Assembly: GCA_016748015.1 (NCBI GenBank)
Contig: JAAOMT010000543.1
Coordinates: 62,001 to 126,000 of the forward strand
Origin: Geosiphon pyriformis uo1
Taxonomy: Eukaryota; Fungi; Glomeromycota
DNA length: 64,000 nucleotides
Direction of reading: 5' to 3'
The translations under genes and the position numbers were made by a program. Below, piece after piece: positions 1 through 64,000 of the stretch (position 1 is the stretch's first letter; every line of letters begins with the position of its first letter). Below the pieces are notes generated by a model, which saw only the letters and a program-made list of their open reading frames with translations, was not told where the DNA came from and made no database searches.

Positions 1-1572
1 TAATATAGCTAAATTATTTACAATATAAACAAAAATTATTATTTTGTTAACAAAATTTTCTGCTTTTGTAAAAAATTTATGATAAGTTATATTAATTTAT
101 ATTAAATTATTCTAAAATAAAGCTAATAATTAATTATTTATGAAGAATTAAACAAATACAGAATTACTAATATTTAAATATTGTATTACAAACTAAATTA
201 AAATTGATTAATTAATACTTTTTTTAGTTAATATTATATACAAACTGTTAAAATTCAATAATATATATTAAAGTAGCTTAATTTTTTTTAATGAAGATAG
301 CATAATTGGTAGGCCAATATTTATATTCTTAAATATTATTTTAAAATCTTAAAATGATAAAAACAATTTCTTAATTTATATTACAAACCAAATAAAAATT
401 ATATTTATATATAGTATATTAATAAATATAACTTAATTAGTATTATCAAACTTTCAAGTTAACTAATTTTTGGTTTAGAAATAATAGTTTAAAGTAAAAT
501 AATTTAAGTATATTGTAAATATGAAAAGATATTTTTTAGTTAAATGTTCTTTTATTAAACTACTTATAATGCTTTAAAAATTTAATAAGATCAATTCCTT
601 TTGAAAACATAATAAATAATTAAAAAAATAGATTAAACTATTATAATTTAGCAAAATAGCAAAAACAACTAAAAATTAAGCACAAAACAAAAGAATAAAG
701 CAAAAAAATTAATTTACAACTAATGTTAATTTACTTAAAAAACTAAAAATGGATTTAGATAATCTTTTTTATGTTTAAGAAATTTTAAATCGATTACTAG
801 TCATATTAGTAAGCTAATCCAAAATATTCTGGAATAGTTTATAATTTCTATAATTAACTATTTTTTTATAACAACTATCTTGAAATTTAAAGAACAAAAA
901 TCAGATATAATCAGCTTCTTTTTTTATATTCAAGTATTCCAAGATTTATTATTAATTAGATTTGTAAGATGCTTAAAATATTTTAGAATGATCTGCAGTT
1001 CCATATTATTCAAGCTCATAACAAAATTAAAATTAAACACATAATGAAATTATTAAAATAAAATATAAAAATAAAAACAAATAGACTTACTTAAAAAAAG
1101 GAAAAAATTATAGCTTTATGTAAAGTGTAAACACCTTAACCAAATCATTTATATTTCTTTTCAAAAATTAATGAAATATTTGAGCTATATTCTAGCAAAT
1201 AGAAATCAATTCAAAAATCATTAAAAAATCATTTTTATAATTAAATACAAAATATAATAATTCACAATCCTGCTTTTTAGTTTTATCCATTTTCAAAGAC
1301 TTATAAATAAATTTTTTTAACAAGTCAATAGTTATTTTATATTGGTTTATTTAAAAACTTGAAAAAAACATTAGGCTTATCTTTAAAGTTTTTGACTTGT
1401 TGTATAAAAATCAACCCTAAAAAAAGCTTCTTCGGACATCAATCAACCTGGGTTACCTTTAGTAATAATATTGGAAAATTTTAACAGCGACAACATTCAT
1501 ATTCAAAATTCAGCTTGTAATGATATAATAGTTTGACTTTGGTCAAAATAAAAATTACCATAAATCTCTTTT

Positions 1573-2366
1573 TCAAAATCCCAATAACCTATTGACAACT
1601 TTCCAAACTGAGATCGTTATCTTCGTTTCCTTTACATCCTGATCAGCGACATGACCATCCAAGCCATCATCATCACTTGGACATTTAGGAACATTAGGGG
1701 GCCGGCCATCAGAATCTTGGGCAAAATTTTGCGTCCAGTACTTGTCCTGAAACCCAGAGCCAAAATGTGTATATTCCCGATTCAAGATATTTGCTCGGTG
1801 GCCTGAGGAATGCATCCACCTATGAAATTGTATTTTAAGATAATTGTGACAAGTTCAGATAATTTATGTTGGCAATTCGAAATACTACTCACGCATACAT
1901 CACCCCGACATCATCATTTTTTTCGAACCCAGCAGCGATATTCTCACCAGCAGTCCACCAATTTAAAAATCCTTGATCGTCAATACGTTTTCCGAGATCA
2001 CCGGCCGGATCACTGTGTGTTAAATTATGTGTTTCGGCCATGAATTTGGTGTGCAGTTGGGCGGCTTTGTTTAAACGGCTGAACAACGTCAATTACGATT
2101 ATGATAAATGAGAATCAGTTATAATATCTCAAATAGTAGTCTTTAAGGTAGATTTGTTATCATGAACTCAACTTGTCTAATGCCAATGGTTGTCGCCACC
2201 ATCGTGCCCGTTCTTTGTTCACAAGGCAAAGCAAAGAAGCTGGTGATGCATCTACTATTGTTTCATTGAGCAGCGTGAATATCAAAAAAATCATAATTAT
2301 ACTAAGATTTAAAAGCGATTTAAATCTAATTTCCCGCCGTCTATGAATTATAACAAAGTTCTCCAT
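1573..2366 (-). CDS. CAP/SCP (PR-1/Allergen V5, YkwD-like) domain protein, probably secreted; exons 2366-2173, 2078-1893, 1819-1573 (~208 aa)
   Basis: Three ORF fragments join in frame through GT-AG introns (2172-2079, 1892-1820): LLCLVNKERAR..LALDN|RLNKAAQLHTKFMA..LTHS..GENIAAG..VMYA|WMHSSGHRANILNREYTHFGSG..YWTQNF. Hydrophobic N-terminal stretch (IIMIFLIFTLL); the true start Met may be the downstream one. Confidence 0.9.
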
Positions 2367-3634
2367 TTCTTTTTGATAAACTCAACAATAAATCACCAAA
2401 GTGAACAAGTGAAGCTTCAGTAAAATGAACATTTAAGAGCTACAGTCAACTGAAATAAACCCAAACTCCAGCATCGTGACTTAGTTTATTCATGTTTTGG
2501 TGTTTTGTGTCCAGCCAAGAATTCTGGTGATATATAGGGATTTAACATGCATGAACAGGCTGAGTTCCACAAAATTCTTTCAAACAGGATTTGATTTTCT
2601 TCAGAGAATATTGATAGCCTTGTGCAAGGAATATTTTAAATTGGCTATAGAGGTTAAACCAGGAAATTGAATGGAAACAAAAGGGATATATGCATGGAGT
2701 TTTTGAGAAAGATTTTTTTTCATGGAAATGCTGAAAGCAGGCATGTTAATAGAATTTTTTATAATGAATTACCAAACCTTTAAACAGCCTTTTGATGAAA
2801 AATGAAAGTTTTCACTTTCAAGAGAATTCGAGATCTTTCGAAACAGAACCAATAAAACTAAAAATCTTCATCTTTGTAGAGAGCAGCAAATCAATTAATA
2901 TTTTAAAGATTTGCATGTAACAGGAGTAAAGCTGTATTCCTTTATTCCACATAACATATCAGCCAGAATTTGTTGTAAATGATAACCATCATCACTAAGG
3001 CATACAATAAGCTATTAATAATGAAATTTAATATTGGTTTTCAAACTAATAGTAGTTACACGAACTTAGCTCAATTAAAAAACCCGTGTTGCGTGGGCTA
3101 ATTATTATAACTTTTACTAATAAAACCCTTTTTAAACTGTTCCAAACTTCTTTAGAGTATCGTTGAAAAAAACATGAAAAACCCAATTATGAAAATTTGT
3201 GAGAGTTTTTGAAAGCGTTATTGCCAAGTTTTCCATTTTGTATAATAAAATCGATGATTTTTTTATAACCAATTTTTTTGCAATGAAACTTCTTGTTTTT
3301 TTTTATGTAAAAATTTAATTATCTTTTTATTAAAACAATCAAGTCATTGTTTATTGCAAACAGTTCCCATTTGGTCGTAATTTTCAATTAGTTAAAAATT
3401 TCAAAGTTTTTAATAGATTTCTTAAGCAGCAATTGAAAAGGTCACTTAGAAAAGATTGATTTAAGGGTTTGAAATAAAGATTTTGAAAAAATCAAAATTT
3501 GAACATATTATCCTCCTAGAGTACCGAAAGTCTATTTTTATTATAACCCAACAACAAGAACTCTCCCCAACCCATTAGTTTGGATATTTATCGTTATATT
3601 GATCATTCCCTCTATATTTTGCCAACTTGACCAG

Positions 3635-5962
3635 CTATTGACACTGATAGGCTGCGATATGGTGAAACATATTCTGATCGGGCAAAGTATATGACAATAT
3701 CCATTCACCCAACTCATTAAGATTCATTTCTCCAGAAAATGTGACACTCCCATCCCGATCAATCTCATCACAATCTAAGGTTTTCTTCTTTTTGAACCCT
3801 TGACTGTACACAATTAATGTGGGTAATTGTCGCACATTTTGTTCGAATAAGATTATCTCGAATTTAGTTCGCTCCTTATATTTGAGTGTGGATTGTGTAG
3901 GACAGATGAGCGAAAATTGAAAAGGTGTACTGTATGTTTTAACTAATGGTGTATAATTCAGGCCATTTCCTCGGTTCACGACTTTAAAGCCTGCCGCGAA
4001 AGGACCTCCCTAGTAAATTTAATCATATTTCTTCAAATTAGTAAAAACAAAAGGATTCAGGCAGTTAATGCTCTCTATATTCATGAAATTCTTACATCTC
4101 GACTTTTGAACACATAAATGGATAATTTTCCTCCCCCTCCACTTGGTATTCCACATTCAATTCGATACAGTCTACCACCATTTGGCCCAACACCTCCAAG
4201 TCGATTGACAAGTGTATCAATTTTTTGTCCTTTCCATTCAAGACTACAACTAGGAAACTTATCTGTCTCAAGATCTGTTTGCTCAATTTCGAGAATGAAG
4301 CAATCATTGTCGACTTCAACAACACAAGGGAAATAATTCACCATATTGAACCCGGCACTGAACCATTCTGATTTTAAATATGGCAACTCGTTGAACTCGG
4401 CATTTGTGATTGTGGGTGTGATGTACTGATGTTGCTTGTTTTCGGGGAAATGGGTGTAAATCAGTCGTAAAGGAGAGACCAGAAAATAGAAATCATTGAA
4501 TCCTCGATTGAATTTCATGTTTGAAACTGTTCCAGCACCCCATGTGCAATCTATTAATAAGTATTCACTATCAACCCGTACAGCATTCCAAGCATGTGGA
4601 TGAGAATTTCCGCAAACTAAATCGCCAGGTTCATATCCAGCACCTTTGGGAAAGTATCAAGTTCCAGTGATTGAATGCATTAAACTTTAAATGGAATTTC
4701 AAAAGCTTGCCTTTAGCATTTCCAGTAATTTTCCAGGTTTCTAAATCAGCAGAAACTGCCAATTCGTGAAATAATTCGCTGTATCCTGCACATACAGCTT
4801 TGCGAGATTTCAAAATATCTTTTCCAGAATTATTGCGAATAAGTCCTAAAAGAAACAATAATAATAATGGTATTGGATTGATTTTGCTCATAATCTGAAT
4901 CAGCAGCTTTAATATACCTCCATAAAAAGCATCCACGTCATAAGCAATATTGTGAGCAACCCAAGTGAAAATACATCTCAGTTGATAAATTGGATGAGTC
5001 CATTCTGATGTTAAATATCTCGATAAACGCTGTATGGAAGATTCTTCTTGTTTGGGTGCTTTTCTTGCATGTTCATCCACAATATCAAAATCCACTTCTG
5101 TGAAAGTCAAGCCGGGAATTAGGAAATTTTAGTGAAAATGACCGAGTTCCAGATTAAAAAAGATTATAATTTACCTGCTAATTCTAGCGGCCCTTGGAAA
5201 TCATCATCAACAACAACACTACGTTTCCTGGATTAAACATTTTGTCCAAATCATTTAGATTATCCAAAAGAAATTTAATTATCTCTTCTTCATTGAAAAC
5301 CAACCTAAGCGGATTTTTTTTCTCAATTTTTTGCAGCTTACTATTTCTACGAAAATTCGTACGAGTTTTATCCTCATTTTCTGCCTCTGGATTCCCTGAC
5401 AGTGTTCGCGAATACCTACTCAGTTTTTTAATCGAGGCACAATCTTCAACATTATTTTCTTTGACATCATCAGTTATATCCTCATTGCTGCCATTGGTTG
5501 AGTTTGAAGATGATATTCGCTGTTTCAAATTATTACGAGGTGGAAGTTTAGGAATAAGGGGATTTTTTGGGGTGCCAATTTTGTTCAGAATTGAATTTAT
5601 TTTATCTTGAAATGGCTCTCCTTCCGCTTGAAATTCTTCAACAAAACATCGCGGAAATGAGCCAAAGGTGCCAGTCGCTGCTATGCTTCCGTTCCACCAG
5701 TCATCATTTTCTAGCAAAGAGACATTGGAAAGGAAGATAATATAGACAGGTATTTTCTTCCAAGAATAAGACTAAAACCATTCTTTGTTCAAAAGTCATA
5801 ATCACCAATTCCTAAAACGTCTATAACGTCATCGACATCAAAATTCAAATCCAATGGATGATCACTCTTATATCTGTACTTTGCTTTCACCATATAAATT
5901 GGTCCCCAAAGCAATAAATTCTCCCAATGACTTTCTACTCTTTTCTCTTTTTTCAAACTCAT
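3635..5962 (-). CDS. SH3 + transglutaminase-like (Cyk3/kyphoscoliosis-peptidase-like) protein; exons 5962-5806, 5710-5305, 5227-5175, 5097-4918, 4845-4711, 4643-4096, 4009-3635 (~617 aa)
   Basis: Spliced frame stays phase-consistent over six introns of 67-95 nt. SH3: VKAKYRY..DLNFDVDDVIDVLGIENDDWWNG..GSFPRCFVEE. TGc core: IFTWVAHNIAYD, AVCAGYSELF, GNAKGAGY, HAWNAV, LIDCTWGAG, FYFLVSP..THFP. Confidence 0.88.
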
Positions 5963-8559
5963 TCCTTTGCGCTATATCTTTGGACAAGATTGATCATTAA
6001 GGAGCAGACTTCTTTTAATTGAAAGGATATTTAAAGCAATATATTGAAATTAATGACAGGATCAAAGTTTATACTGTATTTTTGATTTATAATTTTGGCC
6101 ACGATACATCATATTACGGAATATCCTGCATTAAAAGATTTTGTACACCCGGATTTTGTACACTTTAGGTTAGCTCTTAGTTGATTGTTAGTCTGGTACC
6201 TGATTCATACACTTTTACCCTTGTTTTATCGCAATGACCTAACTATTGTTTAACAGTGAATTTTTAGTTTCTAGATGATTGATTATTGACCGATAATAAA
6301 GCGTGACAAATATTTTCCCCTTGGATTGTTTTGTCTTTTAAAACTTTTCGTTTTAAATATTAAAATCTTTTGAAATTGCATTTCAATCAAACAGAACATT
6401 TATAAAGGTGAGGATTCTAATGCTTTTGGTCATGTTGAGTGTATCTTGACGCATTTTTTGTCATGGATAATCCAAAGGTGAAATTATAGTATTTCGTTCA
6501 TTAGGCAGTGTGTATTTTTATGATGTTTTTACAATTACCACTTCTTTTTTTATCATTTATTTTATCATTAAATTATAATTTGCAAAGCCAAAAAGATATA
6601 TTTATGTGCATATTTTAAGTGCAAAACCAAAAAGTTTTTTATGATTAAATTTTTTCAACATAACTTATTTAAGATATCAACTTAAAAAATCCAGGCAGCA
6701 TATTGTATTGAAATAAACAATTTGCAAAAAGAGTGGCATACAAATTTTGTCGTTTTTTTATAAGGGTTTTTCAAGAATAAAATTAAATTTTGTAAATGTT
6801 TTGTTATTGACATTATTTTTATTTATTAAAAATAACAATAATAAATGCAAGAATTATTGTTTTCAATAATTCATTGTTTAAAACATTAGAGAAAATCGAT
6901 TTTAAAATTCAAAACATAAGTTTTAATGAAAATATTTATTTTGAATTAATTATTTTTTAACTAAAAATTAAATACACTTGTAAATAAAATAGTATAAAAA
7001 AAATTATTTAAAATTTTTGATTACATCATTATGCAAATGATTTAATCTCTAAGTCATTTATTGAAACAATAAACTTGATAATACATTATTATTTTTTGAC
7101 AATAAAGATAATATTATAAATAATAAAATTAAGAATAATAGCAATTTGTTGACAATAAAAGAATTTTACAAGATAATAACCAAAGATTTTGGGTTAAAGA
7201 TTTGGTATTAGAAAGCTTTGAAGATTTTTGAATACGCCAAATTAGCAACTGCAAACATAATAAATTTTATATAGTTAATTTTGATTAAATGCAAAAATAA
7301 AATCACAACTAAATTAAATTTAAAACATAAAAAAATAAGTGGTTGATACTTGATAAAAATAAATTAATAAATACAACTAGTAAAATTAATACAAATAAAC
7401 TGATGCTTTTTAAAAAGCAGAATAAACAAAGTATTTTCACATGTTTTAATATGATATAATGTAATTATAAAGTTAGCAACAAAAATAAAATCATAATTGG
7501 CTTAATATAATAGTATTTTAATATAAATCCAAATAATTGATTATATATTAAAAATACATTATTTACATTTATATTAATTTTTATAACTAAAATAAAAAAT
7601 TATATTTTACCAAAATGATAAAATATTATTATTATTATTATTTTAATTAATTTAAAAACTATTTTTTATTTATAAATATTTTATTATTTTTAATTAAAGC
7701 CAAATTATGTGTAATTACTATTATTATAAAGAGTTTTAAAACTTTTAACAAAAAAATAATAATCAATATCTTCTTTTATTATTACTTAAATGGCTAAAAA
7801 ATTCCAAATACAAATAATATCTAATATTGAATTCTAAAATACTAATATAAGATCTAAAATTATATTAGTATGTAATTTTTTGTTAATAATATTAACTGTT
7901 TTTTTACTTTATTTTTTTTGAAAAAAATAGTAACTAAAATATTTATAAAACTGATTTTATATAATAAATTTTTACATATTTAATTCTTCTTATTAAGATT
8001 AAATTTATTCTTAATTATTTTATTATTATATAATATATCTTTTTTTAAGTTATTTATTAGCATATTAAATTCAATTATAACAAATTATATATTTAATTTT
8101 TTAATAAAGTTTATATGATATTATAAAAAAATTATTTAAACTTTTAATAAATTGAATTTTATGTTTATAAAATGTATGTTTTTTTAGATTATATATAATA
8201 TGAATTTTAATATTATTTTTATTTAGCAAATTAATGTTAAATAAAATAAAAGCAAAAAAAAATAGAAAATCAATATTTTATTAATGTTTTTAGCATTTAT
8301 TTAATAAATAAATCAAATTTAAAGAAATAGTTTACAACAATAATAATTTGAATTTATGTAAAAATATTGAAATTAAAATAAAACCAGATTTTTTATCTTT
8401 GATTGTCTAGTTACTAAATACATTTTTTACTAGTTAATACTATTTATATTAATACATATTTTTTGAATATTAAATAAATTACTGTTATTAGTTTTTATTA
8501 GCCATTTATATAACTGCTTATTATTACTAATTGTTTTATATTATTATGTATTTTTATTA

Positions 8560-9300
8560 TTTTAATATTTAATTAGCTAATTATAATATTTATTTTTGCT
8601 GTTTTTTATTTAAGTATTATTTTTATTTCAAAAAAATACAATTAAAAAAGAGTTGATTAACTTATTCTTAAAATGTTTTTTAAAACAATAAGTTTTTTTT
8701 AATAAAAACCAATTAATAAACCAAAGAAGCAATAAAAAATACTTGAAACCTAAAATATACAACAGTATATTGCTATTAACTAACAAACTTTAATTAATAT
8801 CAAAAATTTTATTAAAAACATTCAAGAAACTATTAAAAATATTACATAGAATAATAACAACAAAAATAAATACAGATTCAAAAATTACATAAAATTTTAT
8901 AATTTTAAAAGTGGTAAATTAGCAAATATAATTTTTTTAACAATATTTAAAAAAAATATGAAATGCTAACTTTATATTAAAAAGCTTAATATTGTTTTTA
9001 ATAACTAATTTTAAATCAAAAAACCATGCAAAACTAAATTCAATCTTAATATAAGCTAATTTAATTTTAAAACTTAAATATTATTAGAATCGCTAATATT
9101 TTCAAAAAACAGAAAAAAAAGTGTTTCTAGTATCCATATTATTAATTAAATTTTTAAGATCAAATAACTTATTAAGCTAATTAATAAAAGTTTTACATAA
9201 AAACATGACTTTTTGTGCTTTTAAAATCGGCAATAGTTAAATATATTAAACAATTTAACCATATGCTAATTAAAATCAACTTTGACAAATATTTTTGTTA
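8560..9300 (-). mobile_element. Heavily decayed repeat, probably LINE ORF2 3' fragment
   Basis: Weak by-eye resemblance to the reverse complement of the LINE C-terminal region seen elsewhere in the window; CpG-depleted, no ORFs. Boundaries approximate. Confidence 0.3.
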
Positions 9301-12300
9301 TTATTATTATTTAGAATAAAACAGTATTATTGTTTATAATCAAATTAAAATTAAACACTATAATTGGTGCAATTGTAACATAACTAGTAAAAACCCAAAA
9401 ACAGTCAATATTTTATTTTTTTACAAAAAAATAAATTAAAATTTCTGTTTGAAAAATACAAAAAAACATTTTCTTTTAACATTTCAAAAAATTTGGTTAT
9501 TTTAAGTTTGAAACAAAAAAAATGTTATTTTACTCCTTTAGTAAATATTTATTTAATATATTTTACAAAAGTTAACAATATACAAATCAAAAAAAAATAG
9601 TGAAAAGAAAATATAATTATTGCTAAAAAATTTGATTTTTGTTTAAAATTCTAGTTTGTTTTAAATTATTTTCTGCCACTTTGAGAAATCTTACTTATAT
9701 ATTTTTAAAAAAAGATCAATAATTAGGTTAATAATTATTTCTAAAAATAAAGTGGCTAATAAATATGACTAAATATAGTTAAAAAATTAAGATAATTAAA
9801 AATTAAAAATTTTCACCATAATAATATAATCTGTTATTTATATAAAAAACTTAATTATAAATTTTTAAATTGACAAAATTATGAAAATAATTTCTTATAA
9901 TAATAGTTAATTTTTAAGATTAATAATCATATTTGTTTTATTTCTTAATTTTTAAATTTTATTTATTAGTAAATTGTGATTATTATTTTTAAATTCCGAA
10001 AAACTTAAATGTTATTATTGTTAAAATTAAAAATCCCAGAATTTTAATATTAAATAATATTACTATTTAATAATAAATGCCAAAAAAATAATTTTATTAT
10101 ATTACTTATAATTAATAGTTTTTAATCATAATTATTAACAAAATATTAAACTTTTTTTTTTGTTTTTTTTGTTTGTTTTGTTGTTAAATTAACTAATTAA
10201 AAAGAATAATACTGAAAATATAATATTCTAAATGGTTTGATAAAATATATATAAAAAAGTATAAAAATAACTTATTGAAGTTTAATAGTTTATTAAAAAG
10301 TAAAAAACACTAAAATAAACTTGTCAAAAGAAACAAATAAAATTAAACAAAAAATTGTCAAAAGTTATATAAATTATTAAATTATTGTTTTTATACAAAA
10401 AATTTAATTAAAAATTTTTAAACATATAAAATCTTTAGATATTATTATTATGATTAAATTTAATATATTAATAAATAGCAAAAAAAACAGTATTATGTGA
10501 TAATAAAGATAATAAAAAGTAATTAAACTTTAATAAGAGAATTGAATTAGTAAAAATTTAATATGTGAAATCAATTACATAAATATTTTAGTTGCTATTT
10601 TTTCTAAAAAATAACAAGAAAATTTGAAGTAAAGGAATAATCCATACTATTAATAAAAAATAATACACTAGTATAATTTTATGTCTTATTTAGCATATTT
10701 AGAATTTAATTTCAGGTATCAATTGTACTTTTCAGTTAAAATTTATTTAATATACTTTACAAAAACCAAAAATTATACTAATCAAGAAAAAAAAAAAATA
10801 GTAAAAAAGAAATAAAAAAGTCGATATTATGTATTGATCTTTGCTTTAAAATTCAAGTCTAAATTTAATAAATTTCTATACTTTTTAAAAAAAATCAATA
10901 ATCAAGTCAGTAATTACATCAATAATTTGGTCAATAATCAAGTCAATGATTACATTAATAACTAATTCTAAAAATAAGATGAACATCAGTGGCTAAGTAA
11001 TAAATAAAAAGTAAAAAGTAAAAGTTTCAACTGTAATAATATATTATTTACATAATAGTACCAAATTATAAAATTTATTTAAAAAACTATTAATAATATT
11101 TGGTGTTTTACAAAAACCAAAATCAAAGTAGCAAAATTAGAATATATAGAAACAAATTATCTTTTATTTATATAAATATTATACAATTATTTAAAAAAAC
11201 TTTGAAGTATTATACAATTGTGTTCTAATTAAATCAGCTTTTACGTTTTATATTTATAAATACATTAATTATACTTTAACAAAAAAAATTCAAACTTAAC
11301 AGAACAGAATTTTTTTAAAACATTGTCAATACTTAAATAAACATCAATAATATAATTTATGACTATTATAATAAAAATATATTAACAAATAGAAAGATAT
11401 ATTTAAACAAATTTTTATTAATTATTAAAAAATTCAGAGCAAATACACAATTACAAATCTTAACAATAATTTCAAAAAAAAGTGATCTTACTTTTGTATA
11501 AGAAACAGCAAACAATTTTATCTAAGATTTATTATATTGTTATATTTTAAAAAACACAATACAGATTTTATTGAGATTTATATTATCTTCAAATACAAAA
11601 ACAATATTAAAACCCAAAAATTATTGGTTTGTGTTTCAAAAAAATTTAGAAAATAATAATATATTAAGTTATTATAAAATATTATTCAATAGATTTGGAT
11701 CAAAATTTTTAAGTTTATAATTGTTACAATTATTAACTTTTGCACAAAATTTCAAAACAGCTAATTAAAGACAAAAGCAATAAGAAAAAAAATTAAAAAT
11801 CGAAAAAACCTAAGAAAAACCCAATTCCAAATTTATTAATAAATTCTAAAATTAATTAGCCAATCTAAAAATTATTACATTAGATTTTATTGTTTTAGAC
11901 TTTATTAAACTAGTATTCAAAGTTTTAATTCTAATTATTTTAATAAACTAATAATAATTCCAAACTTTTTAATTAATAAACAAAAATTTAACATGAATAC
12001 TAAATTAAAACAATTTGGTAAATTTATTATACAAAAATTTAATAAATACTTAACTAAAAACCAAAACATATATTAATTATTATATTGTTTAAAACTTTAT
12101 TAAACTAATTTATATTAACAAAATTTAATATTATTAATTATTATTACAAATTTGATTACATAAAATAAATTATAAAGTTTAATTAGTTAGCAAAAATACA
12201 AAAAATTAATATTATTTACTAATTAATATTTATTTAACTCTAATTTACAGATTTATAATCTTATAATTATACTATTAATTCTTATTTTATTATTTTTTGT

Positions 12301-13243
12301 TAATATTTTAACAAATCTAATATTTACTGTAATTTTAAAAATAGTCAATAATATATTAAATATAATTGGTTAAATTATTTTAATATTAATAACAATTAAT
12401 AGTATTATAATAAACAGATAATAAATGCTAAAAATTAAAAAATATTAATTAAAAATAAAAATAAAAATCAGTAATTGTATATTAATCAATCTTTGATTTT
12501 ATTAGTTCTTAATATTTAAATTATTTTAGCAACTTAAAAATTCAACTTATTTAATTTTTAAATTAATAAATATATTTAAGAATTTACAGGATTTTATTAA
12601 CACTATATTTTAGAAAAAAATACAGTCACTGTTATTTTTTTCATAAAAATAAACCACTAATTAATATTATGTTTTAAACAACTATTATAAAAAATAGTAT
12701 ATTAATTGTATTATTATTTAATAAAACTTTTTTAAATATTAAAAACCTTATTATAATATATAAACATTAAAGTTAATTATTAGATTATTATGTTAATTCT
12801 AAATAATAGTTTAATTAATAATATTATTAAACAACTTATAAACCAATTAAGTTATTAAATTGACCATATTGTAAATATTTACATTATAATTATTAATAAA
12901 GCAATTAAAATATTTATTAGAATTATTATATTAATTAAAATATTTATAAACAACCACATAATATTAAGTTTTTATTAACAATAATTAGTTGTTAAAAACA
13001 ATTAAATACTTTAAATTATCTTTAATAATAAACATATATAAATTTTAACAATATTTAACCATTTTTATACAACAATTATATTATGTTAATCACTAATTAA
13101 ATTTAAAAAATCAGAAAATAAACAATATTTAAAACGAATAATATTTTTTAATTATTTTAAATTACTAATATTATTAGCTTAGAGAAAAAATTATCAAAAA
13201 GATTATCATAATTATATATATTTTTTTATAAATATAAAAAATA

Positions 13244-13523
13244 GGGACTTGCTAAATCGACCCACCCGCAACACGATATATTAATATATATAGAATTTTA
13301 ATAGTAATTCTAATAAATATTAGTTTAATTAAAATAAAAAATAACTTTTTCTTATAAAAATTGAATATAGATTATATATTTAATTTTTTATTATGCCTTA
13401 AGTAATTTATAGTGTTTTATAATTAAAAAAAACTTCGTTAATATGTTCCTATATATAGTTGAATACGAAACTATAGCGTAAAATAATATCACGTGTTACG
13501 AGTGGGTCGATTTAGCAATTCCC
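13244..13523. mobile_element. MITE (non-autonomous DNA transposon), 280 bp, ~32-bp TIRs, 8-bp TSD AAAAAATA
   Basis: Left GGGACTTGCTAAATCGACCCACCCGCAACACG; right end reverse complement GGGAATTGCTAAATCGACCCACTCGTAACACG (3 mismatches). AAAAAATA at 13236-13243 and 13524-13531. Confidence 0.88.
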
Positions 13524-14883
13524 AAAAAATATAGCATATAATTTTTATTAATAAAAGTTGTTGCTTATTAATAAAAAATACAAAACACTATTTTTTTTTA
13601 TTATAAAACTTATTAAGAAATATTTAATTATTCTAAAAACAAAAAAACAAAATAAAACTTTATTAAACAAATATATATAAATAATATTTAAAAAAACAAA
13701 CAACATGTAAAAATTTGTGCCAATAAACAATTTTAATTTCCAATTAAATAAAAAAATATATATTAGCAGTTATTTATAATTAAGCAATTACCAAATTAAA
13801 TAATTACCTATACAATAAAAAAACATAATAAATAATCAGAGCAAAAATTGATAAACAAATTTTAAACAAATATATTAGTAAACAAACTTTTTTAATTCAT
13901 TAATTATTTCAAAAAAAATTCTAAAATTATTATTAGATATTTGTACTAAAAAAAAGCAAAAGCAATAATATTACCTAAATATAAAATAGCAAAAATAAAT
14001 AATAGTATTAAAATTAGCCAATCAAAAATTAATAGTATAAATAATATAATACCAAGTATTTTAAAAATACCAAGAATTCTAAAAATACCAAAAGATTTCA
14101 AAAATACAACAAAATAATTAAAATATAACTAAAATATAACTAAAATATTAAAACATTTAGTATTACTAAAAATAAGTATATTTATAAATAATATTAATTA
14201 AAAAAAGCTTTGATAATTAGAAACAAAAGAATTAAGAACTATTTTCATCTTTGATTAACAACAATTCCAAATAAAATTATTATTAAATATATAAATTCAA
14301 ATTGCTGCTGTTATTATTAAAACTTAATAATAAACAAATTACATTCACAAATGTCAAAAACATAATTACTTATTTTATTACCTTAAACCAATAAATTTTA
14401 ATTATAATTTTATTATTAAATTAATATATTAAAAAAAATAGCATTAAAATTAAAATATCACAAATAGCTTGATAAAAAACATATACAGTCAGACCTCCAT
14501 AAAAGAACCCTCGATAAAAGAACAACCTCTTACAAAGAACATTTTTTTATAGAACCAATTGATTAATTAACAATTTTCCCTTTATATAAAAACAATCTAT
14601 AAAGGAACAAGAACATAATTTTATCAAACATTTATTCGAAATTTACCTTCATATAAGAACAAATATCACGTGCTAGATGTTAATTGGTAATTGGGAAAAG
14701 AGTTAGAACGTATTGAATTGATTTCATCCTGACTTTCTTTTAAATCGATTTACATTGGACTTACTCTTTTTGATCTTGTCTGTTTTCACGTATAGCCACT
14801 TAGTCCCAATTCAGGCTTGCTAAAACCAAATCTAACATTATCGTTATAGGCACATTTTCTAACAGACTTGCTAAATTATCACA

Positions 14884-16400
14884 ATTTCAGAATCTTTATT
14901 CAAAAAACAAAAACGAGCAGCAGTTAATGATGCTCTTTGTAAAGAAATTTGTAAATATTCCAAAAATCACTATGGCACGAAACATGATGATATTGTAGCT
15001 TACTTCAATCATAAATATCCAGAACTTCATATTTCTCGTCCAACTGTCTCCAAGATAATCAAAGAGCATGCAAAGTGGTTGAATATTGAAATTGATGAAA
15101 TCTCAGAAAGATCTATTTGACACAAAAGCATTAAATTTCCATTATTAGACCAAGCTTTAAGTTATTGGGTAGAACAAGTAACTGCAGCCACTATCGAATT
15201 CAATGATCAACTAATTAAAGAGAAAGGAAAAGAATTTGCCAAACTTCTTGGTATGCACGAAAATGAAATGCAATTCTCAAATGGATGGATTCAAAAATTC
15301 AAAAAACGAAACCAGTTACGTATTTACCGATTTCATGGTGAAGCAGGAAGTGTATCAACTAAAAGTTTACCAGAAGAATGAAGAAAATTAAAAACCATTA
15401 TATCCGAATTTTATCCTGCTGACATATATAATGCTGATGAAACAGGATTATTTTTTCGTATGGGACCAAATCAAACACTTGCAAAATGTCGAAATGCAGG
15501 AAAAAAAATTGGTATATTATATTCACCAATTTTTATCGTTATATATTATTGTTATATTAAATTAATTGGGCTTTTTATAGGATAAATCTCGGATTACAAT
15601 TCTTGCTACAAATTCAACTGGATCTCACAAATTGCAACCTTTAGTAATTGGACATGCAAAAAATCCAAGATGCTTTAAAGGAATTAATACTTCCAACCTA
15701 CCTGTGATTTACAAATTCAATTCCAAAGCATGGATGCGCTCAGATATATGGAAAGCATGGCTCAAATATATAAATAAAGGCTTTCGAATTCAAAATCGGC
15801 ATATATTACTTTTGGTTGATAATGCAACTTCTCATCATACTCAAATCGGGAAAGATTCATTCCAATTAACCAATATTNNNNNNNNNNNNNNNNNNNNAAA
15901 CAAGCAATTGATTATGTTGTTCAATCATGGTTTCAAGTAATATCTGTTACAATTCAAAACTGTTGGCAAAAAACGGATATTCTTTTCTATAATCAAGAAT
16001 TAGAAATTCAAGATCCGAAACATCAATTGCTATGGATATATTCAACAATTTACCATCAAATGCACACAATTGGTCAAAAATTTCAAAGATTATAGTGTAG
16101 CAGTTGATGAATTATTGGCAACTGAAAATATTCTTGATGATAATGAAATTGTAGATATGGTTTTAGCCGATGCTCAAATTGAAACCAATACAATTAATGA
16201 CTCGGAAGAAGAATTAGAAAAATCTCCACCTGCTATAATTACAATTACAGAAGCATATGAAGCATTAAAAAAGGTATTTAGATTTGAAGCAATTAGCAGA
16301 AGAAAATTTTAGTATAGAACACCAAAATTTAATTGAAAAAAATTATATGAATACAAAAAATGAAGGAAAATTCTAAAAAAAGGTAACAATTAATCAATAT
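14884..16400 (+). pseudogene. Pogo/CENP-B-like transposase pseudogene with probable intron 15512-15580
   Basis: HTH (ISRPTVSKII), CENP-B HTH (FSNGWIQKFKKRNQ), IYNADETGLFF, QPLVIGHAKNPRCF..SKAWM, LLLVDNATSH. Premature TGA stops at ~15118 and ~15379, no clear ATG, N-gap 15878-15897. Confidence 0.88.
15878..15897. other. Assembly gap (20 N)
   Basis: Run of n in the sequence. Confidence 1.
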
Positions 16401-17569
16401 TTTAATAATAATAATAATAATAATTGATTGATTTAATAAATAAATATAGTTTATCTAATAATAATTATAAAACTCTATAATAGAACACCTCTAAAATGGA
16501 ACATAATCTGCATGTCTCAACTGTGTTCTTTTATAGAGGTCTGACTGTACTATAAGCTTAAAATTAACTTATTAAAATTGAATAATTTACTAAAAAGATG
16601 AAAAACATCAGAATAAACTTGTTAACATAAGCAAAAAAAGTTAAATATTAAGTATTAAAAAATTATTAAATTATTTAAATCTTAGGAAAATTTACTGATT
16701 GCAGCTTTTCAAAAATTAGATGTAACAAGAGATAATGTTTTCAAGAAATAAAGTAATTTTCATAGCCACGGAAAATGATTTCTCAATTTTGTCCGATTAA
16801 AAACAAAGCATTGAACATTTGACACACATAAAACCTAATGTCTTTACTGTTATTTATGATACATAAACTCCATGTATCCATAAATTTGACATCCTTAAAG
16901 AACCAACATCGTGAATACCTTTTTTTCCAAATAAACGCACGTTTAAGAAAAATAATTAATGTATTGAGCGTATTTCCCTGGGTGAAATTTATTATGCCTT
17001 ATAGACAAAATATTTTCAAGAGTATATTACAAAATTGGGACATTATAACATTAAACAATTGAAAATTTTATCGCAAGAGAAAATTTTTTGTTTATTATAC
17101 AGTTTAATCAAGAACCAAGAAAATAGTTTTCGAAAGTCACGTAAATGTTTTTTGCCAAGTTTGTCATCAAAAAAATAATCATGATTATATTTTAAAAGGA
17201 AATAAATAATTCCCTTAATTACTTTTTAAAGCAGAATAATTATGCTTCTTTGTTCAATGCCGCTTCAGATAAATTGAGCATACCGCTTTTTGTTTCATCT
17301 GATGAGGCAGCTGTTTTACAGAAATTTCAATTGATTTGAGATCTTTAAGGCGCAAAAAAAATTTGCGCTTGAGATTTAAAAGCTCCAACGTAAATCTTGC
17401 TTGTTGAATCAGCCTCAATTGGGCACATAATCTTTTTTGATTAAAAAATTTACAACATAAACATAACTTGAATAAAAGCTTCTTGACTTTTTTTAATTAA
17501 AATTGAAATCATTGAGTTACGATATTGCTACTAAAATAAATACAGAGGGAGTAGACATTTCATATTGCC

Positions 17570-17935
17570 CAATTGGCAGACATTTAAAATCACTTGGATT
17601 TATGAAAAACTACCAATAAATACTGTACGTCAATGCTAACCAAAGTTCAAAACAGAAACAGGTTGAATGAACCAAATTTCACCTTAATTATAATTGGAAA
17701 AAACCTTACTTTCTGATGAATAACGCTTTCAACAAGATAAAAATTCCAAGCTTACAAGTTTAATAACTAAGGCGTTCCTTGTGAAAAAGGTACCTGATGT
17801 TATTGACTGGTGGTCGTGTAGTCCGGATCTAAATCGTATTGAAAATCTGTGGGGAATCGTTAGGAAAAGAAATATGTTCATCATTTAGTAAATTCAATAT
17901 CGCGGCGTTGCGAGTTGATTATCGAGAATAAAAAT
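17570..17935 (+). pseudogene. Tc1/mariner transposase remnant, internally deleted
   Basis: Frameshifted translation gives GRHLKSLG.., NWKK..FSDE, FQQD.., VPDVIDW..SPDLNRIENLWGIV, HLVNSISRRCELIIEN. Confidence 0.75.
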
Positions 17936-18814
17936 AAATCAATCAACACTCGTGAAAATTTCGCCAAAGATTCTGTTTTTCTCTGCTGCTGTTTCATTAA
18001 CTTAATCCAAGGCTCCAAATAAACGAATAATTATCATCTGACGAACTATGCTAACTCTATGAACTTGATTAAATTAAGTTACAATGCTATACATTATATG
18101 CCAACAAGTATAATAAATATTTCTGTGTGTCTTGATGTAAAACAAACTCCATTCTCATAATTTTGAGAGTTTTGCGTAATCTCTATAATTGAATCCCCAG
18201 ATGAATACATATGCTGTATGAATTAATTGGTTCAGGAAATCGACTCAATTTAATGTACCTATATTCACCCTTGGCCGATATATAGATTGAATTTTATAGA
18301 TTTCGTCGACTAGTTTATTGCTGCTTGTAAATTCCTTTTAAAATAAACAATAGCATGCCGCACACTCATTCTTATTTAAATCCAAGCTCTTTTCGCATAA
18401 AAAGCAGTTGGTGTAATCATGAGTTTCTTGGTGAGTTCTTTTAATCTCAAGTTTTCCATAGTGTGATAAAATTAATAAGTATTAAGAAAATATCAATAAA
18501 TTATTTGTATATATTAACATTGAATTGAAAAAGGAGAGGGCTTTTTTTAAAAAAAAGCTTTTATGGATAATAAGTTTAAAAAAAATTAAAACATGTATAT
18601 AAATGGCAGGCTTTGTGTTTTTGCTGTTTAAAAAAACACTTCTTATTAATTTATATCAAATATAATTGGTCATTTAATTAAATTTTGAATCAATCGGCTT
18701 TGCCTTCCTTTTATTTATAATCTACATTTTTAGTCACACAAAATTATATACCAATTATTGCTCGTGTATGACTTTTACTCACTTACTAATCGGTGCTTAT
18801 AGAGGATTCGTCGG

Positions 18815-19373
18815 TCCAAAGAATACGTCACCAATCCTCTTTGTTCCAATGCCTGTAGATTTTAGCTCACGTTGACCCGTTTTACTTCATTAATCATTGG
18901 CTTCTTACGCATTATATAGCATTTAATATTGTTTTTTATTATACTACCAAATTTGGGTTTTAGATGAGATGTTTTGGCATCTTTCTTATTACTGCATTCT
19001 TTTTGATTTCCCGGGGAATTCGACGTTCAGAACGTTTATCAATAATAGATTTCGACCCATTATTATTTCTTTTTTAAATAATCACTATTTATTGTTAATA
19101 CTAATCTTTTAAGGCAATTTTTAACACAAGGACGGGACCGTCCAATAGTGTGCGCGATTTTTACAGCGGAGATACTTTCTTGTGTATTTTTACAGTATAA
19201 CAGTATACATTTCAAATTTTCAAGTCATTCTTTAATTAAATAATAAATTAAACGAAGGACGAATATCTTTTGTTATTATTAACAATAACCATGCAAGTTC
19301 AATTTTAAGGTACTTAGTATTATGGCAATCTTACGTTTTTGCTGAAATCGTCCTAGTTTGTGTGACCCATGTG
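18815..19373 (-). pseudogene. Second Tc1/mariner remnant (N-terminal HTH to first catalytic Asp)
   Basis: Minus strand: SAVKIAHTIGRSRPCV (HTH), IDKRSERRI, RKKPMINEV, YRHWNKEDW*RILWTDESSI. Possible terminus TA|CACATGGGTCACACAAAC near 19373. Confidence 0.7.
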
Positions 19374-20504
19374 TACATTTCAAATGATTACTTGCAGAAT
19401 CAAACTTCGCTTACAATGTCAAAATCCTTTATACCTATTATTTGCTGCATAAATTTTTTGTAATTTCAAGCAAGATTTAATTGGGATTCGTTGAATAACA
19501 TGGGTAATCCTCTTTCTTACCAATTTTCTTTTTATTTAAATTTAAAATTATTCTTTGTTCTGTTTTCTATTATATTTTTCATAGTCTTTCATGGAACTTT
19601 GTCTTTTTCAAAGGATAAATTTCTCATTTACAACTTTGTTTAATTACTTGACTCAGGGACCAGGATTTATCCCAATTTTTGGGAAATTATTTTTTATCTA
19701 CGCTAGCATGATATAATATCAAGATTTTTCACCAAAAGACAAAAATTGGTAATGACCGTAAAAACCTGGATAAAAAAAGAACCTTTTTGATAAATCATTG
19801 CCATTTATCGTTTCAGAATATTGAAAAATGAATTTTAATAAACAAATCTGAAAAAATCAGAATATTTGTGAGAATGTTAAAAATTATGCAAGTTTTTATG
19901 ATACATAAATCTTTAATTAATTAGAGAATGTCAAAAACAGCATTTAAAATTTGAATTTTGTATAGCATAATGCTCATTTCAGCCAACAGCAATTCTGTCG
20001 TGAAACTTTAGTCTTTTCAGACATTTTCTTCGTTGAGGAAAGATCTTCATTTTCACCACCGTTATGATTGTTGGAAAGAATATTTAGTTCCCACTTCACA
20101 GGATAATATTAATAAAATCTTGAAACATACTATTGCTATGATTATCATTTTACTCCTGTAAAACTGTGCTTTAGAATTAACCTTTAGCATAGCGCTGTAG
20201 CGTGGTAAGCTTTCTTTGTTTTCCATCTAAATTTGGCCGCAACAATCTTAATAATTTAACCCCGTTACAAAGGAAATAAGGAACAATATCTTGGTCTTAT
20301 TTTACCCAAAATGGACCATCTTTTCACTGTCTCTTCAGCAGACAACGCGGGGTATTACTAACAAAGTGGCACAACTCGGATCATGTATTACCTTTTCTTT
20401 ATTTTGTGCCTATTTAGGAATCAATGAGAAATTTTCTATAAATATAGTTGATTTTTTAGATTCAAAAAAATCATCTAATATTAATAATAAATCGAAAACC
20501 AAAC

Positions 20505-20614
20505 CTCATCAAATCTCAATAATATACCAAAAATCTCATCAAATCTCAATAATAACAAAAATCCATCAAATTTCAATAATAACAAAAACCAGTCAAATTT
20601 CAATAATAACAAAA
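20505..20614 (+). repeat. Tandem repeat, ~27-30 bp x4 (CATCAAAT(C/T)TCAATAATAACAAAAA)
   Basis: Directly visible; ends ~7 bp upstream of the Sel1 ATG. Confidence 0.85.
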
Positions 20615-20621
20615 TTTCAGA

Positions 20622-21536
20622 ATGATTTCAAACCTCCACCCAAAAAATTATACCAATGGTCCGTTGAACCAGATCGCAAAAAGTTTCCTTGAGTCAATCG
20701 ATCGTGGGGAAACTTATTGTGATATCGCGGTCGATATCCAAAACAATCTTGAACGTTACAACCTTTCTCTGGAATATCTAATTGAAAAACTCACGATTAG
20801 AACACATTATACTCGACAGTTTAGATGCCTCCTCGGATTCTGTCATCAGTATATCAAGGAATGTTTTGATCCGGAAAAAGCAGTTGAAGCTTACGAGGTT
20901 TCCTCCGATAGTGGTTACTCGTATGGCCGTTTATTCCTTGGAATCTGTTTCGAGACTGAATTCGGTGTGGAAAATGATCCAGAAAGAGCTTTCGAACTAT
21001 ACAGGATGTCTGCGAATGATTGTAATGGACATTCCCAATATCGGCTTGCACGGTGTTATCAGCATGGAATAGGAACCATTGCTGATATCGAGAAATCATT
21101 AAAATGGTTTCATAGATCAGCTGAATCTGGTCACTTAGGTGCCCAAAATAATGTCGGATGCTTTTACAAATCAGGATTAGGTGCTGAGCGAGATCTTTCC
21201 CAAGCTTTCTATTGGTATCAACGAGCAGCCAGGGCTGGTCTTTCCTGTGCTCAATTTAATTTGGGTGAGTGCTTTCGAGAGGGACAGGGTATAAAAAAGG
21301 ATGATAAACGAGCAGCATATTGGTATAAGAAAGCTGCAGCGGCTGGTGATTTAAATGCCAAGGTTCAGTTGGCTAACCTTGACAAAGAACCGGTCATCAA
21401 AAAGAAGAAATATGATGATCCTCAGGCTCAGTTTGCTCCAAAGGAAATGTACGAAAATCGAAAACCTGGTCTAGATCACAAACAAACTTTCAAATTGCAT
21501 GAGAAAATCGTGGAAGCCGGTATTTGTATTCAGTAG
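20622..21536 (+). CDS. Sel1-like repeat (SLR/TPR-like) protein, 304 aa
   Basis: Intact ORF with 4-5 Sel1 repeats: LFLGICFETEFGVENDPERAFELY, QYRLARCYQHGIGTIADIEKSLKWF, AQNNVGCFYKSGLGAERDLSQAFYWY, AQFNLGECFREGQGIKKDDKRAAYWY. Confidence 0.93.
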   Translation: MISNLHPKNYTNGPLNQIAKSFLESIDRGETYCDIAVDIQNNLERYNLSLEYLIEKLTIRTHYTRQFRCLLGFCHQYIKECFDPEKAVEAYEVSSDSGYSYGRLFLGICFETEFGVENDPERAFELYRMSANDCNGHSQYRLARCYQHGIGTIADIEKSLKWFHRSAESGHLGAQNNVGCFYKSGLGAERDLSQAFYWYQRAARAGLSCAQFNLGECFREGQGIKKDDKRAAYWYKKAAAAGDLNAKVQLANLDKEPVIKKKKYDDPQAQFAPKEMYENRKPGLDHKQTFKLHEKIVEAGICIQ

Positions 21537-22149
21537 CTGAAAGCGCTAGGTGGCAGATTATTATTTAGTTGGATTTAAAAACACGAACTATCATTTTAAA
21601 CCCTAAGATTGATGAGAAAAAAAAAATATGGATAAATGTATTTCGTTGACCGAAATCTTTTCAACCATCACCATAATTAAAACTATTTATTCGAGATTTC
21701 ATGTACAGATTATTTCATGTATTCAAGAAAGTCTATTTATTGGAAGACTAGAACTAAATTTTTCTTTTTAAATTATTATTTTGTTCTTTCAATAAAAATG
21801 GGAGATAGAGGTTTGGCCAAGAACTAAAACTGATTCAAGATTTAACAACTGCTAAAATTTTTCTGTATGCTTTTTCGTTATAAAGCTGAGAAGGTGAATG
21901 ATTAAATATAAAGCCAAATTGACTTTATACACTTGTCAGATGGATGGAGTGAATCGATCATTATTACATTGTGACTCCCATTAATCCGAAGTTGAATTAA
22001 CTGTACGGTTGCTCACAGAAGAAACTGAACACGAAAAAAAAATGGCGAAATTCGAATATCTCACCATTAGTACACTCACCAATGAATCAACTGAAAAATC
22101 TATCATCAATAATAAACCAAACCAAAGTAAACCAACATCATCCGAAGTA

Positions 22150-24180
22150 TTCTTGATAACCCACCCACCAAGGCCATGGTATGTAATGCTGAGATAGATG
22201 GAAAAAGCTTCCAATTAATTTTCGACTGCCAGTTTAATTTTAAAGCCATTTTTGAAGATAATCAGAAGGAAAATAGATGGTCCACTTTTAATCAGCATAC
22301 TTTACATTAATGGGCCATTGGGTCAAGTTATTCAATCAATTTTAGTTACTGATGCTATCGATTATGCAGTTTTAGTTTGTAATAATTGGTTGGTTAAAAC
22401 TAAAGCAATTATGAACTGGGCTGGTAGAAAAATGATACTTAAATAGAACAATAAAGTTATTGAAGTACCAATTACTTGTTGAACAGAACCAAAATACTAC
22501 AACAACTGAACCAAATAAGCCAGATGAGTTGGAAGAATTAATTACACCATCAGAAATTAAAGATGTTGAGTTAAAAAAAAAAGCGAAATAACACAAATTA
22601 AAAGAAATAATCCAACTTTATTAATTGCAATCAAATCAAATAAAAAATGGAAAATTTGTAAGTAAACATTGATTAGCAACTAATTAATACAAAACTTGTT
22701 AACAAAATTTGAAACTACAAAAAACACTTGAAATCTTTTTAGCTAATCAAATTAAACCAATTAAAAAAGTACTTTTAATCTAATACTATAACAATAATAA
22801 CAAAGGTAAACAGCCAGCACACGTTTATTTAACTAAGCCATTAATATTAAAATTATACAAAAATCGCAATGAAAATTTCAAATAGATTTATAATACAACT
22901 GTTTTCATATTGATGTTAAGACTAACATCATAAATTCAGTTTTTATTAAAAATATCAAAGTTTTATGAAAAACATTATTCATTTGCCACATGTATTAAAA
23001 GCAAATAAACAAATTGCACAACCCATTTTCTTATCAATAATAAAACTGGTCACTATATTATGTAATCAGAATAAATTTGGATTAATTGAAAAAATAATGT
23101 TGGATGTTAAATTAGCAAGATTTTTAAAACCGACAAATAAACTAAATAAACAACAACAAATTTAATAAACCAATTATTAAAGCTGTATTACAATACGTTT
23201 GTTTATAAAATAAAAGATTTTAAATACACCAATGTGGTTTAATATTATATAAAAACCGAACTGCTTTTCCAATTAAAAAATACATTTATTTAAAAAAATT
23301 AATATAATATTGGGCAATAATATTATTCAATTATCTTTTAATCCATAAACTTTTCTAATTTTTGGTTAAAAAAAAAAGATTTTAAATAATTATTATTAAT
23401 TAAATACAATAATCAAAAAATAATTATCTATTGTCATAAATTAATAAAATATTAAATGTTCTTAAAAAATCAAAATTCTTTTTTAACATTGAATTTAAGA
23501 AAATAACTACTAATAGATACAAATAATATTAAAAGCAAGAAAAAATAGTATTTATTATCAAGCATAATATTTATAAATTTAATATTATGCTATTTAGATT
23601 AATTAATATACCAGCCATTTTTTAATGGCTTATAAATATTTATTTTTCAAAATAAATTTTCAAAACACATAATTGTATACTTAGATAATATTATTGTTTA
23701 TTTTACCAGTTTTAATAAATATTTGGAGCATTTAAAAAAATTTAAACTACTTGCTTAAAATAAATATTATTTTTTAAAACAAAGTTGAATTTCTTGGGTT
23801 ATATTTTTAACAAGAATGAAATTGCACCTAATTCAGACAAAATTAAAAAAGTATTAATCTTTTTTAACATTAAAAATTTTTATAAGCTTAATAAATTTTT
23901 GAAACTTGTTTTATATTATCACAAATTTATTTAACAATTTATAAAAATTACAATATTATTTACTTAACTTTTTATCAAAAATATTGATATTATTAAAAAA
24001 TTCTTAATAAAAAGTATTTAACCAATTCAAATTATACTTAATTGTAACTTTAATTTTTAGTTATTTAAATTTAAACAAAAAGTTTAGCTTATATATAAAT
24101 ATATTATATTTAAGTTTTATTGCAGTTTTGGCACAAAAAATAAACAATAACCAAAAAAAATGGTGTATTATGCCAGCTGT
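22150..24180 (+). mobile_element. Degenerate Gypsy pol fragment of a second family (protease, RT, start of RNase H)
   Basis: KAMVCNAEIDGKSFQLIFD (protease), FNIMLFRLINIPAIF (~23580), IVYLDNIIV (~23672, YLDD motif), KVEFLGYI. Confidence 0.75.
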
Positions 24181-24184
24181 TACT

Positions 24185-24860
24185 TTGTTTTTTTTGCTAT
24201 AATTTATTATGTTAATTTTTTAATGAATTCAAATCTTTAAATTTTTTTGGCTATTGAACTCAATTTTTTTTTTGTATTTATTATAGTAAGCTTTAATATC
24301 TTAATTAATAATAATAAAAATAGCTTGGGCTATTTTTTTTTAACTTAATTTTACAACATAAAAATAATATTTTCAGTATATATAGTATTAATAATTTTAT
24401 TTTTATATTACTTTTTTTCTTATTAAACTAAATTTTTGAATACAATTTGTATTATAATACAGATAAAAATTTCTAAAGCTATTCTTTAATCTATTTTAAA
24501 AAAAGTATAAAGTGTTAAAATTAATAAAAATTGCTCTAAATATCTTAATTAAACTTAGCATTTTTTTAATAAGTATTAATATTTGATAATAATTTAAAAA
24601 TTTTATAATTTAATAAGTAATTTTATAATTATAACTTTATTTTTATATTTATTAATATTTATTTAAATTATTAAATTTTTTTTTATTAACTTTAATTTTA
24701 AATTTTTTTTATTGTATAAGCAATATTTAAGTTTTTATAATGTTTTATTAAATATAATTTTTATTGAAATTTTTTGGATTTAATTAGTGATAAAAATTAT
24801 ATATTAATATAATTTATTATATTTTACTTTTTTTATTATTATTAAGCTTTAACAAATATA
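24185..24860 (-). mobile_element. Fragment of dUTPase-Gypsy family (dUTPase region)
   Basis: Minus strand reads KIAQAIF.. followed by a decayed motif-5-like segment, matching 39875-40300. Confidence 0.55.
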
Positions 24861-24869
24861 GTTTAATTA

Positions 24870-26900
24870 TTATTTAAAAAGTAAAAACAAACTAAATATT
24901 CTAGTACTAAATATAGTTTATGTATTTCTATATATAACTAGTTATTTAAGCCAGTTTAAACAATATAATATTATTAATAATCAATTTAACCAGTTATTTA
25001 ATTGTTTTTAAAACATAAGTTTTAATATTAATAGATTTATATTCTTATAATAAAATTAAATTAGAAAACATATTATTATTAATTATATACAAATTTATAT
25101 AAGAACCAAATATATTAATATTTTTATAGCCACACTCAATTTTTAAAACAACTATTTTCTATTCCAACTTATTTACTACTTTGCTAAATATACTTATATA
25201 TATCAAAATCTTATTAATTTTAAGACTAAATACACTACTTAAAACTAAATTTCTATTAATCAACTGTTTAAACACAGCAATTAGATAATTAATTGGCTTA
25301 ATAATAGATTTGACCAATACAAAAGCTTGGCCAAATCAGATTTTAAAGAGATTAATTAAAAAAACTATAAAGTTATTAATTACAATATTAACAAAAAAAA
25401 CAAAACCAATCAGAGAATTAAAATTTAAAAAAGACATAAAAATAGTAGTTTTAACATAAAAGTCTTAAAAGTTTTAAAAAAAATAAAACCACTTTATAAT
25501 TAAAAACCAAATAATTCAAGTCTTAACATTTAAAACAACATTGGTATTCAGAAGTTTTTTACTAGATATAATACTTTTTTAAAGTACCAATTTTAATAAT
25601 AGCAGCATTTAAATTATTTTGTAAGCCAAATATAACCAAAACAAACTAAAAACAACACTAAAATTAGATAAATAAAAAATAAAACAAGTTTAACTACTAA
25701 CTTGAAAAATCATATTATTAATTTTAAAAACAGTATAATTAAAAAAAAAATAATTAACTTGGTCTTAAACTTATTATAAAACAGAAATAGTTTTATTCTA
25801 ATTTATCAAAAAAAATTCTAATATTATTTTTATTTAATAAAGCTAATTAAAAATTCAAAGTAGATATAGCAGTATCTAAATTTTTAAAGTAAACAATTAT
25901 ATATTGCTAAATACCAATAAGTTTTAATACAATATAAATAACTTTTTTAATATATATCAAGTACTATTTTAATATTTGTGACAAACATACTTAAAAGCAT
26001 ATTATATAATATAATAGTAATAAAAAAAATCAGACTTAGAAATTACCAAAAATTTGGCAATCTTAAAAATAACCAGATAAATTAAGCTTTTAAGCTCAAT
26101 TAAAAATACAGTTTTTAAAGACTATTGAGAAGTAAACTCTATACAAAAAAACTTTATATTGTTTTTACAACTGATTTAACATTCAAAAAACCATATACAG
26201 AGTGAAAAACAGTCTTAATATAAGCCAATTTAATCTTAAAAATTGTACTAAGTATTAAAATAAAAACCACTTACTTAGCAAATTTTTGATAACTAGTAAT
26301 AATTTTTTAAGTAATATTAATAACAGTACTAAAAACCAGGAAAAATAATTCAATTTTTATTTAATCAGTTCAGTTTTTAAGAACAAGTAATCTAATAAAA
26401 GATCTTTGTTTTGTTTTAAAACTAACAAAAATATGCTAGAAAATACTATTTTTAACAATACAATTGATGATTAATTTTGGCCTATTTTAAACAATATACT
26501 AATAAAAATTTTATTTAAGATTTTATCTGAAACTACAAAAAAATTCAGTATAACAATAGTAAAAACAAGTAATTGCTTTTATTTTTTAAAATTCTTAGTT
26601 TTTTTAATCATTTTTAAAAAAATAATACTAATAATATCAAATATAATAACAATAATTAGAAAAACCAACTTATTAATTGGCTTATTATTCAAAACTTTTA
26701 GTTTTTTAATAAAAGTAAAGGCAATATTGAGACTAATTCAAATATGTTTTTTTAAGAGAATTTTAATTGGTAAAAAATCAGTTAAAAATAAGAAAAATGC
26801 TTTAGTGATTATTAAAAACAGCTTTTTACTATTATTACTTAGAAAAAAGCTTTTAAAACATTCTGTTTAGTAGTTTTTACAACAGAAAAAACTTTTTTAG
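24870..26900 (-). mobile_element. Degenerate, internally deleted LINE copy (3' portion)
   Basis: Reverse complement of the LINE 3' UTR motif at ~24900-24965, followed by decayed ORF2 C-terminal/RNase H sequence. Confidence 0.6.
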
Positions 26901-26994
26901 TTGAAATTTTATTAAATATCTTAAAAAAAAATCAGTACAGCTTTTTTATTTTTTATTATAATTATAGTCATAAAATTAAGAAAACAAAAAGCAT

Positions 26995-29900
26995 TTTTTT
27001 TTATAATTTTACAAATGAGACCCAAATACTACCTAGTACAATATATTAAACTAAATAAACTAAATAATCTAAACTAAGCACAAATCATGTATTTTCTACA
27101 TGTAACCAGCTACTTAAATCAATTAAAGCAACATTATAAATCTATCTTAACAGAAACCATATAGTCAATACTAAAAAAAAACTACAAAGTCTATAAGAAC
27201 CAAAACTGATGCTATGTGTTTTTATAATTCCAAGCAACTTAATAATACTATCAAAAAGCAAAGACAAAAAACTATAGATCTTAAAAGGCATAAATCTATT
27301 ATGTGTAATTAAACTTTTTTTCTCTATTAATACTTTATACTTAATTTTAACTAACTATACATCAATCTAATAAGCCATTGCCAAACTTTGTACCAACTTA
27401 ATAATTTTTTTGCTAATAGTTTTGGCACAGCCAAAAACAAAACAGCTTCCAAATACTATTTTCTAAACACAAGATTTTTGTACAATACAATATATATGGT
27501 ATTATCGAAAACACACAAGAAAAGCAATTATAAAATACAAGATAACAACAAATTTAAGCCTGAAATTAACCTTCACTAGACTAAATGTAAATTAAGTAAT
27601 TTTTTGCAAACACTAGAGTCTATTATATATGTAAAAAAATGATCAAAAAGCTTAATCTCTCCATATTGTAAACACAATACACTAGAATATTTTTTATTAT
27701 ATAAGTGTTTTTGAACAACAATTAGTAAATAATGATATAAAACTTTTATAAAGTATGAACACAAACCAGTAATAAATCTACTTATAAAACTAGATGTCAT
27801 ATGTAAGTTAATATATTAAATTAATAAAGTCTAAATCCAATGTATATCTCTAATCATGTTTTTACAAACAACACTAAAACCAGACCCAACTTTTTAACAA
27901 GCATAATAAACAGCCCTAAACATATTATAAATAAAATAATAAACATTTTTAAACACTACTACTTTATCAGCTTTGATGTATTTCTCCTTAACAAAAACAA
28001 AAAGCAACAAATTTGAACATAAAGCTAAATTGGTTAATAAATTAACATATTTATTGTTCAAAATACACAAATAATTTTTAATCTTGATTTAAAAAAAAGC
28101 AAACATCTTGTTTTTAATAGAGTTTATAAGACTACATTTCTTAAGCCAATAGCAATTATTAAATAAAGTTATACTCAATTTTGTAATACATATATCTAAA
28201 GTGACTTGACAATCTGAATACATTATGATATTACTAAAAACCAAAATACACTTTAAGATCAAAGCAATTGCCTGTAATTCTGCCATTATAGAAAACACCA
28301 AACCACCAATTTTAACATTAATACTTAAATTCAGATTAGCAAAAAATACAGCTGCACTATATCTTATCTTATATGTACTCAGTTTTTTAAAAATTTATCT
28401 GTGTAAATATTAATAATATCCAAATTAGAATCAAAAAAACATCATCTTACTATGAAAAAATTACTGGAACCAAAAATATTTAAAAGCTGAAATTTGTTAA
28501 CAAATGACTAAACAGCAAAATAAAAAGTAGAATTAACTAAGTAATTACATGTCAACTTAAACCAAACAAGAACTGGGCCTTTAAGATTGAGCTTTTTTCA
28601 ACAGCAAAAACTTTTTTAATCAAAAATCAATATTTTTTTATTATATAATTGTTTAACAAAAGTAATACTAAATCTTTTAAATGAGTAAGAAACATTATAA
28701 AATATTGTATTCTCCAAAATAAATAACATAAAAGTGCTACCAGAAAATTGTTAACTGAATTGATCTTTAATTTCACAAAATTTTGCAAAAAATAAATGAA
28801 TAACTAACTCAAAATTTGCGAATTTAAAGATCTATAATTAAACAAACAACCAAAAACTCTATTAATATTTAAAAAACTTAGCATAAAAGTCGATTTACTT
28901 TCTGCTTATACTTGCTCAAATGATTTTAAGCCATATAAAGATGGATGATAAAAAGTCTTATTAGAAAAATTTTTTGACAAGTCAGCTTTCATCCTTAAAT
29001 TTTTTTTAATCAGCATATTTTATTTGTTGTACACATTTTTAGAGACAAAACTAAACTAGATTTTGTAGCCAACAATAAGTTAAAGCACAGTTAAAATCAA
29101 ATAAAGAAACTGTTTGTTTAAAATAGTTTTTTTTAAGATCATATTAACAAAAAACCTGATATTTAAATAAGTCTTTTTCAAATTAAGCTTGAATAAATCT
29201 TCAGAAAACAAAAAAATACCAAAATATTTATGAAATTCTCTATTTTGTACTATAGATATTAGCAGACTACATATTAATAATAATGCATTCCTAATTCTTT
29301 GGTTGATAAAAATGGCTACTATTTTATTATTGTTAATAAAAATGTTATTAATTTTAAAAAACTCACTTGTAATATCCAAAATATATTAAATGGTAGCTTA
29401 ATTACTTCTTACTTAAATTGTATTATTAATAAAAACACCAGTTATTAGATACAAAATCAACTTATTTTGGTTTTTTATTCTTCCAATTTTAGTTACAAAT
29501 TTAGTATCAATATGATAATTACACAAGCTTTTATGTTTCTTGATTTTACACAGAAAAAAATCATAAAAAATTCTTTAGAGCAGAAAGAAAAAAATCTTAT
29601 CTTAATCCAAACTATTATGTACTTGGTATTTATTTGTTAACTTATAATTAATCATAATTTGATTAATTCTACTATTGTGAATACTACCAAAAAATCGAAT
29701 AAATTATTTACACATTTTAATTCAAACTAAACTATTTTTCAAATAATGCTAACCAACAGAGTTAGAGACTTTTTACATGTTTTGTAAAACCAGCTAAAGT
29801 TGACAATTTTTTTTTAAAGTGTCTTTAATTACTGAGCCAACTGCAAAAATAAAAAATTAATTAGTAGTGTTTTTTAATACAGAAAATTTGTTATCATAAA

Positions 29901-32028
29901 ACACATTGAATCTATTATAGACTAAAAAAATTCTATTAGAAATATTTTGAAAAGTATTTTACAAGCAGTTTCAATTAAGACAATCAGTTTGGTATTGGTT
30001 AAAATATTCTCTTACTTATAAGATTTAAGAATTATTAACACCCAAGCTTTCTTCTATAGTTAAGGTACAGATTCACATACCAAATAAAAATTCAAAAAAT
30101 CCAAAAGCATAACAAGAACTGAATTATCACAATATTTTCAAAACTTATTTGTAATACTAGACAAATCAACAGTCTTTTTATTAAACAGATTTTTAATTAT
30201 ATATATTAAATTATTATAATTAATAACACTTATAAAATTAGAAAAAGCAGCATTATTAACATAATTCAATAACAAATATTGATAATACCACAGATTAGAA
30301 ATACTATTTAACACCAATTTCTTTTTTGTTCAATCTTTTATAATTGTATTAATCTTAGATTTAATCTTACCAAGATCCAAAACTAATTTATTATTAACAA
30401 CCAAATAATTTAATACAATTTTTCGAAAAGAATGCTCCAATACACTTCTAATTATATAACTCTTATTGATAGTAAAGCTTTTCATCTATTTGTCAATAAC
30501 AAATCTGATAAATAATTCTTCAGTCCTTAAAGATTCAACAAATTTGGAGATACAATATGATTTCTTAACTTTAAAACAAAAAGATCTTATATAATTAAAA
30601 TTAAAACTAGAGTCTAACAAAACTTGAATACTTGAAGCATTGTTATTGTTCAAAGACATCTAATGGTTTATTAAAAAATTAAGTTCATTATTAGTCTTAT
30701 TATGTAAAAATTTGGCAATTTTTAACATCAGCAATTCTAATTTATGAAACCTAAAAGATTTTTTAGTCAAAACATCATTAAAATTTTTAAACTATTTTTT
30801 TTTGAACACTTCATTGGCTGATAAACTCATTATTTTATAAATAATATTTTATATTATATTCATATCTAAAAAATTCTTAAATATAGCAAACTTATTAGAA
30901 TATATAGCAGCATTGGCCATCATAATATTCTTGAATTTGTTTTATTTTGTGTTATTAATATTCTTAAAATTAAACTTTTAATGATTTCTATTTGCTAATT
31001 TATAAAAAAATTTTGATTGTATATTCAACAAACTATCCAAACTTACAAAAATAAAGACCACTTAATAATTAGTGTCAAAGTGCCCTTTAATATTCAAAAC
31101 ATTATAATCTATTACTGCATTAATCAAATTTAAGAAAACAAATATAAAATCAATTGTTTTTTAGCACTCTTAAAATTATTTTATGTTAAGAATTTTACAA
31201 CCAAGCTTTCCACCAAAAAATTAACCAGTCTTAGATCAAGACATTTTTTAAAACTATCATACTTATAAAAATTATTCTTATTGAAATCACCTTCCAAAAT
31301 CATAAATGAAGTCTTGTTTACAGTCTTAGCAATTAGTAAATTAATTTTCCCAGCACACAGCTCCAAAATCAACATAAAAAGTTTATTCTTAAAAAACAGT
31401 TTAATAGACAAAATCTTACTAACAACTTCTAAAATCTTGTATAAATATTTGCTAAACCAATATTTATAATAACTACAACATCAAAACCCAAATAATAAGA
31501 CTTTAAACCAAAAGTGAATATTCAAACACCATCAAACTTATTTATAATTTATAGACAACTCTTTTTTTTCAATTTTGTTTTAATAACAATAAAAATTAAA
31601 TTGTTTATTTTTTTATGTTAATAAATAATATTTACCTGTTTTACAAGATTGTTTATACCCTTAACATAACATATAGCAATTTTTCAGATCAAATCAATTA
31701 TTGTTAAGAAAAAACGTTTAAAACCAAAACTTATTATTTACTTTGGGCAACAAACTTATAATTATATCTAATAAATTGTTTATTTTAACTTCAAACTTTT
31801 TAATAATCAATTGGTTCAAAGACTCTGTCTTTGTTACAGTCTTGTTACTAGTAATTACACTTGAACTTTTACTTATTACTATATCCATCTCTTAATTCTG
31901 TAATGAAGAAGTCACTAATAGCTAACATTTAAAGCTAAACTGAAAAACTGTTGGCCCAAATGTATTCAATTTTTTAGTTAGCTTTTCAATTTGCTTTATG
32001 AAATCAGCAAAACTGTGTTCAAGTGTAG
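26995..32028 (-). mobile_element. LINE copy C, 3' part (end of ORF1, ORF2, 3' UTR, tail); interrupted by the Gypsy at 32029
   Basis: ORF remnants SIKLFFKNKL..LEGDFN (APE), AELQAIALIL (RNase H), CLQYGEIKLFDHFF (CCHC). 3' UTR reverse complement at 27020-27130; T-tract at ~26995-27002. Confidence 0.85.
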
Positions 32029-32951
32029 TGTTATAAGTAATTATTTAAAGTGTTGATACAAATAACAAACCCATAACTTGATGTTTAATAGCTATTAATT
32101 ATGATAATTTCTGAAGATTTTTATGATTTGAAGGTTTTGGTTGAGTTTTTTGTATAAAAGATAAAGATTCAAGTATTGTTTTAGTAACTTTCCAGAATGT
32201 TTATTTTGTTAATTTCTGTTTTCAGTGTGGTGACTGGTTTATTCTAGCAGTTGTGTCCTTTTGGTAAGCTATTCTTAATTTTATAAGTTTTTTATTCTTA
32301 TTTTATAAGTCTTTTATCAGGCTATTCTTAACATCAAATTATTCAGTACTTAATCTCTTAATTAATTAGTAAACAATAAAAAAAACAAAAGAGAATAAAA
32401 TAAAATAAAGAATTAGTATTCTGTCAATAGTCATAATCAAAAACTATTGGTTCAATATAATTAAGTATCAATAACTATCAACATAAAGTGTTGATAATAG
32501 GAAGATTGATTAATATTTTTTAATTAACAATAATAATATAAATTAAAAAGTAATAGATAATTTTATTGATATTGATTATTTTTACTTCAAGTTATAATAT
32601 TTTATCTTTTGAAAGAAAAGGTATTTAGAACAATTAATTATTTCTAACTTCTTGTTTGGGTTAATTTGGAAGTAAATTCTGTCTTTTTTGCTTCTAATAT
32701 TCTTGCTATATATACATATTTCTCATTATATGAGATCTCACACATTTATGAGCAATATGTTATAATTTCTCAAACAATACTCATATTGTTAAGCAATATG
32801 TCATAATTTTTTAAAAATGTTTCATATTGCTGAGCAATATGCTCTAATTTACTAACAATATGTTCACATGTTAATTACTATTCTTTTATTAGTCTATTTT
32901 TTCTATTTGTTTTTTCTACTACTTTTTTTGTACTCTTTTTTATAAGTAATA
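32029..32951 (-). repeat. 3' LTR of Gypsy element (~923 bp)
   Basis: Colinear with 43994-44932; differences are mostly transitions. Confidence 0.9.
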
Positions 32952-33487
32952 TTATCTCTTCTTTTAATATTAAGCTTTGTTAAAATTTTTATTTAAATTA
33001 GGTCTATTACTTTTTTTTCTAATAATATTTGTTTAACTCTGGTTTTTATGTTTTTTATTTGTGAATTGTTTATTTTTTCTTACAGGTTAATGGTTATTGT
33101 TTCTATTTTTAAGTATAATAGTATTTCTGAGTAATTTTGAAATATAGTATGTAGTTAATATATTGTTTTAATATGTAGTATTGAATTTGTTTTTTTTCTA
33201 ATAAAGTTTTCAATGTGTTGTACTATCTTTTGATTAAATATTCTCTTAAATTTGTTAATATATAATTCATAAATATTCAGTTTTTGTCTTAACTAATAGT
33301 AATAGTATGATATTAGAAGTTGTTTTATTCATTGTTTCTAATTTTCTTTTGTTAGTTTTTTTGTTGGAACAATTATGAGTATTTTCCTAAAAGTATTCTT
33401 TACTTTTTTTATTATTTTATTAGACTCATGTTTTGTTTGTATCAGTGGTCATTAATATAATGTACTTTTACTTTTTTTTCTTTTTTG

Positions 33488-33558
33488 GTGTTTCAATAGC
33501 AAATTGTTTAGTGTTTTAATAGCAAACTGTTTGGTGTTTTAATAGCAAATTGTTTGGT
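33488..33558. repeat. 23-bp tandem repeat x3 (GTGTTT(C/T)AATAGCAAA(T/C)TGTTT(A/G))
   Basis: Directly visible between integrase and the 3' LTR. Confidence 0.85.
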
Positions 33559-35770
33559 GATTAATAATAATTTCTATATTTAATTGTTGTTGATTTATGG
33601 CTTGGAATAATTGCTAAGCCATTGTGTAAATATGGTCTGAGATTTTCATCTTTTATTGTTGTTTTTGTTGTATCTGCTAGATTTTTATATATTTTTTTGG
33701 TTAATTAATTTTGATGTATTTATGTTAATAATTATGATTGGTTCCAAATTTTATAGAATTTTATCTGGTTAAATTAGTATTTATTGTACTCTTAGTTAAG
33801 AAATATTATTGATAGATAATGATACTATATTGTAATATGATTTCAATCAATTTTTATATACTGTTTTAATCAAAATTTTATTGTCTTATCTTAATTTATA
33901 AGCTCTATTTCTTAAAATTTTTTCAATGTAAAATAATTTGTCCCATTTGCGATCAAATTTTCTATTTTATTGTTTTTTTGCTTTGGTACAATGTAAAAGT
34001 ACTTTGTTTTCAATCTTGAATTTAACTAATTTGTCTAATAATTAGTTATCATGCCATTTTTTTTGTTTTGTTTGTGACTTTTAAATGTTTTCAGCAGCTT
34101 TCTATTGTTTGTTTTTTAGAGTTTTTATTAAGTTATATGTTTTTTTAACAATGTTTCTTTGAAGTTGGCTTCTGTTATTAATTTAGTTAGATACATATTG
34201 ACTTTTATTTCAACTAGTAATATTGTTGTTTTACTATATATTAGTTTAAATAGTATTGCTTATATAGTATTTTGCTTTATTGTCTAATAAGTAAATAATA
34301 CTAATAATATAAACAAATTCTATTTATTCTGATTTTTTTGGATAATTTTGGCTATTGTTTCATATAATATTCTATTGAACTTTTCAACTAAGCCATTGGT
34401 TTGTAAATAATATAAAAATAATAATAATCTTTTGATTTCAAATTTTTGACTTAATTTTGTTAATATTCTGTTTATAAAATAAGTTTTTTGATCTAATAAC
34501 AATTTTTTTGAGCATCTGTGTTGGCAAATCAAATTTTGATGAACAAATTTGGCTACAAATTTTGCATATGTTTTTTGAATTGCTTTTGCTTTTGGTCATT
34601 TTGTGTATTTATTGCTTTTATTGGTTATTGTTAATGGTCTGACTAAGTTAATTCTAATTTGATTAAATAATTGTTCTACTTTAATTGGTCTTAATGATTT
34701 ACTGGATTTTGTTCCTCCTTTTTTTTGACAAGCATCACAATTTTGAATATATTAAATAATATCTGGATACATTGATAATCAATAGTATTTTTTTCTGGTT
34801 TTTTTTATGATTGTTTCTTTATAAAAATGTTTTGCTGTTGAATTTAAGTGCATGTTAAACAGTATTGTTTTTTTCTTTGGTTCTGTAATTACTCTGAGTA
34901 GTTGATTTGAATTTTTTCTGTTTTTCTAATATAATATATTTTGGTGAGTAATAAAATATTTTAATTGTTGTTTTATGTTGTTTTGTTTTTTTTGAGATAA
35001 TTTCTTTTTAAACTGTTAAGTATTAATATAATGTTGAAATTGTTGATATTTTTGTGTATTTATCTTTTGTTATATTTTTGGGTTGAAATATTTAAATTTG
35101 TTTTATTTATAACAAGTCATTAGTATTTTTTTTTATAATATATGATATAATTAAATAATAAAAGTTCTATTTTTTATCTTATATGATAATTGTTTCCAAA
35201 TTTTTGCTTCTGAATTGATGTTAATTCTTTGTGATTAGTGTATATATTGAACTTTTAGCTTAAGTATTTTTTCTATTTGATAACAGCCCAATAAATAGCT
35301 AAGTATTCTAATACTAGTGTACTATAATTTTTTTTGGCTAAACTCAAACTTTGGCTGACATATGTCACTAGATGTTCTTATTCATTTAATTTTTTTTAAG
35401 ATAGCTTCCAATACTTGACCAGATGTATTGGTAATAATAATAAATAATTTGCTGTAATCTGAATAGATTAATACTAAAGCTTAAATAAGCTTTCTTTTTA
35501 GTATTTTAAACACTTCTTGTTAAGTTTTTGTTCATTTATATTTAACATTTTTTGCTTGAAGCTAGTAAAGTGGTTAAGCCAATTTGGAGAAGTTCTGGAT
35601 AAAATGTTAATAGTATCTAATAAATCCCAAAAATGCTCTTAATTCTGTCAAATTGGTTAGAACCAGAAAATTCTTGACTATTTTAATCTTGTTTGAATCT
35701 GTTTTAATGTTATTTTTATTTAAAACATGTTCCAAAAACTTAAGTTTAGTTTTTTCAAAGAAGTATTTGG

Positions 35771-38740
35771 TGTTACCGAAAGATTTTCACATTTTTCAAT
35801 GCAAAAATTACAACACATACAATGAAAATTAACATCAAAATCATGCAAAAAAGGCCTACATTATCACACTTAATCAACAAAATCAGCCAGCAATCTGGAA
35901 ATAAATGATCAGTAATCAATCTAATTACAACAAAAAAATATGGCACAATCCAACAGTTTAACTAAGTTGGATATAAAGAAATCTTGGCAAATTAAAAAAC
36001 ACCAATGGAAATGAATGATTGATGCATGTAATCAGATAACAACAGGTTTTGTTATGCTCCAAAATTCTCATACACCCTTATTAGAACAATCTAACATTCC
36101 AGATCTGTGATCAATGGTTAAAAGTAGTTACCAAGAAATGTAATCAATTGATCTACTTCTGATTATGTTGATCATAATTACAATTGGTATCATTGATTTA
36201 CAATCAATGTTCTAGATCCAGCCATCTAAAATCTGATCATTTAAATTACTAGCTTTTGGATAAATAACAGGCCAAATAAGCTCATCATAAATTGATTAAT
36301 TAAATGTATATAAATAATTGATGTATTTTAAATAGTTATAATATAGTATGTAGATCTGATGTAATTTAGCTATATATACAGCTCCTTTGTTAGTTCAGAA
36401 AAGTATCAGTTCAATACTGAGCCAACTCTTTGCTATAGTTTTATAGTGAGCAGTTAGTTTTTTCCTCTACTTTTTACACTCTCTCTCCCCTTTCTATGCT
36501 CTAAATACTTGTCATTACAATCTCAAATATGTCTTCCCATATTTCTTATCATCATTTGGAATCATGTTGTTTATAATCTTTTACTTACTTGTTATCACCA
36601 TTTTAAGTTGTTCTATTACTTCCGATCTTTTAAATCATGTGTTATCATCATTTCACATTAAGTCTTGTTTCACCAAACAAGTTGTTAAATATAAAAATAA
36701 GTAATAAAGTATCATATTGTTAGAGAGTGGTCTCAACAATAAAAAGTTTAAGCAAAATCTATTTCAGTTATGTTTAACTTTTATAATTTCTTTTATAATT
36801 CCTATAACTTTGTTTTCAAAGTGGGCATTTAAACACCACACCCTTTTGACGACTAATTAAAAGAATTTTGGTTACATATTTCTTTGAGTAATTGGTTTCA
36901 CTCCTTGTTGCTGGTTGCACTTTTGATACATATAAAGAGATGTGACTTTTCTTTTCTCTTTTTCAAATACTTAAGACTGGTTCTTGCCCAAAAACAAATA
37001 ATAATGACAATACTTTCTTTTACTTTTAATGACCTTATTACGTACTTTTTTTGTTCTCCCACTTACTAAAATAGTCTATACACCCATGATATGCTAAAGT
37101 CAGTAGTATAATCATGGTAATGTGTGTTCCAGGTGAAAGTTATTGTTATTGCTAAGAAGTTACAAATCCTATAGCTTTCACTCAGTAACATATGGTGTCT
37201 TTTGTTGTCAGTATGGAGACAACTATGAATATTTAAATAACCTTTAGATATCTCAGAGGACTTTGATCTTCCCTAAAGAGGAAGAAAAATTTAACAATTT
37301 ATAGGAGCTCATTTTTCAAAGATGGAGAAAATGTTACTGGAAGATTTTCACACTTTTCAATGCAAAAATTACAACACATACAATGGAAATTAACATCAAA
37401 ATCATACGAAAAAGTTCTACATCATTACACTTAATCAACAAAATTAGCCAGCAATTTGGAAATAAATAATCAGCAATCAATCTAATTACAACAAAAAAAT
37501 ATGGCACGATCCAATAGTTTAACTAAGTTGGATATAAAAAAATCTTGACAAACTAAGAAACACCAATGGAAATGAATGATTGATGCATATAATCAGATAA
37601 CAACAGGTTTTGTTATGCTCCAAAATTCTCATACACCCTTATTAGAACAATCTAACATTCCAGATCTGCAATCAATAGTTAAAAGTAGTTACCAAGAAAT
37701 GTAATCAATTGATCTACTTCTGATTATGTTGATCATAATTACAATTGGTATCATTGATTTACAATCAATGTTCTAGATCCAGCCATCTAAAATCTGATCA
37801 TCTAAATTACTAGCTTTTGGATAAATAACAGGCCAAGTAAGCTCATCATAAATTGATTAATTAAATGTATATAAATAATTGATGTATTTTAAATAGTTAT
37901 AATATAATATGTAGATCTGATGTAATTTAGCTATATATACAGCTCCTTTGTTAGTTCAGAAAAGTATCAGTTTAATACTGAGCCAACTCTTTGCTATAGT
38001 TTTATAGTGAGCAGTTAGTTTTCTCCTCTACTTTTTACACTCTCTCTCCCCTTTCTATGCTCTAAATACTTGTCATTACAATCTCAAATATGTCTTCCCA
38101 TATTTCTTATCACCATTTGGAATCATGTTGTTTATAATCTTTTACTTACTTGTTATCACCATTTTAAGTTGTTCTATTACTTCCGATCTTTTAAATCATG
38201 TGTTATCATCATTTCACATTAAGTCTTGTTTCACCAAACAAGTTGTTAAATATAAAAATAAGTAATAAAGTATCACATTGTTAGAGAGTGGTCTCAAAAA
38301 TAAAAAGTTTAAGCAAAATCTATTTCAGTTATGTTTGACTTTTATAATTTCTTTTATAATTCCTATAACTTTGTTTTCAAAGTGGGCATTTAAACACCAC
38401 ACCCTTTTGACGACTAATTAAAAGAATTCTGGTTACATATTTCTTTGAGTAGTTGGTTTCACTCCTTGTTGCTGATTGCACTTTTGATACATATAAAGAG
38501 ATGTGACTTTTCTTTTCTCTTTTTCAAATACCTAAGACTGGTTCTTGCCCAAAAACAAATAATAATAACAATACTTTCTTTTACTTTTAATAACCTTATT
38601 ATGTATCCCTTTTGCTCTCCCACCTACTGAAATAGTTCATACACTCATGTCAGTAGCATAATCATAGTAATGTGTGTTCTAGGTAAAAGTTATTGTTATT
38701 GCTAAGAAGTTACAAATCCTGTAGCTTTCACCTGATAACA
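35771..38740 (+). mobile_element. Non-autonomous LTR retroelement: LTR 35771-37190, 141-bp internal 37191-37331, LTR 37332-38740; TSD TTGG
   Basis: Both repeats start TGTTAC and end TAACA. TATGGTGTC (PBS-like) directly follows the first LTR; AAAGATGGAGAAAA (PPT) directly precedes the second. TTGG flanks both sides, and removing the element restores the host RT frame LNITKYFFEKTKLKFLEH. Confidence 0.93.
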
Positions 38741-39874
38741 TTGGTTATATTTAATTTCTATTCAGCTCTTTTCAGTTTTTCAAACACTTGTTAAATATAA
38801 TGAAAATAATCATCAAATATTTGTGAAAACATATTGGTATCATCCAAGTAAACTACTATAGATTTCCAAAGTAATCTGGTATAAACAATTTTTATGAGCT
38901 ATTGGAAGGTGGCTGGCATATTGGTTAAGCCAAAAGGCATAATATTAAATTCAAAATTTTCTTTTTTGGTAGTAAAAACAGTTTTTTTTTTATCTTCTGA
39001 GTCATGACTACTTGCTAGTAACCACTGTCTAAATTCAATATGGAAAACTATTTTTTTTCTTCAAAAACATTGAATAGTTTCTGAATTCATAAAGTTGGAT
39101 AATTGTTTTCACAAATTATATTGTTGAGTTTTCTATAATCCACACAAAAATAGACCTTTCTATTTTTTTTCTAGATTAATACCACTGGTAATAATTATAG
39201 ACTTATTGATAATTGAATTAATCTGTTGTTCAACATTCTGTTAATTTTCTGTTAAATGATTTTATGGCTGGCTGGTAGTATTTTGTATGCTTTTTGTTTA
39301 ATTGGTATTGTATCTTCTGTTTTGATTTGGTGTTGGATAATATCAGTTCTGCCAAATTCGTTTTTACTGATAAAAATGTCAATAAAATTATTAAGTAATA
39401 TCTTAAGTTGCATATATTAAAATAAATCTAAATTTTCCAAGTTTATTTGTTTTAATTGTTTTGATTAAAGCAAATAACACTTTTTCTATCTATATATTGT
39501 TTGTAATGTAATATCCACATATCTACAAAATTGTAAAAAATCTGAAATGGTGTTTGGTAGTTAGTTCTTAACTTTAATGCTTAAGTATTCAATAATAATT
39601 CTTTTAAGTATTTCAATGGGGTCTTTAATTGTATTGTAGATAAGAATTTTGATGTGTTTATAGTTTTTGGCCAATATGTAGAGAATGATAATCCCAATAT
39701 TTTCTGATTTACAAATAGTAGCTTTGATTTCAAAAATCTGAAACTAATTCTTTACTTTTTTTTCTATAACTAATAAGTACTAGTTATATGAAAAAATAAA
39801 AATGAATTGATTAGTGAAAATAATTTCTTTTTTATTAATGGTTTTTTCTTTTGCTATATTAATTGGTACATCTA

Positions 39875-40300
39875 TTTTATCTGTAAATTCGAATCCACTT
39901 ATTTTTTTGCTGTAATTTCTACTTCTTCTCTTTTTTTTACTAAAACTAACTGAGCTATTTTTACCAAAGACAGGAATATTGCCTGTGCTATTTTTTTATT
40001 TGGTTTAATAGTATATTCTTTTTTTAAGTTATTTTGTAGTATTGCAATAATATTTTCTACATATTCTGCATTAATTATTCTTCTTTTAATGTTAATTTTT
40101 TTCTTTGCTAAACTAAATTTAGAGACTAATTAAATTATTGTCATTGCTAGAATTTTTAGTACTATTTTCAAATCTATACTGATGTGCAAATAGAGTTCTA
40201 ATCAGATGACAGTTTTTTCTAAATATTTGAAATTAAATCTTGTATCAGTATTATGTACGCATTCTGGTATAATACTTTTATTATTATTGCTGAACTATTT
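39875..40300 (-). pseudogene. dUTPase domain within Gypsy pol
   Basis: PECVHNTDTRFNFKY (motif 1), VSKFSLAKK (motif 2), IINAEYVENI (motif 3), KIAQAIF (motif 4), SGFEFTD (motif 5). Deviations from consensus are mostly G>A/C>T changes. Confidence 0.85.
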
Positions 40301-43300
40301 TAAATAAAATTGGAACTATTGTTGTTGTTATTATCAAAATCTAAATTGCAATTAAATTTTGATTCCAATTCTGAAATACAGCTGCTAATTGGTTCTTTCT
40401 TTTCAGAAATTGAGTAGATTATTTGTAATAATAGATTGTAAATAAAATCACAATTATTACAGTATTCAAAGTCACTAAGAATTAGACAATACTTACAAAG
40501 TCTGGCATTTAACTGTTCTAAATGCTGTTCTTGCTCTTTTCTAATTGGTGTTAGATTTTGGTAGTGTTTATGAAATTATTCAAAATTATTCTTAATGTCA
40601 TTAAAAATGTCAAAAATTAGGATATATTTAAGTTCAGGAAAAGTTAGTAGGTTATTTTTGATTTCCAGTAGTTTACTGAATGAAACACTTTTAGTTTTGC
40701 ACTTACTATTCTTCATATTTTATGTTCATTATGTGGATAATCTTTCAGATGTTTCATCACTTTTTTCCAAGTGACATTAATTGAAGTCTTTTTTTATATT
40801 CAGCTGTTAATTAAAATTGTATATTAACATAATTTATTGTATGTTTCTTGCCCAAAAATGTCATTCCATATTTTTTTGTTAAGAAGAATTGTTTTACATG
40901 TAAAACAAAGCTTATTGTTTTATTTTCTCTGTTATTTGAGTTGTCCAAAGTGTTTAAGAAAGCATGGTCAACAATAATACTTAATTGCAATCAACTATTT
41001 CTCATTATTGCCACAATATATGTCTATTGTTAACAATTTTTTGTTACAATTGACACATATTAGCTTGGATCAATAATAATTTGTCTAACTTTAGGGTGTA
41101 GTAGTGTATAGAATATAAGTAGAAATAATAGTTTGAAGTTAGTTTTCTTCTTTTTCCTTTCCTTTTTCTTTTTTTCTTAGGTAAGTACTAATAGTAATTT
41201 GTTGTGGTTTTTGTCAGTCCATAAAATTTGGTAGGCTTTTTAAATAGGTTTTTTTTCTTTTTTCTTTAGTTCAATTAGTGGTGTTTAGATGGTGTTGGTT
41301 TTAAAGTAACCACAAATAACAAATATCCGAATTTGCTGATTATTTTAACTAAGCTGTAGTTCTTGAGTGTTCTAGTCAAAAACAGTATTGGTCTTGGACA
41401 ACCAGTCATTACCAACTAGAGCTTAGTATTGGGTGGCTTTTATGAAAAAAATTTTGATGAGTGCTGTGATGCTATTGATTTCAAATAGAAAGTCATCAAT
41501 TTCACCAATGAGTGTTTTTGTTATTTTATTAGCAGTAATAATTCAGATGTTAGCAATTCAATTAACTTGGCAACCTAATTGGTTCATAAGTTGTTGTGTG
41601 ATGATGCTGCTTGCTAAATTACTATCAAAAATTAGCTTAATAGGATGGCTATTAACTTTAGCATTAGTATACATAATAGTAATAAGTTTAGTATTAAGAG
41701 TGGTTTCACTAAAAAGAGGATTAATATCAGTTCTTTGATTTCAAAAGAGAATATTGTAACAAGTGATTTGTCTTCTGTAATAGTTGCTGGTAAGATATTG
41801 TTGTTAATTAAGATATTATTGGATTCTATATTATTAGATAAAACATTTACTGGAATAATCAAGAGACTTAAATAGTCCTAAAAATTCAGGTTTTAGATAT
41901 ACCTAGTTCTTAAACTGTGCTAATGTGATTTTAATAGCTATTGCAATGAATTGAAGATCAGTTGGTATATAATTATTACTGATTTTCAATTTTGTGTGTG
42001 GTTAATTCTCAGTTTTTGGTTTCCAATTGGCACAGTAGTTTGGAGTAATATTTGAATTTGTTGATATTAATAAATAATTTGTGACTATGGCTAATATATT
42101 ACAGATGTTGAAGTTTGATACACTAGAGGTAAGTATATTAATTGTTGCATTATTGAGATTTAATAAGACTAATATTAATCTTAATTTGAATGATAATTCA
42201 GAGTTTGAAACTAATAATCAAAGTTTCTATATTAATTTCCTAATTATTAGTTATTAAGTCTAACATAACAATCTATTTTTAAATGTTTTTATTTACTACA
42301 ATAGTAGCAAATACAAGTTTCTTGTTGCTACAATGAATTTGTTGATGATGACATATACAACTGTCTTTGGAAACAATTAGAGTTTTTTTAATTTTCATAT
42401 TGTTATAAAGATTAATAGATAGCTTAATTATTGTTAGTTAAGTATCTCTTAATTTTTTGGTTGATTAAATTACTGAATTGTTTTAGTTTAAAATTTAATT
42501 TAGATGATTCATTCATTATTAAGTTTACAGCTTGAACATGGCTGGCTTCTAATTTAGCTAATTTAAAATCTTTGGCATGTATTACTGTATTCTGTAAAAT
42601 TTTTAAATATAATAGGTATATGCATTACAATAAACTGCTGTATAAGCCATAAATAAATTGGTTTAAAATCTGTAATACTGTAAAGTATTTAGTATTGATT
42701 GCTTGAATTTAGTGCAAATTTTTATGGAAGCATTCTAAGTAAATATTAAATGCTTTATTGTCATCTTGTTTAATTATCATAAAGCTAGTTGCTAAATAAT
42801 TAATTCTATTATTATTGCTCAAATATTATAAAAACTTGGTTTTGAACATGTCAAAGGTAAGAGGTTAATTGATTAAGCTCTAATATTATAAGTTGTCAAT
42901 ATTCTGTAGAAAGTATGAAATTGTTTGAAAAGTTTTAGTGTTATTTCAATTATTGACTGCAATTGCTTTGGTAATGTTGTTTAACTATGCTTAGACATTG
43001 TCTTCTTTGCTGATAAATTTTTCAATTTTGACAATAAGTATATATGCCATTGGTGTTATTATTTGCTATAGTTATAATGATTGTTGCAGTTGTTATTAAA
43101 CAGCAATTGGTGCAATTGGTAGTGAATCAATCACAATTACTAGAAGTAAGTTTTGCTAAATAATAGAAACAGAATTTGGATTGTTTGAGTGTTGCTAAGT
43201 TAAAACAATCAGAATTTGTATTTCCAGATTTTTTAGATTTGGGCTTTGCTTATTATTTTTCCAATTATTGTCTTTTTTTTCTTCAAAGTCAGTTATTTCT

Positions 43301-43993
43301 TAAGGACTAGTAGCTCCAAAATTTGGTTGTGGTGATAGTGATTGATGTTTTAATAGCATTGTTAATCATAAATTAAATTCCTTGCTATAAATTTTCAATA
43401 GTTTGGCTTTTTTTTGTTTGTTTTGAAACAGGATTTTTGCTAAGAGTGTTTTCACATTTGTTGTGAACACATTTGCTAATGTTATGTTGATAGTACTTTT
43501 AGGTATATAGTAATATAATAGATTGATTGGTGATTTAACTCTTGGTTTTTTCCAAGTAAGTGGTTGTATCTGCTTTAATATTTTTGCTGGTGTTTGCAAT
43601 TTTTTTTTTTTTTTGTTGGCAAAAGTAATAAAAAATTTTTGTTTAGTGTATTTTTTAATTTTCTTATTTATTTCTATAATTAATAGTGCAAATAAATAAT
43701 TTTGTAGAAGTATAATGCTTTAAAGTAGTTTATTATAGAAATTTTTAAGGACAGATTTTGGATGTTTTTGGCCTTTTAAGTAGTATACAATTTTTTTGTT
43801 AACATAATAATTGAAAACTGATTCTATTGATTAATTATTACTTATCAGTCCGAAATAAATATAATAATATTGGAATAATACTTTTATAAATTCCAAATGG
43901 TTGGTTTCTATTATTTCTAATTTTGTTACTGTTTTGAATATTTGTTGTTAGTGCTAGTTTTCTATTAAATTATACTTTACAGGAAACACTAAA

Positions 43994-44932
43994 TGTTACA
44001 GATAATTATTTGAAATGTTAATACAAATAACAAACCCATAATTTGGTGTTTAGTAGCTATTAATAATAATAATTTCTAAAAGTTTTTGTAATCTGAAGAT
44101 TTTGGTTGAGTCTTTTGTATAATAAACAGAGATTCAAGTATTGTTTTAGTAGTTTTCTGAAATGTTTATTCCATTAATTTCTGTCTTCAACATAGTGGTC
44201 AGTTTATTCTGGCAGTCATGTCCTTCTGGTAAGCTATTCTTAATTTTATGAGTTTCCTACCTTTATTTCATGAGTTTTTTATCAAACTATCCTTAACATC
44301 AAATTATTTAATGCTTAATTTTTTAATCAATTAATAGACAACAAAGAAAACAAAAAAGAATAAAATAAAAAAAATAAGAAAAAAAAATAAAAAATTAATA
44401 TCCTGTTAATAGCCATAATCAAAAATTATTGGTTTAATGTAATTAAGTATCAGTAATTATCAACATAAAGTATTGATAGTGGAAAAATTGATTAATATTT
44501 TTTAATTAACAATGATAACATGAATTGAAGGGTAATAAGTAATTTTATTAATATTGATAATTTTTACTTTAAGTTATAATATTCTATCTTTTGAAAAAAA
44601 GAGTATTTGGAACAATTAGTTATTTTTAATTTTTTGTCTGAGTTGATTTGAAAGTAAATTCTGTTTTTTTTGCTTTTAATACTCTTGTTATATATATATA
44701 TTTTTTGTTATATAAGATCTTACATATTTGTGAACAATGTGTAATAATTTTTTAAACAATACTCATATTGCTAAGTAATGTACTGTAATTTTCTAACAAT
44801 GCTCCACATTGTTGAACAATATGCTCTACTTCACTAACAATATGCTCACATGCTAATTACTATTTTTTTATTAGTTCATTTTTTTATCTGTTTTTCTTAC
44901 TACTTTTTTTGTACTCTTTTCTATAAATAACA
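43994..44932 (-). repeat. 5' LTR of Gypsy element (~939 bp)
   Basis: TGTTACA...TAACA; colinear with 32029-32951. Confidence 0.9.
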
Positions 44933-46540
44933 GTGACAAACCTATTATTTATTTCCAACAAAACCAGCGGGAAAGATTTAACATCTAAAAATGAACCAAT
45001 ATTAGAAAAAACCAAAAGTATTACATAAAAAGTAAATTACCAGCAATTTGAGTCCAGGTTTTTTTACTAAATAAACTAGATAAGCAATTGGTATCTGTTT
45101 TTTCTTATATATGTTTACCAAATAAATTTAATTCTAAGAATTGATCATTCTTCTATTGTAATCATTAGAATTTCTACTCACTAAATACATATTAAAAACA
45201 TGACCAAATTGTTTATATTAAGTACAACAGGCCAAAAAAAAACTAGTCCAATGCAAATTTACACTCTTAAAAATTGGAATAAAACCAATAACAGCTTTTT
45301 TAGAAGCTTTATCAGCAAAACAAATTACAGCACATCTGTTACACATATATGAACTTAGATTGTAGTTAATAGAACAAGTTTTTTTATTATATAAAACCAA
45401 TAGATTAAAAAAATTATAAGCACTTGTTCCAACTAAAAAAATATATAGCAAAGTCTGATAATAATTTCTAAACACCTATGTTTGTTTATTGTTAACAGTT
45501 AACATCATGTGTACAGAATTTTTTTCATGAGAACTAACCACTTAGATGCATTAAATTAGCAATATTAAATAATTTAAACTCAATCAAAAGTCTTTTGCTA
45601 TAAACCAATAAATTATATTTTAATTGACACAATTTTACCAAATTTAGAGAAAACTTATTCCACAGCCAATTTGAAAAGATTTACTATAATTTTTTTAACA
45701 ATTATTTTTTAATTTATACAATAGTTTGGTTTCTTAACATCATTATTTACCAAAATTTTTTCACTAATAGTTATTTTTTTAGTTTTATTTAAACTAAATT
45801 CAGAAATAAAAGATAATCTAATAATACTTAAAAATTTTGAGAAAGTTGATGCCTCTTCCAAAACTATTAACACAATAAAAAATCTTTTTTATATTCATTA
45901 ACTTATTATCAACAGTTTTTCTAGGCACAATAAAAGCTCAATATTTAACACAAAAAATTTTGCTAAACCAAAACTTTATTTTTTCTAAAACACATAATCT
46001 GATTAATAAAAACTGTCTGAAATCATTAAACTTAAATAACAGGAGCATTAAAACATTATTATCATTATTTAAATCTATAAAAGACAAAGTTTTTAACAGA
46101 TAACTCAATACATAAGTTTGAATACAGATCTTTCATAATGTTGTATCATTTATATTCTTATTAACCATTAAAGTATTCAAATCCACATAATTAGTTTTTT
46201 TGGCAACTATATTTTTTATATTTTTTATATTTAATAAATTATTGATACTATTAGCTTTACTGCCAATTTTACTTCTCTAAAACACTATAGACTTTTTACC
46301 AAATCTATTAATATCTTCAAGTCTTAAAAAACTAACAGACAAGTTGACCATACTAATGCTTACATTAGGCTTCTTTAACTTATTATAAAACACACTACAG
46401 AAATACACATTTTTTACACACTTTTTTTTGTGTTTAAATGGATTTTTAAACCAGCCAAACTTAAACCAAAATTATTAGCAAAAAAACCCATCAGTTTTAT
46501 TACAACAAAAAAAGATGTATTAGAAGAAATAACTGAAAAA
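44933..46540 (-). mobile_element. LINE copy C, 5' part (ORF1 and 5' UTR)
   Basis: ORF 45218-45475 (LLYIFLVGTSAYNFFN..KTCSINYN..NRCAVICF) matches ORF1 of copies A and B and continues across the Gypsy into 32028. Confidence 0.8.
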
Positions 46541-47108
46541 AAACAAAAAAAAATATTATTTTATATATATATATTAAATAAAGTTTTTTATAAATAAAAC
46601 ATAAAGATTTTTTGGTTTTTTGTTTTTTAATTAATTAAATGTTTTTTAAAAGCAAATTTTACAGTATTTTTGGTTTTTTTTAGTTAATATATAGTTAATT
46701 TTTATAAAAAAAAGTTGTTTTATATTTTTTGTATTATAATTTAAATATTTATATAATTGTTATTATTATTATTAAAATATATACAAATATAAATATAATT
46801 ATTTTTTTTATTTTTTTTAAATTAATAATAACAATAATCTAATATAATTGTTTTAATTTAAAAAATATTATAAATTTAAAAATTGATTATTATTTTAATT
46901 TTTTAAATTTAATCAACAATTTAATATAATTAAAACTTTAATAGTAAAAATAATATAAATTTTATAATAAAAAAACTTTTTTCTCTCATTCGTTCCAAAT
47001 TTCCAGAAAGAGTCAAAAGTTTTTTGAAAGAAGTTTTTTACCATTCAGTACGATAAATCTAAACCATTTTTTGATTACAAGGCTACTGTTGGCCTTGTTA
47101 TTGCTGTT

Positions 47109-48938
47109 ATGAAGAAGACTATTAAAAGTTCTGGTTCTGAAGATAGTTTCAAGACTATTGCATTGAGGAAGAAGAGGAAAAAAAGTGTATTGGAAGAGTG
47201 TATTGATAATAAAAGACTTGCTAATAAAGCTTCTGGTGCTCATTTATGGAGTTCTGAGGCTGGTGACACTACAGAGTCAGAGAGTATTGACATGGAAGAA
47301 AAGTGCTTGGTTGAAGAAACCAGTGTTGACTATGGTGAAAGTGGTGCTTTTGCAGGAGAAAACTCTGATCAAACACCAAAAGATTTGCATATGAAAACCA
47401 AGAAAGTGTTAGGAAAGCCTCTGAGTGTAATTGATTATGATACTGTCAATGCAGAAGATGATGTGTTGGATGATTTCTTTTTTTTCTCACCCCCTCTTTC
47501 TATCAAGCCATCCATTCAGGTGTCTGTTTGCAAATCTTTCGCTTTGGATATTGATCTTGTGGCCATTACTGAGAAATTCTTTCAGGAAAAATTGAATTTT
47601 ATCAAAAAAAAATTTTCAGGTGTGAATGATTTTGGGGGGGTCTCTACCCCCTCAAAATTTGGTGGTATTATCTGTGTGACTTTTACTTCTGAAAAAGCAA
47701 TAATAGCTGTGGCAAATTTGGCAAATGAGTGTGGTGTTATGGTAAATACTAATTTTAAGTGCTCTGGCTACAATCATATGAATCGGGCAATTGTGCTAAA
47801 AGAGATTTCTGTGGGAACTTCTATTGAGGCTGTGCATGCTGCTGTATCCGAATTTGGGATAATTAAGTTGATCAAAATGCAACTGGTGGGTTTGTGACAA
47901 AAGGCATTTGTTAAATTGGAGAATCAGAATCAGGCTGACCTTTTGGCGTCCATGTGGTCTATTCTCATTGGGAAAGATGCAGTTTGTGTGACCAGGGCTG
48001 ATATTGACAAACAAACATGGGACTCCAGAAACAGATTTAGGGCATTACTCTACACTCTTTCTGTAGGGACAAATGCATATGATTTGTGGAATTTTCTTGT
48101 TTCAGTTGGTGGGAAATCTACTTCTGGACTTGTTCATCCTTTAGTAGGGATATCCTTCATGTGTAATTCTGTCAACTATACTTGTGCATGCTGTGCCACT
48201 GTGTGTTTTGACTCTGAAGAAGATATGAACTGGGCTGTAGCTGTCATGCCAGTTATAAAGGGTGTTGGTCTCTACTGGTCACATTTGTCTTCTCCTATGT
48301 GCTCTGTTTGTGATTCTTTTGGCCATACTTCTTTGTTCTGTAAATCAGTTGGAGTTTCTCCTATTCCCAAGATCAAAAGGACTCCTCTCTCAGCTCATGA
48401 TTGATTTAAATTGGTGAAAATTTATGAAAAAAAATCAGCACCTATCTCCTGCTCTTTGGCTTTTGGTGGAAAAATTTGGGCTTTGGTGGCTGGCTTTTCT
48501 CTTTTAGGTGGTTCTCTTAGCTATAATTCTTAACTTGGTTCCTTAAGAAATGGTAAACCTCTCCTTCCTGTGGTGAACAATTTAGAATCACGTCTAGTTA
48601 ATATTAAAAGCAGTCTTGTTAGCCTCACGGAACAAATTAGAGAGTTGGCTAAGAGGTTGGAGTCATTTGTGCCAGTGGTTTCCCAGTCTAGCCTTGGATG
48701 TCAGCTGCTGGTAACCCCCCCATTACAGAATTAAGAAAAGGATATAGTGATGGAAGTGAGTTCAGATAAAGCCACTAGTGGCAAGACTGCTGCCATTTTG
48801 GGTTCAAATATCTCATCTGAAGTTGTAAAACTGGAAAACATGTTGGAAGATCTCTCTGCTTCAGTCATGAGCCTCTTGGCACACTTGGATGGTTTGGCTT
48901 TGGTGGGTGGTGCTCCTTCTTTACCTCTTTTTCAATGA
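47109..48938 (+). pseudogene. LINE A ORF1 (gag-like; RRM-like region, CCHC knuckle, coiled coil)
   Basis: One frame with in-frame stops; CSVCDSFGHTSLFC zinc knuckle. Confidence 0.85.
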
Positions 48939-51900
48939 GTAGTCTGGTATAGAAAATTGCAATGTGTAATGTTCGTGGATTGAACAATCCTGTGAAGCAA
49001 GATGATGTCATTTGTTGGCACAAGGATATGAACAATTTGGTTTCTATTTTTATGGAGTCAAAACTTAAAGGGAGAGTTTGCCCATGGTTGGCCAGCAAAT
49101 TTGATGGTGTTTGGGTTTTTACTTCTGATCTGGATTTTGGTTCTCTGGGTGCTAGTGTGATGATTGTCATGAATTTTTTTTTGGCTAAACATATCTGCAA
49201 GGTCTCTAAGGTGCCTGGTTGGCTCCTATCTATTAAGTTGCTTTTCAAGAATAAACTTTCAGTGTTTATTTTGGGGCTCTATGCTGGTGTTTTATTGGTG
49301 GTTCGGTTTTCTTAGACTGGTAAAATCAACTCTCTTATTGCTAAGATTGTTAATAAGTCTTTTTTTGTTATCCTTGGTGGTAATTTTAATGAAGATGGTT
49401 CTTGGAAGTGTGCGAGTTTTAAAAAGTGCCTTGAGTTGGGGTTGGTTAACTTTTTGATTGGAAGCATGGTCGTTAAGATGCCCACTTGGGCAAACTCTAG
49501 AGGTGTCATGAAGACTATTAATTATGTATTTGTTTCTCTGAATCTGGTCAATTCTTTGGTACATTGTGGTGTTTTAGATGTTGGTAATTATTTTGATACA
49601 GACCACCAAGCTGTGTCTGTATCTCTGGGCCTGGGTGGTTTACTGAATACACACTTGTTTTCTTTTCGCAAGCAAGCAAATAAAAATCATTGGAAATTTA
49701 ATGTAAAAAATGCCAGTGAGGCTAAGTGGCTTGAGTTTAAGAATGCTATGGCTGTTAACGCTGCTATGTTTTCAGATGTGTTTAGTGATACTGTGAAAGT
49801 TTCTGATCTTGGCACTATGTAGGATGTCATTTGCAAGATTTTGGTTCTCTCAGCTGGTGGTACTTTCAAAAAAAGATGGTTCAAGAGTTTTGATACAGTT
49901 CACAATAGGGTGTTATTTAGGTTTTACATGCTAGAGCTGTTGGTTTCCAAGCTAGTAAAGGCTTCTTGTTTGAGTTCTAGTGTCAGTTTTGCTTCGCTTT
50001 TGGTTACATAGGACAACCTTGACTCTGCTGATGTGTTATTGGTAAAATCTATGTTCTATTCTGGTGCTAAATTTGATAACATTCATTCTGCTCTGGCCAA
50101 AGCGAAGAGGTTATACCACTTTTCAAAATTGCTGAAGTCTAAGTGCGCTGAGGAATCTCACATTAGGCAGGCTATTAACAATAGAATGGAAAGTTTTGAA
50201 CTGGATAAGAGTCATACAATCAGAAGTGTGTTGGAGTGTTCTTTTTACAAAGTGGTTTTGGACCATCTGGTTGTGAATGATGAGTTGGTTCTTGAACCTG
50301 ATTTGGTGAAATCTAAGGTGGATGCTATTATGGAAAGATGAACCAGGAAATGTATAGTGGTTGATAATAACTCTGATACTTGGTTTCATCAATACAAACC
50401 TTTGGACTACATTTTTGATGATGTTTTTTTTGGAGTAATAAGTAAGATTGATGTTGATGAGTTGCTTTGTGTAGTTTCCAGTCTGCTTGACAGGAAAGCT
50501 GCTAGTCTTTCGGGTATCTCTAATGAGCTTTGGAAACATTGTGATAAATCAGTTTTGGGTTTGCTTTTGGTTCTTTTGAATTCTTGTTTGTCTTGTGAGT
50601 TGGTGCCTGGCCCTTGGAAGGAGGCTTGGGTTTTGATGATTCCCAAATCTTATGAGTGGGAGGGTGTTTTCATGAATACTTATCCTATTGCCTTAATTGA
50701 AACAGCTCGCAAAATTCTCTCTAAAATTCTTTCAGATAGGATTTCACTGGCTTGTAGCTCCTATGATGTTCTGTATGGTGACAATTTCTCAGTTTTAAAG
50801 GGTAAGACAACTCAATCTCCTATTTTTGCAGTTGGCTCAGTAATTGAAGATGCTTTGGAAAAGAACCAAGAACTCTGGCTTGTTCTGTAGGACATGCAAA
50901 AGGCATATAATTCAGTTGGCTGGAAGCATTTTGAGAGGAGTTTGGTCAGGATCAAAATGTGTAGTAAATTTGTTCACTTTTTTGGTAGTATTCATAAGGA
51001 CCGAACCAACTATGTTATGACAGATTTTGGTTTGACTGATGGTTACCAGGTGTTTGATGGGTTGGACCAAGGAGAAGTTTTTTCCCCTCTGCTGTGGTGT
51101 ATATTTTATGATCTTCTTTTGTGTGAAGTCAAGTGTCAAGGGAATATGTGTGGTTATAGGCTCAATTCTCATTTTGTTTCTAGAAGTGGTCACACTGAGT
51201 CTTAGGCTGGGCTTTCTTCCTTCTTTGCTGTTAGTGCTTTTATTGATGATACTATTTGGGTTGGTGGCAGTCAGGCTGCTATTCAGCATATTCTTGACAT
51301 TGCTAGTGAATTTTTTAGAGTCAATGATATTTTAATTAATAATGACAAAACTCTGGCCATTTCAATCAATTGCAGGGTTGGTGTTCCATCTCTTTTTATT
51401 AGTGGTTCGCCTATTTCAGTTGTCTGTAAAAGGGAATCTCATCAGTATCTTGGTATCTTTTTGTCGACTGAGGGTCTTTCAAAGCTTAGCTTGGCTAAGA
51501 CACATTTGGATGTTCATTTCTTTACTAATTTGGTTCTGAGGAAGGCAGTTTCAGATAAGCAATTTTTGTATCTAGTGTTAGCAGTTCTCTATCCCATAAT
51601 TGGCTACAGAATGTAGCTTGGCTATATTTTTGTTGGTGTGTACAATAAATGGGATGCTCTGATTCGCAGAGGCTTGAAGCTAAAAACTGGTCTCCCACTG
51701 GATTTTTCTAATGATACTATTTACCATCCTGCCTTTTATGGTTTAAAGTTATTTTCACAGTGTCAATCTGAGAGTAAAGTGGCTTCACTTATAAGTTTTG
51801 TGAACTCTGGTGGGATTTTGGAGTGTCTGTTTGGTCACAGGTCATATGATTTACAGATTCTGTGTTGACAGCCTGTTCACCCATTAATCTCTTCTGCTTG

Positions 51901-53602
51901 TATTCACATCAGTGTTTCTAATAATTTTTTGGCTGGTATGATTCGCATTCTTCTTGATTGCAATTTGTCTTTGGGTGGCTCTTTGACCAGTGCTTTTTGG
52001 TTTTATGACGGGGTTCCTATGTCTATTGTTCTTGGCGAGTCTTTGTTTTTCAAGTTTTTATCTTCTCTCTAGCGTTTTGGCATTGCCTTCGTGAATCAGC
52101 TTTGTAATTGACATAGTGTTGTTTTTAGCTGGTGCACCTTCAAGTGATAGAAGAGGCTGGACCCTCATGGCCCAGTTCCTGATTGGTTTGGACTTTCTGT
52201 TGTATTTCTTGTGGCTTTTCATTCCTCTTCTGCAGTCTTAGTTGGTGCTGGTCTTCTTAACTTTTGTGAATCTGATAATTTTGTGTCTGCCCACAATCGT
52301 CTTCCTCAGGTTAACATTAATAGTTTGTCAGTATATACAGATGGTTCTTTGAGGAATTTGGGCACAGTTGATTGCAGAGCTAGGGCAGCTGTTTTTTTTG
52401 AGAACATTGATTTGGGTGTGGATGTTGGTGTTCAAGGTTTAGTGTCATCTACTTTGGCAGAGTTACAGGCTATAGCATTGGCTTTGGAGTGCATGCCTGC
52501 GGCTTGTTCTGTTAATTTGTTTTCGGATAGTCAAGCAGCTTTAGATGCTTGTAAGTCTGAGTTAAGCCTGGTATGCCCTGACTTTCGCAATCAATGTTGG
52601 GTTGAGTGTTGGCATATTCAGAATGTTATTCACAGTAAGAATTTGAGAGTTAGCTGGCACAAAGTCAAGGGCCACTCTGGCATTTCAGGAAATGATTATG
52701 CTAATAGCATTGCTGATGCTGCTTCTCTATCTGGTTGGTATCTCCCTCCTTGTGTGGATGGACACTTTTTGTTGGCAGATAGTGGTGTTGTTTCTGGTAA
52801 TTCTAGACACTTTGTTCAAGATGTTTGTCATGTATGCTGGGAGGTTGGTTCTGGTTCTGGATTTCTGGCTAGTAGTTTGCATTCAAATGTTAACTGACTC
52901 AGCTCTTCTAGGGTTTGGCACCCTGATTTGCATATGGCCATTGGTTTCACTAGCAGGCTCACAGCTGATACTCGTACTTATCTTATGAAGGCTTTGCACT
53001 GTCAGCTTTCTGTGGCTGTTCGGAGGCACATTTACAATAAATGTTACCTTAGTGTTCTATGTCTGTATTGTGATAAGGTAGAGGTTTTTGATCATTTGTT
53101 TTCTTGTATGGTTGATGATTTGGCTTGTCATCAGGTCCTGGAATCCTGCATGTCTTCTTAAAGGTCACTTTCTGGACTCTTTCTTTCCTCTTCAGTTGTG
53201 TTGCAATTAATGTCGATCTGCACTCCAGATTTACTGGTCTTCTTGGCTCTTTACAAGGGTTTTGTTTTTAATGGTTGGCTTCAGGAGGCTGTTGCTGTTT
53301 TCTATGATCCCAAGATTGCTGGTGTTAAAATTACTGATTTTGTGCACTCTATATGTTTCACTTTTAGGAATAATATTTGGTTGGTCTGTGCCAAGCATCA
53401 TGTTTTTATGGAAAAAAATGGCCTGATCCCAGTGAATGGGTCGTTTGTCATCCCAGTTTCTGGTTTGGTTTTGAGGTTTTTAGCTGGTGTGGTTAAATTG
53501 CTTGGTATTACTAAAGCCTTTGGCATTCTTTTTGGCTTTCACAAGTCTTGTTCATTTTTTTTAGGTATTAGTGACCTGGTGTCTGTTAATATAGTTGTAT
53601 AG
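48935..53602 (+). pseudogene. LINE A ORF2: APE endonuclease - RT - RNase H - CCHC
   Basis: CNVRGLN, LGGNFN, TDH (APE); YPIALIE, DMQKAYNSV, GLDQGEVFSP, AFIDDT (RT); VYTDGS, AELQAI, SDSQAA, KVKGHSG..GN (RNase H); CLYC..HLFSC. All fragments lie in one frame, broken only by stops. Confidence 0.92.
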
Positions 53603-53699
53603 TGTTGTCTTGACTGGCTTGAGTGGCTGGTCACATATGGTAAAATGCATGATTCATGCCTAGTTTAGATCATTTTATTAAAATTTTTATTTTATTTTA

Positions 53700-54196
53700 T
53701 AAGTATTGGCTCTTTGCAAAAACTTTGTCTTTAATGATTGGCATTAAAAAGCTGTTTTTGTTTTTAGTGATTTCAAAACTGTGAGACTAAAAGTTATGAA
53801 TTTTGTGTATAATTTTTGTCTTGCTTATAGGGATAAAATTTGGTTAATTCATGCTAAAGACTATGCTTTTATAGAGAAAAATAACCTAATCTCATATGAT
53901 GATTTGGCTTTTGTTTTTGTTTTTGGGCTGTTTTTGGTATTTTCTGCTGGTGTGATAAAATTGTTTGGTATTATTAAAACATTTGGTGTAAGTTTTGGCT
54001 TATATAAGTCTTGTTTGTTTTTTTTGATATTAAGAATACAGTTTTAGTTTATATAGATGCTTAATGTTGTTCTGATTAGTTTGAATGATTGATTACATAT
54101 AAAAAAAGCATAATTTATACTTAGTTTAGATTAATTATATGATGTATTTTACTAAACAGTATTTGGACTTTATTTATAAAACATAAAAAAAAAATA
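53700..54196 (+). mobile_element. 5'-truncated LINE 3' end with A-rich tail
   Basis: ORF 53781-54047 matches the ORF2 C-terminus (IWLIHAK..EKNNLI); 3' UTR motif and A-tract at ~54185. Confidence 0.8.
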
Positions 54197-55735
54197 AGTG
54201 CAATCTAATTACTACCTAAAAACATATAATTATATAAGATTCTATATTAAGTATAATTTATGTTTTTTCTATAACTAGTTATTTAGACTAATAAAAACAG
54301 TATTATACACAAAAATTACTTAGTATATAAAAGTCATACAAAAAATTAAAATATCTACTAATTAAACAAAGATATAATTCAAAACAAACATATATACTTA
54401 GCTTAATACTAAAATCATAAATTATTTTAAAAATTACAAGAAAATCAAACTAGATATAATTAAAATCACAAATTTATTATATAACAAAAAATCATATTTT
54501 TTATAATATACTTTTAATTTGACAATTAACAATTACATAACAGATCTGTAACTCTTAACTAAACTCTAAACCAAATTAATAATTAATATACTATTATTAG
54601 ATTTGACATTCAACAAATACACTATATTAATTACTTATTCTTTTATCACAAAATTTTTAGCCAGTAACATATATTAATAATTAAAAAATTTAATGACATA
54701 TAATAATCAGTACAATTATTAATGCTAGTATTTAGCAAAACAGTTTATTCTCAAATAATATTTAAAATCAGTTTCTTCTTAATACAATTATTATAAATAT
54801 ATAAAAATATATAATTAAAGTTTTTAATTAATTTACATTAAATACATAATATATTAAAATAACTTGAATTGTATAATTTTTTTTTTGGCTATAAACAAGC
54901 AGTAGTATAGTGTTTTTATAAAATAAAACTAAAGTATCATAAATATAAAGCTAATAAAACCAAAATAAACTTAGCTATTAAAGTATTATACATATCAAAA
55001 AAATTGCAAAAAGTTCTATTTACAATATCATTAAAACATTTGAATTTCTAACAAACAAAACTAATTGTCTTAAACAAATACTTAATAAAGTGATAAGTGT
55101 TCTTAAAAACAGATCTGTTTTTAATAACAAAAAAGTGATATAGTACTTTAACAGATAACATAAAATTAGATATAATAATAGCATTAGCATAAAAATTTAC
55201 ATACTTATTGCCAAGAATTCTAGAATAATCTTTGATCTTGTTTTAACTAATTAACAAATATTTAGATATAATAGTTTAATAAATATGTTCTTTTTCTATC
55301 TAATATTTATTGTAAAAATCAGAATTAATATTTTTCTTAATTAATTTATATATATTCAATACTGTTATTATTTATAAAAAAAAAGTACAAAAAAGAAATA
55401 GAAAAAAACAGATTATAAAAATAAGCCAATAAAAAAATAGTACTTAATAAGTAGGCATATTTTTAAAAATATGTATATTTACAAAAAATAAGCACATTGT
55501 CAGAAAATTATAACATATTTTTAAGAATGTGCATATTTACAAAAAATGAGAATATTTTCAAAAAATCATGACATATTGCTTAGGAATAAACACAAAAAAA
55601 CTTCTTTCTTTCTTTTACCCAAAATTTCCAAAAAAGAGTCAAAAGTTTTTTTGAAAGAAGTTTTTTACCATTCAGTACAATAAATCAAAACTGTTTTTTA
55701 ATTACGAGGCCACTGTTGGCCCTGTTATTGCTGTT

Positions 55736-57533
55736 ATGAAGAAAACTATTAAAGGTTCTGGTTCTGAAAGTGGTTTCAAGACTGTTGCATCAAGGAAAAA
55801 GAGGAAGGGAGGTGTATTGGAAGAGGGTATTGATAATAAAGAGACTGTTGCTAAAGCTCCTAGTGCTCATTCATGGGGTTTTGAAACCAGTGACACTACA
55901 GAGTCTGAGAGTATTGACATAGAGAAAGAGTGCTTGGTTGAGGAAACCAGTGTCAACTATGGTGAAAGTGGTCCTTTTGTGAAAAAGAATCCTGATCATA
56001 CACCAAAGAGTTTGTGCGTGAAAACCAAGAAAGTGTTAGGAAAGCTGCTAAGTGTGATTGATTATAATACTGTTAATGCAAAAGATGATGTGTTGAATGA
56101 TTTTTTCTCTTTTCTACCTTTTCTTCCTATCAAGCCATCCATTTAGGTGTCTGTTCACAAATTTTTTGCTTTGGATATTAATCTTGTGGCTGTCACTGAG
56201 AAGTCTTCTCAGAAAAAATTGAGTTTTGTGAGAAAAATTTTCTCTGGTGTGAATGGTTTTGGAGGGGTTTCTACCCCCTCAAAATTTGGTGATATCATCC
56301 GAGCAACTTTTACTTCAGAATTGGCAATGATGACTGCTGGAAAATTGGCACATGATCATGGTGTTATAGTAAACACTAATCTTAAGTGTCCTGGCAACAA
56401 TCATACAAATCAGGTAATTGTGCTAAAAAATTCCTGTGGAAACATCTTTGGAGGCTATGCAAACTGCGGTGTCTGAATTTGATAAGATTGTGAAGATCAA
56501 GATACAACTAGTTGGTTTGTGGCAAAAGGCGATTGTCAAGATAGAAGATTTAAATCAGACTGATTTCTTGGCAGCCAAATGGTCTATTCTAATTGGAAAA
56601 AATGTGGTTCGTGTGGCCAGGGCTGACGTAGATAAACAAACATGGGATTCTAAGGACAAATTCAGGGTGTTGTTTTACACTCTTCTCATAGGAATGAACA
56701 CTCATAATTTGTGGGATTTTCTCAGTTTGGTGGGTGGAAAAACATGTGTCATTGGATGCAATTCTGTCAACTACACTCATGCGCGCTGTGCTACTGTGGG
56801 CTTTGAGTCTGAGGAAGTTCTTTTGCAGACTATGGCTAACACACCAGTTATAAGAGATGTGGGTTTTTACTGGTCATGTTTGTCTTCTGCTGTATGCTCT
56901 TTCTGTGGTTCTCTTGGCCATACCTCATTAGCCTACAAGTTGGCTGGTGCTTCTTCCATTCCAAAGAGCAAAAGGACTCCCATCTTGGCTCAGGATTGGT
57001 TTAGGCTTGCAAAGATTTACGAGAGGAAGTCTGCCCTAATTTCTCATCTTTTGGCTTTTGGTGGAAAGACTTGGGTATCAGTGATTGGCTCTCCTTCTCT
57101 GGGTGCTTCACATAGGTTCAATTTTCAGCTTGGTTCTATTGAAAATGGTAAACCTCTTCTTCTGGTAATGAATGATTTAGAAAGACATTTGGTTCGCATT
57201 AAAAGCAGTCTTACCAGCCTCGCAGAACAAATTAGTAAGTTGGCTAAGAGGTTGGAATCGTTCATGCCGGCAGTTTCTCAGCCTAGCCCTGAATGTCAGC
57301 TGCCAGTGACTTCCCTATTGCAGAATCAAGGAAAGAATATAGTGATGGGAATGGGTTCAGGTGATGCCACTAGTGACAAGACTGCTGTCATTCTGAGTTC
57401 AACTGCCTCACCTAAGGTTATAAAATTAGAAAACATATTGGAAGGTCTCTCTGCTTCAGTTATGTGTCTATCAGTGCACTTGGATGGTTTGGCTTTGGCA
57501 AGTGGTGCTTCTCCTCTACCTCTTTCTCAATGA
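55736..57533 (+). pseudogene. LINE B ORF1
   Basis: Homologous to ORF1 of copy A; one stop (56144) and one frameshift (~56425). Confidence 0.87.
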
Positions 57534-60500
57534 GTGGTTTGGTATAGAAAATTGCCACATGTAATGTTTGTAGGTTGAACAATCCTGCGAAGCAAGATGA
57601 TGTTATTTATTGGCACAAGGATATAAACAATTTGGTTTCTATTTTTACGGAGTTAAAGCTTAAAGAGAAAGTTCGCCCATAGTTGGCTGACAAATTTGAT
57701 GGTGTTCGGGTTTTTACTTCTGGTCTGGATTCTGGTTCTTTGGGTGTTGGGGTGTTAATTGTCATGAATTTTTTTTTAGCAAAACACATCTGCAAAGTCT
57801 CTGAAATACCTGGTCGGCTCCTATCTATCAAGTTGCTTTTCAAAAATAAACTTTCAGTGTCTATTTTGGGGCTCTATGCTGGTGCTTCATTGGTGGTTCA
57901 ATTTTTTCAGGCTGAAGAAATCAACTCTTTCATTGCTAAAGCTGTTAATGAGTCTTCTTTTGTTATTCTTGATGGTGATTTTAATAAAGATGGTTCTCAC
58001 AAATGTGCCAGTTTCAAAAAATGTTTTGATTTAAATTTGATTAACTCTCTGAAGGGGAGCTCTTTTGTGAAGTTACCTACTTGGTACAATTCTTGTGGTA
58101 TCACTAAGACAATTGACTATGGGTTCATTTTTTTTAATTTGGTTGGTGTGGTGGTGAATTGTGGTGTGGATGGTGTTGAGGACTATTTTAATACCAATCA
58201 CAAGACTATTTATGTTTCTGTGAAACTGGGTGGCCTGCTCAATGTCCAATTGAACTCACTGTGCAAACAAGCAAATAGAAATTGTTGGAAATATGATATC
58301 AAAGATGCCAGTAAGATTAAGTGGTCAGAATTCAAGAATGCTACGGCTGCTAATGCTGTTATGTTCTCGGATGAGTTTGTTACAGCTAAGCAGTTTTCTG
58401 ATCTGAATGTGATGTGGGACATTATTTGTAAGGTTATGGTTCTTTTGGCTAGTGGAACATTCAAGAAAAAATGGTTTAAGAGTTTTGATTGTGTTTTTAA
58501 TAAGGTGTCTTCCCAGTTTTATAAACTGAAGCTACATGTGTCTAAAATGGTGAAGGCTTCTTGGTTGGTTTCTGGTGGAGATTTTGCCTTGTTGTTGGAT
58601 ACTTGGAACAGGCTTAATTCTGTGAACACTTCGCCAGTAAGATCTCTGCTTCTTTCTGGTGCCGGTTTTGATGCAATCTGTTCTGGGCTGGCTAAGGCGA
58701 GGAAGTCTTACCACTTTTCTAAGTTGTTGGAATCTAAGCATACTAAAGAATCTCATATAAAACAGGCTGTTAAGAGAAGAATAGAGAGTTTTGAGGTGGA
58801 TAAGAGTCACACCATTAGAAGTGTTTTAGAGCATTTTTTTTGTAAAGTGGTGTTGGATCATTTGGTGGATGGTGGGGAGTTGGTCTTGGAGTCTGAGTTG
58901 ATTAAATCTAAGATAGATGGAATCATGGAGGGTTGGACTAGAAAATGTGTGGTGGCTTCTGATATCTCTGGTGATTGGGCAATGCAATTTCGGCCTTTGA
59001 ATCATGTCTTTGATAGTGTTTTCTCTGATGTGATGCATTCAATTGGTTTTAATGAGATGTTTGGTGTTATTTCAAATTTGCCCAATGAAAAAGTGGCTGG
59101 TCTTTCTGGTATTACTAATGAACTTTAGAAACACTGTGACAAATCAGTCTTGGATATGCTTTTGGTGCTCTTAAATTTTTGTTTGGATTGTGAGTTAGTG
59201 CCTGGATCTTGGAGGGAAGTCTGGGTCTCAATGATATCTAAACCTTACAAGTGGGAGGAGGTTCTTACAAATACCCACCCCATTGCTTTGATTGAGACAG
59301 CTTGCAAGATTCTTTCCAAGATTTTTTCAGATTGAATTTCTCTGACTTGTAGCATTTTTGATGTTTTCTATGAAGACAATTTCTCTGTTCTAAAAGATAC
59401 ATCTACTCAATCACCTATCTTTACTATTGGTTTGGTAATCGAAGATGCTTTGGAAAAGAATCATGAGTTGTGGCTGGTTTTACAGGATATGTGCAAAGCT
59501 TATAATTCTGTTGGTTGGAAGCATCTCAAGAGAAGTTTAATTAGGATCAAAATGTGTAACAAATTTATCAGATTTTTTGGTAGCATTCATAATGATTGCA
59601 CTAACAGAGTAATGACAGATTTTGGTTTGACTGATGGATATTATGTTCATGATGGATTGGATCAGGGAGAGGTTTTTTTGTCACTTCTTTGGCGCATATT
59701 TTATGACTCATTTTTGTGTGAAGTTAAAAGACAGAAGAGCATTTGTGGTTACAAGTTGATTTCTCATTTTATTTCTAAGACTGGCCAGGTGGAATTTCAA
59801 GCTGGGCTGACATTGTTTTTGGCCACTGGTGCTTTTGTTAATGATACTATCTGGGTCGGTAGCAGCCAGGCTGCTATACAACACATCCTCAATGTTGCTA
59901 GTGATTTCTTTTGTTTAAATGACATTTCGATAAACAATGACAAGACTGTGGTCATTCCTATCAACTATTAGATCACTGCTTCTTATCTAACTATCAGTGG
60001 TCTGCCAATTTTCATTACTAAAAGAGATGAACCTCATCATTATCTGGGGATTTTTTTATTTTCTGAAGGTTTTTCAAAGCTTAGCTTGGTTAAAACACAT
60101 TTAGATGTTTGGTTTTTTGTCAATCTCATTCTAAGAAAAGTTATTTCAGATAAACAGTTTGTTTATTTGGTGTCTTTAGTTCTCTTTCTTATTGTCAGCT
60201 ACAGAACTCAGTTCAGTTTTATTCCTCTCAGTGTGTATATTAAATGGGATGCTTTGATTCGCAAGAGCCTAAAATTCAAATCTGGGCTGCCTCTGGACTT
60301 TCCCAATGATGCACTTCATCATCTTTCTTTGTACAATTTAAAAACTTTTGAACAGATTCAGGCTGAGAGCAAGTTGGCTTCTGTTATTGCTTTTGCGAAT
60401 TCAGTTGGTGTTTTGGGACACTTGTTTTCTTATAGATTTCACGATTTCCAGATTCTTAGCTGGCGTCCTTGTCACCCTTTGTTGTTTCCTGTTTGTGTTA

Positions 60501-62218
60501 GAATTAGCTCTTCAAACAACTTTTTGGCAGGTGTGGTTTGTATTTTTTCTGGGTGTAATTTATCTTTGGGTAGCTCTCTGGCTGGTGTTTTTTGTTTTCG
60601 GAGCAGTACTCTTATGTCTCTAGTTCTTAGCAAGGCAATTTTTTTCAAATGTGTCTCTTCCCTCAGGCATTATGGTATTGCTTTCGTAGAACAGCTTTGT
60701 GACCAAAATGGCGTTGTTTTTGATTGGAAGACTTTCAAGCATTGGAAAAGACTGAACCCCTGTGGCCCAGTCCCCTTCTGATTTAATCTCTCTGTTCATT
60801 TTCTTGGTGGTGTTGTTTCTCCTTCTGGTTGTTCTCCTTATGAGGGTGTTTGTGGCTCTTCTGACATTTGTCAGTCTCTTGGTTTTGGTGTTATTTGTAA
60901 TAATCTGTTGAATGTTGGTGCTGCCCGCATCTCTGTGTATACAGATAAATTTCTAAGTAACTTGGGCACTGTTGACATATTGGCTAATGCTGCAGTTTTC
61001 TTTAAAAACATTGATTCAGATCTGGGTGTGGGGGTTTCTGGTTTGGTTTCTTCTACTTTGGCAAAGTTGCAGGCCATTGCTTTAGCTCTTGAGTGTGTTC
61101 CTTTTTTTCGTTTGGTTGACTTGTTCTCAGACAGCCAGACGGCTTTAGATACTTGCAGGTCAGAGTCTTTATTGGTTGGCCCTGATTTCAGGAATTGTTG
61201 TTGAATTGAACGTCGTCACATTACCAATGTCATTCGTTGCAAAAATTTGGATGTTAATTAGATTAAGGTTGTGGACTATTTGGGTGTTTCAGGCAATGAG
61301 CATGCTGATGCACTTGCTAAGAATACTGCTCTTTCTGCTTGGCACCTGCCCCATTTAGTCAGTGAGAGGTTTTTGAAAACTGGTGTTGATACGGTTTTTG
61401 GTAATTCGAGGCATTTTGTTCATAATGTATTCAAGTCAATCTATCATATGCATTGGGAAATTGGTTCTGGTTCCCAGGTTGTTCCAAGTTGTTTGTGTGC
61501 TGATATTGACTGGTTGAGGTCTTTTCTGGTTTGGCACCCTGACTCCCATTTGGCTTTGGGCTTTACTAGTGTGAGAACTGCTGGCCTTCAGATGTACTTT
61601 ATGAAGGCTCTTCATTGTCAGCTTCCTGTTGCTGTGTGGAAGTGTTTATATAATAGAAGTTATCCCAGTGTGGTGTGTTTGTTTTGTGGTGATATCGAAG
61701 TTTCGGACCATATTTTTTCTTGTCCGTTTGATACTGCTGGTCGTGTTCAGTTGTTAAATGCTCATGCATTAGCTTGGGAGGCACGTTCTGGTTTGGTTCA
61801 GTCTTCTTCGTGTGTCTCACAATTGTTGTCTTCTTGTGTTGCTAACATTGCAGTTGGTGCTGCTCTGTACAAGGGCTTTGTTTTTGGTAATTGGTATCGT
61901 GAATTGGTTTTGGTTTTCAGAGATTTCAAGATTGCAACGTCAGTCATTGTGGATTTTGTGCATGCATTTTGCCTCTCTTTTCAGGACAATATTTGGCTGG
62001 TCTGTGCTAAATACTGGGCTTTCATGGAGAAAAATGGGCTAATTCCATGTGATGGTTCTATCTCAGCTTCAGTTTTTGATTCTTCTATATTGTTTTCCTC
62101 TGGTGTGGTTAGATTGTTGGGTGTTGCTGAGGCTTTTGGTGTTGGTTTTGGGTTTTGCAAGTCTTGTTTGTTTTTTTCTGGTATTGGTAACGAAATCTCC
62201 ATTCATATAGGTGCTTAG
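57530..62218 (+). pseudogene. LINE B ORF2: APE - RT - RNase H - CCHC
   Basis: MSGLV*KIATCNV..; GDFN, TIDY, THPIALIE, DMCKAYNSV, GLDQGE, AFVNDT, VYTD, SDSQ, GNEHAD, CLFC..HIFSC. Single frame with in-frame stops. Confidence 0.92.
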
Positions 62219-64000
62219 TGTCATTTTGATTAGTCTGAATGACTAGTTACATATAGAAAAAGCATGATTCACACCTAATTTAAATCATTTGAATGGTGTA
62301 TAGTACTAGGTTGCGTTTGGACTTCACTTATTAAAAAAATAAAATAAAAATAAAAAATAAACACAATTTTAAAAAGTAATATAAAAAAAATAAAAATATG
62401 TGAAATTTTGTATAATAAGAAATATATATATATAATAGTAATATCAAAAAAAAGAAAACCATTTATAAATTCTTAGTTAGTTAAACAATAATATTCATAA
62501 TATATTCTTTTCTTTAAAAATAATTTTTTATATCTTAAAATAGAATTATCTAAATATTAAATAAAATTATTATTTTATTATTTAATTTATGTTATTTTTT
62601 TTATTAGATTAAAATTGTTATTTACTGATTTTCTTTGTAATTTATGCTAATAACATTTGTTACTTAATTACATAAGACCAATAACTCTTAATTATGATTA
62701 TTAATAGGATACTAATTTTTTATTTTTTTTATTATTATTTTTATTTTACTTCTCTTTTATTTATTTTTGTTTTATGTTGTATACTAATTAATTAAAAAAT
62801 TAAGTACTAAAATATTAACATTAAGAATAGCCTAAAAAAAACCCATGAAACAAGAATAAAACTTAAGAATAACTTATTAAAAAAACATAACTGCCAAATT
62901 AAACCAGCCTTTACACTAAAAATAAATATTCAAAAAAACAACTATTAAGTAAATTTTTGTTTATTATACAAAAAACTCAACCAAAACCTTCAAAAATTAT
63001 TAATAATATAATTAGTTATTAAGCACCAAATTACAAGTTTGTTATTTATTCTAATGTCTCAAATAATTACTTATAATATTTAATACTCTTTATAAGATAT
63101 AATACAACAAAGAACAAGCACTAGTATTAACTATCTGAAAAAATAGCAGACCAAAAAATAATAGAAAAAAATTACTTAGGATTTATGAAATTTTTATTTC
63201 AATATTATCAAACTTACTTAAAGCTAACAAATAATTATTGACCAAAATTAATTTTTAATTTTTATATTAACAAAAAAATTGTATATTACTTAAAAAAACA
63301 AAAAAATTCAAATATTACTATTAAAATTTCTACAACAAACTATTATAACACACCAGTTTTTTACAAAATCATTGTTTTGTTCCAATAATTACAGAAATAA
63401 ATTATAAAATTAAAAAATACATCAAAGATTTTCTATCATCTTTACTAATAAAAAAAAGAAAAGTTACAAATTTTAGCAAAAGCCCCCAAAAAAATACAAC
63501 CATCTATCTAAAAAAGCCAAAAATTATTTTATTTATTAACTCATTATATTATTATATACTTAAAAGTATTATCAATATATTCTTAAGAATTATATTATTG
63601 TTAATTGTAAAGACACTTATAACTCAAATTTTATTTCAAAACAATTAGAGAAAATTATGATTATTGAGAATTTACAGTAATTATTTTGAAGAACTTAAAT
63701 TGTAACCAACAATGTCATCAGAACTTTAATTATTATCATTTTAACTTAATTTTAGATTCACCAGTAATTAGACAAATACTAATTTAAAAAAAAAATCAGT
63801 AATCAAAAAAATAATAAACAAAACCTAATTTCAAATAAACCAAAAATCCAAACTCTAATTGTTTAAACTTTAACAAATCTAAACAATTCAAATTTTACTC
63901 CTATTGTTAATAGCAACTTATCTCTAATTATCTGAATTAATTTTCTAATTGCATTAATAACTGCTTTTTAATAATCATTATAATAACTACTTATACCAAT

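Follow-up and report, generated by a model that had tools for sequence, protein, structure and literature searches.

A probable non-autonomous LTR retrotransposon family, about 95% LTR by length, in the fungus Geosiphon pyriformis

We have examined here an insertion within a 64,000-nucleotide stretch of Geosiphon pyriformis uo1 DNA (contig JAAOMT010000543.1, positions 62,001 to 126,000), which is referred to as the window. BLAST within the window identifies a direct repeat (35751–37196 and 37312–38745) with 94.6% identity, and pairwise alignment places the repeat starts at 35771 and 37332 (TGTTAC...) and the ends at 37190 and 38740 (...TAACA). The arrangement of two LTRs around a short core that was proposed in a preliminary description of this DNA is borne out (Table 1). 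The raw repeat appeared to begin at 35751 because an 11-mer, TTTTTCAAAGA, lies at both 35751–35761 and 37313–37323, at equal offset 10–20 bp upstream of LTR1 and LTR2. It is part of the host RT sequence in the first position and of the core in the second, other family copies lack a match of this type upstream of the 5’ LTR, and the coincidence is probably due to chance. About 95% of the 2970 bp element is LTR, and the ratio of element length to twice the LTR length is 1.05. The TG..CA ends, the PBS-like TGGTGTC two bases beyond LTR1, and the polypurine tract against LTR2 that had been described earlier are all present: intact copies throughout the family have TGTTAC...GTAACA termini, LTR1 is followed by a TA spacer and then TGGTGTC (for which TGGTGCC is the commonest reading in other copies), and the polypurine tract is retained elsewhere with G>A changes. 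In an LTR-only comparison, LTR1 and LTR2 differ by 55 mismatches, 53 of which are transitions, together with one 11-bp indel, and among 38 family LTRs the nearest relative of LTR1 is LTR2, with 96.1% identity.

Table 1. Features of the element and its host in the window, and duplications and tandem arrays of the family elsewhere in the genome.
Feature	Position or locus	Strand	Basis or remark
Host element, decayed Ty3/Gypsy-like, interrupted in RT	32029..44930	-	LTR pair, and RT/integrase motifs by eye
Left target-site duplication TTGG	35767..35770	+	Read directly; same as 38741-38744
5’ LTR, 1420 bp, TGTTACC...AGTAACA	35771..37190	+	BLAST and pairwise alignment
TATA-like box TATATATAC, LTR position 601-609, candidate promoter	36371..36379	+	Conserved in LTR alignment
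Internal core, non-coding, 141 bp	37191..37331	+	Genome matches and alignment of 25 copies
Putative primer-binding site TGGTGTCTTTTG, 2 bases past LTR	37193..37204	+	Other copies read TGGTGCCT[T/C]TTG
Polypurine tract AAAGATGGAGAAAA, 13/14 purines, abuts 3’ LTR	37318..37331	+	Read directly
3’ LTR, 1409 bp	37332..38740	+	BLAST, pairwise alignment and LTR comparison
Right target-site duplication TTGG	38741..38744	+	Read directly
Duplication TTGG	Window copy and C630		
Duplication CTGC	C648:570 kb and C460		
Duplication CCAG	C701		
Duplication CCAA	C666		
Duplication ATGT	C44		
Duplication TTGA	C651		
Duplication TTGT	A solo LTR		
Transition-tolerant duplication pairs			Examples: ATAT/ATGT, TTGG/CTGG, GTGT/GTGC, TCAT/CCAT, CTGG/CCAG
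Three-LTR array	C773		Third LTR truncated
Three-LTR array	C44		ATGT at both ends
Three-LTR array	C674		Inferred from two partial loci; middle LTR apparently split by ~6.7 kb insertion

The sequence that the element interrupts is a decayed Ty3/Gypsy-like element, whose own LTRs (32029–32949 and 43994–44930, ~0.92 kb each) are 82% identical. Removal of the insertion together with one TTGG yields the minus-strand reading ...NIMPFGLTNMPATFQ-stop-...VVYLDD...NIT followed directly by KYFFEKTKLKFLEH...LRAFLGFIRYY, with the insertion point 36 residues past YLDD (33 amino acids and 3 stops), and further downstream are stretches, interrupted by many stops, that resemble RNase H and integrase (LQTNGLVEKFN). 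A perfect 4-bp target-site duplication within a Gypsy RT had been noted previously, and both the TTGG on either side and the restoration of the host RT reading upon excision agree with this. RT and integrase motifs in the host were assigned by eye, by comparison with the general organization of Ty3/Gypsy polyproteins, and the Gypsy identity of the host is read from them because Pfam searches of short stop-free pieces of the RT and integrase gave zero matches. We also note that the 3’ region of the host contains, at 33484–33562, an overlapping tandem repeat in which a 33-nt motif occurs three times at 23 bp spacing.

At first sight the locus resembles a 1.56-kb tandem duplication, and one could consider a one-off event of this sort, or a single internal deletion following insertion, or a mis-assembly, the more so as the short contigs of one DNA sample, possibly the source, include no read or contig spanning the whole structure. 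However, we give such one-off origins almost no credence. The same structure recurs at ~22 loci that differ in their flanking sequence and target-site duplication, and in a public DNA run, which may derive from the source sample, one contig of 89 bases crosses from LTR1 into the core with zero differences. The genome searched comprises 128 Mb in 792 contigs, and the counts are lower bounds. The census gives ~25 cores, every one of them complete; the core probe has 23 whole-length matches genome-wide, every first-look candidate proving to be a whole core, with two further diverged cores at C702:2.00 Mb and C555, and no partial core matches were found genome-wide at E<=10. A 222-bp probe containing the LTR end, the core, and the LTR start matches full-length at 10 further loci with 81–94% identity, and at ~15 more from the last LTR bases onward, and the full 2.97 kb of the window copy aligns at ten loci with 82–92% identity. 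A 26-mer at the PPT/LTR junction occurs 21 times, at cores only, compared with 0 for a control. Searching with the core and its LTR junctions, as had been suggested, thus recovers further copies with the same core and different target-site duplications.

The sequences flanking the copies differ between loci, as do the perfect 4-bp duplications, which we observe at no fewer than nine elements or solo LTRs (Table 1), and about ten more duplication pairs match once one or two transitions are allowed. The central dinucleotide is TG or CA in 9/9 of the perfect duplications, relative to a dinucleotide background of 11.3% (P ~3e-9), and this bias points to an integrase with a target preference for N-TG/CA-N. 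Within the set of 38 aligned LTRs, the two LTRs are mutual nearest neighbours in all 11 of the 11 two-LTR elements, with identities of 87–97% within an element and of at most 94% to any other copy. Because the same core is present at ~22 loci with different duplications, and because LTRs pair within elements, the short LTR-core-LTR form has evidently itself retrotransposed, in multiple independent insertions. The preliminary description had also reckoned with a structure occurring only once and derived by post-insertion deletion, and that account fails against the number of loci and the pairing of LTRs in each element.

Between the LTRs of a single element, 93–100% of the differences are transitions, and across the 38 LTR copies the C>T/G>A rate is ~18–22% at CpA, CpC, and CpT, and 43% at CpG. 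Judged from these substitutions, the family has undergone a RIP-like, transition-only hypermutation that does not have the CpA bias of Neurospora RIP. Such hypermutation renders LTR divergence useless as a clock here, and present activity is unlikely, since all of the copies are old and hypermutated, with LTR pairs only 87–97% identical.

The longest ORF in the element is 61 amino acids, and the four longest LTR ORFs have no Pfam match below E = 0.25. The element has no gag, pol, or other ORF, and by this measure is non-coding and non-autonomous. With no ORF longer than 61 amino acids and no Pfam match, mobilization in trans is the only reading available, and we infer that this is how the family moved. 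The window element thus very probably belongs to an LTR retrotransposon family of many copies that is non-coding and non-autonomous, ~95% LTR in composition, and presumably moved in trans by a partner. The earlier proposal of a non-autonomous family keeping only its priming signals is supported in that the interior has a putative primer-binding site and a polypurine tract, recurs at ~22 loci, and lacks coding capacity. The suggestion that the core might also carry a packaging signal finds no support in RNA structure, as its folding energy is no better than that of shuffled sequences (z = -0.5), and the alifold consensus of 25 aligned core copies is weak (-4.5 kcal/mol). The TATA-like box TATATATAC is conserved in all but one of the 38 aligned LTR copies, in some with C>T at the last base, and the exception has AATATATAC; we regard it as a candidate promoter element, with its function inferred.

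Miniature LTR elements include known special cases (PMC10886601), and the family might accordingly be driven by a small RNA or ribozyme, as in Pol III TRIMs of the Cassandra/Helenus type or retrozymes, or be self-priming in the manner of Tf1. We consider all of these very improbable. A scan of the element against Rfam at E<=1 returned only a chance snoRNA match of 20 bits, with no 5S, tRNA-like, or hammerhead match, and the 1.56-kb unit is long for Pol III. Self-priming was considered and rejected, in that the 5’ end of the PBS has no complement in the LTR other than ACAACAAAA, which is at LTR position 158 and lies upstream of the TATA box.

The PBS was compared with 63 tRNA genes sampled from the genome and representing 33 anticodons. 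The commonest PBS readings across the copies are TGGTGCCTTTTG and TGGTGCCTCTTG, and the best match among the 63 genes is tRNA-Thr(AGU), with only 9 contiguous nucleotides, or 15 if G-U pairs are counted; the second best is tRNA-Phe, with 7. The threonine tRNA is the best candidate for the primer, but only tentatively so given the shortness of the match. Two recurrent sequences that emerged from the PBS searches were discarded. The first, a near-match to the PBS 19-mer with the sequence T[TG]GTGCTTTTTGTCGTCAG, lies inside a LINE ORF2 and not at an LTR end, and the second, TGGTGTCTTCTARCAG, which came up when a perfect tRNA-Thr PBS was sought, is internal to a different repeat and does not follow an LTR end.

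An autonomous partner was not found, in that the genome searches revealed nothing else sharing the core, the PPT junction, or the LTR (for the last of these, among the best 40 of ~195 candidates, which were scored). The host Gypsy was considered as partner and rejected on sequence, as its LTR, 5’ UTR, and 3’ end are dissimilar to those of the family when transitions are treated as near-matches (z -1.0 to 1.9), and the lack of visible similarity between the two LTRs that had been reported earlier holds even with this tolerance. The host PBS also differs from that of the family, and resembles a tRNA-Met PBS once G>A/C>T changes are allowed for. The corresponding junction, GTAACA-TT-TGGTGCTT (LTR end, spacer, and tRNA-Met-like PBS), has an example in the window at 43994–44010 on the minus strand and has 2787 matches genome-wide with <=3 mismatches compared with 567 for a control; by these matches it marks a very abundant Gypsy group that includes the interrupted host. 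The host’s own flanks, TCAC and CTAC, fit N-TG/CA-N after transitions. The family, the host Gypsy, and its abundant group all have LTR ends of the form TGTTA..GTAACA, a spacer of 2 nt, and 4-bp duplications in which CA is central. The family has no RT by which it could be placed within Ty3/Gypsy and its LTR is dissimilar to that of the host, while its termini, spacer, and duplication type are shared, and these common features provide only hints of a Ty3/Gypsy-type partner.

The relationship of the family to its partner could take more than one form. The partner could be the parent, an extant autonomous element whose 1.4-kb LTR is either that of the family or a diverged version of it; the family would then consist of deletion derivatives, and the core would represent the fused PBS and PPT ends of the parental interior. 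Deletion is given as the usual origin of non-autonomous LTR elements in PMC10886601 and PMC13570524, and there are five places at which GTAAYA-TA-TGGTG(C/A)YT occurs without a detected core (C572:406893, C652:64250, C718:2465710, C633:110427, and C75:4859). Moreover, the LTR candidates scored are the best 40 of ~195, which leaves room for an autonomous element with a diverged LTR. However, neither half of the core has a partial match at E<=10, the PPT/LTR junction is found at cores only, no same-strand LTR pairs 4–12 kb apart are present among the best 40 of the ~195 LTR candidates, and the five coreless places are absent from the best 40 of 58 subfamily-A LTR-end candidates. We therefore regard derivation from an extant parent as unlikely. 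It is possible, if doubtful, that the family has no living autonomous relative and was moved by a Gypsy with which it has nothing in common other than the 6-bp LTR termini, the length of the spacer, and the preferred target. If so, the promoter, packaging, and dimerization signals would all reside inside the 1.4-kb LTR, and the family would serve, as a minimal substrate found in nature, to show how little sequence need be recognized in trans by a fungal Gypsy.

The LTRs are themselves of two kinds. Two subfamilies have the LTR body, the terminal GTAACA, and the core in common, and the last ~50 bp of their LTRs are unrelated. A mid-LTR probe gives ~195 first-look LTR candidates compared with ~25 cores, and with the subfamily-A LTR end, for which there are 58 candidates, 11 of the best 40 scored run on into the core; on these grounds most of the family LTRs are solo. 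All five of the solo LTRs inspected (5/5) keep the 4-bp duplication, as expected from recombination within an element. Three tandem arrays, each with three LTRs, were also found (Table 1). The combination of long LTRs and a short interior is reported to favour solo-LTR formation (PMC7497039), and the extreme LTR-to-interior ratio fits with the many solo LTRs and with the tandem arrays.

For a family mobilized in trans, we envisage the following plausible cycle. Transcription by Pol II would start in the 5’ LTR, with the conserved TATA-like box at LTR position ~600 as its presumptive promoter, to give a transcript of ~1.6 kb with the organization R-U5-core-U3-R. The interior of such an RNA would comprise little other than a 2-nt spacer, the primer-binding site, ~110 nt of spacer, and the polypurine tract. 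It could then be packaged by the Gag of an autonomous Ty3/Gypsy-type partner, with reverse transcription primed by a tRNA at the PBS (tRNA-Thr-AGU being the best candidate) and from the PPT. A partner integrase with a preference for N-TG/CA-N would act through the TGTTAC...GTAACA termini to insert the product, generating a 4-bp duplication centred on TG or CA. Following insertion, copies decay through a strong C>T/G>A mutation process, undergo recombination to solo LTRs, and in some cases give rise to three-LTR arrays.

The preliminary description held that the element fits neither TRIMs nor LARDs, and this stands under the strict definitions but not as biology, where it reflects a gap in naming only, as indicated by the continuum in a 2026 sugar-beet survey (PMC13570524). 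TRIMs are defined there and in PMC10886601 by a length below 1 kb (or, in an extended definition, 1.5 kb) and by LTRs of ~100–500 bp. The family resembles them in being non-coding, in having two LTRs around little more than a PBS and PPT, in its target-site duplications, and in its presumed mobilization in trans, three-LTR arrays, and solo LTRs, but at 2970 bp with LTRs of 1409–1420 bp it lies outside the strict TRIM range. LARDs, which according to PMC13570524 exceed 4 kb and have a long non-coding interior that is conserved, are similarly non-coding with long LTRs, but the family element is too short for the class and has an interior of only 141 bp. Cassandra, Helenus, and Ajax (TRIMp3), and the retrozymes, are also miniature elements that are mostly LTR, although their LTRs include 5S-, tRNA-, or hammerhead-derived sequence, none of which was found in the family element at E<=1.

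The sugar-beet survey reports 115 families of non-coding LTR elements forming a continuum from 0.29 to 12.3 kb, with many families at 1.5–4 kb, a range without a name, and a tendency for long LTRs to accompany short interiors. It lists 97 tandem copies, 65 of which have three LTRs, with most retaining duplications, as well as solo LTRs, and 61 of the 115 families have no traceable autonomous relative. Elements of this type commonly occur as tandem forms and solo LTRs, and their partners usually cannot be traced (PMC13570524, PMC10886601). The Geosiphon family corresponds to this continuum in its 1.5–4 kb size, its long LTR and short interior, its three-LTR tandems and solo LTRs, and the absence of a traced partner; it differs in that the sugar-beet elements are from a plant and have 5-bp duplications, whereas those described here are from an early-diverging fungus and have 4-bp duplications. 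The family falls within the already described continuum of non-coding LTR elements, at the extreme ratio of 1.05, and in a fungus.

LTR elements are reported to be strongly expanded in Geosiphonaceae (PMC11952901). The family provides a well-documented example of a non-coding LTR parasite in a fungal lineage that diverged early and has thin transposable-element annotation, and it is of moderate value for that annotation and possibly as a minimal substrate for mobilization in trans. It leaves knowledge of how LTR elements work unchanged, and offers a clean read-out of two properties of the host or partner, namely the N-TG/CA-N integrase preference and the transition-only hypermutation without CpA bias.

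We also note several features of individual loci. In the copy on C630, 48 bp of the LTR start (TGTTACCAGAAG...ACACAT) are duplicated at the beginning of the 3’ LTR, directly past the PPT. The PBS of the LTR family is mimicked by T[TG]GTGCTTTTTGTCGTCAG in the coding region of a LINE family whose ORF2 encodes an endonuclease-RT (e.g. L039 2079–3704). Finally, tRNA genes (Arg, Thr, Leu, Ile, Phe, Arg, Lys, Pro, and others) are densely clustered on the 10.5-kb contig C202, and those within its first ~650 bp are matched a second time, with equal scores, at ~10.07–10.49 kb; the contig may represent a tRNA cluster in tandem repetition, or else a circular or tandem unit that has been collapsed.

Follow-up and report, generated by a model that had tools for sequence, protein, structure and literature searches.

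In Neurospora and other Pezizomycotina, RIP (RID/Masc1) yields C:G>T:A changes only, on both strands overall and at a very high transition/transversion ratio, and leaves behind stops without frameshifts and AT-rich relics. The same combination is found in the window analysed here, a 64,000-nucleotide stretch of the genome of Geosiphon pyriformis uo1 (GCA_016748015.1, JAAOMT010000543.1:62001-126000), in which dead retrotransposons have lost C to T about 50 to 200 times as often as they have undergone any single type of transversion, in every context and on both strands. Unlike in RIP, however, there is no CpA preference, both LINEs are negative by the RIP indices, the LTR pairs lack strand-coordinated bursts, and a multicopy repeat in gene-rich DNA escapes. 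The closest working analogue is most likely the Dim2-dependent mitotic mutation of Zymoseptoria tritici: as set out in the available part of that report, Dim2 drives mitotic C>T change in repeats, more than 98% of it at CpA and with CpG spared (PMC8016269). Both cases present an almost pure C>T load confined to repeats (here indirectly), and no sexual cycle is needed in Zymoseptoria; by contrast, CpG is the hottest context in Geosiphon, by about 7-fold, and CpA the weakest or an equal one. With the CpG or TpCpG decay of methylated TEs described, in the portions available, for Pucciniomycotina, which carry a TpCpG signature (PMC3318451), and for Tuber (PMC4352252), the locus shares CpG as the strongest target, repeats having a CpG O/E of 0.00-0.24 here, but 74-85% of the LTR differences are non-CpG transitions. 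The latter source also gives transition/transversion ratios of 1.2 for Arabidopsis TEs and of 2 to 25.7 for fungi with a C>T bias (PMC4352252). Finally, a RIP-index signal has been reported, with caveats in the part of the text available, for Zoophthora radicans and other Entomophthorales (PMC11105155); there, as here, a RIP-like process is proposed outside Dikarya in a TE-inflated genome, but the argument there is built on dinucleotide indices, whereas the present case rests on a substitution spectrum, with indices that are negative.

According to the available parts of the respective reports, the AMF clade has DNMT1, DNMT2, DNMT5, DIM-2 and RID (PMC8298701), TEs of Phycomyces carry 5mC in CG and CHH (PMC11258239), and most TEs of Rhizophagus are CG-methylated (PMC8647823). 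RIP signatures are described as undetected in Gigaspora and Mucoromycotina in the accessible text of PMC8647823 (citing Venice 2020), and a kingdom-wide screen, as far as its available text goes, describes RIP-like signatures as restricted to ascomycetes, with a common CpA preference (PMC12543289); Gigaspora and Rhizophagus are listed there, and the available text and 19 supplements hold 0 mentions of Geosiphon. The accessible part of PMC11952901 puts the LTR share of the Geosiphon genome at 41%, and the term RIP is absent from it; Geosiphon is likewise unmentioned in the accessible parts of PMC13297926 and bioRxiv 2025.06.16.659975. Literature searches, which did not cover the Geosiphon genome paper, returned no prior report of such a C>T signature in Geosiphon.

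Nested retrotransposons and their age order

Host genes and unique DNA occupy approximately 1-6.4 kb and 16.7-21.5 kb of the window, and a pile of transposons extends from 23 kb on. The host genes, at 1200-6400 and 20610-21533, include CAP-domain, SH3 plus transglutaminase-like (weak Pfam matches) and Sel1-repeat genes, with CpG largely intact. Within the pile, the oldest copy of a nest is LINE C, on the minus strand, with a 3′ part at 27062..32022 (GC 21%) and a 5′ part of ORF1 at 44970..45960, the latter cut off by a 12.9-kb Ty3/Gypsy-type element and joined to the former by blastn continuity (LINE A position 1596, then 1636). The Gypsy element, also on the minus strand, has its 3′ LTR, with TG...CA-type ends, at 32029..32951 and its 5′ LTR at 43994..44932, and retains remnants of protease, RT and integrase (translation, read by eye). 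Its RT is in turn split by a younger element with LTRs at 35771..37190 and 37332..38740, TGTTA...TAACA ends and a 4-base target duplication. This younger insertion (35771-38740), which consists of two 1.4-kb LTRs separated by 141 bases, is non-autonomous, either TRIM-like or a deletion derivative. The 4-base target duplications read GTAG/GTGA for Gypsy (32025-32028/44933-44936) and TTGG/TTGG for the nested element (35767-35770/38741-38744), and both may be decayed NCGN sites.

The nesting thus provides two pairs of LTRs, each pair identical when its element inserted, together with a relative age order. The outer (Gypsy) LTRs differ at 150 of 922 columns, by 144 transitions, 6 transversions and 2 gaps, and the inner LTRs at 65 of 1415 columns, by 59 transitions, 6 transversions and 1 gap, so that mutation post-dates insertion. 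Non-CpG transitions make up 128 of the 150 outer and 48 of the 65 inner differences, which excludes CpG-only decay; CHG and CHH sites are both mutated. Per copy, the non-CpG C>T load amounts to 0.34 in the outer LTRs, or 210 (97-573) times one transversion type, and to 0.06 in the inner LTRs, or 59 (27-160) times, each figure being scaled to only 6 transversion events per pair. A 5-fold transition bias is insufficient for the non-CpG transition count of either pair; a 10-fold bias, combined with the upper limit of the transversion interval, could explain the inner pair (65 expected, 48 seen) but not the outer one (65 against 128). The load tracks the nesting, rising from 0.06 in the inner LTRs through 0.34 in the outer LTRs to 0.52 in LINE C, where 434 of 826 shared C/G sites are now T/A. 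This decay has reached its end state in a third copy, at 62394-63974 and akin to the Gypsy LTR region, which has a GC content of 17%, no CpG and 24 gaps relative to 43093-44729. Directly behind LINE A (53709-54197) and LINE C (26994-27480) lie additional 3′ ends from their LINE family, in a more decayed state.

Open frames, stops and the direction of change in two LINEs

Two further LINEs, both on the plus strand, retain their reading frames. LINE A (46969..53675) is a full-length non-LTR retrotransposon with ORF1 followed by ORF2 and with RT and RNase H matches (RNase_H, E 1.5e-13); LINE B (55594..62290; RVT_1, E 1.3e-06) is a member of the same family but of another subfamily, the two being 72% identical across 6755 columns, with a transversion divergence of 11% in ORF2. 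The best 120 of 271 homologues of a 481-residue LINE query are all hypothetical proteins of Geosiphon pyriformis, with 40-76% identity. As the preliminary description had stated, ORF2 of LINE A (48935..53602) and ORF2 of LINE B (57530..62218) can each be read in a single frame from ATG to terminal stop, through 15 and 8 internal stops, respectively, and all five stop contexts singled out there were located in the sequence. The assignment of the stops to Trp, Gln and Arg positions also holds, W or Q standing opposite 19 of the 23 in the other copy or the family, R opposite 3 and H opposite 1; the 4 stops opposite R or H may have arisen by transversion. At four of the stops (49821, 51614, 52897 and 53160), C or G reappears in contigs from other copies. 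Both LINEs have TAG at ORF2 codon 6 (48950 and 57545), where the family has Trp, which may reflect parallel hits or one shared early mutation.

The claim that the ORF2s lack frameshifts survives, the two differing by in-frame gaps only (3 and 4 codons). ORF1 of LINE B does have a 2-base gap, and the older LINE C has four 1-base gaps in about 3.2 kb; frameshifts build up with age. Along ORF2 of LINE A, no indel reaches a share of at least 25% among 10,788 contigs of sequencing run X1, which is possibly the source of the window and hence not independent of its sequence; runs X2 and X3 contribute next to nothing over the window. Ordinary neutral decay produces 1 indel per 8-15 substitutions. At this ratio, the approximately 230 private non-CpG C>T changes per ORF2 would be accompanied by 15-29 indels, and no frameshift is seen; an expectation scaled to LINE C is lower, about 1 frameshift per ORF2, with a probability of 0.15 of finding none in both. 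Purifying selection holding the frames open is excluded, given that stop-precursor codons are mutated (15/77 in A, 8/73 in B). All 375 (A) and 402 (B) codons that are one transversion away from a stop are intact. Thus, by the background clock the copies are young, which is why their frames are still open; a separate, fast C>T process accounts for the stops. This outcome, stops without frameshifts followed by decay to 14-17% GC, matches that of RIP.

The LTR pairs alone lack polarity, and LINEs A and B were therefore polarised against family relatives. Raw differences between A and B (907 transitions, 517 transversions) give no clean spectrum, because most of the transversions are older than the insertions. 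Instead, each copy was compared with the majority residue of its 9 closest relatives per block, with a similar outcome for 15 relatives, over 620 (A) and 614 (B) columns within the first 830 codons, relatives being too few in the remainder of ORF2. Counted over nonsynonymous opportunities, C>T/G>A changes number 50/493 in A and 62/495 in B, T>C/A>G changes 7/679 and 8/682, C>A 0/619 and 0/620, and C>G 1/626 and 0/635, rates that omit multi-step or ambiguous codons (9 of 76 differences in A, 14 of 88 in B). Pooled, 112/988 C>T/G>A changes stand against 15/1361 for T>C (p 1e-28) and 1/2500 for C>A plus C>G; the equilibrium GC implied by the LINE rates is 0.10. A near-exclusive C:G>T:A spectrum, as in classical RIP, is accordingly found in the LINEs and in the LTRs (144:6 and 59:6). 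Decay of conserved residues, another element of the preliminary description, is borne out across 490 columns in up to 120 proteins (the best 120 of 271), which, as annotated proteins, are skewed to less mutated, stop-free pieces: D>N reaches 19%, E>K 18%, R>K 16%, M>I 15%, H>Y 14%, P>S 13% and C>Y 10%, against 0.1% for W>R, 0.6% for Q>R and 0.7% for F>S.

Sequence context, strand and gene-rich controls

The preliminary description had placed the changes in non-CpG contexts, CpA and CpC included, on both strands, and this is what the LINEs and LTRs display. In the LINEs, 21 of 37 CpG sites are mutated, compared with 109 of 951 non-CpG sites (rate ratio 6.9), and CpG O/E is 0.00-0.24 in the retroelements versus 0.73-0.96 in genes and unique DNA. 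In the outer LTRs, 14 of 14 CpG sites are changed, with loads of 0.25 at CpA, 0.40 at CpT and 0.46 at CpC; the corresponding non-CpG loads are 0.06, 0.05 and 0.10 in the inner LTRs, and in LINE C the changed fractions are 52%, 54% and 55%. The preference for CpA (or for one dinucleotide) that is expected of classical RIP is therefore absent from the LTRs and LINE C, and confinement of the excess to CpG fails outright on the LTR and LINE data. RIP is indicated by a high TpA/ApT and a low (CpA+TpG)/(ApC+GpT), with thresholds of 0.89 and 1.03, respectively. Both ORF2s are negative (0.79 and 1.44 in A, 0.69 and 1.46 in B), and both thresholds are passed only by the most decayed AT-rich tracts (1.05-1.13 and 0.93-1.00). 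The signature is strong and not explicable by CpG decay alone, and it fails the classical RIP hallmarks of CpA preference and positive indices.

Strand skew and runs are absent from all 4 LTR copies (lowest P 0.059), and in the young inner pair the strand counts are 19:11 and 13:16. The LINEs carry a weak, copy-specific strand skew (p 0.02-0.03 for A versus B, p 0.017 for A by itself). In LINE B, same-strand neighbours number 356, compared with 324 ± 13 in shuffles that ignore local composition (P 0.006); block heterogeneity in LINEs A and B is non-significant (P 0.37).

The gene-rich block supplies two controls. Largely unique DNA at 16524..20263 is represented by two long contigs without differences and has a CpG O/E of 0.96 and a GC content of 29%, or 0.29 between 16.7 and 20.3 kb compared with 0.14-0.17 in the decayed tracts. 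The other control is a multicopy pogo/Tigger-type DNA transposon (14486..16547, plus strand; CpG O/E 0.66), for which 6 C>T/G>A changes were inferred, 5 of them at CpG. Its non-CpG mutation, at 1/140, is far below the 109/951 of the LINEs (p 3e-6), while transversion levels are similar (3/943 versus 14/6015), a comparison that comprises one copy, 191 columns, few relatives and an assembly gap inside the element. The pogo element is clearly multicopy, its contigs adding up to about 100 times the depth of the unique ones (which is not a copy number) and many of them being at least 95% alike; it matches six Geosiphon proteins at 89-96% in well-matching stretches. It has inverted ends, an apparent intron at approximately 15513-15580 (by eye) and two stops at Arg positions, and its best match (86%) is the metagenome protein P0121.

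Low-copy repeats in the same block (17400-18000 and 18600-19500) have kept their CpG, and one resembles the tail of a Tc1 transposase (by eye); their six best-supported differences are five transversions and one transition. Among the best-supported rows, counted by hand from the best 40 of 808 and the best 40 of 530 contig-alignment rows, window-derived C>T/G>A changes relate to transversions as 3:11 in the gene-rich repeats (19 rows) versus 24:6 in LINE A (40 rows; p 5e-4). GC at four-fold sites is non-discriminating, the host ORFs (0.27-0.44) overlapping with the LINE ORF2s (0.26-0.27). Of the RIP rule that duplicates are hit and unique DNA is spared, the second half appears to hold and the first does not extend to the one multicopy pogo element, which escapes non-CpG change. 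Thus, the process follows the silent, repeat-dense domain, and the one pogo copy speaks for triggering by chromatin domain rather than by homology sensing alone. A repeat spectrum equal to the genome-wide one is contradicted, indirectly, by the composition of the unique DNA and by the pogo control. Of the broad-context, repeat-targeted cytosine-mutating defence initially put forward, the directionality, the reach beyond CpG and the concentration in the transposon-rich domain stand, and a defensive role may be surmised. Of the classical RIP hallmarks, CpA preference and positive indices fall away, whereas strand-coordinated bursts are missing from the LTRs but find a weak echo in the skew of the LINEs.

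Two other sources of such a pattern were rejected. A sequencing or assembly artefact does not fit, the other copies being separate contigs of single-locus depth with many differences of their own and the unique DNA matching run X1 exactly. Neither does APOBEC-like deamination of cDNA during retrotransposition, for the two LTRs belonging to a single element carry distinct changes, and both strands are affected.

Candidate mechanisms and their implications

On balance, we lean towards the view that methylated cytosines are lost gradually after insertion, whatever their context. Transposons of the silent domain would be cytosine-methylated, heavily at CpG and partly at non-CpG (CHG/CHH) sites, the latter by a DIM-2-like enzyme, and deaminated methylcytosines would be left unrepaired, so that cytosines of either strand, in any of the four dinucleotide contexts, turn from C:G into T:A pairs. 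Such loss would proceed after insertion without being tied to a sexual cycle. Methylation combined with missing repair is the likely reason for the fast C:G>T:A change in the silent domain, and methylation-linked repeat mutagenesis is likely to act as an anti-transposon mutator. The weak strand skew between LINEs A and B fits episodic action better than a gradual process, and the implied CpG rate, probably at least several hundred times that of a transversion type, is high for passive deamination. An enzyme-driven, context-blind repeat mutator, with deamination catalysed by RID or DIM-2 and an outcome of RIP strength, is a tentative possibility for Geosiphon, a member of Glomeromycotina without a known sexual cycle.

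The same strand skew, together with the nearly pure C:G>T:A spectrum, could be attributed to true RIP, dependent on RID and triggered by homology during rare (cryptic sexual) cycles, with a broad context and many weak rounds that average out strand bias. The LTR transition/transversion ratios of 24 and 10 fall inside the 2 to 25.7 range given for RIP-type fungal genomes in the available part of PMC4352252, and RID is among the enzymes reported for the AMF clade in that of PMC8298701. Yet CpA is the least or an equally mutated context (0.25 in the outer LTRs, against 0.40 for CpT and 0.46 for CpC), LINEs A and B are index-negative, the young LTR pair shows no strand bias (19:11, 13:16), and pogo, with many contigs at least 95% alike, escapes non-CpG change, all of which makes true RIP unlikely. 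A nearly flat non-CpG context (52% at CpA, 55% at CpC and 54% at CpT in LINE C), the involvement of both strands and a load that grows with nesting age are also what a regional repair defect would produce, in which heterochromatic deamination goes uncorrected, uracil or T:G excision being missing or excluded, with CpG methylation as a hotspot and no need for methylation elsewhere. In that case, however, oxidative-type C>A/G>T changes should rise too, and they number 0/1239; moreover, the 50- to 200-fold C>T excess is at or above that of uracil-glycosylase mutants, so that we consider a repair defect still harder to credit.

Most doubtful of all is a genome-wide C>T mutator, whose traces selection or GC-biased gene conversion would conceal wherever the DNA is gene-rich, with the repeats displaying the neutral spectrum. 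The AT-rich four-fold sites of the host genes are compatible with it; however, a stretch of about 3.6 kb, largely unique and for the most part non-coding, has 29% GC and intact CpG, far from the 10% equilibrium, and the 3:11 ratio of the gene-rich repeats departs from the 24:6 of LINE A (best-supported rows, p 5e-4).

The literature searches found no report of a methylation-linked mutator of this kind in mycorrhizal-type fungi. A C>T excess of RIP strength without CpA preference exemplifies a process that index-based screens can miss, and the signature gives a testable role to RID and DIM-2, whose genes have been reported for the AMF clade. In the Geosiphon genome, dating TEs by their divergence overestimates age many-fold, and many of the proteins annotated as ‘hypothetical’ are pieces of mutated LINEs. 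If the enzyme-driven mutator proves true, it would have been overlooked so far because the standard RIP indices are blind to a process without CpA preference, and RIP-type genome defence would be either older than Dikarya or invented twice.
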